Assembly (NCBI GenBank): GCA_050951585.1
Contig: JBMNJI010000006.1
Span: 364,434-428,433 of the forward strand
Source of the DNA: Peptococcia bacterium
GTDB taxonomy: Bacteria > Bacillota > Peptococcia > DRI-13 > DTU073
Length of the DNA: 64,000 nucleotides
Direction: 5' to 3'
This document shows positions 1 to 64,000 of the stretch, in pieces. Position numbers and translations under genes: made by a program. How positions within the stretch are numbered: the stretch's first letter is position 1; the number at the start of each line of letters is the position of its first letter. A model generated the notes under the pieces. That model did not search any database and was not told the origin of the DNA. It saw nothing but the letters and a program-made list of their open reading frames with translations.

Positions 1-705
1 TTCGGCCCCCGCAACTATTTCCACATGTGAACAAAGCACGGCCAACTCGTCTTTTCTGGTGCGCAATAACGTTTCTGTTTCCGCCGCTTCCGCCCAGATC
101 TGGAGATAGAGCCCCTGCTCAACCATCTTTAGCTTTAGTTCCATATGTCCTAAAACAGGCAAGCTTAATTCAAAGACAACTTCCCAGATCTCCTCTTGGC
201 CTGTTAAACCCTTATAACGGCTAATCTCAAGCTTGTCGTACCCTGTCTCGAGATGCTCCTGTGGAATTAACAGGGCCGCCACTAAATTAGGGTCAAGCAA
301 ATAACGAACGGCGGTCTGTTCATCAGCCGGAATCTTGGCTAAATTGTCCAGCACCGACTGTAATTCTTTCTCACCGCGCACACTAAATTTTTCGAGGATT
401 CTTTGTAAAAGTTGTTCCCGTTCTTCGCCCGGCCCAACGTCAGGCGCACCGAAGGGCAGATTCCGCACAAATAATTCCTCTCCATGCCATTCCAGCACTT
501 GCAAAGTTAAATGCTGTCCTATTGTTAAATTGGTTTGCGCACGTACAGGGAACATTTTTTCGCCGATCTGTAAGAAAAAAAGATTTCCTTCCTGTGCAGC
601 CACCACGGCGGAAAAAACCTGCCCGGGTTTAAGATTAATCCCACCCGCATCTTTCAGTAACGCCAAAATATTAAGCAAATTACCGTTAGCGATGCCTTGT
701 ACCAC
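1..705 (-). CDS. hypothetical protein, 3' end beyond window edge; C-terminal part resembles a FliK/Flg_hook-type domain
   Basis: Absent from the ORF track because it has no stop in the window. My minus-strand translation reads VQGIANGNLLNILALLKDAGGINLKPGQ...VVFELSLPVLGHMELKLKMVEQGLYLQIWAEAAETETLLRTRKDELAVL with no stop down to position 1. GTG at 705-703 follows AAAGAGGTGG. The listed + ORF 335..724 is its shadow. Confidence 0.6.
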   Translation of the reverse strand, partial: MVQGIANGNLLNILALLKDAGGINLKPGQVFSAVVAAQEGNLFFLQIGEKMFPVRAQTNLTIGQHLTLQVLEWHGEELFVRNLPFGAPDVGPGEEREQLLQRILEKFSVRGEKELQSVLDNLAKIPADEQTAVRYLLDPNLVAALLIPQEHLETGYDKLEISRYKGLTGQEEIWEVVFELSLPVLGHMELKLKMVEQGLYLQIWAEAAETETLLRTRKDELAVLCSHVEIVAGAE

Positions 706-737
706 ATTGTCCACCTCTTTATAGCAAAACAATTGAC

Positions 738-776
738 AAAAGAAAGCTCAACACAGGTTCACCGAGATAACCTGTG
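738..776 (-). terminator. putative rho-independent terminator after the DegV gene
   Basis: Inverted repeat CACAGGTT (752-759) / AACCTGTG (769-776), followed on the minus strand by TTGAGCTTTCTTTTG. Confidence 0.45.
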
Positions 777-851
777 CTGAAAAAAGAACATTTAAAAGTG
801 GAAATTTTTCACCGACTTACCGATTCATTATGCTATTTAAAATAAATCATC

Positions 852-1721
852 CTAAGCAAAAAGTTGATCCTCTATTGAGGCAGCAAAGAAAAATAAGGCA
901 ACAGTACCCGCACCGGCATGAGTTCCCACAACAGCACCGATATCTGCAAGGATAAGTTCCGTGCATTGCAATTCCGTACTGATCCTTTCATGGATTTTAA
1001 GCGCTTCTTCCAACACGTTCGCATGCGCGATAATGCAACGAACATTGCCATGATCATTGGCATAATTTCTCGCTATTTCGACGAGGCGCTCCAAAGCTTT
1101 CCCTTTGCCTCTGATTTTTTCAAAAGGAGCAATCAACCCTTCCTCAATCGTAAGAACCGGTTTAATATTTAACATTCCTCCCAGGAAGGCCGTGGCTTTA
1201 CCAATCCGTCCGCCCTTTTCCAAATTCTCCAGCGTATCGACAACAAAATAAGCTTTGACACTTTCTATCATCTTTTGGACTATCTGCAGAATCTCCTCTT
1301 TGCCCTTCCCGGCTTTCACCGCTTTGGCTGCAGCCAGGACAACAAATCCGAGGGCACAGGCCACAAGTTTACTATCCACCACGGTAATATCCCGGTCGCT
1401 TAAAACAGACTGGGCAATCTTCGCTGACTGACATGTTCCGGACATCAGACTGGAAATATGGATCGAAATTACGGTCGAACCGTCTTTGGTTAACTCTTCG
1501 TAAAAATCCTGAAACTCACCCGGCGACGGCTGTGAGGTAGCCGGTAATTTTTCGGCCTGCGCCAGTTTCTCATAAAAATCCTTTGTGGAAAGATCAATAT
1601 TCTCGCGAAAAGCCTCTTCACCAAAAATAATTTTTAGCGGAATCACGGCGATATCATATTCCTTGAGTAAAGCCGCCGGTAAATCTGATGTGCTGTCTGT
1701 GGCGATTCTGATTCGGGCCAT
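852..1721 (-). CDS. DegV family fatty-acid-binding protein
   Basis: 289 aa. N-terminus MARIRIATDSTSDLPAALLKEYDIAVIPLKI and the overall pattern are typical of the DegV family. Lies directly downstream of the DAK2 gene. Confidence 0.9.
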   Translation of the reverse strand: MARIRIATDSTSDLPAALLKEYDIAVIPLKIIFGEEAFRENIDLSTKDFYEKLAQAEKLPATSQPSPGEFQDFYEELTKDGSTVISIHISSLMSGTCQSAKIAQSVLSDRDITVVDSKLVACALGFVVLAAAKAVKAGKGKEEILQIVQKMIESVKAYFVVDTLENLEKGGRIGKATAFLGGMLNIKPVLTIEEGLIAPFEKIRGKGKALERLVEIARNYANDHGNVRCIIAHANVLEEALKIHERISTELQCTELILADIGAVVGTHAGAGTVALFFFAASIEDQLFA

Positions 1722-1762
1722 TACTACACCTCATTTCTTAATAATTATTATTCTCCTAATCT

Positions 1763-3379
1763 TTATTCAACAGATATCAAATAATAATACAAAGGTTGAC
1801 CACCATAATGCAATTCAAAATCCACCTGCGGATACTGCTGCGATAATGCCTCAATTAACTTTTCCGCATCCTGTTCCGACACATCTTCGCCATAATAAAC
1901 GGTAATTAGTTCGTATTCCGGTTTAATAAATTTCGCAATCAGTTGTTGGGCCACATCAGCCATCTTATCTCCCGTAACAGCAATTTTTCCTTCGCTTATC
2001 CCCAGGATTTGCCCCTTGGTGATCTTTTGGCCATCGAATTCCGCATCTCTCACCGCATAGGTAACCTCTAAGGTCATAATCTGCGTACATGCTTCTTCCA
2101 TTTTGGTTTTGTTGGTCTCCAGATCATTCTCCGCATTGAAGGCCATTAAGGCGGCAATCCCCTGCGGTATTGTCCTGGTGCCGACAACCCGGACCGGTTT
2201 GGAAGCGACCCCGGCAGCTTGCTGTGCGGCTAAAATAACATTGCTATTGTTAGGTAGAAGCAGAACCTCTTCTGCCAGGATTTGCTCAATCGCTTCAACA
2301 AAGTCCTGCGTGCTGGGATTCATTGTTTGTCCACCGGTGATGACGATATCGACGCCCAAGCTTTTAAAGACATCATTTAAACCTGACCCCAATGATACCG
2401 TGATAATGCCTAAATGCTTCTTCGCTCTGGCTTTTATCCGCATTTCCTCACTTTGTTCGAGCATATTATGGATTTGTACTTCATGAAGAGTCCCCATCTC
2501 GGTACAAAATTCCAGCACATTTCCAGGGTGATTGGTGTGGATATGGATTTTTCCTGTATCGCTGTTCCCAACAACCAAAAGACAATCCCCTTTATCGCTG
2601 AGAAAGGCTTTAACCCCATCTAAGGTCAGCGGCTTTTCCTTTTTCTTGAGAATGAATTCTGTACAATATTGATAGGTAATGGCTTGTTCGCCTGTATAAT
2701 CAAGCTTTTTTTGCACACTGTTAACTGCAGTCAGTGCTTCTTTTTGATACTTAGGCATATTTCCGCTTATGGCGGCTAACATACCTTCTAAAATATAGAC
2801 CCATCCTTGCCCACCGGCATCTACCACACCAGCTTGCTGCAATACGGGCAACATCGTAGGCGTCTCTTGTAAAGCCTGATAGGCACCCTCATAGGCCGCA
2901 TTTAAAACCGAGTGAAACGAGCTTCCTTCCCTCTGCCGTTCTTTGGCCGCTGCCACAGACGTCTCCCGGGCAACAGTAAGAATTGTGCCTTCTACCGGGT
3001 TGGTCACAGCCTGATAAGCTGTTTCAACCGCAGTATCCAAAGCCTGACAGAATCCATCGAGACTAATCCTCTCCTGACCTTCTGTGCTTTTGGCAAAACC
3101 CGCTAAGAGCTGCGATAAAATTACACCTGAATTACCTCTGGCCCCCATCAATGCGCCATAAGCCATGGCCTTGGTCAACTCACCCAGGTTTGCTGTTTCC
3201 TGCTCGGCTACCGCTTTCGCAGCAGTGGCCATAGTCAAGCTCATATTTGTCCCGGTGTCACCATCAGGTACAGGGAAAACATTTAAAGCGTCAACGCTTT
3301 GCTTTCTTTCTGATAAGTAAACACTGGAAGCGATAATTAATTTCGACCACAGCAAACCATCTATACTATCAATGTTCAC
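1763..3379 (-). CDS. yloV: DAK2 domain fusion protein (YloV family)
   Basis: 538 aa. N-terminal DAK2 pattern (FPVPDGDTGTNM) and a YloV-type C-terminal half. Confidence 0.9.
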   Translation of the reverse strand: MNIDSIDGLLWSKLIIASSVYLSERKQSVDALNVFPVPDGDTGTNMSLTMATAAKAVAEQETANLGELTKAMAYGALMGARGNSGVILSQLLAGFAKSTEGQERISLDGFCQALDTAVETAYQAVTNPVEGTILTVARETSVAAAKERQREGSSFHSVLNAAYEGAYQALQETPTMLPVLQQAGVVDAGGQGWVYILEGMLAAISGNMPKYQKEALTAVNSVQKKLDYTGEQAITYQYCTEFILKKKEKPLTLDGVKAFLSDKGDCLLVVGNSDTGKIHIHTNHPGNVLEFCTEMGTLHEVQIHNMLEQSEEMRIKARAKKHLGIITVSLGSGLNDVFKSLGVDIVITGGQTMNPSTQDFVEAIEQILAEEVLLLPNNSNVILAAQQAAGVASKPVRVVGTRTIPQGIAALMAFNAENDLETNKTKMEEACTQIMTLEVTYAVRDAEFDGQKITKGQILGISEGKIAVTGDKMADVAQQLIAKFIKPEYELITVYYGEDVSEQDAEKLIEALSQQYPQVDFELHYGGQPLYYYLISVE

Positions 3380-3582
3380 TACTATGCCTCCTCAAAATGA
3401 TTATACTCCATCCTTAATTATACTTGTAAAGATAAAGAATCGTCAATTTTTTCCGCAAAAGTTCCTTCCTGCTTTTAAAATATTATCTATATATTTAAGA
3501 AATACTAATGGCAACGTGTTCATTTGTCCACATTATATCGTTATTTATAGACACATTATCGCAGAAAAGGTGAAAATACAGC

Positions 3583-4221
3583 ATGATTGAAATAGATGAC
3601 GCCGGTAGCGGGAGCCTGATCGGGGGAACAATGATCGGGATTTTCAGAAGTGAAACCGGCGAATATTACTGCGAATTAATCCCCCTGAAGCTTTTTCGAC
3701 ATCCGTATTTTATGCAAAAACTATACCAGGAATATGTCATTACCATTATGGAAAGAGCAATCCGGCGACTGCAGATCAGGAAAACTGAACCCGTCTTTCT
3801 CTGCCGGGGCTATATTTTCGACCAACTGCGTAATTGGTTAACAAGACATGGATTCAACTGGCAAAACACGAAAATCATCGGCTCCTTGCAGAACCTGGTC
3901 GAAAATTCCTTTAATCAATATATCATCAGTTTAGGATTACCGAAGAATTTTCTCTTGCATGCCCGCTATGCCTTTGGTTTCCATCGCCTCTTTAAATGGG
4001 TCATGGCAGACTTCCCGGAGCGGGCGTCCTTATGCAAAACCGGCTGGAAAAGCTGGCAGAAATGGTCAACTACTCCCGTAATATCACTGCCGGGAAAAGC
4101 CCCCCATCACGAATACTGCCTCAGATGTGGCCTAATAATTAGCACAAACGAACCGGTGATAGTATTGCAATACGAAACAAACCGGCTATGGAGTCTGCAT
4201 CTCCATCGCCATTGCGGTTAA
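3583..4221 (+). CDS. hypothetical protein with RNase HII-like N-terminal motif and Cys/His-rich C-terminus
   Basis: 212 aa ORF with no competing ORF. N-terminus is MIEIDDAGSGSLIGGTMIG; C-terminus is HHEYCLRCG...HLHRHCG. Confidence 0.6.
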   Translation: MIEIDDAGSGSLIGGTMIGIFRSETGEYYCELIPLKLFRHPYFMQKLYQEYVITIMERAIRRLQIRKTEPVFLCRGYIFDQLRNWLTRHGFNWQNTKIIGSLQNLVENSFNQYIISLGLPKNFLLHARYAFGFHRLFKWVMADFPERASLCKTGWKSWQKWSTTPVISLPGKAPHHEYCLRCGLIISTNEPVIVLQYETNRLWSLHLHRHCG

Positions 4222-4235
4222 ATAACCTCTAGGGG

Positions 4236-5471
4236 TTATTCTTCCGGTAACAATAAAGCCCCAGCCGTGTACCGATTGCTGGCATTCCAAAGAATCCATT
4301 CCTCCAGCCCCGCATCATAGGTCGCCTGTATTTGGGCGCGCACCTCTGCAGCTCCGTATTTGGGCAAACCTAAATTAAAATCCTGCAACCAGGGTCGAAT
4401 AATCACCGACTCCTCGCCGACCTTCTTCAGCCCGTCCAGGAGAGCTAAATTGACGACCTCATAGGGATGGGCATTCGGATTAGCAAACTTATAGTTTCCT
4501 GTCCCATAATGGGAGGGATAAACCATCGGGCAGATATAGTCTACCGCTGTCATTATTTTCTCAAATTTTTGCCCGATCCCCATATCATCAAGAGTCATCG
4601 TCGTTAGACCAAATACATCAGCGGAAATAAACACATTATACGGTTCCAATTCTTTTTGGGCATACCGTAAGAAATTTAGAATAACATCTTCTTTCTTGTT
4701 TCCGTCACTATACGGATAAACCACATCAGACATGTCTCCGTCACTCGGGAAACGAACATAATCAAACTGTATTTCACGGAATCCAAGCCTAGCGGCCTCC
4801 TTGGCCACATTAACGGTATATTCCCAAACCTCCTGATTATGAGGATCGACCCAGGCTAATTTTTTGCGATCCCTCCAGATGCTTCCGTCACTTCTTCTCA
4901 GCGCTAAATCAGGCTTTTTTTCGGCTAAGGAAGGGTCTTTAAAAACGACGATGCGGGCGATCGGGTAAATACCTTTGCTTAACAACAATTGCATATTGTC
5001 TTCCGCATTCATACCCTTATGGCGGCGAATTTGCAACTCTTTCGCCAGCTTTAGATCAAAATCTGCCGAAAGATACCCGTTATCATCCTTCATATCAATA
5101 ACCAAAGCGTTTAACTCCGTTTGATCGACAAGCTCAACTAATCTGGTGAAAAGTGTTCGCGAATTAAACGCCGCCCCGCTCATGTATAACCCTTTGGCCT
5201 TCACTGCTTCTTTCCTGACCGGACGCAAATCCCGCTCTGAACCTAAAAGTACAAAAGCCACTTTCTCCTCAAAGGGTATTAAGGCAGAGGCATCTTTAAG
5301 TGCTTCCAGCGACTGCATATTTTCCGGGGCGGGCGAATCTGCGGCACCGTCCAATGAATTATGTTGCGCTGATAATTGCCAGCCAAATACTCCTGCGATA
5401 CATAATAAACCAAATAAACATAATACTCTTGTTCTGCGTCTTGCTCTCTTATTTCTTCTTAAATTTAACAT
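4236..5471 (-). CDS. putative glycoside hydrolase (GHL/DUF4015-type TIM barrel) with N-terminal membrane anchor
   Basis: 411 aa. Basic N-terminus plus TM segment (VLCLFGLLCIAGVFGW), then KGLYMSGAAF...LNALVIDMKDDNGYLS. Family assignment is from memory. Confidence 0.6.
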   Translation of the reverse strand: MLNLRRNKRARRRTRVLCLFGLLCIAGVFGWQLSAQHNSLDGAADSPAPENMQSLEALKDASALIPFEEKVAFVLLGSERDLRPVRKEAVKAKGLYMSGAAFNSRTLFTRLVELVDQTELNALVIDMKDDNGYLSADFDLKLAKELQIRRHKGMNAEDNMQLLLSKGIYPIARIVVFKDPSLAEKKPDLALRRSDGSIWRDRKKLAWVDPHNQEVWEYTVNVAKEAARLGFREIQFDYVRFPSDGDMSDVVYPYSDGNKKEDVILNFLRYAQKELEPYNVFISADVFGLTTMTLDDMGIGQKFEKIMTAVDYICPMVYPSHYGTGNYKFANPNAHPYEVVNLALLDGLKKVGEESVIIRPWLQDFNLGLPKYGAAEVRAQIQATYDAGLEEWILWNASNRYTAGALLLPEE

Positions 5472-5555
5472 CTAATTCCCCCTTGGATGCGATTAAAGAT
5501 CACAGGGGAATAATTCGACACTATTCGTTTAATTCCTACTTGTAATTTTTTAAAA

Positions 5556-7160
5556 TTAACATTTTTGTAATTCCCTTTCTATTTCCGCAAGGTGCGCAAG
5601 TAAACGCTGCAGTATTTTCGTATCACTATTTTGCTGTTTGGCCTGCTTATTGATTTCTTTTTTAATAATTCGCAGTGCTTGTCCGAGCTCCGGCTCTAAA
5701 GTAGAGGCAACCATCGCTGCTGATGATGCAATTTCTTCCCTTACCGGCTCCTCACTTTCACTGCATAAGGAGTAAACCTGCCCATATTCCGCAATTTGCG
5801 CATGAAGATCTAATTCACGATGAATAACCCTTTGCAGTGTATCTAACGCCTCTTCTTCACCATGAACTAAAATAACTTTCTGCGGCTCACGTTCAAAAGC
5901 TCCTAACCACTCAATCAGACCTTTCTGGTCAGCGTGAGCGGAAAAATCATCGATTCTTTCAATAGTAGCCTTAACCGCAATTTCCTCCCCATGAATTTTG
6001 ACTTTTTTCTCACCCTCCAGTATTCTTCTGCCTAAAGTGCCTTCCGCTTGATACCCCACAAAGAGGATGGTAGATTCCATCCGCCAGAGATTATGCTTCA
6101 GATGATGCTTGATTCTGCCGGCATCAGCCATCCCGCTGGCAGAGATAATAATTGCGCCGCCCTTAATCTTATTCACCGCAATAGAATCATCTACCGACAC
6201 CACATAATGAATATCCGGTCCCTCAAAAAGCTCTTCGGCGCCTTTGCCTTTAATCGCAATGCATGACTCTTCATCAAAACACTCCGGGTTCCGGATAAAG
6301 ACCTTGGTGGCCTCCACCGCCATGGGACTGTCAATATAGATCTCCACCGGCGGTATTTCTCCGCTTTCTTTCATCTTTTTCAGGTAGTAGACCAAATCCT
6401 GCGTTCTTTCTACGGCAAAACTAGGAATCACCAAATTCCCGCCCTTTTTCATTGTTTCTTTGACCACTCTGGCTAACTCATTTAATTTGTTTCCCACATC
6501 CAAATGATAACGATTGCCGTATGTGGCTTCCATGACAACAATATCCGCAGCTTTAATTTTCGTAGGTTCTTCAACCAGGGCCTGATTGGTGTTCCCAATA
6601 TCACCGGAGAAGACGACCTTGGTCCTTTTATTGTCTTCGGAAACAATTATTTCAACCATCGCCGAACCCAGAATATGTCCGGCATCGTAATATTTAACGA
6701 CAACTCCGGGCACGGGTTCAAATTCTACTTCATAATGGCACCGCACAAAATGTTCCATACATTTACGGGCATCTTCGACCGTATAGATTGGTTCTAAGAG
6801 AATACCCCCGCTACGGGCAAGCTTCCTATTCTTTCGCTCAACTTCCATCTCTTGAATATGCGCACTATCCGGCAAAACCACACTACATAATTCGGTTGTC
6901 GCTTTGGTCGCATAAATCCAACCGCGAAAACCCTTTTTATATAATTTGGGCAATAACCCGCTATGATCAACATGTGCATGGGTTAATAACACAAAATCGA
7001 TTGTTTCAGGGTCGAAAAGAAAGGGGCCGTAATTTAATTCTTTTAACTCTTTTGAGCCTTGAAACAAACCGCAATCAACTAAAAACTTACTGCTTTCTGT
7101 CTTTACTAAAAAGCAGGAACCGGTTACCGAACCTGCTGCCCCGCAGAACTTGATCTCCAT
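5556..7160 (-). CDS. MBL-fold beta-CASP family ribonuclease
   Basis: 534 aa. HAHVDHSG metallo-beta-lactamase motif and a beta-CASP-like central region, plus a C-terminal helical extension. Confidence 0.85.
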   Translation of the reverse strand: MEIKFCGAAGSVTGSCFLVKTESSKFLVDCGLFQGSKELKELNYGPFLFDPETIDFVLLTHAHVDHSGLLPKLYKKGFRGWIYATKATTELCSVVLPDSAHIQEMEVERKNRKLARSGGILLEPIYTVEDARKCMEHFVRCHYEVEFEPVPGVVVKYYDAGHILGSAMVEIIVSEDNKRTKVVFSGDIGNTNQALVEEPTKIKAADIVVMEATYGNRYHLDVGNKLNELARVVKETMKKGGNLVIPSFAVERTQDLVYYLKKMKESGEIPPVEIYIDSPMAVEATKVFIRNPECFDEESCIAIKGKGAEELFEGPDIHYVVSVDDSIAVNKIKGGAIIISASGMADAGRIKHHLKHNLWRMESTILFVGYQAEGTLGRRILEGEKKVKIHGEEIAVKATIERIDDFSAHADQKGLIEWLGAFEREPQKVILVHGEEEALDTLQRVIHRELDLHAQIAEYGQVYSLCSESEEPVREEIASSAAMVASTLEPELGQALRIIKKEINKQAKQQNSDTKILQRLLAHLAEIERELQKC

Positions 7161-7253
7161 TATTAATCTCCTCCTAAAATCCGTCTCATAATAATGCTAT
7201 TTTAACACATTTAAACAGTTGTAAGGATAAAAAAAGAAAAACGAGGCGCTATC

Positions 7254-7290
7254 AAAAAATAAAAGGGGGTTTCGGTCACGCCGAAACCCC
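7254..7290 (-). terminator. rho-independent terminator after trpB2 (possibly bidirectional)
   Basis: GGGGTTTCGG (7266-7275) / CCGAAACCCC (7281-7290). A-run 7254-7264 gives a T-run on the minus strand. Confidence 0.7.
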
Positions 7291-7333
7291 TAAGCTTTTT
7301 TGGTTCTTTTCGTTTAATCGATCTCATGACTAG

Positions 7334-8695
7334 TTAGATTTTGGGTAACTCCTGCGCCTGTTTCCGTATTTCCTCGTCTGATAATACGACATCTTCAATT
7401 GCCCCGGAAAGGTAGTTTTCATATGCCGTAAGATCCAGATGGCCGTGACCGCTTAGATTAAAGACAATACTCTTCTGCACTCCGGCTTCTTTCGCCTCAA
7501 GGGCCGCATCAATCGCCGCTTTAATCGCATGGGAGGATTCAGGGGCAGGCACAATGCCTTCAGTACGGGCAAAGAGGACAGCCGCATCAAAAACACCCTT
7601 TTGCTTAACCGCTTTCGCTTCGATCAGTCCATCATGATAAAGCTGACTGACTAATGTTGAGACCCCGTGATATCTTAACCCTCCGGCATGAATACCCAGC
7701 GGAGTAAAATGAGAGCCTAAAGTATACATTTTTAAGAGCGGGGTTAAACCGGCCACATCACAATAATCATAAGCGAAGGTTCCTTGCGTCAAAGAGGGAC
7801 AGGCGGCAGGTTCAACAGCAATTATTCTCACGTTTCTCCCCTTTATTTTATCGGGGATAAACGGAAACGCAATGCCGGAAAAGTTGGACCCTCCTCCGCA
7901 ACAACCAATCACCACATCAGGATAGTCATCGACCATCTCCATCTGCAGCTTCACTTCCTGGCCGATGATGGTCTGATGAAGGCTGACATGATTAAGGACA
8001 CTCCCTAAAGCGTAATTCGTATCGGTACGCTGCACCGCATCTTCAATTGCTTCACTTATGGCAATCCCAAGGGTGCCTGGTGTATCAGGCTGTTCCTGCA
8101 AAACCCTTCTGCCTATCTCCGTTCTGTCACTTGGACTCGGGATGCATTCTGCCCCGTAAGTCTCCATAAAAACCCGGCGATAAGGTTTTTGTTTGAAACT
8201 AATCCTGACCATATAGACGGTACATTCTAAATCAAACATCTGACACGCTAAAGAAAGAGCTGTTCCCCATTGTCCTGCTCCTGTTTCGGTAGTCAGGCGT
8301 TTGATCCCGGCCTCTTTATTATAGTATGCCTGAGGAATAGCACTGTTTAGCTTATGACTTCCTACCGGACTAACACCTTCATACTTATAGTAAATACGGC
8401 ACTGGGTATCTAAGGCTTTTTCCAGTCGATGCGCCCGAAAAAGAGGTGACGGCCTCCATTGTTTGTACATCTCCCGTACTTGCTCCGGTATTTCGATAAA
8501 CCTTTCCGTAGACACTTCCTGAGCAATTAATGCATGCGGAAAAATCGGGCTTAAGTCCTCCGGGGTAAGTGGTTTTTTTGTTTGGGGATTCAAACCCGGT
8601 GCCGGAAGATTGGGCATATCCGCCTGAACATTATACCAAAACCTTGGTGTTTTCTCCTCCGGGAGCATAATTTTTGTTAACTCATCTCTTCTCAT
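7334..8695 (-). CDS. trpB2: TrpB-like PLP-dependent enzyme (tryptophan synthase beta chain 2 type)
   Basis: 453 aa. Long N-terminal extension and a GSHKLN PLP-lysine motif typical of stand-alone TrpB2. No other trp genes are nearby. Confidence 0.85.
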
Positions 8696-8808
8696 CTCAA
8701 CTCTCTCCTCTCATCAATGAAATAATAATTAAAAATATGTTTCATTTTAGCATATCTATCTAAATCTTTCAATGTCATAACCCTTCACAACAGTACAAAA
8801 ACTGTTCC

Positions 8809-9345
8809 TTAATAATTATTGTTTACTAACTCGAAATAGCTTTGGGGATGAGCACAAACAGGACATACTTCCGGTGCCGCCTCTGCCACATGAATATGGC
8901 CGCAGTTCCGGCATTTCCAATAAACCTTGCCGTCTTTTTTAAAGACTTTTCCCTCTTCCAGATTCTTTAACAATTCCTTATATCTTTCTTCATGATGTTT
9001 TTCGATCGCGGCGATCCCTTCAAACAAGCTGGCAATCTCCTCAAACCCTTCTTCACGGGCTTCTTTTGCCATGCGCGGATACATATTGACCCATTCGTCA
9101 TTTTCACCGCCGGCTGCGGCACGCAGGTTTTCCATGGTATTACCAATCCCCAGCAGTTTTTTCAAGTGTAATTTGGCATGTTCTTTTTCGTTATCAGCCG
9201 TTTCTAAAAAAAGCGCGGCAATCTGTTCATACCCTTCTTTTTTGGCGACAGAAGCAAAAAAAGTATACTTATTCCTTGCTTGAGATTCGCCTACAAAAGC
9301 CTCCATTAAATTTTTTTCCGTCTTTGAACCCTTTAAATCCGCCAT
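8809..9345 (-). CDS. rbr: rubrerythrin
   Basis: Ferritin-like EEHA/EKHH diiron motifs and a C-terminal CRNCG...CPVC rubredoxin-like site. ATG at 9345 follows GGAGAGG; the track start at 9354 is a GTG inside the RBS. Confidence 0.9.
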
Positions 9346-9482
9346 TTCTAACACCTCTCCTTTTCTTTGCCTGTCTAATCATTATGTGAACTATATTAAT
9401 TACTCAATATCTTACCACATTATACCCTTTCCGAAAACATGTAAATATAGTTTTAGAAGCTTTAGTTGCACTTATGTATGAC

Positions 9483-9506
9483 AAAAAAAAGACCCCCTAG
9501 GGTCCT
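9483..9506 (-). terminator. rho-independent terminator downstream of the displaced tRNA-Leu 3' fragment
   Basis: GACCC/GGGTC hairpin at 9491-9504, followed on the minus strand by T8 (plus-strand A8 at 9483-9490). Confidence 0.55.
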
Positions 9507-9531
9507 GATGTATCCAAAACATTAAAATATA

Positions 9532-9590
9532 TGGTGCGGCTGAGAGGACTTGAACCTCCATGCCCTTGCGAGCACTAGAACCTGAATCTA
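9532..9590 (-). repeat. att copy: displaced 59-nt 3' portion of tRNA-Leu(CAG)
   Basis: Identical by my alignment to 20988-21046. The sequences diverge immediately on both sides. Confidence 0.9.
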
Positions 9591-9728
9591 ATACGTTTCG
9601 TATTATATAACTTTTCTGCAATGCACCTTGTATCAGCCGTTTGCGAGGTGGCTTTCGTTCGGCAAAAAGTTTCGTAATGGTACTTTTTTATTATAATGAG
9701 TAAATGTTTTTTTTATCGGATAACATTC

Positions 9729-9760
9729 TGTGCGGTTTTTTGTGCGGTATTTATGTGCGG
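9729..9760 (+). repeat. three direct TGTGCGG repeats (candidate integrase arm-type sites)
   Basis: TGTGCGG at 9729, 9741 and 9754. The block GGTTTTTTGTGCGGTATTT recurs as GGTTTTTGTGCGGTATTT at 20934-20951, at the other end of the element. Confidence 0.5.
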
Positions 9761-9987
9761 CACGTCAAGGATTGGGGGGATTGTTATGTATAGTTATTGC
9801 GGTAAAAAGCAACCTCGCTTTAGCATGATTGTGGCTGACTTGCTGTGGCTGGCAATTTTGGGCATTTTGAGCCGCAAAAATGCCCCTCCTAAATGACCCA
9901 CAAGCCCCGCTGTGCGCGGCGCAAAAAGGAGCCAGAATCAGCCGTATGCGGTTAGAATTGTTGCGGTAGGGTGTTTGTATGGTGAAT

Positions 9988-10024
9988 AGGGGGAAAAGAA
10001 AAAGAGGGGCATCTCTGCCCCTCT
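9988..10024 (-). terminator. rho-independent terminator of the lysis cassette
   Basis: AGAGGGGCA (10003-10011) / TGCCCCTCT (10016-10024), followed on the minus strand by TTTTTCTTTTCC. Confidence 0.65.
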
Positions 10025-10145
10025 TTCGTGCTCATACGATTATCCTCCCGACCGTCAAGGCCGCTATCCCCTTTTAATGACCCCCACACTCGACAGTGCG
10101 CTCCTGCTTTGTGTCCTCATCCGTCACGCGCCGGGAAGAAGGGTG

Positions 10146-10823
10146 TTATTTGCTCATCCTATGCAACATGGCCCAAAGTTCCTTCCGCAACACCGGCCTG
10201 TCCGGGTCGCTTCCGTCGCTAATGCCATGTTCCATTACCCAAAAGCGATCAGCCTCGTATGGATCCGGCTTTCTCGCCTCGTTCACGATATCGTGAATAC
10301 GCTGTACGAACTCGCCCCACATTCCGCGATTGAGCAGGATCCGCGGACAATGTTTGCCGCTCCAGTCCTGGTGTTTGTAAATCAGCACCCGGGGAAATGT
10401 GAGCATCAGCGCGGCGTTCAGCATGACCGCGTTGTCGATTGCCTTATCTACGTCCCCGTTCTCGCATATCTCCACCGCTATTGTCTTGTAATTGCCGTCC
10501 CCTTTGCCATCTCCGGCATGATAACATACTTCGTCCAGCGGTACGCATTGGGTTATTGAATCCGCATCCACGAAAAAGTGAGCGGAAACATACTCTTTGT
10601 CGGCGTTCTCGACACCTTGTAGCCACTTGGCGTGAGCCTCGTCTCCGGCCGTTGGTGCGGTGTTTGCGGTGTTGTGGTTCGTGATGCCGATTAAAGCCGG
10701 CATTTTGATTAAGGTGCGTACGTTTGGCTTGCCTTTCGGCTCCACGATTTGCAGTTTGAGCGGTATGCCGTCAATGTGCTTGTCCTGGACAATGCCGCCG
10801 ATGATGTTTAGTTTTTGTATCAT
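10146..10823 (-). CDS. N-acetylmuramoyl-L-alanine amidase (Amidase_2/PGRP-type phage endolysin)
   Basis: 225 aa. Motifs ITNHNTAN...AHFFVD...CYHAGDG...HQDWSGKHCP are typical of type-2 amidase endolysins. Lies immediately downstream of the holin. Confidence 0.9.
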   Translation of the reverse strand: MIQKLNIIGGIVQDKHIDGIPLKLQIVEPKGKPNVRTLIKMPALIGITNHNTANTAPTAGDEAHAKWLQGVENADKEYVSAHFFVDADSITQCVPLDEVCYHAGDGKGDGNYKTIAVEICENGDVDKAIDNAVMLNAALMLTFPRVLIYKHQDWSGKHCPRILLNRGMWGEFVQRIHDIVNEARKPDPYEADRFWVMEHGISDGSDPDRPVLRKELWAMLHRMSK

Positions 10824-10827
10824 ATCA

Positions 10828-11247
10828 TCACTGCCCTTTCTCGTTGGACTTAGCCTTAAACAGCTCGATAGCTTTCTGTAAAATATCCGGCACCGGCAAC
10901 CCTACGCGCCCCGAATTTTCGATAATGCTCAATAGTTCGTTGGCAAGGTAGAAAAATATTGCCGCATCCCTGAACATATTCCCGTCACCCAGGCACACGT
11001 CTACCAGGTGAGCGATAGCGACAATGACGAAGATAAACACCTTTTTAGCGATACCTTTTCTGCCTACTGCGCTAGAGAGCTTGCCCTCAAGTGCACTGGC
11101 AAGAACGCCGGTAATGTAGTCAATGACAACGAACGCCAGTAACACTTGTAACAATTGGCTCCACCCCCCAAAGAAATAAGATATGCACGCTCCCGTGCCA
11201 GCCGAACAGAATTTGAATATCTCGCTTGGATTTATTTTATCTAACAT
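10828..11247 (-). CDS. phage holin (LL-H / toxin-secretion holin family)
   Basis: 139 aa with TM helices. VIDYITGVLAS...GIAKKV...FFYLANELLSIIENSGRVGLPVP is typical of this holin family. Confidence 0.8.
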   Translation of the reverse strand: MLDKINPSEIFKFCSAGTGACISYFFGGWSQLLQVLLAFVVIDYITGVLASALEGKLSSAVGRKGIAKKVFIFVIVAIAHLVDVCLGDGNMFRDAAIFFYLANELLSIIENSGRVGLPVPDILQKAIELFKAKSNEKGQ

Positions 11248-11251
11248 ACTG

Positions 11252-11653
11252 CTACCTCCCCATCATTTGTGTCAGCACGACATATAATAATTTATTGCCA
11301 GACCGCACCGCATCATGTACAGCTTGCGCGAATCGCTCATCAAACTGCCCCGCGCGCCAGTTCATAAATTTATACTCGAATACATGAGCCAATTCGTGGT
11401 AGATAAAGTCGGCTTGAGCATCAAAATCATTCCTGCCGGGCATGATATCCGTTGACTGTATATAGATGTATTTTGCATCAGCTGGTATGTGATGATATGC
11501 CGCAAGCAATCCGTTAGGAGGATTGACACCTATGTATATCGGCGGGCACCACTCGGACAGCCGTGGGAAGTACTGCTCTGCTTTCATGAGGAATTGACCG
11601 CGAAAATACGCTGCATCCTCCGGCGTTTTGGCGTAAACCTTGATTTGTTGCAT
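11252..11653 (-). CDS. hypothetical protein with HExxH motif (putative small zinc metallopeptidase)
   Basis: HELAH lies within FIYHELAHVFEY. ATG at 11653 follows GGAG. Abuts the holin gene with a 4-nt gap. Confidence 0.55.
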   Translation of the reverse strand: MQQIKVYAKTPEDAAYFRGQFLMKAEQYFPRLSEWCPPIYIGVNPPNGLLAAYHHIPADAKYIYIQSTDIMPGRNDFDAQADFIYHELAHVFEYKFMNWRAGQFDERFAQAVHDAVRSGNKLLYVVLTQMMGR

Positions 11654-12024
11654 TGGACACACTCCTTTCTATGATTAAAAAATATTTTGAAAAAACTTTT
11701 GAAAAAAAGAAGGATTTTTTGGGGGTCAATGTAGAACTCTCTTTAAAAAATTTAAAGACAAACTAGAGAGAGAAGAGACAGTTTCTTCTTCTTTTCTTTT
11801 TATCTTACTTTTTCTTTTCTTCTTCTTTAAAAAATATCTACTAGTAGTAATACTAGCGCAGATGAATTATTACTAGTAGAAACAAAAGCCAGAAACAAGC
11901 GTATTGTAATTGGGCATTCTGATTTGGATTGGATTACGGTAACATCTGATATCATCTGATTGCATTTGATATCAACATGTATACAAAGTGGTATATTGAA
12001 AGTGAGGGGGGTGAAGGGGTATTT

Positions 12025-12615
12025 ATGGGTGTTTACGTCGAATATTTGGTTTGCGCTTGTGTTTTTATAATGGTTTTTTCGTTCGCGTGGAAATGGATTG
12101 TTGCTGTGCCTGTTACGTTATTGCAATTAGGATTAGGCGAAAATGCAAACTTTTTATCTAATGTTGTTAGGGCGTTGGGGTATTTTTTAATCAGCACTTC
12201 GATTGTTTTGCTTAGCCTTGGCATGGCACATGAGTATGGCTATTCGTGGGTGTATTATTTGTCTGGATTTTTTATTTTGCTGTCAATCTGTATTTCTGAT
12301 ATAGCAGAGGCGGCAAAAAGATGTACAGATGAATACGGCAATTCTTCAGGTTGGTCAGAAATATTTTTAGCATTGTTTTGTATATCTATCTACATAGTTA
12401 GTTTAATTATTCCGGAGATAGCGTGTAATAAACTTACTTTATGGGTCTATGTATTTCTAAGTAAAATCTGGTCATTGCCGATAATCGGGGCAATCATAAA
12501 ATTTATAGCGGTGGCTTACGTTTTTTGGTATATGGTATCAGCAGTAATAATTATACTTACTTTAATTGGTATTATTGTTAAGACATTTCGTGGCGAAAAG
12601 GAAAATGTTTATTAA
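12025..12615 (+). CDS. polytopic membrane protein (about 6 TM), unknown function
   Basis: ATG at 12025 follows GAAGGGG. Protein is strongly hydrophobic throughout. The region is AT-rich and on the opposite strand to the phage late genes. Confidence 0.6.
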   Translation: MGVYVEYLVCACVFIMVFSFAWKWIVAVPVTLLQLGLGENANFLSNVVRALGYFLISTSIVLLSLGMAHEYGYSWVYYLSGFFILLSICISDIAEAAKRCTDEYGNSSGWSEIFLALFCISIYIVSLIIPEIACNKLTLWVYVFLSKIWSLPIIGAIIKFIAVAYVFWYMVSAVIIILTLIGIIVKTFRGEKENVY

Positions 12616-12634
12616 AAATAAGGAGGGGCGAAGA

Positions 12635-12931
12635 ATGGAATCTAAAAATTTACGTGATTACATAGCTTTTGATGATTGTGAAAAAGAACATTTTATAAAA
12701 AGATCTATCGATGGCTTGTGCAAATTCGTTTTTTGCTTAATAATTATGTTTGGCACAGGTACATTGGCGTATTATGCAACGAGACTGATTGAGCTTTTAT
12801 TGCGGTGCGAGGCTTCCAATTTTTTGTTTGGGCTAAATTATCTTGTTATAGTTGGAATGATGATTCGTGGCTATAAAGCGATTATTGAAAGTCCTCCAGA
12901 AGAGGAACATCCAACATTATACGATGAATAA
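12635..12931 (+). CDS. small membrane protein (2 TM), unknown function
   Basis: ATG at 12635 follows AGGAGG with an 8-nt spacer. 98 aa with two hydrophobic segments. Confidence 0.6.
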   Translation: MESKNLRDYIAFDDCEKEHFIKRSIDGLCKFVFCLIIMFGTGTLAYYATRLIELLLRCEASNFLFGLNYLVIVGMMIRGYKAIIESPPEEEHPTLYDE

Positions 12932-12933
12932 GA

Positions 12934-12951
12934 CAGGGGTTATTTCCCCTG
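12934..12951. terminator. short hairpin shared by convergent genes
   Basis: CAGGGG (12934-12939) / CCCCTG (12946-12951), between the stop of 12635..12931 and overlapping the stop of 12940..16053. The flanks are only moderately T-rich. Confidence 0.35.
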
Positions 12952-15900
12952 CCTTATTGCTCTTCGTGCTGTATCAAGTATTTTCTGCTGTATCCTGTCT
13001 ACTTCTTCCGTGTTTCCGTCCCCCTGGGCTTTCAACTTTTGCTTCTGCATTTTAGATATTTCGGTACTTATTTTTTGCAAACGGTTCTTTTCTCTTTCTT
13101 CCGGCGTTACGATTCTTGACGGTATGTCTTCTGTGATATTCCTATCCGTAGCCCTTCTTTGCAAATCATCCAATTTTTCATAGAAGTTTCCCAGTATCTC
13201 GTTATTGTATAACGGGTCCGCCGTAAACTGCCTTGATAAAACTTCTGCCGTGTTTACTCCCTTTGTTGTGGCTGGTTGAACAATATTCCCAATAACACCA
13301 AGATAAGATTTAATCAGATAGTCAATTTGTTTCGGAGATAGATTAAAGGCATCTCCTATTTTTTTGGCTATTTCTGATGTTCTCTCATCGTATTGGTATC
13401 TAGGGGAACGCTTGTCATACAGCATAGATTGAGGAACTATTGTTCTGTTGGCAAAATCTTTATTCCTTGGAAGATTCCACACTAGGGGAGCGGCTACGTG
13501 TTCCGTTAGGGGATTTTGAACAAAGAAGTTAGTAGAAACGGTGTTTCCAAACCCTTTAAAACTTTTCTCTTGTCCTTCTGCCAGCCTTGCCAATCTCTCA
13601 AACAATGCCCCGAACAATACTCCCGCTTCTCTGGTCTTGGCAATCTTGATAAATTTGCCGTTACCGTCTGGAATAACAAAATAGGTATCTTTGGTACGAT
13701 TATCAAGCTGGTCATATTCCTTTTTGGCTACAGCCTGATTCAAGGCATACAGTCCGGCTGTTGGCGCGGTAACTATCTTTAGAGCCTTGACAACGTTTGC
13801 AGGTCTTTTCATTGACCTAGCAAATTTATCTATGCCTTGAACAGCCGGGTTTAGATAGGGAACAAACGTATCCGCTGCTTTAGTCAAATTGCCATGCCGT
13901 GAGAAGTCAACCGTAACTTCTGCGGCGTTTTTTATTCCCTGCATTTTTCCGGCGTAAGTAATGCCTTCCCGCTTTAATGTTCCTAAATACTCTGCATATC
14001 TTGGTACTGTTTCCGTTAGGTTGTTAAATGCACTTATTTTGTCCCCTATTTTGCGAAGTGCTCCCGGTGGTACTAATCCTTTTTCTACATTAAAGAAGTT
14101 GCCGCCATGCCCTCCAAGTGCCTTAAATTCTTGATACATAGCGGAGCCGCTTTTTATGTCTTTTGTTGCCTGCTTAATGTTTTTAAGGAACCCAAACAGG
14201 CTATCTTCTGTCCCCTGAATATATGCTGTTGGAACGTCCCTTAAGATATTTCTAAGCGCAAAAAATGGATTGTATCCGGTAATAAGAGCCTTGAAAGGAT
14301 CGGTGACTAACATGCGAAAGTACTTTGCAAACATGCCTAGCTCTCCTTCTGGAACTTTTTTAAATTCCATCAAATCACGATACAGCCCTTCGTTAATCCT
14401 CAAGGTGACAGGCCTTCCTTTTTCCATAACGGTAAGCGTATACCCTTTTATCGGATCGCTTTTTAATGCTTCCTCGAACTGTTCCGCTATCCCGTCTATG
14501 CCCTTGTTGAGTATGTTTTTAGTCATTTCCTCTTCTTGTTTTAATGCCTTTTTTGTAAGTTCGGCCCAAGGCCTCATTTTTTCGGGGTCTTTGCGTACCG
14601 CTTCAAGTATCCCTTGGTAAACTTCATTTTGCCGTGCCGCCTTTACTATCTTGTTGACTTGCATCGGAATACTCTCAAACGGCTTAATCAGTTTCTTATC
14701 GCTACCCACCGCCGATTGTACGACTTTTGCCGGTGACATTCGCCCGAAGGTATTTATACGGCTGTTTGCTTGCCCTGTAGTCTCTCTAAAGGTTGGAACG
14801 TAATGTTCATACATTTGCTCTAACCGCTCCATGAGTTCCTTAGAAACAAGTCCTGACTTAACCGCCCATTCGTTACTAAATGTTTTCCACCATTTATCAA
14901 AGTTGGCAGCCTGTTCTTTAAACCCGGGGTTTTCCCTCTCAAATTTAGCGATCGCGGCCATAGATTCATTTTCACCCATGTCATTACCAAACACCGGCTT
15001 GCCTTGCTTCATCCTAGAAATATTGTGTTTGTGCAGTAAATATTCCTGGAACGCCTCTTCCTGCTCTTTCGGTACAGAGATAGTCTTTCTGAGGGATTCG
15101 CCTATCTTTGTTCCCCCCATATCAACCAGGGAATCATCTATAATATAACTAGCAGTTCCCCCGGAATTTTTAGCTATGGTTGACATTACAGCTGGGTTGA
15201 AGTTGGCGTCCGTTTTAAGCTCTTTTCCTAGCTTTTCTATGTTCGCCTGATTTGTTACTAACGCCCTGTATATTTCACCCATCCTGTCGCTTAGACTTTT
15301 CTTGCCTTTCTTAAAGGCTATTTGACTCTTCATGCTAAGCGGTTCTATTTCAGGCTTCGCTCTTTCGACGTTATTTGTTATCAGCCGATCCAGTTTCAAC
15401 ATTGGTCTTGTTTCCCCGGTAAAGGCGTGCTTGTCGTATACCTTGGGTACTTCGATAGTTTGTTTGAAGTTGAGCGGCGGGGGAGTGGACTTGTTTAAAG
15501 AGACTTCGGGAATTGGCGTCATATCCCGCATGAAAAATCCTTGCCCCTCTCCTTTCACAGACGGTAACAATCTCCCGCTTCGCACCGGTTCCGGTTGCAT
15601 ATTCTGTACTACCCTACGAATTGCGGCTCTTTGTGACTCGTTCATATACGCCCAGTCTACGCCTATATCCTTCGCTACATCTTTGGCAATGGTGTCTGTA
15701 TCTACTTTTACCCCTTTGTATTTGCCAATAGCCCTTTGTACGCCGCTCCTCAGCTTGCTACCTAATGCCGGTATCCCCAGCACGATAAGCGGGTCTAACG
15801 CCACGCCAAACAGTGCATCTGTGCCAGCTTGTTTTACTGCCTCTCCTGTGCTTTTCCCCTGCGCAATGCCAGTGCCGAAACCATACGCCGCCCCTTCTGT

Positions 15901-16053
15901 TGCTCCCCGTGCTATTACAGGAGCCGCTTTCGTGGCTATCTTAGGCAGTACCGCCGGTGCCTTTGTGAGCAGTTTCCGCGCGGCAAATTCGGCAGGCTGT
16001 CCCACCTTGGTTAATGCGCTGCCAATACTGGCACCTTTGTTCGGGCTCATCAC
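12940..16053 (-). CDS. large phage late protein (1037 aa), family not recognised; Gly/Ala-rich hydrophobic N-terminus
   Basis: The longest ORF in the element, and its antisense ORFs look like shadows. GTG/ATG start at 16053/16050. This frame is open only from 16071. Confidence 0.75.
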   Translation of the reverse strand: MMSPNKGASIGSALTKVGQPAEFAARKLLTKAPAVLPKIATKAAPVIARGATEGAAYGFGTGIAQGKSTGEAVKQAGTDALFGVALDPLIVLGIPALGSKLRSGVQRAIGKYKGVKVDTDTIAKDVAKDIGVDWAYMNESQRAAIRRVVQNMQPEPVRSGRLLPSVKGEGQGFFMRDMTPIPEVSLNKSTPPPLNFKQTIEVPKVYDKHAFTGETRPMLKLDRLITNNVERAKPEIEPLSMKSQIAFKKGKKSLSDRMGEIYRALVTNQANIEKLGKELKTDANFNPAVMSTIAKNSGGTASYIIDDSLVDMGGTKIGESLRKTISVPKEQEEAFQEYLLHKHNISRMKQGKPVFGNDMGENESMAAIAKFERENPGFKEQAANFDKWWKTFSNEWAVKSGLVSKELMERLEQMYEHYVPTFRETTGQANSRINTFGRMSPAKVVQSAVGSDKKLIKPFESIPMQVNKIVKAARQNEVYQGILEAVRKDPEKMRPWAELTKKALKQEEEMTKNILNKGIDGIAEQFEEALKSDPIKGYTLTVMEKGRPVTLRINEGLYRDLMEFKKVPEGELGMFAKYFRMLVTDPFKALITGYNPFFALRNILRDVPTAYIQGTEDSLFGFLKNIKQATKDIKSGSAMYQEFKALGGHGGNFFNVEKGLVPPGALRKIGDKISAFNNLTETVPRYAEYLGTLKREGITYAGKMQGIKNAAEVTVDFSRHGNLTKAADTFVPYLNPAVQGIDKFARSMKRPANVVKALKIVTAPTAGLYALNQAVAKKEYDQLDNRTKDTYFVIPDGNGKFIKIAKTREAGVLFGALFERLARLAEGQEKSFKGFGNTVSTNFFVQNPLTEHVAAPLVWNLPRNKDFANRTIVPQSMLYDKRSPRYQYDERTSEIAKKIGDAFNLSPKQIDYLIKSYLGVIGNIVQPATTKGVNTAEVLSRQFTADPLYNNEILGNFYEKLDDLQRRATDRNITEDIPSRIVTPEEREKNRLQKISTEISKMQKQKLKAQGDGNTEEVDRIQQKILDTARRAIRQGK

Positions 16054-16444
16054 GAAGCCGCCAATGACTGCCTAATACCGTGGCGGCTGTGTCGCCTACT
16101 TTGGAGCCTGTCGATGTTCTGTCGGGGTTTATTTCCTGCCCTGACATTACATCTAAGGCGGTTTCGGATGATCGGGCTTGAAATTTGCCGAGCTTTGAAT
16201 CCTCGTACCGTTGTGTCAAATTGGCTAGTAAGTTATTGATAGGCTTGGGAAAAAAGCCTCTATCATACGCCGCTTGCCGTTCTGGACTGAGGTTGGAGGG
16301 AGTGGAGAATAAGCCTTGCTTGGCGGGGGGTTTGGTTGCTTCTGCCGGCTCTTCTTTTTTGCCAAACAAAGACTCATATGTTATTATCCCGCTTTTTTGT
16401 GGGGAGGTTTTACCCATTACTTCTTCATATGTTTTTATGGCCAT
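15941..16444 (-). CDS. phage protein; last ~40 codons overlap the large ORF and look out of frame (possible frameshifted N-terminal part of the large protein)
   Basis: 167 aa. Sensible sequence runs up to ...STGSKVGDTAATVLG, followed by a W/R/C-rich tail. Overlaps 12940..16053 by 113 nt. Confidence 0.55.
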   Translation of the reverse strand: MAIKTYEEVMGKTSPQKSGIITYESLFGKKEEPAEATKPPAKQGLFSTPSNLSPERQAAYDRGFFPKPINNLLANLTQRYEDSKLGKFQARSSETALDVMSGQEINPDRTSTGSKVGDTAATVLGSHWRLRDEPEQRCQYWQRINQGGTACRICRAETAHKGTGGTA

Positions 16445-16456
16445 GATAACACCCCC

Positions 16457-16735
16457 CTAGAATGTGCCAAACCTATCTTCAATCTCCGCTAATGCCTTTC
16501 TGTAATCTGTATCATTCAATTGGTCGGCGTTGGCTTGCAATACCCGTCTAGCCTCTTCTATGGTCTGCGCTTTGCCTATCTCAGCAATGACTGCATAATA
16601 ATTATCAGCAGATGTCTTATTATCAAGGGTATCTGTTGCTTTTAAGCCTATAGCCGCTCTTTCGTCTGCTGTTAGTTCCTGTCCTTCGCTTAATTTGCGG
16701 TAAATATTATTTATGTAATCTTCTTTAGGCGTCAC
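16457..16735 (-). CDS. small phage protein, unknown function
   Basis: 92 aa, acidic and helical. Has an 11-nt overlap with the upstream gene, consistent with translational coupling. Confidence 0.6.
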   Translation of the reverse strand: MTPKEDYINNIYRKLSEGQELTADERAAIGLKATDTLDNKTSADNYYAVIAEIGKAQTIEEARRVLQANADQLNDTDYRKALAEIEDRFGTF

Positions 16736-16976
16736 TACGAGCAGGTCTGTTTAACGCATTAATTTGTGCCTTAATTTGGTTAAGCTGTGCCAAGGCTGTA
16801 TCATAGTCCAAGGAGCCAGTTTTGACCTGTTGTGCAAGTCTTTCTGCTTGTAGTTTCAGCGTATCCGGCAAATATGAGTTCTGTATCTCCTGTGCGGCAA
16901 TTTCCAATTCCCTCTGTCTATTCGCCAAGAATCGCCGCCTGTACCGCCGGGTTAGAAGGACTCCTGCTATAATCAA
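16725..16976 (-). CDS. small coiled-coil phage protein (true start may be TTG at 16928)
   Basis: 83 aa in the track. Plausible sequence begins at ANRQRELEIAAQEIQN. A TTG at 16928 would give only an 11-nt overlap with 16918..17502. Confidence 0.5.
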   Translation of the reverse strand: MIIAGVLLTRRYRRRFLANRQRELEIAAQEIQNSYLPDTLKLQAERLAQQVKTGSLDYDTALAQLNQIKAQINALNRPARSDA

Positions 16977-17502
16977 ACTGCTGTCCGGCTAGTGTCCTTT
17001 CATCTCCCAGACTGCCGGTTAATGCGCCCCGTTGCAATTCGTACTGGCGATTCTGGTTCCACTGGTCAATCATGGCTTGCATAGCTTGAGATTCCACATC
17101 TGCGTTAGCCGCCGCCACATCAGAAGCATAACCGCTTTCCACGTTTGACCGCTGTCTCTCGATTGCGGCAAGGTTAGCCGCTTCTTGCCTGTCTAATGCC
17201 CCTATCTGCCCCTGTAAGCCTGCCTGACGATATATCTCAGGCATAGCCCCTGCCGCTCCCTTAATGCCTCTTGCCGCCATGTATTGAGCAAAGTTCATTG
17301 CTCCTACATCAGAAGCCGCCGCCGCCCTGTTTCTTGCATCGTAATATGTCGGGGATACGTTGGCTTTCTCGGTGTCTAAGGCTCTCAATGCGGCGTCTTT
17401 GGTCTTGTCTAATGCGGCAATACGGCTTCTCCGCTGTGCCTCTTTGAGTTGATTGATATATTCGCTGGTTGGATCGGATATATATTGCTGATATGGTTGC
17501 AT
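16918..17502 (-). CDS. Ala/Gln-rich phage protein, unknown function
   Basis: 194 aa, MQPYQQYISDPTSEYINQLKEAQ..., with no competing ORF. Confidence 0.65.
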   Translation of the reverse strand: MQPYQQYISDPTSEYINQLKEAQRRSRIAALDKTKDAALRALDTEKANVSPTYYDARNRAAAASDVGAMNFAQYMAARGIKGAAGAMPEIYRQAGLQGQIGALDRQEAANLAAIERQRSNVESGYASDVAAANADVESQAMQAMIDQWNQNRQYELQRGALTGSLGDERTLAGQQFDYSRSPSNPAVQAAILGE

Positions 17503-17644
17503 ATATGCTGTTGCTCTATCGTGCTGTCGGTTGCAACCGCCGATTACTTTTTAGCGCATTGGGGTCAGTAACATAATGCTGTCCGGTTGTCTGGTTGAAT
17601 GACGTTCCCGGAATAGCCCCAGATGCATACTGTTACCCCTATTG

Positions 17645-17851
17645 TTACATTCCGGTTCGCATCGTAATCGACAGTGTTGCCCCATTTGGCTCATGTAATC
17701 TCGTAGGAATTGCCCGTGCTACTTGCACACCGCCGCTTGAACTCTGCTGAACTACCACCTGAATAACGCTTGATTTATTTTTCGCTCTTTCTATTGCCCT
17801 ACCAATTGCACTGCTAACTGCACCGCCAATCAAACTACCGAATAATCCCAT
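17645..17851 (-). CDS. small phage protein with Gly-rich hydrophobic N-terminus
   Basis: ATG at 17851 follows GGGAGAG. Sequence begins MGLFGSLIGGAVSSAIGRAIE... Confidence 0.5.
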   Translation of the reverse strand: MGLFGSLIGGAVSSAIGRAIERAKNKSSVIQVVVQQSSSGGVQVARAIPTRLHEPNGATLSITMRTGM

Positions 17852-17987
17852 GTATTTCACTCTCCCTTCTCTTTGGCAAAAGAAAAACACCCCGAAAGGT
17901 GTTAGTCTTAGTTTATATTAAATTGTTTCTAACCATTATTCCCTACCTAAACATTCATTCTGCATCCATTGTGGCGCATCAAGCGAT

Positions 17988-18557
17988 TTAAAACGCGTCT
18001 AATTCGTGAGCATAAGCATCTTTTTCGGAATAGGTCTCTATCGTTATTCCAATTGTTGCGTGACAAGCCTCATGCACTAATACACCTGCCAGAAACATGG
18101 GTGTATATCATTTTTGTGTCATTCTAAAGAATCGGGTAATGCGCGTTGAACCAGCCACATGTAAAGCTAATGCATCTTTAAGGATCTTCGGGTTTCTTTC
18201 TAATGGGGCTATATCAAACGTATTCTCGCACACCATCACATAATGCGGAAAGTCCTTCTCCTCCAGCAAATCCAGAGCCGCATTAATCTTCTTGACGAAC
18301 TCCGCATCCCCTTCTATCGGCGGTCGCTCAAGCCCCTTCTTCTTGATGCTTACGGTGTTAGTCGCACCATCCCAATCGGTTGTAGCCTCGAATATGTCTG
18401 CTACTGCTCGAATAGGGGCATAGGATACGCCGTCGATTATGACAACGGGCTTGTCTACCGCCACACCATCAACAATTAGCCGATATGGCGCGTCTGCCGT
18501 TACCGGTACTGCCAGCAACATTAGGGATAGAATAATAGGCAGAAGGTACTTTTTCAT
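17988..18557 (-). pseudogene. secreted copper-amine-oxidase-N-like (stalk) domain protein joined to an HExxH region, interrupted by an in-frame TGA
   Basis: ORF 18108..18557 ends in TGA at 18110-18108. The same frame then continues YTPMFLAGVLVHEACHATIGITIETYSEKDAYAHELDAF to a TAA at 17990-17988. Confidence 0.6.
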
Positions 18558-18634
18558 TATAATCGCCTCCTATTATTATTGTATCACAAAATGTGCAATT
18601 TTACCATATGTCATAGTTGCTACCTACTGTGATG

Positions 18635-19408
18635 TTATTCTGACTTTTTCCATGCGCCACTTACTTTAACGTGGATTTCGTCTATCTGTTTCCAGACCCC
18701 GTTTACTTTTACCCATCCATCATCATAGCTTTTGTATACTCCGCCTATTTTGGGTTTTAAGTTTGGTGGTGTCCACCAAACAATCGTGTACGCTCCGTCT
18801 GCATCTGTTGTATCAGATACCAAGAGGGAAGATAAAAGATTCAAAGCGGGACGAACGCCGTAGCGATCAGTGTGAGCAAGGTGGTCGTTCAGCGTACCGT
18901 CCGCGTAGACATAGCGAGCGTAGTGAGCGTACGAGGAGCTCGGCGTTCTCAACCACCAATACCAAGCGTTACCGATAGCAGATGGTTTAGAGCTTGATAG
19001 AGTATTATTGAAAGCCTGTGCGGTCAAATACGCAATACGAGCAGCATTGCTTGTATAAAATCCCCATGCTGTTCCTTCTGCCGTACCACCTTCGTTAGCC
19101 AAGCCGACTTCGGTAGTAGAGGGGAGGAATACTTTCCGGGTAATGTCCTCATACCCACCCCCATCGACCGAAGGTTTAACAACTCTCAAAGGAGTAGATA
19201 AAATCGCATTCTTTTCTTCCGTACTAAAATGATTTAGAAACCCCGGACGAGTATCGTATGGCGTGTTGTTATTCACATTAGCAGCATTAGGAGCTTGGTC
19301 GTAAGTATGTTGTCCGACATACCAAGCACCCGCCGCCGAATCTTTATTTAGCCATTGGTCGATATTAGATACGGAATATATGAAACAAACGGGTATAATA
19401 ATAAACAA
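18635..19408 (-). CDS. DUF6273-like phage protein (tail-fibre-associated type), apparently N-terminally truncated
   Basis: WWLRTPSS...YGVRPALNL signature. The ORF opens at IDQWLNKD, a motif that is normally internal. Its 5' end abuts the repressor RBS. Confidence 0.65.
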   Translation of the reverse strand: MFIIIPVCFIYSVSNIDQWLNKDSAAGAWYVGQHTYDQAPNAANVNNNTPYDTRPGFLNHFSTEEKNAILSTPLRVVKPSVDGGGYEDITRKVFLPSTTEVGLANEGGTAEGTAWGFYTSNAARIAYLTAQAFNNTLSSSKPSAIGNAWYWWLRTPSSSYAHYARYVYADGTLNDHLAHTDRYGVRPALNLLSSLLVSDTTDADGAYTIVWWTPPNLKPKIGGVYKSYDDGWVKVNGVWKQIDEIHVKVSGAWKKSE

Positions 19409-19423
19409 AGGAGGTGCGCAGAT

Positions 19424-19966
19424 ATGAAGAAAAATGACGGATTTTCTATTAAAAAATTTGCAACACGGCTGTTTACACTCAGAAACGAAGCCGGCTACAC
19501 ACAGGAAGAAGTTTGTAAATTACTACTGGAAAGATACCAATATGAAACAAATAAAGGGATGATATCGAAATATGAGAACGGAAAACACGAACCAAACATA
19601 TACTTTGTCAACATTGTCTCGGATTTGTTTGGAGTAAGCATGGAGTATCTTTCCGGCAAAACGGATGAAAAATACGCTCAAAGCAGCACGGAGAACTGTT
19701 GCCATATTCCCATAGTAGGAGCAATAGCCGCCGGGTTCCCTCTTTTAGCTACGGAAAACATAGAAGGTTTTGAGTGTGTTCAACCAAATCCGCGCGTAGA
19801 TTTTTGCCTTCGCGTTAAAGGCGATTCCATGATCGGGGCAAGAATTTTAAATGGAGATTTAGTTTTTATTCGCCGACAACCAGATGTAGAAAACGGAGAG
19901 ATCGCCGCCGTCCTGATTGAAGATGAGTCCACACTAAAAAGAGTTTTCAAGGTAAAAGGAGATTAA
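19424..19966 (+). CDS. phage repressor, XRE HTH + LexA/S24 peptidase domain, C-terminally short
   Basis: ATG follows AAAGGAGGTG. HTH is YTQEEVCKLL, Ser motif is KGDSM and Lys motif is TLKR. The protein ends 8 residues after the TLKR motif. Confidence 0.85.
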   Translation: MKKNDGFSIKKFATRLFTLRNEAGYTQEEVCKLLLERYQYETNKGMISKYENGKHEPNIYFVNIVSDLFGVSMEYLSGKTDEKYAQSSTENCCHIPIVGAIAAGFPLLATENIEGFECVQPNPRVDFCLRVKGDSMIGARILNGDLVFIRRQPDVENGEIAAVLIEDESTLKRVFKVKGD

Positions 19967-19988
19967 AAAAGCGGTTAACGAAAGAGAA

Positions 19989-20903
19989 TTGGAAATAGCC
20001 GAAGGAAAAATAACCATAGTATCAAATAAGAGGTTTTCTTCATGGGCTCTAGAGTGGCTAGATTTAAACAGAAACAGACTATCCCCTTCCACCGTCTCCT
20101 TGTATAAGACATATATAAACACTCACTTTATACCCTACTTTGGTAACACAAAATTAGATAAGATAAGCGAGTTAATGATTAGACGATTTATTAATATTAA
20201 ATTGGAGTCGCTTAAGTCGGGAACGGTCCGGAAATTGTTCTTTGTTTTATCAGAAATACTACAGGTTGCCCTTAAACGAAAGAACCCTTGTCAGGATATA
20301 GATGCCCCTCCAAAGGACGATTCTAAGCCATATGTGTTATCTGACAACGAATTTAATCAAATACACGAGGCTTTTATAGGAACAAAGTATGAACCGATAA
20401 TATTGCTGGCCGGACAATGCGGTTTGCGAAGGGGTGAAATATTCGCTTTAAAATGGGATGATATTGACTGGCAAAATAACATTATCCGGATTGATGAAAA
20501 CCGCTGTATTAATGACAAAGGGAACTATGAAGATAAGTCACCTAAAAGCAAAAATGGCGTTAGGGAAGTTGTTGCCACGGAATATATCATTGGGCTATTA
20601 GATAAAATACGGGGTACGCAAAAGGAAATAAGAAAATATATATTCGAGGGACGGCCGGACAACTTCTCCAGCAGATGGGCTGAGCTACGAACGAAAAAGA
20701 AGATCCCCCCCATCCGCTTCCACGACTTAAGACACTACCATGCTTCTTGGCTTTATTCCCAACACATACCCGACCAATACGCCGCTGAAAGACTAGGACA
20801 CGATGTGCAAATACTAAAAGCCATTTATCAACATCTCCACCTGGACAAAAGAAAAGAACTGGATCAGAAAATAATCCAGTTACAAAAAAGAAGCACCCAA
20901 TGA
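19989..20903 (+). CDS. int: tyrosine recombinase / phage integrase (no arm-binding N-domain)
   Basis: Catalytic pattern GLRRGE...HDLRHYHAS...LGHD...Y. TTG start. Lies 85 nt from the tRNA-Leu gene. Confidence 0.9.
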   Translation: MEIAEGKITIVSNKRFSSWALEWLDLNRNRLSPSTVSLYKTYINTHFIPYFGNTKLDKISELMIRRFINIKLESLKSGTVRKLFFVLSEILQVALKRKNPCQDIDAPPKDDSKPYVLSDNEFNQIHEAFIGTKYEPIILLAGQCGLRRGEIFALKWDDIDWQNNIIRIDENRCINDKGNYEDKSPKSKNGVREVVATEYIIGLLDKIRGTQKEIRKYIFEGRPDNFSSRWAELRTKKKIPPIRFHDLRHYHASWLYSQHIPDQYAAERLGHDVQILKAIYQHLHLDKRKELDQKIIQLQKRSTQ

Positions 20904-20933
20904 CGGGTGCTTTTCATATTTTAAAAAGTGTTC

Positions 20934-20951
20934 GGTTTTTGTGCGGTATTT
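20934..20951 (+). repeat. copy of the GGTTTTTGTGCGGTATTT block near the integrase-proximal att
   Basis: Matches 9734-9752 apart from one extra T there. It is in the same orientation. Confidence 0.5.
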
Positions 20952-20987
20952 TGATTTTTGAAACCGAACTGATATCCTTGAAAGTGT

Positions 20988-21074
20988 TGGTGCGGCTGAG
21001 AGGACTTGAACCTCCATGCCCTTGCGAGCACTAGAACCTGAATCTAGCGCGTCTGCCAATTCCGCCACAGCCGC
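20988..21074 (-). tRNA. tRNA-Leu(CAG), class II with long variable arm
   Basis: Folded by hand: acceptor GCGGCTG/CAGCCGC, anticodon loop TTCAGGT, encoded CCA. 87 nt. Confidence 0.95.
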
Positions 21075-21094
21075 AGGCATCGATAATAATATAG

Positions 21095-21170
21095 TGGCTG
21101 GGGCGGCAGGACTCGAACCTACGAATGACGGAGTCAAAGTCCGTTGCCTTACCGACTTGGCTACGCCCCA
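21095..21170 (-). tRNA. tRNA-Gln(UUG)
   Basis: Acceptor TGGGGCG/CGCCCCA, anticodon loop CTTTGAC, encoded CCA. Confidence 0.9.
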
Positions 21171-21212
21171 ATATTTTTCTATCAGTATTTAAAGCAATCT
21201 ATCAAGGAAAAA

Positions 21213-21299
<87 letters not shown>

Positions 21300-21304
21300 A
21301 ATTG

Positions 21305-21380
21305 TGGAGCCGACGATGGGACTCGAACCCGCAACCTGCTGATTACAAGTCAGCTGCTCTACCAATTGAGCTACATCGGC
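21305..21380 (-). tRNA. tRNA-Thr(UGU)
   Basis: Anticodon loop CTTGTAA, T-arm GGTTCGAGTCC, encoded CCA. Confidence 0.9.
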
Positions 21381-21393
21381 ATTAAAGGTAAAA

Positions 21394-21470
21394 TGGCGGA
21401 GCTGACGAGAGTCGAACTCGCGATCTCCTGCGTGACAGGCAGGCATGTTAGGCCACTACACCACAGCTCC
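21394..21470 (-). tRNA. tRNA-Asp(GUC)
   Basis: Anticodon loop CTGTCAC, encoded CCA. Confidence 0.9.
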
Positions 21471-21497
21471 ATGATATACAATTAAATTTTGGTAGAT

Positions 21498-21572
21498 TGG
21501 TGACCCGGACGGGAGTCGAACCCGTGTCGCAGCCGTGAAAGGGCCGTGTCTTAACCACTTGACCACCGGGCC
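21498..21572 (-). tRNA. tRNA-Glu(UUC)
   Basis: Anticodon loop CTTTCAC, encoded CCA. Confidence 0.9.
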
Positions 21573-21589
21573 ATATTATTTTGAACGTT

Positions 21590-21666
21590 TGGTCGGGGCA
21601 GAGGGATTTGAACCCCCGACACCCTGGTCCCAAACCAGGTGCGCTACCAAACTGCGCTATGCCCCG
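21590..21666 (-). tRNA. tRNA-Pro(UGG)
   Basis: Anticodon loop TTTGGGA, encoded CCA. Confidence 0.9.
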
Positions 21667-21704
21667 TCTGTGACGTTTGCCCCGTCTTTGACGTGACAAA
21701 TTAT

Positions 21705-21733
21705 ATATTAACAAATAGTTGAGAAGAGGTCAA
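21705..21733 (-). promoter_or_regulatory. sigma-A-type promoter of the tRNA operon
   Basis: On the minus strand: TTGACC (21733-21728), 17-nt spacer, TAATAT (21710-21705). Lies about 40 nt upstream of tRNA-Pro. Confidence 0.6.
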
Positions 21734-21835
21734 GTGTTTTTAAGCAAGTTTTTGCACGAAATCATGTCTAATTATTGAGAGAGCATCATAAATTTAACAT
21801 ATACAATTACAAGCATCCAAAGGAGTGATTGCTAT

Positions 21836-22651
21836 ATGTCCCAGGAACAAGATCAGGCTACCCGAGACCAGACTATTCTCAAAAACATTGACCTACTTAT
21901 CTATTTTATCATAAAACTCGCGTATGCGAAATATGAGGAACAAGAAAAGTATCTGGAAAATATCGAAGAGCTATTAGCCAACACTTCTCCTCTGCTTTTA
22001 CAATTAACAGACGGAAAACAAGAATTACTCGAACCGATGTACAAGCAACTGCTCTCCCAAAAAATACCCCATGATGAACTAATCAATAATTTTGCCGGCA
22101 TCAAAATGGCTCTAGACAAAGTTTTTACTGTACTGGCAATGCAAACAAAAATAACTGCCGGCAGTTCCGCCGACATTTGCGCCGGTTGTTCGGCAGATTT
22201 TCATTCCGCACCGGTAACAAAACTTGACTCCACAGTTGAATTGCCGATTGATGAACCGGCCAAGACCACCCCCGCATCAAGAACAGAAATAAATACGCCT
22301 GCCAAAAATGACCCCTTACCGCCGGAAGTCATCCTCGAAAAACTATTACAAACAATCTATCCGCAGGAAAAAATCATCCGTAATCACTATCTCCACAATA
22401 TAAAGCTGGACTACTATTTACCGGAACAAAAAATCGCCATCCTCCTGGTCTCTCTCCCCCACCGTACTCCGACCGGTCTAAAAATGCTCAGCCACAAAGC
22501 AGGCTTAAAATTAATCGAAATCTCCCAGGATGATTTTTACAACCTGCCTTTATCATGGGAAAAGCTTGCACGTTCTTTGCCCAAACTACTTATCATGAGA
22601 AACCAGATAAGAAACAAGAATACTAATCTCATACAGGAGGAGCATCGGTAA
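21836..22651 (+). CDS. hypothetical protein
   Basis: 271 aa ORF following AAAGGAG. Helical N-terminal half and Pro/Thr-rich linker. The C-terminal part (IKLDYYLPEQKIAILLVS) is faintly endonuclease-fold-like. The 3' end overlaps tatC convergently by 66 nt. Confidence 0.5.
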   Translation: MSQEQDQATRDQTILKNIDLLIYFIIKLAYAKYEEQEKYLENIEELLANTSPLLLQLTDGKQELLEPMYKQLLSQKIPHDELINNFAGIKMALDKVFTVLAMQTKITAGSSADICAGCSADFHSAPVTKLDSTVELPIDEPAKTTPASRTEINTPAKNDPLPPEVILEKLLQTIYPQEKIIRNHYLHNIKLDYYLPEQKIAILLVSLPHRTPTGLKMLSHKAGLKLIEISQDDFYNLPLSWEKLARSLPKLLIMRNQIRNKNTNLIQEEHR

Positions 22652-23323
22652 AGCCAGTAAGACCTGTGAGATAACATCGGGCGGAGTAAGGATGGCCGCG
22701 AGAATAAAGATGGCCAGAATTATATAGCGCCGTTTTTTTCGTAGCTGGGCCGGGGTAATCAGCTTCATTTTCGTTAGTAATAAAACAAGCACCGGAATTT
22801 CAAAAATTGCGCCAAAAGGTAACAGAAAAGCAACGATAAATGATAGATATTTAGTGGCGGAAAGCATCGTATTTAGACCGGCATTAAACTCCAGCAATAA
22901 GAATTTTAAGGCGAGATCAAGCACTACCGTATATGCAAAAACTACTCCCGCCCCAAATAAAACTACGGTCGTAATAAATAAAGTCCAAAACAACTTCCGC
23001 TCATTGGAATAAAGGGCTGGTAAGATAAAGGCACTACCCTGCCACAAAATCACCGGCAAAGCAAGAAAAAAACCGCCCCAAAAGGCTATTTTGATTTGAA
23101 AATAAAAACCCTCGGTAACAGCAATTAGGACGAGCTCCTGATTAAGCCTTTGCAAGGGTGCCATCAAGAGCTCAGAAAGCAGTTCCTGCCCCCAGAAAAA
23201 GCAAACGACCACACCGAAAAAAAGAGCTGCCAGGGAAATAATCAATCTCTTGCGCAGCTCCATTAAATGCGTGGTCAGGGTAAGTTTTGGATCATTGTTA
23301 CTGTTTATCATCTTTGAATTCAT
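22586..23323 (-). CDS. tatC: twin-arginine translocase subunit TatC
   Basis: [11 protein letters not shown]-terminal motif and six TM segments. ATG at 23323 follows AAGGA; the track start at 23383 overlaps tatA. Confidence 0.85.
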
Positions 23324-23474
23324 CTTCAAGATCCTTTTTAGCCTTCTTAAATTCCGACATGGCCTTTCCCAAAGACCGGCCAATTTCCGGCAGCTTTCCC
23401 GGACCGAACAGAATTAAAACGAGGACTAAAATAAGTAATAATTCGGGTACTCCTATTGAAAACAATTGGCCCAC
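23298..23474 (-). CDS. tatA: twin-arginine translocase subunit TatA/E
   Basis: [37 protein letters not shown]. Start is uncertain (GTG at 23474 or TTG at 23489). The track ORF extends spuriously into the tRNA. Confidence 0.8.
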
Positions 23475-23535
23475 CCCCGATATCTTCAAACAACCATTGT
23501 TGTATCCTATGTCTAATAATACTAGAAAAAACAAA

Positions 23536-23613
23536 TGGTCGGAGCGACTGGACTTGAACCAGCGGCCTCCACCACCCCAAGATGGCGCTCTAGCCAAACT
23601 GAGCTACGCCCCG
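23536..23613 (-). tRNA. tRNA-Pro(GGG)
   Basis: Acceptor CGGGGCG/CGCTCCG (one G-U pair), anticodon loop TTGGGGT, encoded CCA. Confidence 0.85.
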
Positions 23614-23627
23614 AAGCCACATACATT

Positions 23628-23657
23628 ATTATATAATCGATAAAGCGATACTGTCAA
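23628..23657 (-). promoter_or_regulatory. sigma-A-type promoter upstream of tRNA-Pro(GGG)-tatAC
   Basis: On the minus strand: TTGACA (23657-23652), 18-nt spacer, TATAAT (23633-23628). Confidence 0.55.
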
Positions 23658-23776
23658 GAACAACTTCCTGCCGGAAAAGCAAACATCCTAGCGGAAAAGC
23701 GAACGGACAAAAGAGCTACAGTCCAAACAACAGCAATAAAGCCAGATGATTAAAGTCTCCCCCTGCGCAAAAACTG

Positions 23777-24673
23777 TTAAATAAAAGTGTACTTTGTCCC
23801 CTCACAGGAGATGTTTAACCGGAAAATCTCCGCCTTAATGCCGGCACGCCGCCAGGTGTTTTTCATGGCTTCGCCGATCTCTTCATCAGCGCGGTTACAG
23901 AAAGCTAAAACTGACGGACCTGCGCCGCTCAAACAACTTCCTAATGCACCCTGTGCCTGTGCGGTAGCCATGACCTCTTGTAACCCCGGCACTAAAGGCG
24001 TCCGGTAAGGTTGATGAAGACGATCCTCCATCGCCAGCCCCAACATTTGAAAATGACCTGTTAAGATGGCCGTCATAAACAAACCAAAATGTCCCGCGTT
24101 AAAAACGGCATCCTGACGTGATACCTGCGTCGGCAATACTTTGCGGGCGGCTGAGGTGGCTAATTCAAAATCCGGCACGGCCACGATCACCCGTAACATG
24201 CTGGGCGGCTCCACCTTCAGGTATTTAATGCCATCCTGGGAAGTGATCGAAACAACTAAACCGCCCAAATAGGCTGGTGCGGCATTATCGGGATGTCCCT
24301 CGATCCGGGTGGCCAAAGTGATAATTTCTTCCTGACTCAAATCGGCCTGTAAAAGCACATTGGCTGCCACAATTCCCGCGACAGTGAGCGTAGCGCTGCT
24401 TCCCAACCCCCGGGAACGGGGAACCTGGGCGCCGATAGCCACAAATAAATGGGGTGGCATCTTCTTTCCAGTCTTTTCGGCCACCAGGTTGAACCCTTGA
24501 TGAGCTAAACTACCCGCCGACAATTGGACAGCACCATGAGGCAAATCCGTAATACTACTCTTTTCCATACTGAAATACAACGTATTAACTAAATCCAAAG
24601 CGAGACCTACGCAATCAAAGCCGGGACCAAGATTAGCTGAAGTCGCCGGTACGCTTACTTTTAAGATCGCCAT
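23777..24673 (-). CDS. thrB: homoserine kinase
   Basis: 298 aa. GHMP kinase motifs PATSANLGPGFD and PRSRGLGSSA. Confidence 0.9.
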   Translation of the reverse strand: MAILKVSVPATSANLGPGFDCVGLALDLVNTLYFSMEKSSITDLPHGAVQLSAGSLAHQGFNLVAEKTGKKMPPHLFVAIGAQVPRSRGLGSSATLTVAGIVAANVLLQADLSQEEIITLATRIEGHPDNAAPAYLGGLVVSITSQDGIKYLKVEPPSMLRVIVAVPDFELATSAARKVLPTQVSRQDAVFNAGHFGLFMTAILTGHFQMLGLAMEDRLHQPYRTPLVPGLQEVMATAQAQGALGSCLSGAGPSVLAFCNRADEEIGEAMKNTWRRAGIKAEIFRLNISCEGTKYTFI

Positions 24674-24676
24674 ATC

Positions 24677-25969
24677 CTAATCCTCCACACCTTCAACTCT
24701 GATGACGCTTACAATTTCTTTGGTAATCGGCAGTTCTTTGATCACCTTTAAGGCATCCTGAATATCTTTTTCTTTGACTTGATGGGTGATCACGGCTAAC
24801 TCCGCCTCTTCCTTCAGATGACCCTTTTGCACAACTGAAGCCAGGCTCACCCCATAATTACCGAACACCCCGGCAATGCTCGCCAAAACCCCCGGTCGGT
24901 CTACGACAAGAATACGTAAAAAATAATTCGTCCTGATTTCGCCCATTGGTTTAATCTGTCTGCCTTCATAACATGAACAGGAAAGCCGTCCGGTACTCTG
25001 GGTACGAAGATTATTGATAACCTCCAGCAAATCCCCCGCCACGGAGCTGGCAGTAGGCAATTGGCCTGCTCCGCGCCCAAAAAACATGGTATCGCCAACG
25101 GCATCCCCTTTCACAAAGATCGCATTAAAAGCATCGTTCACATTTGCCAACGGATGATTTAACGGGATTAAAGCAGGGTGAACCCTTACTTCGACCTGTT
25201 TGCCGTCAGAAGTGCCTATCCCCAGTAATTTGATGGTATATCCTAATTCACGGGCATAATTAATATCCGCCGTGGATATCCCGGTAATTCCCTCCACAAA
25301 GACATCCTGTAATTTAATCCGCGTATGAAACGCAATCGAAGATAAGATGGCAATCTTCCTGGCTGCATCCAACCCTTCCACGTCAGCGGTCGGATCCGCC
25401 TCCGCATAACCTAATTCCTGCGCCTCCTGTAAGGCCTTTGCAAAACTAAGCCCACTTTGGGACATTCTCGTTAAAATATAATTCGTCGTTCCATTGATAA
25501 TACCCATGACTTTCTCAATATTATTGGCCAGCAAGCTTTGCTTGAGCGGACTAATAATGGGAATACCGCCGCCGACGCTTGCCTCAAAGTAGATATCCTG
25601 CCCTTTCCCTTCACAAGCATTAAATAGCTCAGCGCCATGTTCAGCCAGTAAATCTTTATTGGCTGTCACAATGTGTTTGCCGTTGGCTAAAGCCTCCAGA
25701 ATATACGTTCTGGCCGGTTCAATTCCGCCCATTAATTCGATGACCACTTTAATTTCCGGGTCATGCACAATTTCCTGCCAATTATCAGTAAGAACTCCCG
25801 CCGGTAATTCAACCTCTCTTTTTTTCTGCAGGTTTCTGACATAGACTTTTTTAATATTGATGGAAGAGTGACATTTTTTGGTCCATAACTTTTCATTTGC
25901 CTGTAAGATCTTCACAACACCCTGTCCAACAGTACCTAAGCCTAATATGGCGATATCGATTTTTTCCAT
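24677..25969 (-). CDS. hom: homoserine dehydrogenase
   Basis: 430 aa. N-terminal GLGTVG Rossmann motif and a C-terminal ACT domain. Confidence 0.9.
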   Translation of the reverse strand: MEKIDIAILGLGTVGQGVVKILQANEKLWTKKCHSSINIKKVYVRNLQKKREVELPAGVLTDNWQEIVHDPEIKVVIELMGGIEPARTYILEALANGKHIVTANKDLLAEHGAELFNACEGKGQDIYFEASVGGGIPIISPLKQSLLANNIEKVMGIINGTTNYILTRMSQSGLSFAKALQEAQELGYAEADPTADVEGLDAARKIAILSSIAFHTRIKLQDVFVEGITGISTADINYARELGYTIKLLGIGTSDGKQVEVRVHPALIPLNHPLANVNDAFNAIFVKGDAVGDTMFFGRGAGQLPTASSVAGDLLEVINNLRTQSTGRLSCSCYEGRQIKPMGEIRTNYFLRILVVDRPGVLASIAGVFGNYGVSLASVVQKGHLKEEAELAVITHQVKEKDIQDALKVIKELPITKEIVSVIRVEGVED

Positions 25970-25971
25970 GT

Positions 25972-26430
25972 TTATGCCTCCTTGCTCTGTCCGACTATTT
26001 CAACCTTTTTCACACCATTAAGGCAATGCAGCTTTGTTAGTAAAACGGCAATATCATCCTGCATCTCTCTAATATCAACACTTAATGTGGCCTGGGCAAC
26101 ATTTTGTAAAGGTAGCCCCTGATTGATCGTTAAAACGTTCCCGTTGAGCTCTGCTACAGCATTTAGGACATCAGAGAGCACGCCGGTCCGATGCTCTAAT
26201 ATTAAAGAAATTGTAATGATTTTTTCTTTACCGACTTGGTATAACGGAAGCACCCCGTCCCGGTATTTATAAAAGGCACTTCTGCTTAAGCCCACTTTCT
26301 CCACCGCTTCATTGACCGTAAAGGCCTCTCCCCGTTGCAAAAGCTCTTTCACCTGAACAGTCTTGATAATTGCTTCCGGGAGTATCTCCTTACTCACTAA
26401 ATAAAAATTTTTAAATTTTTCTTTCAGCAT
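25972..26430 (-). CDS. ACT domain-containing protein (UPF0735/PheB-like)
   Basis: 152 aa with an N-terminal HTH-like segment and an ACT domain. Lies directly upstream of hom. Confidence 0.75.
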   Translation of the reverse strand: MLKEKFKNFYLVSKEILPEAIIKTVQVKELLQRGEAFTVNEAVEKVGLSRSAFYKYRDGVLPLYQVGKEKIITISLILEHRTGVLSDVLNAVAELNGNVLTINQGLPLQNVAQATLSVDIREMQDDIAVLLTKLHCLNGVKKVEIVGQSKEA

Positions 26431-26484
26431 GGCAAGAACCTCCGGTGTCCTTCCTCTGTAGAACCCTATCTATGTATGGTAGAC

Positions 26485-26513
26485 ATTATATCATTTCCCT
26501 GTACGAACATCAA
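26485..26513 (-). promoter_or_regulatory. sigma-A-type promoter of ACT-hom-thrB
   Basis: On the minus strand: TTGATG (26513-26508), 17-nt spacer, TATAAT (26490-26485). Confidence 0.5.
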
Positions 26514-26525
26514 TCCACATTTCAC

Positions 26526-26553
26526 AAAAAAAAATCGGTCATGACGACCGATT
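26526..26553 (-). terminator. rho-independent terminator after spoIVA
   Basis: AATCGGTC (26533-26540) / GACCGATT (26546-26553), followed on the minus strand by a 9-nt T-run (plus-strand A-run 26526-26534). Confidence 0.75.
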
Positions 26554-26555
26554 TT

Positions 26556-28028
26556 CTAAATAATTATACAGATGATTCCTCCGCTCCCGTCATTGACAAT
26601 TCGCCTCAAGGTTTCCTTCAATTTATCCTGCACGTTCTCCGGCATTGTTTGCAGCTTGCTTTGAATACTCTCGGTCACAAGCTCTTGTAAGGACTTCCCA
26701 AAGATATCGTAATCCCAGATTTGTGACGGATTCTCCTGAAATTTCTCCGTAATATAACGGGCAAGGTCGGCGCATTGTCTTTCCGTTCCCATTAAGGGAG
26801 TTATTTCTGCCGTAATATCCGTCCGGATGATATGTAAGGATGGCGCACTCGCTTTTAATCTGACGCCAAATAGTCCGCCTTGTTTAATTAATTCCGGTTC
26901 TTCCAGATTCATTTCCGTCATAATCGGATTGACAACGCCATAGCCGGTCTCCCGCACCCGTTCCATGGCTTCGGCTACTTTATCATATTCGGCCTTGGCA
27001 AAAGTTAACTCCTTCATCAAACGGTAAATATCATGCTCTCCGGTTATTTCCAAACCGGTCGCTTCATTTAATACTTCATAGAATAAGCCGTCTTTTGCCG
27101 TCATTTCAATCGAAGCCGTCCCTGTTCCCATATCCATACTGTCAAGAACAACCTCGCCGATGAAGTCTAATTGGGAAAGAGTCTCCAAAGCCCCGTCAAT
27201 ATCCCTTAATCTCCGGACCTGACTGATAATCTCCTGTACCGAGCTTTCGAATTTTGTTCTCAACCAATGCTCTGACGTGAGCTCCTCAATCCATTTAGGC
27301 AGGCTTATATTGACCTCGCTGACCGGGAATTCGAACAGCGCCTCCTCGAGAATCTGCATAATCATTCCTTGCGACAGTTGCGCCACATCTACAGGAATAA
27401 CCGGCACTTCATAGTTATTTTCCAGCTCTTGCGCCAGCTCTATCGTCGTAACATCATTAGGACGGAGCGTGTTTAATATCACCACAAAAGGTTTTCCTAA
27501 AGCCCTTAATTCTTCAATCACTTTCGCTTCCGCTTCCACATAATTTTCCCGGGGTAATTCCGTAATACTGCCGTCCGTAGTGATGACCAGCCCAATTGTG
27601 GAATGATCGGTAATCACTTTGCGCGTACCCATCTCCGCCGCTTCCTGAAAAGGCATCGCCTCATCGGACCAAGGTGTATGCACCATCCGCGGACCGTTCT
27701 CATCTTCGTATCCCTTCGCTCCCGGAATGGCGAAACCGACACAATCCGCTAATCTTACCGCTACTGTAAGGCCTTCCTTTACTTCAATTTCGACAGCCTC
27801 ATTGGGTACAAATTTTGGCTCAGTAGTCATGATTGTTTTTCCGGCTCCGCTTTGCGGTAATTCATCGATTGCTCTTTCCCGGTCATAAGTATTTTTAATA
27901 TTCGGTATCACCAATAAATCCATAAACCTTTTGATAAATGTTGATTTTCCTACCCGAACAGGCCCAACTACCCCTAAATATACATCACCCCCTGTTCTTT
28001 CCGCGATATCACGAAAAATATTTTCCAC
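26556..28028 (-). CDS. spoIVA: stage IV sporulation protein A
   Basis: 490 aa. MENIFRDIAERTGGDVYLGVVGPVRVGKSTFIKRFM matches the highly conserved SpoIVA N-terminus including Walker A. Confidence 0.95.
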   Translation of the reverse strand: MENIFRDIAERTGGDVYLGVVGPVRVGKSTFIKRFMDLLVIPNIKNTYDRERAIDELPQSGAGKTIMTTEPKFVPNEAVEIEVKEGLTVAVRLADCVGFAIPGAKGYEDENGPRMVHTPWSDEAMPFQEAAEMGTRKVITDHSTIGLVITTDGSITELPRENYVEAEAKVIEELRALGKPFVVILNTLRPNDVTTIELAQELENNYEVPVIPVDVAQLSQGMIMQILEEALFEFPVSEVNISLPKWIEELTSEHWLRTKFESSVQEIISQVRRLRDIDGALETLSQLDFIGEVVLDSMDMGTGTASIEMTAKDGLFYEVLNEATGLEITGEHDIYRLMKELTFAKAEYDKVAEAMERVRETGYGVVNPIMTEMNLEEPELIKQGGLFGVRLKASAPSLHIIRTDITAEITPLMGTERQCADLARYITEKFQENPSQIWDYDIFGKSLQELVTESIQSKLQTMPENVQDKLKETLRRIVNDGSGGIICIII

Positions 28029-28211
28029 ACTATCCCCTCCTTAAAATTCTTATGTTTATAAAAATGCTATAAAACATGCAATACCTGCCATCCCCCCTTA
28101 ACCGAGATATGATGCGACTGAAAGTAGAAAAACTCTTGAGAGTCTGTACAAATTTCCAAATAATGAACAATACATATATACTGTCCTCTTTGATTATTTA
28201 TTACTAAGTTC

Positions 28212-28252
28212 AAAAAAAATGCCTGATATATGTTAAAAACATAGATCAGGCA
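28212..28252 (-). terminator. rho-independent terminator after gpsA
   Basis: 14-bp stem GCCTGAT(A/C)TATGTT with one mismatch (28221-28250), followed on the minus strand by T8. Confidence 0.75.
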
Positions 28253-28276
28253 TTTGAATATTTAATTGAACCAGCT

Positions 28277-29302
28277 TTACCAATCGGCTTGCTTCGCGAC
28301 CTCTTCCACTTCATGGGTCTTTTGCCGCATCATTAAGTCAACTACTGCTTCCCGTGGTTCCTTATTATTAAATAATACTTCATATGTTTCCTGGCAAATG
28401 GGCATGGCCACCTGATATTTTTCACTCAGGGCACAACCGGCCTTCGTCGCCGTGACCCCTTCCACGACCATGCCGATCTCCTTTAGAACCTGCGTTAAGG
28501 TTTCACCTTTCCCCAGGCGGATCCCCGCCCGCCGGTTCCGACTGTGCATACTGGTACACGTCACAATTAAATCCCCGATCCCGGTCAGACCGGCAAAAGT
28601 CAACGGATTTGCTCCTGCCGCCACACCCACACGGGCAATTTCTCTGACCCCACGGGTGAGCAAGGCTGCTTTGGTATTGTCACCATATCCAATTCCATCC
28701 GCAATTCCTGTGGCCAGCGCAATAACGTTTTTCAAGGCGCCACCAATTTCAATCCCAATTAAATCCGGATTAGTATATACCCGAAACTTCGGCGACATGA
28801 AAAGATCCTGAATTTCTTCCGCTGTCTGCCGACTGCTTGACCCGACAACAACTGCGGTGGGAATATCTCTCCCCACCTCTTCGGCATGACTGGGACCGGA
28901 AAGAACACTAATGGCGGGCCCGATTTCCCGAAACTCTTCAGCGATCACCTCGCTTAGTCTTTTCAATGTTCCCTGTTCAATTCCTTTCGCGACATTGATA
29001 ATAACCATATCCTCGCTGATCAATTCTTTGATCTGCTGACATAAGCCTCTGGTTTTATCGGAAGGAACCGCCAGCACTACATATTTTTTCCCGGCTAAAG
29101 CCTCTTCAAAATCGGCTGTAGTCGAGATACCACTAGGTAACACCACCCCCGGCAGGTAATGCAGATTTTCTCTTTTTATATTCATTTCAGCCATTTTTTC
29201 ACTGTTACGTCCCCACAAATGCACGGGGAAACCTTTTTTCGCCAGCAAAAGAGCCAGTGCTGTGCCCCAACTCCCGGCACCGAGTACCGCAATCCTTTTC
29301 AT
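28277..29302 (-). CDS. gpsA: NAD(P)H-dependent glycerol-3-phosphate dehydrogenase
   Basis: 341 aa. GAGSWGTALA N-terminus. Part of the conserved der-plsY-gpsA order. Confidence 0.9.
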   Translation of the reverse strand: MKRIAVLGAGSWGTALALLLAKKGFPVHLWGRNSEKMAEMNIKRENLHYLPGVVLPSGISTTADFEEALAGKKYVVLAVPSDKTRGLCQQIKELISEDMVIINVAKGIEQGTLKRLSEVIAEEFREIGPAISVLSGPSHAEEVGRDIPTAVVVGSSSRQTAEEIQDLFMSPKFRVYTNPDLIGIEIGGALKNVIALATGIADGIGYGDNTKAALLTRGVREIARVGVAAGANPLTFAGLTGIGDLIVTCTSMHSRNRRAGIRLGKGETLTQVLKEIGMVVEGVTATKAGCALSEKYQVAMPICQETYEVLFNNKEPREAVVDLMMRQKTHEVEEVAKQADW

Positions 29303-29914
29303 TTATGCCCCTCCCACTTTTTTATTTTTACCTTCACCGATTTTATTTTCTGTCCCATGATATATTCTCATCATATTTGATTTATGGCGATAGATGACAA
29401 AAGAGGCGCCGCAAATACCAAAAAGAATCACCGGAAATTCTTTCGCGAATACAATCATCAACAAAGGAACACTAATCGCCGCAATGATCGAGCCTAAAGA
29501 AACATAACGGCTTAACCAGATAACGAGCAAAAAGATCAGCAGGGCAAGAAGAAGTACATCCGGAGCCAGGCTTAAACCTACGCCTAACCCTGTCGCAACC
29601 CCTTTCCCGCCACGGAATTGAAAAAATACCGGATAAGTATGTCCAAGCATCGTGGCCAGCCCGCCCAGGACCGCACAATATGTATCACCAAAATAAAAAC
29701 CGATCAGCACACCTAGAACACCTTTTAAGGTATCACCAATTAAAACGAGAATCGACGGACCTTTTCCGACGGTGCGCATGACATTGGTAAACCCTGTATT
29801 ACCGCTGCCGTAATCTCTAATATCGATGCCCCGAAATAGTTTGGTGACAATAATCCCAAAAGAGACAGAACCGATTAAGTATCCTGACAGTATCGCCAAA
29901 AAATAGTTCATCAA
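29303..29914 (-). CDS. plsY: glycerol-3-phosphate acyltransferase PlsY
   Basis: 203 aa membrane protein with the GSGNTGFTN motif. Confidence 0.9.
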   Translation of the reverse strand: MMNYFLAILSGYLIGSVSFGIIVTKLFRGIDIRDYGSGNTGFTNVMRTVGKGPSILVLIGDTLKGVLGVLIGFYFGDTYCAVLGGLATMLGHTYPVFFQFRGGKGVATGLGVGLSLAPDVLLLALLIFLLVIWLSRYVSLGSIIAAISVPLLMIVFAKEFPVILFGICGASFVIYRHKSNMMRIYHGTENKIGEGKNKKVGGA

Positions 29915-29934
29915 ACCAACTCCTTGGTTATTCT

Positions 29935-31260
29935 CTATGCTTTTTCCTCTCTTTTTCTGACCGTTATTTTGAGCGGAGTCCCTTCAAAACCAAAATTTTC
30001 TCTGAACTTGTTTTCCAGATACCTTTGATAGGAAAAGTGTAATAACTCCGGTTCATTCACAAAAAGGATAAAATGCGGCGGTTTGATCCCGGCCTGTGTA
30101 ACGTACAAGATTTTCAGCCTTTTCCCTTTATCTGAAGGCGGTGGCGTCAGTTGGACCGCTTCACTTACCACTTCATTTAACACACTGGTGCTGATGCGAT
30201 GGCTTTGCTGCTCGGCCACAAAATTAATCAAATCGGTTATTTTCACTACTCTCTGCTTCGTCAAAGCAGAAACATACAACGTCGGGGCATATTGCATGAA
30301 CCCTAATTCCCGGCGGATCTCCTCGTCAAATTTTTTCATGGTCTTGTCATCTTTTTCGACGATGTCCCACTTATTGACGATAACGATTACCCCTTTACCG
30401 GCTTCGTGTACATAGCCGGCAATGCGCTTATCCTGCTCGGTAACTCCTTCCAGCCCATCGATGACCATTAACGCCACATCACTACGGTCAACCGCCCGCA
30501 AAGCACGGATCACGCTATACCGCTCCGTCGCTTCTTCAATATTCCGCCGGCGTCTCATTCCCGCAGTATCAATCAGGACATAACGCTGGCCTTCTTTTTC
30601 GAAAGGAACATCAATCGCATCCCGTGTTGTGCCGGGCACATTACTGACAATAACCCGTTCCTGTCCCAGGATAGCATTGACCAGGGAAGACTTCCCCACA
30701 TTCGGTCTGCCAACCACGGCAATTTTAATCACATCCGGTTCATAATCATCTTCCGTTGTCATCGTGAATTTACTGACAATCAGATCAAGTAAATCACCGG
30801 TATTCATGCCATGCTCCGCCGAAATACAGACTACATTCTCCAGACCCAAACGATAAAACTCATAAAGGTCAGGATTATTCTTAAATTGCTCGACTTTATT
30901 AACAACCAAAATAACCGGCTTGGAAGTTCTGCGCAGCTGCCCCGCAATCTGCTCATCCTGCGGCAACAAACCGGCCCGACTATCCACCAGGAATAAAATA
31001 ACATCCGCCTCCCGCATCGCTATTTCAGCCTGTTTTCTGATTAACCCGCTCATTGATTCTTCCCCACTGCTAAACTCTATGCCTCCCGTATCAATAAGGG
31101 TAAATGTTTTCCCCAGCCATTCAGCGTCACGATACAGCCTGTCCCTGGTTACCCCGGGCGTATCCTCCACAATGGCCGCACGACCTCCCGTCAGCCGGTT
31201 AAACAAAGTTGATTTGCCCACATTCGGTCGACCCAAAATTGCCACAATCGGTTTAGCCAC
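29935..31260 (-). CDS. der: ribosome biogenesis GTPase Der (EngA)
   Basis: 441 aa. Two GTPase domains ([12 protein letters not shown] and [12 protein letters not shown]) plus a KH-like C-terminus. Confidence 0.95.
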
Positions 31261-31274
31261 GTCATATCCCCCCT

Positions 31275-32600
31275 TTAAAGATTACTAATCATCTGCCAGA
31301 TTTCTTGCGCTTCAATTGGCACGGTAAACAATCGTATGCCTAAAGCTTCCCCAACCTCCGCCGGGGTTAAATCATCCAAAAACTTTCCATCGCCGGACTT
31401 TACTGTAGATTCCGGGATAAAAACAATAGTTCCCGGAGCAAGATTCTTTAACCCTGCCAAAAAGCAAGAGCCGGTTAACAGCCCGGCAACGGTTATCGTC
31501 GGGCCAAAAAAAGTATTGGGAACAGCCTGCAAGGTCACCTGCAAACCTTTGATCTTATTTAAACGTTCCACCAGGGGCTTCAGCACCGGTACTCCGGATA
31601 TACCTGTGGCAAATACTATTCCCCTCGGTCCGTCCAGCTCTGCGGGTAACGCTAGCCGGGCAAATTCATCCCACAGGAGGCGGACCATTCCTACGCCATT
31701 TTCCAACTGAGAAAAATCTTCATAACTTTCATACACCGGAAAATCACGACCACTTAACAGATAAAATTCATCTGAGGGCCAAATAAAGCGACTGCCTCTT
31801 TCCGGCAGTTCCAATTCCTGTTTTTGCTCTACCCATTCAACCAGGCGAGCGGCTTCATCCTGCCGGAAAACGCGCAAATCTGGCAGACCACGGCGAAAAC
31901 CCGTTAATCCCACAGGAACTACTGCCAAGGAGATTACTCCGTTTATTCTCCTTAAATCCTCATAAGTTTTCTGTAACGCCTCTCCGTCATTGATACCGGG
32001 ACAAGCAACAACCTGCGTATGAAATTCGATCCCCGCCTCCGTCAACTCCTGCATTATTTCAAGGATGTTGCCGGCCTGCGGATTTTTCATGAGTCTCGTG
32101 CGCAGTGCCGCATCAGTAGTATGTACGGAAACATATAAGGGTGAAAGATGTTCTCTTTTTATTCTATCCAGATCTTCTGGAGATAAATTCGTCAACGTAA
32201 TGTAACTTCCCTGCAAAAATGACAGCCGAAAATCATCATCTTTTTGATAAAGACTGGGCCTCATCTTCGGCGGCATCTGGTCCACAAAACAAAAGACACA
32301 TTTATTGCGACAGGTCCTCAGCCCGCAAAAAACTGCCCGTTGAAAATGTACTCCCAGCGGCTCATCATAGTCTTTTTCAATTTCATAAATAACGTGTTCG
32401 CCGTTTCTCTTACACACTTCCAGCAGAATCTGCTCTTCCGCCCATTCGATCTGATAAGTAATTAAATCTTCGATCACTTTATGATTAATTTTGCAGAGCC
32501 GATCCCCCGCCGTAATTCCTAATTCCTCGGCCAAAGATCCCTCTTCCACAAAAACAATCTCCGCACCTTGCATTCGGCTCACCACCGCAAAGAAATTCAA
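31275..32600 (-). CDS. DUF512 protein with N-terminal PDZ-like and radical-SAM-like region
   Basis: 441 aa. Contains the CRNKCVFCF cysteine cluster. Its position upstream of der is common in Clostridia (recalled, not checked). Confidence 0.7.
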
Positions 32601-32725
32601 TCAATCTCCATCAATTATCCTTTATTCCTGGCAATTCGTCAATAAAGATTAATCGAATTGATAACTAAAGCCAGGTCACCCTGGCTCTTCTAAATCTTTG
32701 TGTTACTATGACCTTACTATGCCGG

Positions 32726-33223
32726 CTACAGGCAATTCTGCTGTTTGATCCTCCGGACAAGGGAAGGCATGCGGGCGCTTAAATATTTTGCCCAGATAGT
32801 CTTGATATACTTACGGAACCGTCCTCGCGTCAACATTTCCAAAATGCAAAGCGACCAGGGATTAATCGTGCTCAAATCATAGATCAGCATCTGTTTTTGT
32901 GTGCCAAGCAGCCGCAAGATCTCCGGTCCTAAAACGGTCTTGACAAAACAGCCGTAGACACCTGCACTTAAAGTATAATACTCATTCCCTTGTTCATCGC
33001 GCGCCCGTAACTGTAATTCACCCGGGTGGTAAGGATGAGGCTCGGCAAAATCAGGAATCGACAATAATTGCCGGTAATGTGCTTCTTCCTTTAAGTGGCC
33101 TGCGGCGAAAACAGCTGCCACAAGCGAGGCAAAACAACCAAATTGGTCAAGAAAGACATGCTTCACCTCTTGTCCCACACCACCTTTATAACTTCCATCC
33201 TGAGTTCCAACCCGCTTATTCAT
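32726..33223 (-). CDS. DUF3189-like protein (divergent paralogue)
   Basis: FGCFASLVAAVFAAGHL parallels the CYGGAHSSVTAAAIHLG motif of the neighbouring gene. Start is uncertain. Confidence 0.55.
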   Translation of the reverse strand: MNKRVGTQDGSYKGGVGQEVKHVFLDQFGCFASLVAAVFAAGHLKEEAHYRQLLSIPDFAEPHPYHPGELQLRARDEQGNEYYTLSAGVYGCFVKTVLGPEILRLLGTQKQMLIYDLSTINPWSLCILEMLTRGRFRKYIKTIWAKYLSARMPSLVRRIKQQNCL

Positions 33224-33265
33224 TGAGAAAAGTGAAACCCGCTTCTTCCGATCATGGAAAAAACC

Positions 33266-33724
33266 TTACTGCAGGTCTTTACCTTTGATTATTTTCACTA
33301 AATGCAAAAATTTATCATATGCTTTCTGTGTACCATAAATAACGATTGGTCTGCCTGGTATCACCAGCCCTAAACGGCGCGAAAGAAAACCGCCGATGAC
33401 CATCCACAAATTGACATATGGCATCGTATCCACAAAAAGAAACTCGTCCTGGCTTTCCCCGCTCAATAGAATAAAGCTCCGCATAATTTTCTCATAATAT
33501 GAGCCGAGATTCTTTTTCCCAACAATATAAATTTCATTGCCCAAACAATCAAGACCAAGAAAACGAATCTTCCCGTGGTCCTTCCCTTTCTGAGCATCAT
33601 AATAAGGCAGATTAAGCAGTTCGCGAGCCGTAGGCAACCTTGTCTCCGGCAGCCAGCCGAGATGAATTGCCGCAGCGGTAACCGAAGAATGGGCTCCGCC
33701 ATAACAATTATAGATTATCTTCAA
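33266..33724 (-). CDS. DUF3189 family protein
   Basis: 152 aa. MKIIYNCYGGAHSSVTAAAIHLGWLP is the characteristic N-terminus (family name from memory). Confidence 0.7.
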   Translation of the reverse strand: MKIIYNCYGGAHSSVTAAAIHLGWLPETRLPTARELLNLPYYDAQKGKDHGKIRFLGLDCLGNEIYIVGKKNLGSYYEKIMRSFILLSGESQDEFLFVDTMPYVNLWMVIGGFLSRRLGLVIPGRPIVIYGTQKAYDKFLHLVKIIKGKDLQ

Positions 33725-33739
33725 ATTAAGTAAACCTGT

Positions 33740-35083
33740 TCAACGTTGGCTTTTTTGCTCAGAATCTGCCGCATCAGACGGCGAAGACTCTGATGAAGAT
33801 CCTGTTGAAGACTCTGCTGATGATTCCGGCGAAAGCTCTGCTGAAAACTCTGTTGAAGATTCCGGCGGCGCAGATGGCGGTGCTTTTTTTGTTTTGCTCC
33901 CTTTTGCCGCAGCATCTCTCCGGACCGGTCCAAAATAATTGGAGAATTCCCTGCCCAAACCGGTTATTTTCGACCAGGAGCCACGCAAACTGCCGGTACT
34001 TAGCAGTAAGAAGGCACCCCCGCCAATTACCGCTATAGCAAGGATGGTCAATAAGGCTTTCCCGACACCCGGTCTCGTCCCCGTGGGCTCCGCCGGAGCC
34101 GCGGCCGTGGCACCCACGATTTTAGGAATACCCTCGGCAAAAGCAGCCACCCCGTTCTCTGCTGCCGGGCGACTATTGGTATGGGTTCCTACTTCAATTA
34201 GGATGGTTTGCGGGCCTAAGTCCTGATTATAATTACCCTTCCCAATATAAATCCCTTTGATAAAGCCGGGTTTATGTTTATCAAAGTAGGCTTTGATTCT
34301 TTTGGCAAAATCCAAATTGGCAGACATATTAGCATTTTGCCTTCCTACTACTAATCTGATTTTGGTGCCCGTCTGACCGTCAATTTCCGTCTTATAATAA
34401 TTCGGGTCGGGAATTCCGTCACGATGGACATCAATTAAAGCCAGGGGATTTTGCTTCAAAAGCTGGACGGCCGTTTTTCTGGAACGGTGGTACGCATTAG
34501 CATCATGCGGGTCGTGCTTATCAAAACTAATCAATGATTCGACCCCTTTTTCCTTCAAACTGTTGGCCAGTGTATTCCCTACCTGTAATATGCCGCCGCT
34601 TCCCGGTTTGCTTGCCGTTCCATCTGTCGGTATATATGATTCATCAGTATGCGTCATATATATTGCTACTCTCCCATTCCCCCCATCCGCTTGGGCTGTT
34701 GGTACGGCATCCCATTCCTCCAGGTAGCTTACTTTTTCCTCTCCTACTACTTCGGCGACAGCCTTCATCTGTTCTTCATCTACGCTCGTGATGCGATACC
34801 GCTTGTTATTTTCCAAAATGAATTCATCGCCCACATAAGTCTGTCGTCCAATCTGGTCTATCTCCTTTCCCGCCTCATCAACCACCGAATAATAGGTCCC
34901 GCAGTCCAACTCCACTTCCCACTTCCCCAAAGAGTCCAGAAAATCCAGATTTAAGCCGGTTTGAGCCAGAGTGTTGTATACGCGGGGATTCTTTTCCAAA
35001 ATAAAAAGTCCTCCCCCTAAGAGCAATAAACCGATACTGATGAGCAATATGATTTTATTAATGATGTTATTCTTCATGTTCAT
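33740..35083 (-). CDS. spoIIP: stage II sporulation protein P with C-terminal TM segment and Ser/Glu-rich tail
   Basis: 447 aa. N-terminal TM, then the VAIYMTHTDESY...IDVHRDG SpoIIP core, then a TM segment (LLTILAIAVIGGGAFLLL) and a low-complexity tail. Confidence 0.85.
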   Translation of the reverse strand: MNMKNNIINKIILLISIGLLLLGGGLFILEKNPRVYNTLAQTGLNLDFLDSLGKWEVELDCGTYYSVVDEAGKEIDQIGRQTYVGDEFILENNKRYRITSVDEEQMKAVAEVVGEEKVSYLEEWDAVPTAQADGGNGRVAIYMTHTDESYIPTDGTASKPGSGGILQVGNTLANSLKEKGVESLISFDKHDPHDANAYHRSRKTAVQLLKQNPLALIDVHRDGIPDPNYYKTEIDGQTGTKIRLVVGRQNANMSANLDFAKRIKAYFDKHKPGFIKGIYIGKGNYNQDLGPQTILIEVGTHTNSRPAAENGVAAFAEGIPKIVGATAAAPAEPTGTRPGVGKALLTILAIAVIGGGAFLLLSTGSLRGSWSKITGLGREFSNYFGPVRRDAAAKGSKTKKAPPSAPPESSTEFSAELSPESSAESSTGSSSESSPSDAADSEQKSQR

Positions 35084-35789
35084 CTTCCTTTTCCACCCGT
35101 TCCTCTCTTCCGGAATCAGCCTTTAAATGCTCCAGCAACTCAGGAGCATGACCATCTTTGACCGGACCGCCTTGCAAGCGTTCCCGGGTTTCCCCAAATA
35201 ATTCCGCCAAAAGTATGGCGAATAAGCCGGCAAAAACAACCGAGTCAAATGCTCCAGCCCCGCCGAAATGCACACTTCCGGGCGTACCTGTTGAGCGTAA
35301 CCAAAAATAATGAATAATATCCAGACTTAAAACACCCAAGGTAGCGGCCACAAATGCCGAACGACGCGAGCGCCCTAAAAGATAAGCCGTCACACCGGCG
35401 ACCAAAGGATAAACATACAGCGGATCGAGGATCGTATTGCGGTCGTCCGGGTCATTGGTCATCAAATAACTGCCGATAAAATAAATAATACCTGCCGTGG
35501 CAACCGTTGCTACTAATGCTCGACCCCATTCTTTAGGAGTACCTGCCCGTGCTAAAAGATAAATTGCTAAACCAAGAGGGATGAGCGCCCCTCCCACATT
35601 TAATGAGACATCGATATCCCCCCGCGATAATGGAAGATCAATAAAGCTACCCACAATTAAGGCCCCAAGGATAATAAGAGCTTGCCGGTCAGTAAGCCTC
35701 ATCCGGTCTAAGAGACGATGTGCTAAGCCAAAATATACCAGGAGCGACACAACAACCAAAACAATAGTTCCAATGGGTAATCTGGTCAT
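35067..35789 (-). CDS. DUF1614 family membrane protein
   Basis: 240 aa polytopic membrane protein. ATG follows AAAGGAGG. Overlaps the spoIIP start by 17 nt. Confidence 0.65.
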   Translation of the reverse strand: MTRLPIGTIVLVVVSLLVYFGLAHRLLDRMRLTDRQALIILGALIVGSFIDLPLSRGDIDVSLNVGGALIPLGLAIYLLARAGTPKEWGRALVATVATAGIIYFIGSYLMTNDPDDRNTILDPLYVYPLVAGVTAYLLGRSRRSAFVAATLGVLSLDIIHYFWLRSTGTPGSVHFGGAGAFDSVVFAGLFAILLAELFGETRERLQGGPVKDGHAPELLEHLKADSGREERVEKEDEHEE

Positions 35790-36081
35790 AGGAAACCTCC
35801 TTTACATGAATCCACTCATGATCAAGATCATGCTTTCTCCTTGTAGATTTCCCAGTAGCTTACAAAAATATGCGTGACGGGCTCCCCTGCTTCGACAAGT
35901 GGCGGGTCTCACTTTCGTTCTTCAGCAGGCGGCGAGCATCTTACCCGTCTCGATAAAACGCGCAAAGATAAGAAAATTTTTCTCCAAGCGAAAAGTTTTC
36001 GCCTGATGCGTTATAATAAGAAACAGACAGATGTACAATCTAATATGGTTAAAAAATATTCGCAAAGAGGTGATTAATTCT

Positions 36082-37851
36082 ATGAATGAAATGGAGTGCA
36101 CCTGGGACCTCTCCCCCTTATATCCATCTGTAGAAAACTGGGAGAAAGAACTGACCGAAATACAAATAATCCTTGGTAATATTGTCCACAAGAAAGGAAC
36201 CATCACCAGCAATGCCCATAATCTCTCTGAAACGTTAAAACTGATGGATCAGCTCGGTATCAAGCTCGAACGGGCCGCATCCTACGCCAAAATGAAATTT
36301 GATGCAGATATGGGAAACCCGGCAACAAAGAATGATTATGAGAAGCTGGATCTTTTATACACAAAAATCAGCAGTCAACTGGCCTTTTACGAACCGGAAC
36401 TGCTGCAACTCACACCGGATATTTTTCAGCAATATTTACAAGAAGTACCCGAGTTAATGACCTATCGCTTTATGTTTGAAAAACTCTTTCAACAAAAGTC
36501 CCATATCCTTTCTCCCCAGGAAGAGGAAATCCTCTCGCAGATGGCGGCCTTAGGGGGCTCCTTTGAAAAAATTTATGACGATTTAACGGTCAACGACCTG
36601 GAGTTTCCTGAAATCGAAACCGAGACCGGTGACAAAATCACCGCCAATGAAACAAATTACCGGAAAGCCTTAAATTCCACGAACCGCCCCTTTAGAGCCA
36701 GATATTTTCAAGCTCTCTTAGGTACATATCGTGCCTCCATTAATTCCATAACCTCAATCATCTATGGCAAGATCAAGTACCACGCTTTTCTGGCCAAAAC
36801 CAGAAAATACCCCTCCTCACGGGAAATGTCACTGAGCGTAAACCATATTCCTTTGTCCGTTTACGACACCCTGATTGCTACCATCCGCAGCAACGTGCAC
36901 CAACTCCAACGCTATCTTGCCCTCCGCAAAAAAGTGCTGGGCTACGATGACCTGCATTTTTACGACCTCTTTGTCCCCTTCATCAAAGATGTGGACAAAA
37001 ATTATACCTATGCCGAGGCGCAGGAAATCGTCTTAAAGGCCCTGCATATTTTAGGTGATGACTATGTTGGCGTCTTAAAAAAAGCTTTTAGGGAACGCTG
37101 GATTGATGTTTATCCCAAAAAAGGCAAGGCCTCCGGGGCATACGCCAATGGCATTTATGATGCGCATCCTTATGTTCTTTTAAACTTCACCGGCACGCTG
37201 GAAGATCTGTTTACGATTGCCCATGAACTGGGCCATGTGATGCACAGTTATTACAGTAATCTAAAACAACCCTATGTGGATGCGGATTATGTGATTTTTA
37301 CGGCGGAAGTTGCTTCCACGGTGAACGAATACCTGTTATATCGTTATCTGCTCGACCATGCGGCGAACAAAGACGAAAAAAACTATCTGCTTTGTATGCA
37401 TTTGGACAGTATACGTTCCACCCTGTTCAGGCAAGCCTTTTTTGCTGATTTTGAAATGCAGATGCACCGTCTGGTGGAAGAAGAAACCCCCGTCACGCCT
37501 GATTATTTACGCAAGATTTACCATGATTTATATGCCTATTATCATGGGGACGGCTTTACAATCGACGACGAACTGACCTGCGAATGGGCACGTATTCCGC
37601 ATTTCTACCGTCCTTTCTATGTTTATCAATATGCCACAGGTATATCTGCCGCTATTTGCCTAGCCAAAAATATCGAGGCCAAAAAGGCCGGAGCACTGGA
37701 AGCATATCTGTATTTCCTCAGTTCCGGCGGATCCGATTATCCCATTAATCTATTAAAAAAGGCCGGCGTGGATATGTCCACTTCCGACCCGATTATTGCC
37801 GCACTGCAGGATTTTTCTGCCACACTTGATTTACTGACGGAATCACTATAG
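36082..37851 (+). CDS. pepF: oligoendopeptidase F (M3B)
   Basis: HELGH zinc motif and W-DLS N-terminal motif. ATG at 36082 follows AAAGAGGTGA. The track start at 36031 is probably too early. Confidence 0.9.
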   Translation: MNEMECTWDLSPLYPSVENWEKELTEIQIILGNIVHKKGTITSNAHNLSETLKLMDQLGIKLERAASYAKMKFDADMGNPATKNDYEKLDLLYTKISSQLAFYEPELLQLTPDIFQQYLQEVPELMTYRFMFEKLFQQKSHILSPQEEEILSQMAALGGSFEKIYDDLTVNDLEFPEIETETGDKITANETNYRKALNSTNRPFRARYFQALLGTYRASINSITSIIYGKIKYHAFLAKTRKYPSSREMSLSVNHIPLSVYDTLIATIRSNVHQLQRYLALRKKVLGYDDLHFYDLFVPFIKDVDKNYTYAEAQEIVLKALHILGDDYVGVLKKAFRERWIDVYPKKGKASGAYANGIYDAHPYVLLNFTGTLEDLFTIAHELGHVMHSYYSNLKQPYVDADYVIFTAEVASTVNEYLLYRYLLDHAANKDEKNYLLCMHLDSIRSTLFRQAFFADFEMQMHRLVEEETPVTPDYLRKIYHDLYAYYHGDGFTIDDELTCEWARIPHFYRPFYVYQYATGISAAICLAKNIEAKKAGALEAYLYFLSSGGSDYPINLLKKAGVDMSTSDPIIAALQDFSATLDLLTESL

Positions 37852-37864
37852 CTATTGACCGGTA

Positions 37865-38320
37865 TTACAGGCCGCTGGAGCCAAAACCGCCGCCTCGGTT
37901 TTCCCCGATTGCCGCCACATCCTCAACCGGTACCCAGTTGATCACCGGTACTTTCTGCAAAACGATCTGCGCGATGCGGTCCCCTTTTTTGATTAGATAC
38001 TCCTCCTTCGAGGATGTATTATGCACAATCACGCAAATCTCATCACGGTAACCCGCATCAATAGTGCCTGGACTATTGGCAATTCTTAACGGCGATTTTA
38101 AGGATAACCCGCTCCTGGGCCGCACTTGCAGTTCGTAACCAACAGGAGTAGCCACCTTCAACCCGGTTCTAACCAGCACGGTTTGGCCGGGTTGAATTTT
38201 TTGTTCTTCAATCGTATACAGGTCCATCCCGGCATCACCGGCTCTTGCATAAGCAGGCAATTTCGCTTCCGGATGACAACACTCGACATAAATATTGATC
38301 TTTTCTTCTGCTGCGCTCAT
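37865..38320 (-). CDS. dut: dUTP diphosphatase
   Basis: 151 aa. Motifs AGMDL, RSGL and GTIDAGYRGE-like (GTIDAGYRDE). Confidence 0.9.
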   Translation of the reverse strand: MSAAEEKINIYVECCHPEAKLPAYARAGDAGMDLYTIEEQKIQPGQTVLVRTGLKVATPVGYELQVRPRSGLSLKSPLRIANSPGTIDAGYRDEICVIVHNTSSKEEYLIKKGDRIAQIVLQKVPVINWVPVEDVAAIGENRGGGFGSSGL

Positions 38321-38344
38321 TTTTTCCCTCCGGCGATTCTTCTT

Positions 38345-40582
38345 TTATCCTGCAGTATTCTCCGTGCAGTCCGTTTCCTCCTGCTGATCTTTTTTACAGG
38401 GAAGATAAATGATAAATTTTGTTCCTTCGAGAGCAACGCTACTTTCAATTTCTATTTTTCCGTGATGCTCTTTGATGATCTGAAAACAAATACATAAACC
38501 TAACCCTGTCCCTTTGGTTTTGGTTGTAAAAAAAGGTGTGCCAGCCATTAACCGTTCTTCTTCGCTCATGGGTCGACCATTATTATAGATGCTAATCGCA
38601 ATCTGAGAGCTTTGGTGATGATATTCCGAAGATATTTTAATTAGGGGATTGGTGAGATCACCGACTGCTTCCATGGCATTTTTCGAGATATTGAGGATAA
38701 CTTGCCTGATTTTATTCAAATCAGCAAAGATGACTTTCTGTCCGTCTTTAATTTCATATTGCACTTCAATCTTCCTGATAAAAGCATTGGTATCAATCAT
38801 GGCCTTAATGGAGTCAATCATCGCATCGACGTTAATATCCTCATACTTACACGGGGAAGGTTTCGCAAACATCAGAAAATCAGTCACAAACCGATTAATG
38901 TTTTCTGTTTCCTGCTCAATTAAGCCGGCATACTCCAAAATTTTTCCTTCTTCCGTTTTATATCTGATTAACTGACTGAACCCTTTTATCGCCGTTAATG
39001 GGTTCCTGATTTCATGGACAATACCGGCGGCCATCTGCCCTAAGGTAATTAATTTCTCATTCTGCCGCTCCATTTCATTTTCAATACTAATCGAGGTAAT
39101 ATCCGCTGCGGTAAGGATCATGCCAATTATTTCCCCGTCAATGTTTTTAATATGATCGGTATGAATCAGTAGTTCTTTGTCATTGCCTTTCACTGTGACA
39201 ATCGGTAAACGATAAAATTTATCCTGTTTCCCGGCATTAAGGAATAAGTGGTACTGCTGTCCCTTCTTACGCTCATCATCAATAATAATCTCAAATAAGG
39301 AATCAATGTTTTTGCCGATTATATCAGACTCTTCCATTTCCAGTAACTCCGTAGTTTTACTGTTACACATAATAATTCTATATTGGATATCGGTAATTAT
39401 AATCAGATTATTAATAGAGCCTAAAATCGTCTTTGTTTGCAGTTTCAAGCTTGCCAAATCCTGTTCATTCTTCGGATCATCAAACAAAACCAAATACCCA
39501 TCCGCAATCTTGAAATAATCCGCCTTTAATTTGATACTTTGCCCGTTTTTTGTCTTTAATTCTAAAAGAATGTTTTTCTCACATTTTCCGCCGTTGGCAA
39601 ATGCCTGAGGAATTCTATTGAGCTCACTGAATTTACTGCCTGTCGCCATCGGATCGCAACCAAATACATCTTTCAATTCACAGTCTAATAAACTTAAAGC
39701 CTTGGTATTGGCAAACGATAATTCGATGTCGGAGTTATACATGGTCACCCCAATGGGTAATTCATTCAGCAAACATTTGAGAAATATATTGTTTTGTTCT
39801 GCCTTTTCATAGGGATAAAGAACCGCACTAGCCACAATTCCCTTGAAAAAAAAGTAATAACAGGCCAGTTTCAGGAGATGTCCCAAGATAAAATAAACGG
39901 ACTCTTTTGCATAGAACATTATCCCTACTTCAGCGATGATTGCCGATAATACTGCGGCAAATATATAAGGAAAAATTACGACTCCCTTTTCCCCTAACTT
40001 CCCTTTGATTTTCAATAAGGCATAGAGAAAGAGTACAATAATGCCGCCTTCCAAAAATAGTCTTGTCACCGTAGTTCTCTGCATATCATCATACAATGCC
40101 GGCAACATGGGAAAAAGGCTGTAAATTGCCCAGGATGTTATGCCGATTAAGAGGACGGTTACCAAAAAGCCAATTCTTTTTGGCACGGCAAAATTCCTCT
40201 TTGTAATATAGATTAGAATATGGCCTTCAATCAGCCTTCCCGTATAATAATACCAAATTGAAAGTTCATTATTGATATCTCCTGCCACACTAATAATACC
40301 GCTGAATAAAAGAGCGTGCATTAAATTAAATACTGCTACAAAAAGAAACCCGAAGCCTATCAAATGGTTCACTTGTGTATTTCTTTGATATGTATACCAG
40401 ACCAGCATGAATATACTAAATGAAATATAGACGCAAAGCATTTCCACTATAGTGTGAAAGAGAGAATAATAAGCTTGCGCCATATGGAAAAACAGAATTA
40501 AAAAAAAGACGATCAGCAAAGATACGGTAATAGTATCCTTTAATAATGAGAAATTCTGTTTTTCTTTGTTCAATACTAACAT
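38345..40582 (-). CDS. sensor histidine kinase with polytopic N-terminal sensor domain and PAS regions
   Basis: 745 aa. About 7 TM segments (MASE3-like by eye), HisKA H-box HEIRNPL, and HATPase GTGLGL. No response regulator is adjacent. Confidence 0.85.
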   Translation of the reverse strand: MLVLNKEKQNFSLLKDTITVSLLIVFFLILFFHMAQAYYSLFHTIVEMLCVYISFSIFMLVWYTYQRNTQVNHLIGFGFLFVAVFNLMHALLFSGIISVAGDINNELSIWYYYTGRLIEGHILIYITKRNFAVPKRIGFLVTVLLIGITSWAIYSLFPMLPALYDDMQRTTVTRLFLEGGIIVLFLYALLKIKGKLGEKGVVIFPYIFAAVLSAIIAEVGIMFYAKESVYFILGHLLKLACYYFFFKGIVASAVLYPYEKAEQNNIFLKCLLNELPIGVTMYNSDIELSFANTKALSLLDCELKDVFGCDPMATGSKFSELNRIPQAFANGGKCEKNILLELKTKNGQSIKLKADYFKIADGYLVLFDDPKNEQDLASLKLQTKTILGSINNLIIITDIQYRIIMCNSKTTELLEMEESDIIGKNIDSLFEIIIDDERKKGQQYHLFLNAGKQDKFYRLPIVTVKGNDKELLIHTDHIKNIDGEIIGMILTAADITSISIENEMERQNEKLITLGQMAAGIVHEIRNPLTAIKGFSQLIRYKTEEGKILEYAGLIEQETENINRFVTDFLMFAKPSPCKYEDINVDAMIDSIKAMIDTNAFIRKIEVQYEIKDGQKVIFADLNKIRQVILNISKNAMEAVGDLTNPLIKISSEYHHQSSQIAISIYNNGRPMSEEERLMAGTPFFTTKTKGTGLGLCICFQIIKEHHGKIEIESSVALEGTKFIIYLPCKKDQQEETDCTENTAG

Positions 40583-40855
40583 ACACTAACCTTCCTTATA
40601 TTATAACTATTGTGAGTAAATTGGGAAATCAATTAATGTTTAATTAATTGTAAACTATAACAAATTGCTTTTAAGAAATCACGCATATTTTGACGAAAAA
40701 AATTTTATCCCCCGATTTTTTCTCACAATTAATATGACAAATGGAGAATGCAAATCGTTCTCATTTTTTTAATATTTATTTTGAATATTTAAGAACCATT
40801 TTTCGTTAGTATTTGTCATATAAGTAAATAAAAAATTAAATTTTGAGGTGATGAT

Positions 40856-41239
40856 ATGTTAAAAAAGAGTTTTTTACTCACCCTGGTCTGCATCATACTT
40901 TTCACAACCCCTCTGGCCGCCCAAGAAATGATTATTCAAGGTTACTCAGATGTATTTATGTCATATGAAGCAAGTATTGGTGTATACGGTTCCAGAATTA
41001 TCTGTGAAGCTGGTTCGGATTTAGCAGGCTATTACGACACATCAATCAAAATGCAACTACAAAAATATGTCAACGGAAGCTGGGTAACACTACAATCATG
41101 GTATAGAGAAACACACCATTGCACTATTACCATTGTCGGCGGCTACGACAAGGCCCCGGGAGTGTATCGTACCATTGCCACCCACAAAGCCGGCGGAGAA
41201 ACCCAATACTCATATAGCCCTAATTTTTTAGTTAATTAA
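40856..41239 (+). CDS. small secreted protein, unknown function
   Basis: 127 aa. Signal peptide MLKKSFLLTLVCIILFTTPLAA. RBS is GAGGTGA. Confidence 0.6.
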   Translation: MLKKSFLLTLVCIILFTTPLAAQEMIIQGYSDVFMSYEASIGVYGSRIICEAGSDLAGYYDTSIKMQLQKYVNGSWVTLQSWYRETHHCTITIVGGYDKAPGVYRTIATHKAGGETQYSYSPNFLVN

Positions 41240-41264
41240 TCGGTTCGATTAAAAAATCTGACGC

Positions 41265-41300
41265 AATAGGAAGCTTGAGACAGCTTCCTATTTTTTATTT
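41265..41300 (+). terminator. rho-independent terminator
   Basis: AATAGGAAGCT (41265-41275) / AGCTTCCTATT (41282-41292), followed by TTTTTATTTT. Confidence 0.75.
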
Positions 41301-41340
41301 TAATGATTCTATTACCTTGATTGCTTCCCGGTAATCCAGA

Positions 41341-42021
41341 TTAGCGGTGAACAACACGATAATTAACATTCTTTTCGGTCCAGCGAAATTCCAAAACCTT
41401 TTGCCGATCAAAAAGTATTACTTTAAGACCATTCTGCAAGGTAAGCTCCTCAAATTGGGCATTCTCCGGTACAAATGTATTGCGGTTATTCTCAATAAGC
41501 AGATTGTGCTGGGTTATGGTCAGAAAAGACTGTTCAGGCTGTTGAAAGCTGATGGTCACCGTCGATAGGGGGTATTCAACAGAATAAATACTGATCGCAG
41601 GTGGAGTGGCCGATAAAACCTCCGGCAAATATTTAGGATATACCACATTAAAAACGACCATGCTTTTCGCTTCTTCAAGAGTAACGCCTTCAAACTGACC
41701 CTCTTTATATTCTGGATTACGTCTTTCCGTGAAAATAAAATCATTGTTTTGCGACTTTTCTACCCACTGAAACAGCTCATCTTTAAAACCGATCACCACC
41801 TGTGGGTTTAGTAAAGCACAAGAAGTGACTAAAAGAAGAGCTGCTGCCACAGTGAGCCATTTCATCCTTTGCGCAAACCTCTTTTTATTCTTTATGACAG
41901 CGTCATTTTTTTCTGCTATTTTCCGTTCAAAATCCTGCCATTTTTCTTCGGGATTAATCAAGGTTGGACCATCAATGATTGCCTTCATGTTTTGCTTCAT
42001 AAGCTCATCAAAATTATTCAT
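41341..42021 (-). CDS. anti-sigma factor-like membrane protein (DUF4367-type C-terminal domain)
   Basis: 226 aa with a single TM (WLTVAAALLLVTSCALL). Has a 4-nt overlap with the sigma factor gene. Confidence 0.65.
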   Translation of the reverse strand: MNNFDELMKQNMKAIIDGPTLINPEEKWQDFERKIAEKNDAVIKNKKRFAQRMKWLTVAAALLLVTSCALLNPQVVIGFKDELFQWVEKSQNNDFIFTERRNPEYKEGQFEGVTLEEAKSMVVFNVVYPKYLPEVLSATPPAISIYSVEYPLSTVTISFQQPEQSFLTITQHNLLIENNRNTFVPENAQFEELTLQNGLKVILFDRQKVLEFRWTEKNVNYRVVHR

Positions 42022-42572
42022 CTGTCTGCGTTCTCCTCCTTACAACTTAAATAATCACCATAGATTTTCTGTAACGTAATCTCCAGGGTTTTCCTCGCCC
42101 GAAAAAGAGATGATTTAACTGTCCCTAAGGGAACCTGGAGATAATCTGCGATTTCCTGGTCTGTTAAGCTCCAATAATATTTTAAAATCACCATCTGACT
42201 AAGTAAGGGATCTAATAAATAAATGGCCCTGCGAATCTCCTGATTAGTTTCCTTCTCTAGGTATTTTTGACATGGTTCATAATCGTCCCATTGTTCTCCC
42301 CAGATATTCTTGATATGGAGGATTTTTTCCTCTTCCCCAATCGTCAAGCTCTTTTTATTCCGATTATACATATTGATGGCTTGCTTGGAACCAATAGCTG
42401 CCACCCAGGCACCAAATTTCTCCGGTTCTCTCAAAGTATGTAGATTAGTATAAGCCTTGAGAAACGCCTCCTGGGTTGCCTCCTCAGCCAAGGCCGAGTT
42501 TTTTAGTATTAACAAACAAGTGGAAAAGACTTTTTGATAATACTTAAGATAGAGAAGCCGAAATGCCTCCAT
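42018..42572 (-). CDS. RNA polymerase sigma factor, sigma-70/ECF family
   Basis: 184 aa. Region 2 (AEEATQEAFLKAY) and a region 4 HTH (LTDQEIADYLQVPLGTVKSSLFRARK). Confidence 0.85.
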   Translation of the reverse strand: MEAFRLLYLKYYQKVFSTCLLILKNSALAEEATQEAFLKAYTNLHTLREPEKFGAWVAAIGSKQAINMYNRNKKSLTIGEEEKILHIKNIWGEQWDDYEPCQKYLEKETNQEIRRAIYLLDPLLSQMVILKYYWSLTDQEIADYLQVPLGTVKSSLFRARKTLEITLQKIYGDYLSCKEENADR

Positions 42573-42624
42573 GTCAAATCCCTCCGTCTCCTACCTGTTT
42601 ATGTTCCTTAACCCCACTTTTTGT

Positions 42625-44190
42625 TTAAGATCGGATTTCATTCTTCCCCCTGTCTAAAGAACGATATTGTAAAGCCTCCGCAAGATGTGTCACGCCAATT
42701 ATTTCACTATTAGCAAGATCGGCGATAGTTCGCGCTATTTTTAATATTCGCTCATGGGAACGTACACTAAGACCCAACGTCGTATATACTCTCTGCAGTA
42801 AACTTTTCGCATCGTCATGCAACTGGCAATACTTTCGCACATCTTGATTATTCATGAACGCATTACAGGTTATCCCGCGTCCGTTAAAACGCTTGAGCTG
42901 TCTTAATCGAGCGTCCTTCACTCTTTGGCGTACTACCTGCGAATTCTCTTCCGGTCTGTTGTCATGCAGTTCATGATAAGCCAACCGGGGGACTTCCACA
43001 TGCAAATCGATACGATCCAGCAAAGGACCGGATAATTTATTCCGGTATTTATTCACCTGATACGGCGTACAGGTGCATTCTCTGGTGTTGTCTCCGTAAT
43101 ACCCGCAATAACAGGGATTGGCTGCCGCAATAAGCTGAAATCTGGCCGGATAGGTGATTACGGCGGAAACCCTGGAAATAGTCACAACTTTTTCTTCTAA
43201 GGGCTGTCTTAATGATTCCAGCACATCACGCCGAAATTCAGGTACTTCATCCAAAAATAAAACTCCATGTGTCGCTAAAGTAACTTCCCCCGGACTCGGA
43301 ACAAGACCCCCGCCGATAATACTGGCTGCTGAAGCGGAATGATGCGGAGCGCGAAAAGGCCGGCTGGTTACTAACGGCTTTTCTTTACTAAGCAGTCCCG
43401 CAATGCTATAGACCTTGCTCACTTCTAAGGCTTCCTCCGTGGTCAATGGTGGCAAAATGGAAGGAAAGCACTTGGCCAGTAAGCTCTTCCCGCACCCGGG
43501 CGAACCGATAAAAAGAAGATTGTGCCCGCCAGCCGCCGCCACCTCCATCGCCCTTTTGGCTAATCTTTGCCCTTTCACATCCGCCAAATCATAAATCGTC
43601 TCCTGCTTGTCCACCAAATAATGCTCAAGGCTTTGGGGCGCGACTTTCGGATAAAGATGCGGGTTTTCGAGAAACTTCACAACCTCTTCCAATCTACTAA
43701 AACAATACGCTGTTCCCTGGGCGAGAGCTACCTCTCCATGATTATCCTCCGCCACGATGAAAGCTCTTCCGTTCTCCGAACTTACAAATAACGCCATCGG
43801 CAAAATACCGGGGACCCCTCTGATAGCTCCATCTAAAGATAACTCGCCGGTCAGATAATAAGCGGGGAGAAATTCTGTCTTCAACTGTTCCGTAGCCGCT
43901 AAGATCCCAATCGCAATGGCCAGGTCAAAACCCGGTCCTTCCTTTTTGAGATCAGCAGGCGCCAGATTCACGATAATCTTGCGCGGTGGAAAAACAAATC
44001 CGGCATTTTTTATCGCCGTGCGCACTCTTTCTTTACTTTCCTTGACGGTGGTATCCGGTAAACCTACGATGGTAAATTCGGGTAACCCACCGGAAGCATC
44101 CACTTCAACTTCAATCGGATAAGGGTCCATCCCCACTATCGTACAGCCATTAACACGTGCTAACAATATCCTTCCCCCCAGACAAATCAA
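42625..44190 (-). CDS. comM: YifB/ComM family Mg-chelatase-like ATPase
   Basis: 521 aa. Lon-like N-terminal domain and Walker A GSPGCGKS. Start codon is uncertain. Confidence 0.9.
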   Translation of the reverse strand: MICLGGRILLARVNGCTIVGMDPYPIEVEVDASGGLPEFTIVGLPDTTVKESKERVRTAIKNAGFVFPPRKIIVNLAPADLKKEGPGFDLAIAIGILAATEQLKTEFLPAYYLTGELSLDGAIRGVPGILPMALFVSSENGRAFIVAEDNHGEVALAQGTAYCFSRLEEVVKFLENPHLYPKVAPQSLEHYLVDKQETIYDLADVKGQRLAKRAMEVAAAGGHNLLFIGSPGCGKSLLAKCFPSILPPLTTEEALEVSKVYSIAGLLSKEKPLVTSRPFRAPHHSASAASIIGGGLVPSPGEVTLATHGVLFLDEVPEFRRDVLESLRQPLEEKVVTISRVSAVITYPARFQLIAAANPCYCGYYGDNTRECTCTPYQVNKYRNKLSGPLLDRIDLHVEVPRLAYHELHDNRPEENSQVVRQRVKDARLRQLKRFNGRGITCNAFMNNQDVRKYCQLHDDAKSLLQRVYTTLGLSVRSHERILKIARTIADLANSEIIGVTHLAEALQYRSLDRGKNEIRS

Positions 44191-44291
44191 TCAAGGAAAA
44201 CCACAATCAGCGTAGATCAGTGTATTTGTTGTCAGTTTACCACAAACACTTGTTTGGGGTCAAGGTTCGCCATTCAATGATTTGATTTGTT

Positions 44292-44325
44292 AAAAAATAC
44301 TGCCTGGTTTTCTTACAGGCAGTAT
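44292..44325 (-). terminator. rho-independent terminator
   Basis: ATACTGCCTG (44297-44306) / CAGGCAGTAT (44316-44325), followed on the minus strand by TTTTTAAC. Confidence 0.7.
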
Positions 44326-44350
44326 CCCAAGTTGCTATTCAAACATTACT

Positions 44351-45397
44351 CTAAGGCATAATTACAATATTCGTCACTACCGGCCGTAATTTACCATCCG
44401 AGGGGCGGTTCAATACTTCATTTTGATAAATAAAAGTACTGGATCCTCCACCATCTAAATTATATCCTTCCTTCACGCCCAATTCAATCAATTTATCGAT
44501 TAGCCTTTCCAAAGTCACGCCACTACTCCAATCTGACTGACGCCCGTCAACGACAATCATGATCAGATCACCGTTCGCATATTCCCCGATGATGGTCCGG
44601 GGTTGATTTGTTTTCGCCCAGTCCGGAGGAATCGGATGTTTGACCCCTCCCTTGATTAAGACGGGGATAAAACTCACTCCCTGCCAGGGATCCAGGGACA
44701 TCAGCTGATCCTCTTCCGTAAAAATACCACCAATCAAGCGTCCCTTTCGATTAATCCCCGAAAAGGAGAGATTGCCCGGATAAGCATTAAAAGGACCTAC
44801 CAGTTTCCCGTCAATAACCACATTTCCGATATGTATCCCCTGGGGCTGACCATCGCGCATTTCCGTATAGAAACCACCGCCGTTAATTCCTAAGATTGCA
44901 CCCGTTCTTTGCACTGCTTCCATTGTTGTTTCCTTGGCCCCAATTTTGTCCTGGGCAAGCACAACCTTAAATACTTTGGGATCATAAAGCTTCACCTTGG
45001 CGATAAATCCGCGATAGCCGAGCTCCTGCAGCTTAAATACCTTTATTTCTACCCGCCGGGAGGCGTACTCCTTCACCGGCGGACCGAGCATTTTCAAAAT
45101 CCGTTCCTCGTATATCTGATCGGATTTCCTTTCCTGCTTTGAGGCCACTTTAGTTAAATCTCCTAAAACCTGGTCTTGTTCCTCATACTGCGCTTTCTGC
45201 TCATCCGCCTGTTGATAAAGAAGAGCCAGTTTATCCTCCAGCGCAAACATACTTTGCTGAAAATCATCCAGGGAATTATTGGTCTCAGCGACCGGTATCA
45301 GCAGGTTCTGCACCGCAGCATCTAAACTATTCAGCGTAAGCAACATCCCCAGCAGAGGCGCAATTATTAAGGCAACTAAGATGTTCACCGTACGCAT
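44351..45397 (-). CDS. phosphodiester glycosidase family protein (NAGPA/DUF2233-like)
   Basis: 348 aa. N-terminal TM/signal and coiled coil, then ILGINGGGF...YNLDGGGSSTF motifs. Confidence 0.75.
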   Translation of the reverse strand: MRTVNILVALIIAPLLGMLLTLNSLDAAVQNLLIPVAETNNSLDDFQQSMFALEDKLALLYQQADEQKAQYEEQDQVLGDLTKVASKQERKSDQIYEERILKMLGPPVKEYASRRVEIKVFKLQELGYRGFIAKVKLYDPKVFKVVLAQDKIGAKETTMEAVQRTGAILGINGGGFYTEMRDGQPQGIHIGNVVIDGKLVGPFNAYPGNLSFSGINRKGRLIGGIFTEEDQLMSLDPWQGVSFIPVLIKGGVKHPIPPDWAKTNQPRTIIGEYANGDLIMIVVDGRQSDWSSGVTLERLIDKLIELGVKEGYNLDGGGSSTFIYQNEVLNRPSDGKLRPVVTNIVIMP

Positions 45398-45795
45398 CAG
45401 GGAGCCTCCTTCAAGATATTCAAGCTCTTTTCCAACGCTTTTAATTGATCATCCAACAGTTCAATCTTCTCATTTAGCTCTTCCTGAATATCGCCCGCTG
45501 ATGAAAGTGTCTCATCAGTGTCACTGAGCGCATTCTTTAACGCGTTCAGTTCATTATTTAAAGCGGAAAGTTTTTCATTGACCTCCTGCATATGTAAGGC
45601 ATTGGTTTGCTGCAGGTTGGTAATTGTCTGATCAAAATATTGTTTTGTGAAAGAAAAACCACCGTAGACTAATCCTCCCCAAACAAGCAAAAACAATAAC
45701 ACATAGGCAATCCCTTTGCCGATTGATGTGTTCTTATTCCGTCTTCTCACGTTTTCTTTGTCTTGAAGGTATAATTGTTCGGCATCTGACCTCAT
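45397..45795 (-). CDS. membrane-anchored coiled-coil protein
   Basis: 132 aa with a single TM and a heptad-like C-terminus. Its stop overlaps the start of the downstream gene. Confidence 0.6.
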   Translation of the reverse strand: MRSDAEQLYLQDKENVRRRNKNTSIGKGIAYVLLFLLVWGGLVYGGFSFTKQYFDQTITNLQQTNALHMQEVNEKLSALNNELNALKNALSDTDETLSSAGDIQEELNEKIELLDDQLKALEKSLNILKEAP

Positions 45796-45907
45796 GAAGA
45801 CCCTCCTCTCCTCCTGCTCAATTCCCCTTAGTTTTACTTCTCTCTTTTTCCTTGATTTCCTGCACAGAAAATGTTATTCCTCTAAATGCCTGCCTTTACA
45901 ATTATCT

Positions 45908-46282
45908 CTAAAAAGCATTTTTGAATAATTCTACCGTTTTAATTGTATCCTGCTGTTCAAAGAGCACCCCAATCACATCAAAACGGCATTCGCGCTGTTG
46001 TAGCTCCTTGTTACATTGTAAATAATATTCCGCCACTTTGCGCACTTTCCGCTGTTTAACCCAATTCACCGTTTCTTGAGGCCAGCCAAAATCCGCACCG
46101 CTTCTGCTGCGCACTTCCACAAAAACCAAAGTCTCTCCGTCTTCAGCAATAATATCAATTTCGCCCACAAAACAGCGAAAATTTCTTTTCCTCAGTCGAT
46201 ACCCCTGTTGCTCGAGATAATCTGCCGCCGCATCCTCGGCCTTTCTTCCCAGAATAATATGCTCCACTTTTCTACACCTCAC
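45908..46282 (-). CDS. yraN: YraN family (UPF0102) endonuclease-like protein
   Basis: 124 aa. GEIDIIA...LVFVEVRSR motif. Lies downstream of rnhB, as in many Firmicutes. Confidence 0.85.
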   Translation of the reverse strand: MRCRKVEHIILGRKAEDAAADYLEQQGYRLRKRNFRCFVGEIDIIAEDGETLVFVEVRSRSGADFGWPQETVNWVKQRKVRKVAEYYLQCNKELQQRECRFDVIGVLFEQQDTIKTVELFKNAF

Positions 46283-46971
46283 CAGTTTACGAGGATTTTT
46301 TGTAAAAAACTCCGCCGATGCACCGGGGAAGGTCCGTATAATTGTAACGCTTCCCGATGATGGGCTGTCCCGTATCCTTTATTATCCTTAAACCCATAAA
46401 CCGGATAAAACTCATCCAGCAAGACCATCAGCCTGTCCCGGTATGTTTTGGCAATGATTGAGGCCGCAGCGATGGCTGCACATGTACTGTCTCCGCGGAC
46501 AATACTCTCCTGCGGTATATCGGCATCAATGTGCATGGCATCCAGCAAGAGATAATCCGGACACACCTTTAAGGAACGAACTGCTTTGGCCATGGCTACT
46601 TTTGTGGCTTGATAGATATTAATTCGGTCAATCTCCTTATGATTGACTAAACCCACTGCCCAGGCAACTGCTTCCGCCTTAATCTGCCCCGCCAGTTTTT
46701 CCCGCTTCGCGGCGCTCAACTTTTTTGAATCATCCAATCCGGGAAGAAAGCTATTGGCCGGGAGAATAACACATGCCGCCACAACCGGGCCTGCCAAAGG
46801 CCCCCTTCCTGCTTCATCCACCCCGCCTACCGCTCGAAAACCCAATTCCTGCAGGGATAATTCTTTTTGCCGCAATTCAATAAACCGGCTGATTTCTTTT
46901 TCCTTTGCCGCTGTCTGTTTTTCTTTACTCTTCATCAGTTGCTGTATCCTCCTGTTTCGCAACTTTTTCAA
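46279..46971 (-). CDS. rnhB: ribonuclease HII
   Basis: [16 protein letters not shown] active-site motif. Start is uncertain (TTG at 46971 or ATG at 46935). Confidence 0.9.
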
Positions 46972-47830
46972 GTGAACTATCCGGGCATAAAGAATCCATA
47001 GTCATGCGACCTAACTTCCCGCCGCGAAATTCCGAAAGTAAGATAGCGGCCCCTTTCTCAAGATCAACTTTCCCGCCAGGCACCAGCAAGCCTCTTTTCC
47101 GGCAAATTTCGGTCAGTACCACAGGCGTATCCGGTTTTTCCTCGACGGAAAATCTTGCGGCTATTCTGCCGGGTTTATGCTCCAACATCCAGCCCAAAAG
47201 CCACAAAGACAACTCCAGAGAATCATAGATTGTATCTTTAATGGCGCCTGTTACAGCTAATTTGTACCCGGTTACCTCATTATCGAATTTCGGCCAGAGA
47301 ATACCAGGCATATCGAGCAGCTCAATTTCATTCTCCAGTCTGATCCACTGTTTACCTCTGGTTACCCCCGGCCGATCAGCCGTTTCGGTTGCTTCTTTGC
47401 CGGCAAGGTTATTAATCAGGGTCGATTTACCAACATTGGGTATACCAACCACCATCAGCCGAATGGTTCTATTTTTGATTCCCCGCGCTAAGCGGCGCGT
47501 CAAAACGCTTTGTGCTTCTTTCCGCACCATTTCCAGGATTTTTTTCTGACGGTTCCGTCCTCGATTCTGCACAGAATCAAAAACAAGCGTCGAAATACCC
47601 TGCGCAGTGTAATACTCCAGCCATTTCGCCGTCTCTTCTTCCTCGGCCAAGCCGGCTTTGTTCAAAACCAAAACCGCAGGCTTTTCGCCAAGTAATTCTT
47701 GCAATAAAGGATTTCTACTGCTGGCAGGCAACCTGGCATCAACCAATTCTAAGACTACATCGACTAATTTAAGATGATCTAAAATTAACCTTTTGGTCTT
47801 TGCCATATGCCCCGGAAACCAATTAACCAT
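46925..47830 (-). CDS. rbgA: ribosome biogenesis GTPase A (YlqF/RbgA)
   Basis: [12 protein letters not shown]-terminus and circularly permuted GTPase motifs ([14 protein letters not shown]). ATG at 47830 follows GGAG. Confidence 0.9.
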
Positions 47831-47928
47831 CTGCCCGCTCCTTATCATTCACATTATTGTCCTGTTTTCCGTAGCGACCCTCGCTAAATGCGAAAAAAGG
47901 AACTGAGCTTCTCAGTCCCTTCTCGCAG

Positions 47929-48273
47929 TTATTTCGCTCTTTCTTTAATTCTTGCCGCTTTCCCGGATAACTTCCGTAAATAATAAAGTTTAGCTCTACG
48001 TACAAGTCCTTTGCGGACTACTTCGATTTTTTGCACTCTAGGTGTATGCACAAGGAAACAACGCTCAACACCAACACCATAAGAAATCCGGCGCACCGTG
48101 AAAGTTTCATTCAATCCACTTCCCCTTCTTTTGATGACCGTGCCAACAAAAGCCTGAATTCTTTCCCTGTTACCTTCAACTACCTTAACATGCACACGAA
48201 CTGTATCGCCAGGCCGAAAATCTGGAATATCATTACGTAATTGTTCAGCTTCAATAGATTTTAACAAATCCAT
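47929..48273 (-). CDS. rplS: 50S ribosomal protein L19
   Basis: 114 aa, containing [24 protein letters not shown]. Confidence 0.95.
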
Positions 48274-48369
48274 CAGTATGACCCTCCTTCCACCTAGATG
48301 TTCTTATCCCGCCTGTCTATCGGGACAGCGGACCATCCATTTTCACCAAAAACAGCCTCCATCTAAGGC
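48274..48369 (-). promoter_or_regulatory. structured 5' leader of rplS (L19-leader-like)
   Basis: About 96 nt between the predicted TSS and the ATG. Central hairpin is CCGCTGTC...GACAGGCGG. Flanking pairing CTTAGATG / CATCTAGG ends just before the RBS. Confidence 0.4.
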
Positions 48370-48375
48370 TAAGTT

Positions 48376-48405
48376 ATTATATCATATCTACCTGCAGTTT
48401 AACAA
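48376..48405 (-). promoter_or_regulatory. sigma-A-type promoter of rplS (extended -10)
   Basis: On the minus strand: TTGTTA (48405-48400), 18-nt spacer ending in TGA, TATAAT (48381-48376). Confidence 0.55.
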
Positions 48406-48558
48406 GCATTTTTGGAAAACTATGTGTTTATCGTGTGATATTGTCACCCTATCAATTATCGTGAGAAAATGTCGGCCCCCAACTATTTTCCCAATAATCA
48501 ACATAAGACAATAAGACTTGAGTACTATAATTATCTAAAATTTCTATCATCTTTTTAC

Positions 48559-48587
48559 TTGAGATTGTTAATTTCTGGCTATACAAT
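48559..48587 (+). promoter_or_regulatory. sigma-A-type promoter of the beta-helix protein gene
   Basis: TTGAGA (48559-48564), 17-nt spacer, TACAAT (48582-48587). Confidence 0.5.
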
Positions 48588-48680
48588 ATAATTAAGGAAA
48601 ATTGTATACTTTTTCACCTCGCTAATTCAGGCTTTTTATCTCCGTTTAATATAGATATTAATATTAAGGAGGGGAAAAGA

Positions 48681-50915
48681 ATGAAAACTAGGCGGGTACT
48701 ACTGACATTATTCGCGGTGACATTATTCTTATTGGTTCCTATGACAGTGTTGGGGGCGACACTGCATGTGGGACCGGGGCAGACTTACAGTGGCACTACA
48801 CAAGACGCAATCAACAGGGCAATTCAAGCAGCAAAATCCGGCGACACGGTGTATCTTCATGCGGCTACCTACAACATCACCGGACCAATTATCGTCAAAA
48901 GCGGCATTACAATACGTGGCGACGGTAACAACACGATAATTCACGGGGCAGGAGATAACGTATGTAACAATCCCAATGATGAAAAAGGAGCAGCCTACTT
49001 TGTTTGTAACGATGTTTCAAATGTCACGATCAGCTATTTACGCTTTACCAGTAAGGCAACAAGTTCCACTAGTGGCGGAAAAGGTAATGGTCGGCAATGT
49101 ATCTGGTTCCGTAGGGCATCTAATTGTACAGTGCATAATGTAACTTTTACCAGGTATATATACTGTGATGGTGTCCGGGTAAGTTCATCCAGTGGTATCA
49201 CCGTGCGTGATTGCGAAATCAATGCAGGGCATGACGGAATCTGCTTTTATGCTTCAAGTAACTGTAAGGCTTATAACAATCTTATCACTGTCCAAAGTAA
49301 TAACGCCATACGCATTTATAGTTCATCAAATGTCGAAATTTATAAAAATAACTTTACCACCTATGCCGGTGGCTGGTGTATTTTGCAATTTGAAGAAAAG
49401 GCAAAGGACGTCAATGTTCACCACAATGTATTCTATGATACTAAAGGGAACGCTGGCTTAGCACCATGGAATTTTTCCGGTTCAAATATTAATGTTCACG
49501 ATAATGTCTTCTGGAATTGTACTACGATCACAAAAGAAAGCGAATTCAAAGGTCAACTAAAATTTGCAAGTAGTAATCAAGTAAATCCTTCTGATAGAAA
49601 TCTAACTAACTGGAAAAATAAAGGATACGGTAGAGGTTCTAGCGGAAGCGGTTCCAGTTCAGGGTCCTCAGGGTCCTCAGGCTCATCAGGTTCTTCAAGT
49701 TCGGGTTCCGGTTCAAGTTCCGGTGGTTCCAATGGTTCCACCAGTGCTAGTGGCTGGTATTCCGCAACAAATACCTCCTCAGTCTATAGTTTAGGAACCA
49801 GTAATACCGGAACAGTGACCATCGAATTTGACCTGACTCCCCTGGGCGGTTCGAGTTCCGGTGGTTCCAATGGTTCCACTAGTGCTAGTGGCTGGTATTC
49901 CGCAACAAATACCTCCTCAGTCTATAGTTTAGGAACCAGTAATACCGGAACAGTGACCATCGAATTTGACCTGACTCCCCTGGGCACCAAACCAGCTGGT
50001 GTCATCGGTTACGCCGATAGCAGCCAGTCTATCACCGGTTATGACAGCTTTGGGATGCTGATCGAATTAGGCACCAACCAGTGTTTCCGGGTCAGAAACG
50101 GCACAACCTATGCGGCGGCACGAACTGTGAACTTTAGTCCGAACAGAACGTATCACTTCAGGATAATTGCCAATACCTCCAACAGAACCTATGATGTTTA
50201 TGTTACACCTCCCGGAGGAAGTGCCACTCTTATTGCCAGTGGTTATCGCTTCCGGAATCAGTCCATGAATGATGTCGGAAAAGTTGCGCTGCTCCAGGCC
50301 TCCGGCTATGGTAACTTCAGAATTAATAACCACAAAGTATCCAGAAGCGGGTCCTCAACTTCCTCAGGTTCATCAACTTCCTCAGGCTCCTCAAGCTCCT
50401 CTGGTTCTTCAGGTTCCTCCGGTTCTTCAGGTTCCTCAACTTCGACTGGTTCCAATCCTTTATATTCAGCAACAAATTATTCAGCAGTCCGTAGCCTGGG
50501 CACAAGTAATACCGGAAAAGTGACCATCGAATTTGACCTGACTACCGTGGGCAACAAGCCGGCCGGTGTCATCGGTTACGCCGACAGCAGCCAATCTATC
50601 ACCGGTTACGACAGCTTTGGGATGGTGATTGAATTAAGCACAAGCGGATATTTCCGGGTTAGAAACGGCTCAACCTATGCGGCGGCACGCACTGTGAACT
50701 TTAGTCCGAACAAAACTTATCACTTCAGAATCATTGCCAATACATCCAACAGAACCTATGATGTCTATGTTACACCTCCCGGGGGAAGTGCCACCCTTAT
50801 TGCCAGTGGTTATAGCTTCCGGAATCAGTCCATGAATGATGTTGGAAAAGTCGCTCTGGTGCAGGCCTCCGGCTATGGTAATTACTACATTGCCAATCAT
50901 AAGATTTCAAAATAA
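48681..50915 (+). CDS. secreted right-handed beta-helix (pectate-lyase-fold) protein with Ser/Gly linkers and two ~155-aa lectin-like repeat domains
   Basis: 744 aa. Signal peptide, then beta-helix-type repeats (GITIRGDGNNTIIHG, VTISYLRF, CTVHNVTF, ITVRDCEI). Two homologous C-terminal domains are separated by SSGS linkers. Confidence 0.8.
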   Translation: MKTRRVLLTLFAVTLFLLVPMTVLGATLHVGPGQTYSGTTQDAINRAIQAAKSGDTVYLHAATYNITGPIIVKSGITIRGDGNNTIIHGAGDNVCNNPNDEKGAAYFVCNDVSNVTISYLRFTSKATSSTSGGKGNGRQCIWFRRASNCTVHNVTFTRYIYCDGVRVSSSSGITVRDCEINAGHDGICFYASSNCKAYNNLITVQSNNAIRIYSSSNVEIYKNNFTTYAGGWCILQFEEKAKDVNVHHNVFYDTKGNAGLAPWNFSGSNINVHDNVFWNCTTITKESEFKGQLKFASSNQVNPSDRNLTNWKNKGYGRGSSGSGSSSGSSGSSGSSGSSSSGSGSSSGGSNGSTSASGWYSATNTSSVYSLGTSNTGTVTIEFDLTPLGGSSSGGSNGSTSASGWYSATNTSSVYSLGTSNTGTVTIEFDLTPLGTKPAGVIGYADSSQSITGYDSFGMLIELGTNQCFRVRNGTTYAAARTVNFSPNRTYHFRIIANTSNRTYDVYVTPPGGSATLIASGYRFRNQSMNDVGKVALLQASGYGNFRINNHKVSRSGSSTSSGSSTSSGSSSSSGSSGSSGSSGSSTSTGSNPLYSATNYSAVRSLGTSNTGKVTIEFDLTTVGNKPAGVIGYADSSQSITGYDSFGMVIELSTSGYFRVRNGSTYAAARTVNFSPNKTYHFRIIANTSNRTYDVYVTPPGGSATLIASGYSFRNQSMNDVGKVALVQASGYGNYYIANHKISK
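49710..49985 (+). repeat. tandem in-frame duplication, 2 x 138 bp
   Basis: 49710-49847 and 49848-49985 differ at 2 positions by my alignment (TCA/TCG and ACC/ACT). Both differences are synonymous. Confidence 0.9.
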
Positions 50916-50977
50916 ATAGAAGTTAAAATAATAGAATAGGCGGTGTTTATTATTACTGATCTTGAAATTATAAACTA

Positions 50978-51027
50978 GTACCGGACAGAAAAGCTTAGGG
51001 AAAGCTGATCTGTCCGGTACTGTTTTT
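50978..51027 (+). terminator. rho-independent terminator
   Basis: GTACCGGACAG (50978-50988) / CTGTCCGGTAC (51010-51020), followed by TGTTTTT. Confidence 0.75.
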
Positions 51028-51044
51028 ATGTACAATTTTTCTTT

Positions 51045-51626
51045 TTACCACCATTTTTCGCCTAATAAGCGGTCTAAGATAATGGCGGCCGCACTGCGGA
51101 CCGATAAATGATTATAGGTGCTATTTGCTCCATACACCGGTGCCAGGACAAAATCCGCCTCGTCAACTATTTCCGGAGCGATGCCCCAGCCCGTTCCAAA
51201 AAGCAGAAGATAACTTTCGGCTCGGTTTTCTTCCAGGATCTGACGCATGTAAGGATAACTAACCGAGCGCGGGAAATCTTGGGCATCGGTCACAATAATT
51301 TGAGGTTCTCTCCCATCTTGCCTCACAATTTCTTCTTTTACAGCGGCCAGAGATTTCTTTACGGCAACTCGTTGTAATGCTTCCTTCCGGTCGGGATTAT
51401 AGACCGCGCCATAGCCCTTTTGCCAATAATCAATCACTTCCTGAACCAGTCTCTCCTGACTGTCGAGCGGGTGAATCAAATAATATTTTTCGACCGCATA
51501 AGTCGCCACACAACGGGCAATATCATGAATATCCAGATTAGTTATCGAAGTGGTGATCCGTTCATTATTCTTGTTTAAAACCGGATAATGAACCAGGGCA
51601 AGATAGATCCGGTTAGCCCTCCCCAT
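51045..51626 (-). CDS. putative SAM-dependent RNA methyltransferase-like protein (trmD-associated)
   Basis: ATG at 51626 follows GGAGGA. Sequence is MGRANRIYLALVHYPVLNKN...TNLDIHDIAR. The family call is from memory of trmD-linked genes in Clostridia. The track N-terminus overlapping trmD is probably spurious. Confidence 0.5.
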   Translation of the reverse strand: MGRANRIYLALVHYPVLNKNNERITTSITNLDIHDIARCVATYAVEKYYLIHPLDSQERLVQEVIDYWQKGYGAVYNPDRKEALQRVAVKKSLAAVKEEIVRQDGREPQIIVTDAQDFPRSVSYPYMRQILEENRAESYLLLFGTGWGIAPEIVDEADFVLAPVYGANSTYNHLSVRSAAAIILDRLLGEKWW

Positions 51627-52368
51627 TGTGCTTTTCCTCCTCCTGCCGAATTTCCGAAAGAAATCGCATATCCTCCGCGGAGAGGGTTTTCTTTTGCAGT
51701 AAATCAGGTCTTTTCTGCCAGGTCCGTTTAAGGGCTTCCCGCCGGCGCCATTTGCGAATCTCCTCATGATTACCGGTAAGCAGAACCTCGGGAACTGTCA
51801 TGCCCCGGAAATCTCGCGGTCTTGTGTACTGGGGATATTCTAACAGTCCATCATAAAAAGAGTCTATATAGGCGGATTCTGTTTCACCCAAAACACCGGG
51901 TAATAAACGGCAAACAGCATCGATTACAACCATCGCCGGTAATTCTCCGCCGGTCAGGACATAATCCCCAATCGAGATTTCCAGATCAGCCAAGGCTCTG
52001 ATTCTCTCATCAAACCCCTCATAATGCCCGCAGATAAAGGCGAGCTTTTTCTCTTGCGCCAAATCTTTGACGATGGCCTGATTCAGGGTTTGGCCCTGGG
52101 GAGTCATCAGCAGGATTTTGCCATCATAACTTGTCAGATCACCTAATTCAGCCTCCAAAGCATAATAAATGGGCTCCGGTTTAAGTACCATCCCTGCCCC
52201 TCCCCCAAACGGGCTGTCATCCACATTCTGATGTTTCGAAGGTGCGAAATCACGATAATCAACAAATTTAAAATTCACAAACCCATTTTCCTGGGCTCTT
52301 TTTAAGATGCTTGTATTCAATGGCCCCTTAAACATCTCCGGGAAAATGGTAAAGATTTGGATGTCCAT
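51613..52368 (-). CDS. trmD: tRNA (guanine37-N1)-methyltransferase
   Basis: 251 aa, with MDIQIFTIFPEMF and DDSPFGGGAGMV motifs. Confidence 0.95.
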   Translation of the reverse strand: MDIQIFTIFPEMFKGPLNTSILKRAQENGFVNFKFVDYRDFAPSKHQNVDDSPFGGGAGMVLKPEPIYYALEAELGDLTSYDGKILLMTPQGQTLNQAIVKDLAQEKKLAFICGHYEGFDERIRALADLEISIGDYVLTGGELPAMVVIDAVCRLLPGVLGETESAYIDSFYDGLLEYPQYTRPRDFRGMTVPEVLLTGNHEEIRKWRRREALKRTWQKRPDLLQKKTLSAEDMRFLSEIRQEEEKHNGEG

Positions 52369-52394
52369 CTCTGCTATCTACCTCTCCTTCCCTC

Positions 52395-52889
52395 CTAATC
52401 CAACAGCCCGGGAGGGATTATAACATTGATTCTTCCTGCCTTTAAGTCAACCTCTTTCACCACCGACTTTAAAGCGGGAAGATAGATCTCTTTTTCTTCC
52501 GGGGTTTTCACCACATAGACATCATTACTGCCTGTCTGTAAAACATTCGTCAGCGTTCCCAGGAGCTTTTCATCTTCATACACCGCAAGCCCTACCAGCT
52601 CAAAAAGATAGAAAGAACCTTCCGGCAAGGGCTTAACCTCATGCCGCGGGATCTCCACATACAGATTTTTTAATATTTCCGCGGCATTCATATCGGTAAT
52701 TTCCTGCAAGGAAAGTAAAACAAAATTTTGGTGTAGCCGCACATCGGCGATTGTGTAGAGTGTCTTCGCGATGTAAACCTGCTGTAACTCAAAAAACCTA
52801 TGCGGATCATCCGTTAAGGGATATATTTTTAATTCCCCGGTATGCCCGTGCGTATTAATAATCTGACCGATTTTGATGAATTCGCTCAT
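52395..52889 (-). CDS. rimM: 16S rRNA processing protein RimM
   Basis: 164 aa. GQIINTHGHTGELKI N-terminus and a PRC barrel C-terminus. Synteny supports the call. Confidence 0.9.
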   Translation of the reverse strand: MSEFIKIGQIINTHGHTGELKIYPLTDDPHRFFELQQVYIAKTLYTIADVRLHQNFVLLSLQEITDMNAAEILKNLYVEIPRHEVKPLPEGSFYLFELVGLAVYEDEKLLGTLTNVLQTGSNDVYVVKTPEEKEIYLPALKSVVKEVDLKAGRINVIIPPGLLD

Positions 52890-52902
52890 CCTCTCACCCT
52901 AC

Positions 52903-53307
52903 CTACCTAATGGCAATGATGTTCCCGTCTTTAAGCACGATCTCCCGTTGCATGATTTCATCCCAGTTATCGCCCACCTGAACCACGATCGGCCCTTCAA
53001 TTTCACCCTGAACAACTTCCTTCCCCAGTTCTAACGTACTGATGAATTTAATTTGTTCGGTCATCTTTTCTTTGGCTTCTTCTCTTTGCATCTTTTCGTA
53101 TTCAATTTGCTCTTTCACGACAGCGACCTGAGGTGAACCCTTTAAAGTCAATTCAGTGAGTGCTTTTTTGGCACGCTGGTCAATAAATTTCAATTCGGCC
53201 TCCAGTTTATTAATACCATCCTGTAATTCATTGATTAGCCCTTTTTTAAAGTCTTCAGTGACAATGGCCTTCACGATTATTTTCCGCTTAATTTCGATTT
53301 TTTCCAC
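52903..53307 (-). CDS. ylqD: YlqD family protein
   Basis: 134 aa. Position between the KH protein gene and rimM, and coiled-coil character. Confidence 0.7.
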   Translation of the reverse strand: MEKIEIKRKIIVKAIVTEDFKKGLINELQDGINKLEAELKFIDQRAKKALTELTLKGSPQVAVVKEQIEYEKMQREEAKEKMTEQIKFISTLELGKEVVQGEIEGPIVVQVGDNWDEIMQREIVLKDGNIIAIR

Positions 53308-53354
53308 GCTCGTTCCCCCATTCTTTCTTTTTATTATAAACTAAAAATCCGGAA

Positions 53355-53392
53355 AGAAAAAAATAAGGAAAAAGAGGTCTGCTCTGACCTCT
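53355..53392 (-). terminator. hairpin plus T-rich tract after the KH-domain gene
   Basis: AGAGGTC (53373-53379) / GACCTCT (53386-53392), followed on the minus strand by TTTTTCCTTATTTTTTT. Confidence 0.55.
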
Positions 53393-53623
53393 CTATTGAA
53401 GTATGTCTACTATCACTTTTTTGTCTTCCCGGATCGCTGCAGCTCGCACAACTGTCCGTATTGCCCTGGCAATACGACCTTGTTTTCCGATTACTTTACC
53501 CATGTCCTGGGGGGCCACATGCAGCTCCAGAATGACTGTATCATTTTCCTCGCGACTGCTTACCTTTACTCCTTCAACATCGTCAACTAAGGCTTTTGCC
53601 ATAACTTCGACCAGCTCTTTCAT
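53393..53623 (-). CDS. KH domain RNA-binding protein (YlqC family)
   Basis: MKELVEVMAKALVD...VIGKQGRIARAIRTV. ATG at 53623. Confidence 0.85.
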   Translation of the reverse strand: MKELVEVMAKALVDDVEGVKVSSREENDTVILELHVAPQDMGKVIGKQGRIARAIRTVVRAAAIREDKKVIVDILQ

Positions 53624-53675
53624 TATTACACCCCCAACCATTTGTCCCCATGGTATTATAGAAAGGTTACTTTCA

Positions 53676-53933
53676 TTACTCGCTGTCTTTCGCTAATACC
53701 CCGGCTTTATTCAGCAAAGATTTGACTGTTTCGGAAGGCTGAGCTCCGGTTTTTATCCAGTATTGGGCTCTTTCTTCATTTACTTTCAGAACTATTGGAT
53801 TCTTGGTCGGATCATAATACCCGATTTCTTCAATGAAACGTCCGTCACGCGGTGAACGGGAATCAGCTACAACCAAACGGTAAAACGGGGCTTTCTTGGC
53901 ACCCATTCTTCTTAATCTGATTCTTGTTGCCAT
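53676..53933 (-). CDS. rpsP: 30S ribosomal protein S16
   Basis: 85 aa, beginning [35 protein letters not shown]. Confidence 0.95.
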
Positions 53934-54052
53934 AATATCACCTCCTCAAAAAGTCTCAAGATCATATTTAAAGGCAGATATGCTTTATTTTACAGGCATA
54001 AATGCTGTGATCTTCCATTATCTTTCCTGTTGCTATTTAAATATTGAACTAA

Positions 54053-55405
54053 CTATTTAAAAAACGGTAGTTTGGCCATCCTTTTTTTGTTTAATTTTCC
54101 GCCTTGCTGCATCTGGGTGAACTGCTTCATCATCTTTTGCATCTGCTCAAACTGTTTGATGGTTCGATTGACATCCTGAATCGAAGTCCCGCTACCTGCA
54201 GCAATCCTTTTCCGCCGGCTTCCATTGATGATTTCCGGTTTTCTTCGTTCTGCAGTTGTCATAGAACGGATGACTGCTTCCACATGCTTAATATCCTTTT
54301 CATTCACCTCCAGCCCTTGCAGTCCTTTCACTTTGTTCATTCCGGGAATCATCTCCATTAACTGATTCAACGGACCCATCTTTTGCACTTGCTGCAGCTG
54401 ATCTAAATAGTCATCAAAGGTGAACTCATTTTGCCGTATCTTCCGTTCTAATTCCTGCGCCTTTTGCAGGTCAACGGTGGCCTGTGCCTTTTCAATAAGG
54501 GTCAGCACATCGCCCATACCCAGGATCCGCGACGCCATGCGCTCCGGATAAAAAGGCTCCAAAGCGTCAAGTTTTTCCCCGATACCCGTAAATTTAATCG
54601 GTTTCCCCGTGACCGCTTTGACCGATAAGGCGGCCCCGCCTCTGGTATCCCCATCGAGTTTAGTCAGCACTACGCCGTCTAAACCCAACAGCTGATTAAA
54701 CTTTTCCGCAACATTAACCGCATCCTGTCCGGTCATTGCATCGACCACGAGCAAAATCTCCTGCGGATGACACTGTTGCTTGATTTGCGCCAGCTCGGCC
54801 ATTAATTCTTCATCGATGTGTAAACGACCGGCCGTATCTAAAATAACCAAATCCTGCCCGTTTTTTTCAGCATGGGCAATAGCGCCTTTAGCAATATCTA
54901 CCGGGTTTTGCTTCTCACCCAGTGAAAAAACGGGAATAGCCAGTTGTTCTCCTAATACCTGCAACTGCTTAATTGCCGCAGGCCGATAAATATCACAGGC
55001 AACCAGCAAAGGACTCCGCCCCTGCTTTTTCAGAAGACGGGCCAGTTTCGCACTGCTCGTTGTTTTCCCGGATCCTTGCAGACCAACCATCATCACAATC
55101 GTTGGTGGCTTGGATGAAATATTAATCTTACTTTGCGTTCCCCCCATCAGTTGGGTTAACTCATCATGGACAATCTTAATTACTTGCTGACCGGGCGTAA
55201 GACTCTCTAAAACCTCAGAACCGATCGCCCTTTCTGTTACTTTAGTAATAAAATCTTTGACAACCTTATAACTTACATCCGCCTCCAGTAAAGCTAAACG
55301 TACCTCGCGCATGGCCAGCTGCACATCTTTTTCCGTAAGTTTTCCCTTTCCGCGTAAGTTTTTAAAGATTGCCTGGATTTTTTCGGAGATACTTTCAAAT
55401 GCCAT
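54053..55405 (-). CDS. ffh: signal recognition particle protein Ffh
   Basis: 450 aa. GLQGSGKTT and DTAGR motifs, and a Met-rich M domain. Confidence 0.95.
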   Translation of the reverse strand: MAFESISEKIQAIFKNLRGKGKLTEKDVQLAMREVRLALLEADVSYKVVKDFITKVTERAIGSEVLESLTPGQQVIKIVHDELTQLMGGTQSKINISSKPPTIVMMVGLQGSGKTTSSAKLARLLKKQGRSPLLVACDIYRPAAIKQLQVLGEQLAIPVFSLGEKQNPVDIAKGAIAHAEKNGQDLVILDTAGRLHIDEELMAELAQIKQQCHPQEILLVVDAMTGQDAVNVAEKFNQLLGLDGVVLTKLDGDTRGGAALSVKAVTGKPIKFTGIGEKLDALEPFYPERMASRILGMGDVLTLIEKAQATVDLQKAQELERKIRQNEFTFDDYLDQLQQVQKMGPLNQLMEMIPGMNKVKGLQGLEVNEKDIKHVEAVIRSMTTAERRKPEIINGSRRKRIAAGSGTSIQDVNRTIKQFEQMQKMMKQFTQMQQGGKLNKKRMAKLPFFK

Positions 55406-55416
55406 CGATTAAACAC

Positions 55417-55776
55417 CTACCAGCTCTCTTCTAATTTTTGCAGCAACTCATAGACCATCGCCCATTCTTTTTCTTGAGGATTAGTGCAACTGTCCTGCTT
55501 TTGCAAAGACCCTAACTGTTGACGAAGAGCCGCTAAAATGGCCTGACCGGCAACATATTTCCGCACCAGGCCCAATCGTTCCTCATAATGTTGAAGAGCT
55601 CCCTCCGTCCGCTTGACCAGGTCATAAATCGCCGGACGCGATACATCTTGAAGCTCGCCGATTTCCCCCAGCGACAAATCCTGCTGAAAATACAGGTCGT
55701 ATATTTCCCGTTGTTTTTTCGTTAAAAGAGAGCCATAAAAATCAAATAATAAGGCTCTCTGCGTTAAATCATCCAT
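55417..55776 (-). CDS. ylxM: YlxM family putative DNA-binding protein
   Basis: 119 aa. LFDFYGSLLTKKQREIYDLYFQQDLSLGEIG. Lies upstream of ffh. Confidence 0.85.
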   Translation of the reverse strand: MDDLTQRALLFDFYGSLLTKKQREIYDLYFQQDLSLGEIGELQDVSRPAIYDLVKRTEGALQHYEERLGLVRKYVAGQAILAALRQQLGSLQKQDSCTNPQEKEWAMVYELLQKLEESW

Positions 55777-55863
55777 CTGTTATACTCCATTGTTAAGGAA
55801 AAATACTTAACAGTCAACTATAAGTCATCTTACCCTAAATATTCCTCCTTGTCAACTGATATT

Positions 55864-57999
55864 TCAAATTTGCCCCAACACATTTTTGACGGCTTGAATA
55901 AAAACGTCCAGTAACTCAGGATCAAATTGCGTTCCCTTACATTGCTCGATTTCCTTGATCGCATCGGAAGGCGATAAAACTTTGCGATAGGGACGTTCTG
56001 AAACCATCCCGTCATAAGCATCAGCAAACGCCAGAATACGGCATTCCAACGGAATACTCTTGCCCTTGACCCTGAAGGGATAACCATTGCCATCCCACCA
56101 TTCATGATGTTTCAGAATTAATTCGGCAATTGGCGCTAAATCATCTGAAAACTGGGCAATGCGATAGCCGATCTCACAATGTCTTCTCATTTCCAGGGTT
56201 TCGTCCCAGTTTAACGGCCCCCGTTTAAACAGGATTTCGTCACTAATTCCTACTTTACCGATATCATGGTAATGGGCAAGTTTTTCCAATCTGTCCATTT
56301 GCTCCGGAGCCAAATTTAAGATCTTCCCCATTTCGAGCACTATTGTTTGCACAACATGAATATGCCCTTCCAGCCCAAAATCTTTCTCACTTAATATTCT
56401 CTTCATCGCATTAAGAATCGACAGTTGGGAAATATTCTTATTCTTCATTTTCTCGCCGTACATTTTATTATCCGCTTCCGTGAAAAGATCCTGCGGAGTT
56501 TTTTCCCGTCCTTCACATGAGGCGTAACCGACCGACATATTGATGGGCAGTTCGTTTTTCTGGGCATTATGTCGGCTCATTTCTTCAGACAGGGCATAAC
56601 AAACCTTTTCCAGCATTTCTTCAGTATAGTTTACCAGGATTACGGCAAATTCATCTCCGCCAATTCTGGCAATTTTCCCGTCTTCAGCGAGGACTTTCTT
56701 CAGAATGCCCGCGGCTGTTTTAATTAACATATCTCCGGAAGCATGTCCAAAGGTATCGTTCACAATTTTCAACCCGTCAATATCACTGACAATTACCCCT
56801 AAATGGGCATATTCTTCATTCTCTAAATTCCGGATTTCTTCTTCAAAATACAGCCGATTCCCCAACTCAGTTAAGGCATCATGCTGACTCAAATATTTCA
56901 GCTCACTTTCTACTTTCTTGCTTTCCGTAATATCACGCGCTATACCTTCATAAGCAACGACCCTGCCTACTTCATTGTAGATCGGCATACAACGCTGCTC
57001 CACCCAGATTATCTTGTTTTTCTTGTGATGGATCCGCTGGACAATCGTAATTCCTTCCCTGCCCACCGGTCTCTTTAAACTCTCAAGCTGATATAAATCA
57101 CCAGCCAGCGTAATCTTCTGCAGAAGTTCCGGATCTTTATAAAAATCGTCTACCTCATAACCTGTTAATGCTTCCACCGCTGGACTGATATAGTCATAAC
57201 CGTATTTAGGCCATAAGGAAAGACGGTAAATTACATCCTGGGCATTTTCCGCCAGCAAGCGGAAACGTGATTCACTTTGCTCTAATTCTTTTCTCAAACG
57301 TTGGAAGTAAATGTTTAATAAAGCGATCGAGGCGATCAGGGAAACAACCGCCGTAACAAAATAACCATAAGCCGCCAACTGCATCATCGAACGGGTAAAG
57401 GGATACAAACAAAGATGTACGCTCCAGACAATCAGTGCGCCCCCTCCGAGGGTGCGTCCAATCCCCATCACTTCATCGCTGTCGAAAATATTTAATCCTG
57501 TATAAAAAATACTAATGGCCATAAAAACAGCCGGTAATAATGAAGACAAGATCGGCGGCATATCCAGAAATGTGCCGACACAACACCAAACGATGCCCAA
57601 TATAAAAAAATGTCTCCAGTTCTTCGAAAGGGGCTTATTGATAAAATCAAAAGAACCCATCAATAAATAGTACCCTGATACGGCTAAGGCAACCAGGTCA
57701 ACCATACTATATAACGAAGAGGCGGCAATATCCTCGTCTCCTAACAGAATCATGATAAAATCCGCGCCGGCTTTTACGATTAAAATCAATCCGCTGATAC
57801 ACCATAAGCCGACAAAGCGATCGCGATATTGATAATACAAATATCCGAAAACAAAAAACAATATAACTGAATTGACGATTGTTAAAAACAAAAAGTACGT
57901 ATCCATGGTACAGGTCTCCATTCTCCAAAAATATGCATCTATTAGTAATTTTCTATTTTTATCGGAAAAACCCTTTTTGATATTGTCGTTAAATAACAA
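55864..57999 (-). CDS. membrane sensor protein with PAS, GGDEF and HD-GYP domains
   Basis: 711 aa. About 8 TM segments, RIGGDEFAVIL (GGDEF) and HHEWWDGNGYP (HD-GYP). Confidence 0.85.
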   Translation of the reverse strand: MLFNDNIKKGFSDKNRKLLIDAYFWRMETCTMDTYFLFLTIVNSVILFFVFGYLYYQYRDRFVGLWCISGLILIVKAGADFIMILLGDEDIAASSLYSMVDLVALAVSGYYLLMGSFDFINKPLSKNWRHFFILGIVWCCVGTFLDMPPILSSLLPAVFMAISIFYTGLNIFDSDEVMGIGRTLGGGALIVWSVHLCLYPFTRSMMQLAAYGYFVTAVVSLIASIALLNIYFQRLRKELEQSESRFRLLAENAQDVIYRLSLWPKYGYDYISPAVEALTGYEVDDFYKDPELLQKITLAGDLYQLESLKRPVGREGITIVQRIHHKKNKIIWVEQRCMPIYNEVGRVVAYEGIARDITESKKVESELKYLSQHDALTELGNRLYFEEEIRNLENEEYAHLGVIVSDIDGLKIVNDTFGHASGDMLIKTAAGILKKVLAEDGKIARIGGDEFAVILVNYTEEMLEKVCYALSEEMSRHNAQKNELPINMSVGYASCEGREKTPQDLFTEADNKMYGEKMKNKNISQLSILNAMKRILSEKDFGLEGHIHVVQTIVLEMGKILNLAPEQMDRLEKLAHYHDIGKVGISDEILFKRGPLNWDETLEMRRHCEIGYRIAQFSDDLAPIAELILKHHEWWDGNGYPFRVKGKSIPLECRILAFADAYDGMVSERPYRKVLSPSDAIKEIEQCKGTQFDPELLDVFIQAVKNVLGQI

Positions 58000-58115
58000 A
58001 AAATAAGAAAATCAAGACTTAAGTCCTGATTTTTTCTTTATAAAATATATATTCGCATTATTTATACTATATTGTCAAGTATTTTTTATCATTTTCCTGT
58101 CTATTCTACTTTTCA

Positions 58116-59444
58116 CTACCTTTTACTGGCCAATATCCTACTGCGCTCTCCCGCCTCGAAAAGGATCCTCTCCTCATCCATCGTCAGCATCTGACGATCC
58201 TTCATCACTATTTTCCCGTCCACAATTACTGTTTGCACATCACTGGACTGAGCCGCATAAACAAGATTAGCCACCGGCTGATGTAAAGGCGTTAAATGCG
58301 GTTGGCGCAAATTTAAAAGCAATAAATCGGCTTTTTGCCCAGGGGCTAGCGTCCCTACTTCGCTTAAACCTAATACCTTCGCCCCGTTTTTTGTGGCTAT
58401 CTCCAGCACCACATCCGCTGGCATTACCGTTGGATCATAGGTATTCACCTTATGTAAAAGGGCACACGTTCTCATCTCTTCCAACATGTCCAGATTGTTG
58501 TTACTCGCTGCTCCATCAGTTCCTAAACCCACAATGGCCCCGCGCTGTATTAATTGCGGGACGGGAGCAATCCCACTGGCCAGCTTCATATTGCTTTCCG
58601 GATTATGGGCAATGCCCACATGATGCCGGACCAGAATGTCAATTTCCTCCTCCGCAAGATGCACACAATGGGCGGCTAAGACATGCCTTCCGGTAAAAAA
58701 GCCAATCGAAGCAAGTAATTCTACCGGCCTCTGCCCGTATTGCCTGCTGATATCCGCGACCTCCTGTTCAGTTTCCGCAAGATGAATATGCAAGCCTACC
58801 CCGTGAGCATCTGCTAAGGCCATTACTCTTTGCAGATATTCAGGCGGACAGGTATAAGGCGCATGAGGCCCGAACAGGCAGGTAATCCTGCCCTCTCCCT
58901 TTCCATGCCAGGCACGGACAAACTGCTCGCTTTCCTCAATCGCCAATTCCGCCTTATCACCTGTCCCGACCATCCCACGGGATAAACAGGCGCGAATCCC
59001 CGATTCCAAAGCCACCTGGGCTGTCTCCTCCATATAGAAATACATATCGGCAAAGGTGGTAGTGCCGGATTTAAGCATCTCTAGGACGGCCAGTTGCGCC
59101 CCCCAGTATATGTCATCTGCCTGCAAATGAGCCTCCCGCGGCCAGATTTTTGTTTCGAGCCAAGGCTGAAGAGGCAAATCATCCGCATAACCGCGCAACA
59201 TGGTCATGGCCGCATGAGTATGGCAATTGACGAATCCGGGAATGACCAGACAATCCCGCCCGTCAATGACCGAATAATCACGAAAAGCGGCACCATCCGG
59301 CTGATTCTCTTTTTCCAGGAGCTTCTCCCCGATTGCTTTGATGTAACTTCCTTCGATGATGATGTCCCCTCTAAACCAGGCAGACCCGCCGGGCAAAGAA
59401 GATAAAGGAATAATAAGCGCATCCTTGATGATAATTCCTTTCAT
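58116..59444 (-). CDS. mtaD: amidohydrolase, 5-methylthioadenosine/S-adenosylhomocysteine deaminase type
   Basis: PGFVNCHTHAAM metal motif and overall MtaD-like layout. ATG at 59444 follows GGAGGGAG. Confidence 0.75.
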   Translation of the reverse strand: MKGIIIKDALIIPLSSLPGGSAWFRGDIIIEGSYIKAIGEKLLEKENQPDGAAFRDYSVIDGRDCLVIPGFVNCHTHAAMTMLRGYADDLPLQPWLETKIWPREAHLQADDIYWGAQLAVLEMLKSGTTTFADMYFYMEETAQVALESGIRACLSRGMVGTGDKAELAIEESEQFVRAWHGKGEGRITCLFGPHAPYTCPPEYLQRVMALADAHGVGLHIHLAETEQEVADISRQYGQRPVELLASIGFFTGRHVLAAHCVHLAEEEIDILVRHHVGIAHNPESNMKLASGIAPVPQLIQRGAIVGLGTDGAASNNNLDMLEEMRTCALLHKVNTYDPTVMPADVVLEIATKNGAKVLGLSEVGTLAPGQKADLLLLNLRQPHLTPLHQPVANLVYAAQSSDVQTVIVDGKIVMKDRQMLTMDEERILFEAGERSRILASKR

Positions 59445-59475
59445 GCCCTCTCCCTCCATCTGTAAATAATCTTCG

Positions 59476-60246
59476 TTACTGACAGCAGTTACATCCTTCC
59501 TCCAATGGTACTTCGGCTAAAGTCGTCATAATCAGGCGGGAAATATTCTCACTTAATTGTTGCATCACGTCCACAACCTCGTTATGACAGAGTTTGCTTG
59601 GCGCGATCCCCGCCGCATAATTGGTGACCATCGCTACTGTCGCATAGCAAATTCCTGCTTCCCGTGCCAGGACAACTTCCGGAACATTAGTCATGCCCAC
59701 CACATCACCGCCTAAAATTTGCAGCATTTTTATTTCAGCAGGCGTCTCATAACGCGGCCCCTCCATGCAAACATAGCAACCTTTGGCATGGGTTTTAATC
59801 CCCAACTGAACCGCTTTGTCATACAGGAAAGAACTTAATTGGGGGCAATAGGGAACTGTCACATCGATATGCTGTACTCCCTCAGGACCGCCCTCAAAAA
59901 AAGTACTTTTTCTGACCTTAGTGAAATCGAGAAACTGGTCAAGAATGACAAAATCCAACGGTGCCATCTCTAATTGCAGGGAACCTACCGCGGCGGTAGC
60001 AATGATTCTCTTGACCCCTAGCTCTTTCAGGGCTTGAATATTCGCCCGATAATTAATCAAATGGGGAGGAACCGAATGACCCTTACCGTGTCTGGCTAAA
60101 AATGCCACATCGCGGCCCGCATATGAACCAATTAAGAGATTCGCCTTTCCATAGCGGGTTTCGATCTCCAGATCTCTTGTCTTAACCAGCATATCAGCCT
60201 TATATACTCCCGTTCCGCCAATCACCGCCAGATCTGCCTTCATCAT
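59476..60246 (-). CDS. mtnP: purine nucleoside / S-methyl-5'-thioadenosine (or thioinosine) phosphorylase family protein
   Basis: 256 aa. IGGTGVY N-terminus and VGMTNVPE motif. Paired with the MtaD-like gene. Confidence 0.75.
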   Translation of the reverse strand: MMKADLAVIGGTGVYKADMLVKTRDLEIETRYGKANLLIGSYAGRDVAFLARHGKGHSVPPHLINYRANIQALKELGVKRIIATAAVGSLQLEMAPLDFVILDQFLDFTKVRKSTFFEGGPEGVQHIDVTVPYCPQLSSFLYDKAVQLGIKTHAKGCYVCMEGPRYETPAEIKMLQILGGDVVGMTNVPEVVLAREAGICYATVAMVTNYAAGIAPSKLCHNEVVDVMQQLSENISRLIMTTLAEVPLEEGCNCCQ

Positions 60247-60341
60247 GATATACTCCCCCTCGCATCATCGCATATTTCGTGAAATATTCTCTTCACTTCA
60301 TTACCTCACAGCCAGTACTCTATTTAGTCATTTCTTATACA

Positions 60342-61220
60342 TTAGTCATTAAACAGTGCTTCACTGAATTTTTCCGGAATAAACTCCTTTAAATCATCAA
60401 TCTTTTCACCCATCCCCAGGAACTTGACAGGTAATTTATATTCATTCTGAATCCCCAGGATTACCCCACCCTTAGCCGTCCCATCGGTTTTCGTTAAAAC
60501 TGCACCGGTAACCCCGGTGGCCTCGGAAAACAACCTGGCCTGGGAAAGGGCATTCTGCCCTGTTGTGGCATCGAGCACAAGTAAAACCTCCCGCGGCCCG
60601 CTCGTCGTCTCCCGATCGATAATCCGCCTGACCTTTTTCAATTCTTCCATCAGGTTTGCTTTTGTTTGCAAACGCCCGGCCGTATCGATTAACAAGACAT
60701 CCGCCTTCCGGGATTTGGCCGCTTGCAAGGCGTCAAAAACTACCGCCGCGGGATCAGCGCCCTCGTGATGATGAATCAGTTCCAACCCCGCCCTGTTGCA
60801 CCATACCTCTAATTGTTCGATTGCTGCCGCCCGAAAAGTATCGGCCGCCGCCACCATCACTTTATACCCTTGTTTTTTTAACAGGTATCCTAACTTGCCA
60901 ATGGTTGTTGTCTTCCCGACACCATTCACACCCACCACCAGCACCGGATTTAATTCACCCTTCACCAACTCCAGCCCGTGATTCCCTTCCGACAGGAGCA
61001 GAACGATTTCTTCTTTAAGCACCTGCTGTAAATCTTCGGCCGACAGTTTTTCAGCCTTAACCCTTTGCCGAACCTTCCCGACAAGCTGAACGGCTGTTTC
61101 AACACCAATATCCGCCATGATGAGCGTTTCTTCCAACTCATCATACAATTCCTCATCAATCTGCCCTTTCCCGGATACTACTTCCGCTACCTTCTGAAAC
61201 ATTTTCCCAAAAATGCCCAC
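60342..61220 (-). CDS. ftsY: signal recognition particle receptor FtsY (short form)
   Basis: 292 aa. GVNGVGKTTT and DTAGR motifs. GTG start follows GGGGGA. Confidence 0.9.
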   Translation of the reverse strand: MGIFGKMFQKVAEVVSGKGQIDEELYDELEETLIMADIGVETAVQLVGKVRQRVKAEKLSAEDLQQVLKEEIVLLLSEGNHGLELVKGELNPVLVVGVNGVGKTTTIGKLGYLLKKQGYKVMVAAADTFRAAAIEQLEVWCNRAGLELIHHHEGADPAAVVFDALQAAKSRKADVLLIDTAGRLQTKANLMEELKKVRRIIDRETTSGPREVLLVLDATTGQNALSQARLFSEATGVTGAVLTKTDGTAKGGVILGIQNEYKLPVKFLGMGEKIDDLKEFIPEKFSEALFND

Positions 61221-61244
61221 ATCAGTTCCCCCATTTCTTTATCA

Positions 61245-61278
61245 ATACAAGACCTTTGAAATCATACAAGACCCTTGA
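61245..61278 (+). repeat. two 15-nt direct repeats in the smc-ftsY intergenic region
   Basis: ATACAAGACCTTTGA (61245-61259) and ATACAAGACCCTTGA (61264-61278). An inverted GTCTTG follows at 61283-61288. Confidence 0.6.
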
Positions 61279-61391
61279 TATGTCTTGCGCTTTATCTTCA
61301 TATCAACTAACGATCAACATAAAAAACAACATTATAAAATCAGTAATTATGGTTGGCCCGTAAAAATAACTCCACAGGATTACCCTCTTGC

Positions 61392-64000
61392 TTAACTGGC
61401 GTCCTTTTGGGCATCCTCCAGCTTAACCGAAACAAGACGCGAAACCCCTGTTTCCTCCATCGTAATCCCGTATAAAACATCTGCTGCTTCCATCGTCCCT
61501 TTGCGATGGGAAATAACAATAAACTGCGTCTTTTGCGCAAATTCACGCAATAAAAGCGCAAAGCGATCCACATTAGCCTCATCAAGATGAGACTCGATCT
61601 CATCCAGAACACAGAAAGGGCTTGGATGTACCTGTAGCATAGCCATCAGTAAAGCAATCGCCGTTAAAGCTCTTTCCCCTCCGGAAAGCAACGAAAGGTT
61701 TTGCGGCTTTTTCCCGGGCGGCTGGGCCACAATCTCCACCCCTGTTTCCAGCAGTCGGTCTGGCTCATCCAGGATCAGATCTGCTTTCCCGCCGCCGAAA
61801 AGTTGCGTGAATACAGTTTTAAAGGCTTCGTTGACCCGCTCATAAGTATCTTTAAACCTTTGGGCCATAATTTGGTCCATTTCCCTGATTACAACTTCCA
61901 AACGGGCCTTCGCTTCAGACATATCATTAACCTGATTGCTTAAGAAATCCATTCTCTCTTTGAGCCGATGGTATTCTTCAATAGCCCCCAGATTTACTTC
62001 ACCAAGCTCTTGCAGTTCCACCTTCAAACGGGCAATTTTCTCCATCACTTTTTTCCGGCTGTCCGGTAAAGCGATCTCCAGCGCCTGTGCGGCCAAAACG
62101 GTAAGGCCATACTGTTCGGTAAGCCTGCTTGCGGCCGCTTCCAGCGAGGTCTCCCATTTAGACTGCTGTAATTGCAACTGATGAATTTTCTCTTCCTTTT
62201 CATGCATTAAATAAGCATATTTTTTGATTTCCTGCGCCAGCCCGCCCATTAATTCCTGCACGTTTTGTTTATCTTCTCTTCTTTCTTCCAACTCTGCTTC
62301 CAATTGCCGCAATTGTTTTAAAGAATTAACAATCCCTTCCTCCGCTTCAGCGAACGCCTGGGCCAGCTCTATTTCTTTTTGCCCGCTGTTCTGTACTTCC
62401 TCCGCGATTTCCTGAATCTCCTGCTCAAGTTGCGACAAACGAACCCGATGGTAATTCTCCTCTTTGCGGAAAGCTGCCAATTTTGCCTCCGCCGTCGCCG
62501 CCTCAATCCGCAGTTGGGTCAGTTCCTCATTCTTTTTCAGTTTTTCCTGTTGATGAAGGCGGGATTTTTCCTGTAATTCTTCAAGCTGAGTAAGGCAAGC
62601 TTGTCGTTTTTCGGCCAGTTGCTTTTTTTCCTCACCAAGCTGTTCCACATTCTGCAGAATGCTCTCTTTTTCCAGCGATACTTCGGTGATCTGCGCCTGC
62701 AAATTACCGGCTTCCGTTTCCTGCCGTCCTTTGTCGGCCTGCCACCGGTCTAAAACGGAGCTCACTTCCACCTCACGCAGGCGGAGTCCTTGAATTCTCT
62801 CTTTCACTTCCTCCCATTGCCTGCGTGCATCCTGCACCGCTTCTTCCAGCTCAGCCTCCTTCTGTCGGCCTGCCAAAAGAGATTCGTCCAGATCGTTGAT
62901 TTTTTGCTGCAACTCTTCCATATTTCTTTTGCGCCCGAGGATACTGCTACTCGTCGCTTTTGTACTACCCCCGGTGAGCGAACCGCCCGGATTAACCGTT
63001 TCACCGTCTAAAGTAACCAAACGATACCGAAACCCTGTCTCTTTCCCTTTTTCGACGGCCAGAGCGAGATTCTCCACCAGCCAGGTGCGTCCCAGCAAAA
63101 ATTCCATAATCCCCCGATACCGCTCATCATAATGGACCAAATCGCTGAGCCGGCCAATAACTCCTTTCCCGGAAAGAGGGCCCTCGCTTTTCGACCGTCC
63201 CTCCTCATGAACTGCTTTCTTCGCTGAACCTTTGACCGTATCGAGAGGCAGGAAAGTGACTCTTCCCCCGTTATTCTTTTTCAGCCAGGCAATGGCTTCC
63301 CGGGCAAACTGCTCCTTTTCGGTCACCAGATGCTGCAAAGAACCGCCCAGGACAACCTCAACAGCAGTCTCATAATCACGTGGTACATCAATAATCTGGG
63401 CTACTGTCCCGATAATCCCGCTTAACTGCCCCTTCTCTTTCATTTGCAGTATTTCCCGAACCCCGTGTCCGTAACCCTGCCCTTCCTTCTCCATCTCGGC
63501 AAGCAGTTTATGGCGAGAGGCGAGATTACTCCGTTCTTCTTTCAGCTTTTCATTCTGCCCTTGTTGTCTTTTCAGATCTTCTCTTTTTCGCAAATACTGC
63601 TGATCTTTCTCGACCAATTCTCTTTCCAGGTTGCCCAGCAAAACAGTATTATCTTCGATTTCCTTTTCCAGACCGGCCAGCTTTTCCATTACCTGAGACA
63701 TTTCGGCCTTCATCTGGTTCTCCTTGGTACTAATCTGTTCCTGCTGCCTTTGGATGACCAGCAGGCGCTGTTTTAAACCGGTAATTTCATTCTGCGCTGT
63801 CGTTTCTTTTTGCAAAAGCTCAAAATGCTCGTTTTGCAGTTCTTCGATGCGCGCTCTTTCGGCTTGTTCTTTTTGATTTTCCTCCGCCTGCATCGCCTCA
63901 TATTGTTGCAGCTTCTCTTTCCCCTCGGCTAATTGACTGAGTAAGCCCGCTTCCTGCTCCTGATGCTCAGTCAGTTCCTGTTGAATTCTGCTGATCTCTT
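61392..64000 (-). CDS. smc: chromosome segregation protein SMC, C-terminal ~870 aa (5' end beyond window)
   Basis: Long coiled coil, hinge region, LSGGERALTAIALL signature and FCVLDEIESHLD Walker B. The frame stays open from 63893 to 64000 by my translation. Confidence 0.95.
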   Translation of the reverse strand, partial: EISRIQQELTEHQEQEAGLLSQLAEGKEKLQQYEAMQAEENQKEQAERARIEELQNEHFELLQKETTAQNEITGLKQRLLVIQRQQEQISTKENQMKAEMSQVMEKLAGLEKEIEDNTVLLGNLERELVEKDQQYLRKREDLKRQQGQNEKLKEERSNLASRHKLLAEMEKEGQGYGHGVREILQMKEKGQLSGIIGTVAQIIDVPRDYETAVEVVLGGSLQHLVTEKEQFAREAIAWLKKNNGGRVTFLPLDTVKGSAKKAVHEEGRSKSEGPLSGKGVIGRLSDLVHYDERYRGIMEFLLGRTWLVENLALAVEKGKETGFRYRLVTLDGETVNPGGSLTGGSTKATSSSILGRKRNMEELQQKINDLDESLLAGRQKEAELEEAVQDARRQWEEVKERIQGLRLREVEVSSVLDRWQADKGRQETEAGNLQAQITEVSLEKESILQNVEQLGEEKKQLAEKRQACLTQLEELQEKSRLHQQEKLKKNEELTQLRIEAATAEAKLAAFRKEENYHRVRLSQLEQEIQEIAEEVQNSGQKEIELAQAFAEAEEGIVNSLKQLRQLEAELEERREDKQNVQELMGGLAQEIKKYAYLMHEKEEKIHQLQLQQSKWETSLEAAASRLTEQYGLTVLAAQALEIALPDSRKKVMEKIARLKVELQELGEVNLGAIEEYHRLKERMDFLSNQVNDMSEAKARLEVVIREMDQIMAQRFKDTYERVNEAFKTVFTQLFGGGKADLILDEPDRLLETGVEIVAQPPGKKPQNLSLLSGGERALTAIALLMAMLQVHPSPFCVLDEIESHLDEANVDRFALLLREFAQKTQFIVISHRKGTMEAADVLYGITMEETGVSRLVSVKLEDAQKDAS

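Follow-up and report, generated by a model that had tools for sequence, protein, structure and literature searches.

A prophage remnant of a Peptococcia bacterium with a putative two-gene, ejection-type end of a podophage-like late operon

Positions 12940–17851 of the window, the whole 64,000-nucleotide stretch analysed here, are, as judged by alignment with continuous relatives, occupied by two genes and not six: a partner gene and, downstream of it, a gene for a large protein of the LPD38 polyvalent family. The two would form the right-hand end of a podophage-like late operon and code for an ejection-type pair; they lie in an att-flanked prophage remnant of 11,456 bp at a tRNA-Leu gene and are broken as deposited. 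The probability of this account as a whole is put at roughly 0.8.

Two genes in place of six

An earlier note had described six tightly packed, co-oriented late ORFs. The ORF list of the window contains all six, exactly where they had been placed (Table 1), but they are pieces of two genes whose internal boundaries fall within the continuous chains of relatives. For the partner gene, P0096 (434 aa) and P0095 (448 aa) each run as one chain across the 68-, 194-, 83- and 92-aa ORFs. Frameshift-aware alignment places six single-base frame skips near 17713, 17676, 17633, 17545, 16929 and 16733, with 376/416 codons identical to P0096 and, across the six skips, 323/442 to P0095. The metagenome contig L122, 97.2% identical to the window over 1,124 bases, carries an intact partner frame of 466 codons and is without the bases that the window has at 16929, 16733 and 16066. 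The LPD38 gene is split by one extra base, at 16066: residues 1–123 of P0060 match 16444–16067 in one frame and residues 124–352 match 16065–15379 in another, a single-base skip with 327/352 residues identical. P0060 and P0076 are each one chain across ORF167 and the start of ORF1037, which in turn aligns with P0002 over 854 codons with no break.

It is thus hardly credible that the region holds six separate late genes, among them five short ones with products rich in Ala, Gln and Gly, making up a new virion, injection or toxin-delivery module. All six ORFs are open, have start codons and lie close together in one orientation; yet each boundary sits inside a continuous protein of close relatives (88–99% identity) with a one-base frame change at that point, and relatives of the 194-aa piece measure 360–691 aa in all 120 listed longer ones of the 127 found. 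In relatives, the sequence that corresponds to the last 41 residues of ORF167 and to the 13-residue lead of the 81-aa ORF is out of frame or untranslated. The continuous relatives and the frameshift-aware alignments make the five small 'proteins' fragments of two genes. No toxin or toxin-delivery domain was found in the region with Pfam, PHROGs, NCBIfam or PADLOC, and of the roles offered earlier the virion, injection and large-polyvalent-protein options survive while toxin delivery drops out.

The large protein, previously thought to fall outside any known family, matches Pfam LPD38 at residues 778–931 of ORF1037 (112.4 bits against a cut-off of 27), and PF18857 occurs in nearly all of its 93 homologues; by these sequence matches it is a member of the known LPD38 polyvalent-protein family. 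The Gly/Ala-rich hydrophobic start that had been pointed out in ORF1037 is real, and hydropathy gives it one hydrophobic stretch, at residues 76–101. The predicted layout begins with a short, variable head, followed by a Gly/Ala-rich region containing this hydrophobic segment, a disordered linker and a helical body of ~780 residues. Giant podophage polyvalent proteins, such as those of Page, phi24B and PTXU04, have the same body at their C-terminal ends. Pfam and PHROGs revealed no second recognisable domain (peptidase, methylase, helicase, lytic transglycosylase or MuF-C), and by this measure the window's copy is a bare frame that carries no enzyme cargo. A structure search returned 86 BFVD models at E ≤ 0.001; the best 50 of the 86 are either unnamed or of large-polyvalent-protein type, several with enzyme-domain names and PTXU04 among them, and the matches listed mostly fall in the later parts of longer proteins (TM about 0.5–0.63 over about 900 columns). 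Foldseek against the PDB found no solved structure resembling the body at E ≤ 0.001, and its VIA match covers only a generic C-terminal helical bundle.

The partner family has no name, and its sole library match is a weak one to phrog_13399; one member bears a PG_binding_1 domain. Of the 94 related loci with enough upstream DNA, 19 have a single partner-family ORF (314–565 aa) immediately before the LPD38 gene. The earlier note had held that its reading would fall if the large protein joined a known class and the small ORFs proved to be ordinary chaperones or scaffolds: the large protein does belong to one, whereas the 68-, 194-, 83- and 92-aa ORFs turned out to be pieces of one conserved gene of no assigned function. 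The predicted structure (pLDDT 84) combines a small, variable domain at the N-terminus with a long hairpin of two antiparallel helical arms, each of ~65–75 residues, and with further helices. The best VIA match of the hairpin is the T7 entry 8e4g_a (Z 10.6, rmsd 2.9, 126/127 residues; 7ey7_A, Z 9.2), a score tied with those of unrelated coiled coils (10.2, 9.9 etc.) in a tool that commonly gives long helices Z values below about 13. We take the 8e4g_a chain to be T7 gp14. PDB 7EY7 includes gp14, whose post-ejection structure (residues 37–139) is a hexameric channel (PMC8954989).

Podophage-like lineage and putative ejection role

Gene order and distant matches make a podophage-like lineage well supported. 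LPD38 matches include the C-terminal end of Vibrio phage 252E42.2 p0009 (3,066 aa), Page_20 (1,679 aa), directly followed by holins and endolysin, and Pelagibacter phage HTVC204P gp40, preceded by tail tubular A/B and an internal virion protein. In podophages such as Page (classed as one in PMC3990757), phi24B and PTXU04, the LPD38-type gene is the last of the structural operon, immediately ahead of the lysis genes. Two relatives of the window's element, L055 and L006, compared like the other related contigs within ±10 kb of the locus, have the order major head protein, ~7 kb of small and medium ORFs, partner, LPD38, lysis, integrase, with no tape-measure-sized gene in either. Some BFVD relatives carry the automatic labels 'Siphoviridae sp.' or 'Myoviridae sp.'.

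A close known arrangement is the late region of the Bacillus megaterium podophage Page (Page_18, Page_19, Page_20, holins, endolysin), in which a ~417-aa protein with the partner core motif, the LPD38 protein and the lysis cassette follow in the same order. Page_18 (417 aa) matches that motif weakly (hhalign E 0.0053), Page_15 (594 aa) has same-sized counterparts in L055 and L006, and the hosts of Page and of the window are both monoderm. Page differs in a 'lytic tail fiber' gene between the motif-bearing protein and the LPD38 protein, in a large protein of 1,679 aa whose LPD38 body is only 23–25% identical to the window's, and in being annotated, over the stretch seen, with no integrase, whereas the window's lineage is temperate.

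LPD38-bearing large 'polyvalent' podophage proteins were described by Iyer et al. 2017 (PMC5512222), and that paper predicts phage polyvalent proteins to be packaged in the capsid. Examples are phi24B gp47, PTXU04 gp25, Burkholderia phage JC1 gp69 and Vibrio phage 252E42.2 p0009, which resemble the window's protein in having Pfam LPD38 within the same ~780-aa helical C-terminal body and in being the last big gene of the structural operon. They measure 2,198–4,600 aa against ~1,165 aa in the window, whose protein has no second recognisable domain detected, belongs to a Gram-positive-type anaerobe host and is broken as deposited. phi24B gp47 (LPD5-LPD1-LPD38) is reported to have been detected in virions by proteomics and was proposed as an ejection protein (bioRxiv 10.64898/2026.04.10.717836), and PTXU04_00025, with LPD38 only, is reported as required for efficient infection (bioRxiv 10.1101/2023.09.18.558157).

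By analogy, the partner and LPD38 proteins would be late products, carried inside the capsid and released through the tail when a cell is infected. The pair might then help DNA to cross the cell wall and membrane of its Gram-positive host, with the partner in the role of the small, channel-forming ejection protein and the LPD38 protein in that of the large one. This role for a short, cargo-less Gram-positive subfamily is carried over from distant relatives (22–25% identity) and from gene order. The T7 ejectosome (gp14, gp15, gp16; PMC8954989) likewise has a small helical channel-type protein upstream of a large one (>1,000 aa) at the end of the virion module, and the HTVC204P relative stands at the place of gp16 in T7-like phages. 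The window differs in having two genes rather than three and no lytic transglycosylase domain, and the resemblance of the partner to gp14 is a fold match not above generic coiled coils, with no sequence similarity to solved chains. Ejectosome-type genes have been catalogued mainly for phages of Gram-negative hosts (PMC8954989).

The prophage remnant

The features of the element are listed in Table 1.

Table 1. Features of the prophage remnant, in positions of the window
Feature	Position	Strand	Details
Left att	9532..9590		59-bp perfect direct repeat of tRNA-Leu 3' part; exact copy of 20988-21046
Terminator-like hairpin	10000-10027		After endolysin gene; terminator scan
Amidase endolysin (N-acetylmuramoyl-L-alanine amidase)	10146..10823	-	225 aa; Pfam Amidase_2 E 3.8e-16; PHROG amidase/endolysin families
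Holin	10828..11247	-	139 aa; Pfam Phage_holin_4_1 E 1.5e-43, profile 2-115 of 116; phrog_199
136-aa ORF	11252..11662	-	Just upstream of holin; H-E-x-x-H-like motif
Two membrane ORFs	11977..12931	+	212 aa (several hydrophobic stretches) and 121 aa; opposite strand to late genes
Terminator-like hairpin	12934-12951		Terminator scan
LPD38-type putative large virion (ejection-type) protein gene	12940..16444	-	~1,165 codons; split into ORF167 and ORF1037
ORF1037	12940-16053	-	1037 aa
ORF167	15941-16444	-	167 aa
Partner gene	16460..17851	-	~460 codons; split into 68-, 194-, 83- and 92-aa ORFs
ORF92	16457-16735	-	92 aa
ORF83	16725-16976	-	83 aa
ORF194	16918-17502	-	194 aa
ORF81/68	17645-17890	-	81 aa from GTG; 68 aa from ATG at 17851
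Hairpin and T run	17886..17903	-	Just upstream of partner gene; also in L122; terminator scan, alignment
Secreted protein gene, Cu_amine_oxidN1-like domain	17939..18557	-	Pfam E 4.7e-07; stop at 18108-18110, single-base skip at 17993
DUF6273/Hoc-like (tail-fibre-like) gene	18635..19408	-	5' part missing; Pfam DUF6273 from profile position 33, protein residue 11; phrog_10993 positions 59-270 of 556
CI/LexA-type repressor (HTH and S24 peptidase)	19424..19966	+	Divergent from late genes; Pfam Peptidase_S24 E 7.8e-19, HTH_3; phrog_4; NCBIfam lexA-like match below cut-off
Tyrosine integrase	19989..20903	+	304 aa; Pfam Phage_integrase, Phage_int_SAM_3; phrog_1 E 1e-58
tRNA-Leu(CAG), integration target	20988..21074	-	ARAGORN; first in run of seven tRNA genes; 3' 59 bases (20988-21046) = right att

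The six ORFs had been set between a tail-fibre-like remnant and the lysis cassette. The DUF6273/Hoc-like ORF does lie on one side and the holin and amidase genes on the other, but the cassette is not directly adjacent, as the two plus-strand membrane ORFs and the 136-aa ORF intervene. None of these three has a family match in Pfam, PHROGs, NCBIfam or PADLOC; GC is low in 12001–14000 (0.387), and the plus-strand pair is probably an inserted accessory (moron-like) cassette. Counterparts of the broken Cu_amine_oxidN1 gene stand at the same place in L055 (249 aa) and L122 (213 aa), with 155/206 residues identical in frameshift-aware alignment. The DUF6273 gene that lacks its 5' part is a probable scar of a large internal deletion.

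That the element has no capsid, packaging or replication genes, as noticed at the outset, is borne out by Pfam, PHROGs and queries with the relatives' head and tail proteins, nine in number, none of which was found anywhere in the 2.03-Mb assembly. Intact relatives are phages of 36–45 kb with the same gene order; their integrase gene comes after the lysis genes and is on the opposite strand, the expected circular permutation. A temperate podophage-like prophage would have integrated in tRNA-Leu and then lost about 30 kb, comprising its early, replication, packaging, head and most tail genes, and would have been left with the integrase, the repressor, the last late genes at the right-hand end of the operon and the lysis cassette.

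Origin of the frame breaks

Compared with intact relatives, the element has eight one-base frame skips and one stop, all in 18110–16066; in the frameshift-aware alignments all eight skips go in the same direction, and all lie in the part of the element common at high identity to other phages. Uniform neutral decay is unlikely to have crowded the eight skips and the stop into 2.0 kb while leaving the following 3.1 kb free of any (0.396^9, about 2e-4, post hoc). Three sites were compared at the DNA level (16929, 16733 and 16066), in Logan contigs, which drop rare variants, of metagenome runs of which none is known as the source sample. In all four runs, from four studies, the bridging contigs are without exception one base short at 16066 and at 16733, and in three of the four runs they are all one base short at 16929 or 16936 too; in X2 these two variants make up 57.0 of the 63.8 depth at 16929. 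The flanks are near-identical (two other letters and one gap in the eight listed X1 pieces, about 1,616 bases), and at the checked sites indels outnumber substitutions, which also tells against real decay. The three N-terminal skips were compared with proteins of 54–83% identity only. Against assembly errors, the window's ~52 kb of host genes show no obvious breaks.

Since near-identical contigs from four studies lack the extra base, the breaks are either assembly errors or very recent private mutations. We favour consensus errors in a stretch common to abundant related phages; real private mutations are somewhat less probable. Cryptic prophages at tRNA genes share with the window a tRNA 3' end duplicated as att, a retained integrase and repressor, a large internal deletion and broken late genes. 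The window's breaks, in contrast, are unusually clustered, one-directional and missing from near-identical environmental copies, for which reasons some or all of them may not be real. Whichever origin applies, the element cannot make virions.

If the breaks were real, the 1037-aa C-terminal ORF might have been kept open by selection as a host-domesticated, truncated LPD38 protein started at the internal GTG/ATG 16053/16050, perhaps together with an SOS-type repressor and the lysis cassette. This is improbable. It would explain why 3.1 kb (854 codons against P0002) hold no break when the 2.0 kb upstream contain eight skips and one stop; the genes for holin, amidase, integrase and repressor also look full-length, and the divergent control region of the repressor now lies opposite the late genes. 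Vertical retention, however, has left no sign: the LPD38 gene occurs in 0/9 other genomes of the family. Moreover, the break-free part is not common to abundant relatives, its nearest protein being 71% identical against 90–99% upstream, a pattern that fits consensus errors equally well or better.

Slightly less probable still is that, with artefactual breaks, the 11.5-kb element works as a capsid-less, satellite-like element travelling in the particles of a helper podophage, equipped with integrase, repressor and lysis genes and with an ejection-protein pair of its own. Perfect att repeats, an intact integrase and repressor, and near-identical intact versions of both genes in several metagenomes speak for it. 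Against it, Pfam, PHROGs and NCBIfam searches of the element yielded no gene for replication, packaging or the redirection of capsids. The DUF6273 gene has lost its 5' end beside the repressor, as at a deletion scar, and the Cu_amine_oxidN1 gene contains a stop. The intact relatives are full-sized phages of the same gene order, the assembly lacks helper head and tail genes, and the same architecture appears in none of the other loci fetched.

A hardly credible explanation of the splits, biological devices such as programmed +1 frameshifting, genes that are split by nature or late-gene stop-codon recoding, could appeal to the single direction of the eight skips and to three stops close together in one frame near 17633–17647, but is already largely refuted: the unbroken form is the norm in near-identical sequences of four studies and in L122, no slippery or repeated motif common to the three sites was seen at the DNA level, and the clustered stops, some of them TAA and others TAG, vanish once the correct frames are followed.

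Six open frames, two phage genes

The six minus-strand open reading frames (ORFs) of the earlier note were confirmed by translation as genuine open frames in their positions (see table). Their interpretation as including five small separate proteins was not borne out: they are products of frame breaks in two phage genes of known type, and the six ORFs represent two genes. Used as a query, the large ORF (ORF1037) recovered 93 homologues, mostly of 1,100–1,500 aa, and two of the homologous proteins, P0060 and P0076, are 90–94% identical to its first ~350 residues and reach further upstream. Residues 1–123 of P0060 correspond to 16444–16067 in one frame, that of ORF167, and residues 124–352 to 16065–15379 in a second frame, the start of ORF1037. 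A frameshift-aware alignment of P0060 with the window contains exactly one single-base skip, at 16066, with 327 of 352 residues identical, so that ORF167 is out-of-frame read-through in its final 41 residues and in its overlap with ORF1037. The two ORFs are pieces of a single large gene of ~1,165 aa.

The four remaining ORFs are fragments of one reconstituted gene of ~460 aa, referred to here as the partner. The 194-aa ORF has 127 longer relatives, of which the 120 listed measure 360–691 aa and the best are 95–98% identical. One homologue, P0096 (434 aa), covers the window as four successive pieces in three frames (residues 29–59 at 17638–17546, 77–279 at 17544–16927, 279–343 at 16928–16734 and 344–434 at 16732–16460), the final piece being the 92-aa ORF at 99% identity. 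A second, P0095 (448 aa), has the same N-terminal residues as those opening the 68-aa ORF, and its frameshift-aware alignment contains six single-base skips, near 17713, 17676, 17633, 17545, 16929 and 16730/16733, with 323 of 442 residues identical and no stop read through. P0096 and a third homologue, P0094, give the same skip sites in every overlapping part. The Cu_amine_oxidN1 gene is also broken, with a skip at 17993 and a stop read through at 18108–18110 relative to a 213-aa gene on the metagenome contig L122; the body of the large gene aligns over 854 codons to the homologue P0002 without a skip or stop. Stop-codon recoding was considered and rejected: the clustered stops near 17633–17647 are TAA, TAG and TAA, and they disappear once the correct frames are read. 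The chief worth of the analysis is this correction, from an apparent set of six unplaceable genes to two phage genes of known type in a gutted prophage.

Features of the element, in window coordinates
Feature	Position	Strand	Basis or context
Direct repeats, 59 bp, perfect	9532–9590, 20988–21046		duplicated 3′ part of tRNA-Leu(CAG); 11,456 bp apart
Integrase, then CI/LexA-type repressor	starting from the tRNA	+	Pfam/PHROG
DUF6273/Hoc-like gene without its 5′ part	18635–19408	-	Pfam match begins at profile position 33, residue 11
Secreted Cu_amine_oxidN1-like ORF	18108–18557	-	upstream of partner
Partner (reconstituted), then LPD38 gene	16460–17851 (partner)	-	after Cu_amine_oxidN1 gene
ORF of 81 aa from GTG, 68 aa from ATG at 17851	17645–17890	-	open frame
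ORF, 194 aa	16918–17502	-	open frame
ORF, 83 aa	16725–16976	-	open frame
ORF, 92 aa	16457–16735	-	open frame
ORF167, 167 aa	15941–16444	-	open frame
ORF1037, 1037 aa	12940–16053	-	open frame
Two membrane ORFs, low GC	11977–12931	+	between LPD38 gene and lysis cassette
136-aa ORF	11252–11662	-	directly upstream of holin
Holin, amidase		-	strong terminator-like hairpin after amidase

A large gene of the LPD38 family

The large protein, which had appeared unplaceable in any family, clears the gathering threshold (27 bits) of Pfam PF18857 (LPD38, large polyvalent protein-associated domain 38) with a score of 112.4 bits (E 3.7e-32), over ORF1037 residues 778–931 and profile positions 2–171 of 189. 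It is a member of the LPD38 family, and precomputed Pfam assignments place LPD38 in nearly all of the 93 homologues. In a 33-homologue alignment, conservation sets in near residue 260 and holds through to the C-terminus; this alignment, the BFVD models and PHROGs reveal a full ~780-aa C-terminal body common to the LPD38 giants, beyond the 170-aa Pfam core, with PHROG 9854, 14770 and 18222 (1,636–3,427 positions) matching through their C-terminal thirds. By tblastn, 151 phage records match the large protein, none covering 80% of the query, and the plasmid collection searched with it gave no match. A single-protein scan of viral contigs returned no relative, whereas an alignment-based scan did. 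In the Pelagibacter phage HTVC204P, the match lies in gp40, whose gene comes behind those for tail tubular A/B and an ‘internal virion protein’, a slot that we take to be that of gp16 in the T7-like gene order. Further matches are the C-terminal end of p0009 (3,066 aa) of the Vibrio podophage 252E42.2 and Page_20 (1,679 aa) of the Bacillus megaterium phage Page, described as a podophage (PMC3990757), where holin/antiholin, holin and endolysin genes follow immediately.

The AlphaFold model of ORF1037 (pLDDT 74, pTM 0.69) is nearly all helical and confident from residue ~250. It is matched by 86 BFVD models at E ≤ 0.001, with TM 0.5–0.63 over ~900 columns; most of the best represent later parts of long proteins, E. 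coli phage PTXU04 among them, and the best 50 of the 86 are unnamed or have a large-polyvalent-protein-type annotation, several with enzyme-domain names. Foldseek against the PDB gave nothing at E ≤ 0.001, a VIA wide search, for which the model is over-long, matched just a bundle of three helices at the C-terminus, to designed or coiled-coil proteins, and a profile search of solved structures returned only low-complexity matches of the TolA/ATP-synthase stalk type (E 0.03–0.5). No second domain was found in Pfam, PHROGs, NCBIfam or PADLOC, the last two being blank altogether, and the head consists of a Gly/Ala-rich, disordered N-terminal part with one hydrophobic stretch; beyond this head, the protein is thus the LPD38 frame alone. 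At ~1,165 aa and free of cargo, it is a near-minimal LPD38 frame, from a lineage of phages with Gram-positive hosts, and would therefore be a handy object for working out the role of the LPD38 body.

The N-terminal module (15380–16444) is the part shared with the starts of P0060 (1,113 aa) and P0076 (1,386 aa), whose C-terminal bodies lack LPD38 and give no alignment to its profile. P0060 was rejected as a full-length LPD38 relative: hhalign against the LPD38 alignment matches the shared N-terminal part only, so its C-terminal body is unrelated. The same head on non-matching bodies indicates that it has been joined to unrelated bodies, with a sharp mosaic junction near 15380.

Polyvalent proteins in the sense of Iyer et al. 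2017 carry between 2 and 15 different effector or enzymatic domains, whereas the window protein has LPD38 alone; it would act as their delivery frame does and is not itself polyvalent. Iyer et al. predicted the phage-type polyvalent proteins to be packaged in the capsid (PMC5512222). Among distant relatives, phi24B gp47 (LPD5-LPD1-LPD38-MuF-C) is described as present in virions by proteomics, not visible in the reconstruction and a proposed ejection protein (bioRxiv 10.64898/2026.04.10.717836); PTXU04_00025, with LPD38 alone, is reported to be required for efficient infection (bioRxiv 10.1101/2023.09.18.558157); and JC1 gp69 is tabulated with LPD38 near its C-terminus. Its place at the close of the structural operon, together with published proteomics and knock-down of distant relatives, suggests indirectly that the large protein is probably a virion-packaged ejection protein. 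In contrast to T7 gp16, which has an N-terminal lytic transglycosylase, it has no Pfam domain in its first 770 residues. Assignment to the T7 gp16 family was rejected, as there is no transglycosylase and no solved chain was matched by profile or by Foldseek (E ≤ 0.001), although a fold comparison says little for a 1,037-residue model. A tape measure protein was likewise rejected: there is no tape-measure match in Pfam or PHROGs, and in relatives the lysis genes come next. Tail-tube, sheath and chaperone families gave no matches in the related contigs L055 and L006.

The partner and a candidate ejection set

The pairing of partner and LPD38 gene is conserved in 19 related loci. A profile located the partner in 19 of the 94 loci with sufficient upstream DNA and did not find it in the other 75; in all 19, it is a single ORF of 314–565 aa whose end lies no more than a few bases from the LPD38 start. 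The family has no match in Pfam, NCBIfam or PADLOC, its only library match being a weak one to phrog_13399 (E 0.0017); its profile has no sequence match among solved structures, and an ESM Atlas search returned unnamed clusters only. The P0096 model (pLDDT 84) has a small beta domain at its N-terminus and a long helical hairpin (helices 99–164 and 175–249), along with shorter helices. The hairpin’s best VIA match is the T7 entry 8e4g_a, a chain that we take to be gp14 (Z 10.6, rmsd 2.9, 126/127 residues), and 7ey7_A is matched at Z 9.2 over chain residues 38–139. Unrelated coiled coils reach Z 9–10 in the same list, so the likeness to gp14 is a hint and does not establish family membership. 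PDB 7EY7 includes gp14, whose post-ejection structure (residues 37–139) is a hexameric channel (PMC8954989). A hydrophobic N-terminal stretch occurs once in P0095 and is absent from P0096. Page_18 (417 aa) weakly matches the partner core motif (hhalign E 0.0053, probability 6.8%), and HTVC204P gp41 does not match the partner profile. Complex prediction with LPD38 body residues 258–1037 and partner residues 96–300 scored 0.00 (‘no answer’), which weighs neither way.

In an intact phage, the partner and the LPD38 protein would be packed in the head and expelled via the short tail during infection. The partner, which combines a variable N-terminal domain with a long hairpin, would form or line a conduit across the thick wall. 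The LPD38 protein, which has a hydrophobic segment and a large helical body, would work at the membrane, like the T7-like large ejection proteins; the copy in the window has no enzymatic cargo. The position of the unnamed partner family directly upstream of the LPD38 gene, where it is detected, and the weak Page_18 link together point to the pair as a candidate ejection set in podophages that infect Gram-positive hosts; ejection proteins have been catalogued mostly for phages of Gram-negative hosts (PMC8954989).

The N-terminal part of the partner is variable. In P0178 (495 aa), a member of the family, it contains a PG_binding_1 domain (E 1.9e-05), which suggests that this part may contact the cell wall. 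In a contig from run X12, 17468–17854 is replaced by 297 other letters, and the N-terminal part appears to be swapped among otherwise near-identical phages.

A prophage remnant and the origin of its frame breaks

The element is a deletion remnant, an ordinary defective prophage, with att repeats at a tRNA, an internal integrase and its head and packaging genes missing. Its minus-strand late genes diverge from the plus-strand integrase and repressor. Related viral contigs of 36–45 kb contain a major head protein, then ~7 kb of small and medium ORFs without a tape-measure-sized gene, then (the Cu_amine_oxidN1 gene,) partner, LPD38 and lysis, with integrase and repressor on the opposite strand; the LPD38/partner pair closes the late operon before lysis in annotated and examined relatives. 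Compared with these, the window has the normal integrated order with the interval from the repressor to the tail-fibre-like DUF6273 gene deleted. The lack of capsid and packaging genes described earlier holds: no capsid, portal or terminase family was found by Pfam or PHROGs among the 15 ORFs scanned. Head and tail proteins of the relatives were not found elsewhere in the 2.03-Mb assembly, and an LPD38 gene was found in 0/9 other genomes of the family. The remnant cannot make particles in its present host. Prophages with relatives are mostly in Bacillota (for example Paenibacillus, Cohnella, Clostridia and Oscillospiraceae), along with a few MAGs labelled otherwise.

L122, 97.2% identical to 17468–16345, has an unbroken partner frame of 466 codons with an open large gene after it, and its only indels relative to the window are single bases at 16929, 16733 and 16066, present in the window and missing from L122. 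The stretch 15900–17900 was compared with Logan contigs from four sequencing runs, each of a different study, on bioreactor, landfill, sludge and digester metagenomes. At both 16066 and 16733, one base is missing in every bridging contig of 4/4 runs; around 16929, bridging contigs without one base at 16929 or 16936 account for full depth in three runs, and such variants account for 57.0 of 63.8 depth in run X2. These are assembled contigs, which lose rare variants, from runs that may not include the source sample. The flanks are near-identical to the window: eight listed pieces from run X1 (~1,616 bases) have two other letters and one gap, and a 230-base X2 piece spanning 16066 has no further difference. 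The three N-terminal skips come from protein comparison alone, at 54–83% identity.

All eight skips are single-base and in one direction, and the nine lesions (eight skips and one stop) all fall inside 18110–16066, with none in the following 3.1 kb, a clustering with a chance of ~2e-4 under uniform spread by our own post hoc arithmetic. They are confined to the part of the element common to other circulating phages at high identity, the N-terminal module and partner being 88–99% identical to relatives versus 71% for the LPD38 body. Indels outnumber substitutions at the checked sites, which disfavours slow neutral decay, and the single direction, clustering, high-identity stretch and indel excess combined fit consensus errors from mixed-in related-phage reads. 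We put the probability that the breaks are an assembly artefact at roughly 0.6. Real, recent, private mutations are a serious alternative, though the less probable one. Host genes, which occupy ~52 kb of the window, have no obvious break, for which selection would also account, and adjacent short same-strand ORFs, used on contig C6 as a crude genome-wide proxy for frame breaks, gave no discrimination. It is very improbable that, the breaks being artefactual, the att-flanked 11.5-kb element is alive and capsid-less, reduced to integrase, SOS-type repressor, two ejection proteins and lysis cassette, either as a satellite giving its own injected proteins to the particles of a helper podophage or as a host-kept, damage-triggered lysis module.

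The three skips visible in DNA are insertions outside long homopolymers, two of them directly after the same three-base word; if those at 18110–16066 are real, we have no mutational explanation for them. Within the defective prophage, the two plus-strand membrane ORFs occupy the lowest-GC segment (0.387) in that part of the window, one of 212 aa with ~5–6 hydrophobic stretches and one of 121 aa. They match no family, PADLOC included, and are probably a moron-type insertion, perhaps encoding a superinfection-exclusion or membrane protein. The 136-aa ORF has an H-E-x-x-H-like motif, no match in four libraries and no counterpart in related loci by tblastn. The prophage lies at the 3′ end of the first tRNA in a minus-strand run of seven (20988–21666; Leu, Gln, Tyr, Thr, Asp, Glu and Pro), and another tRNA-Pro is located at 23536–23613.
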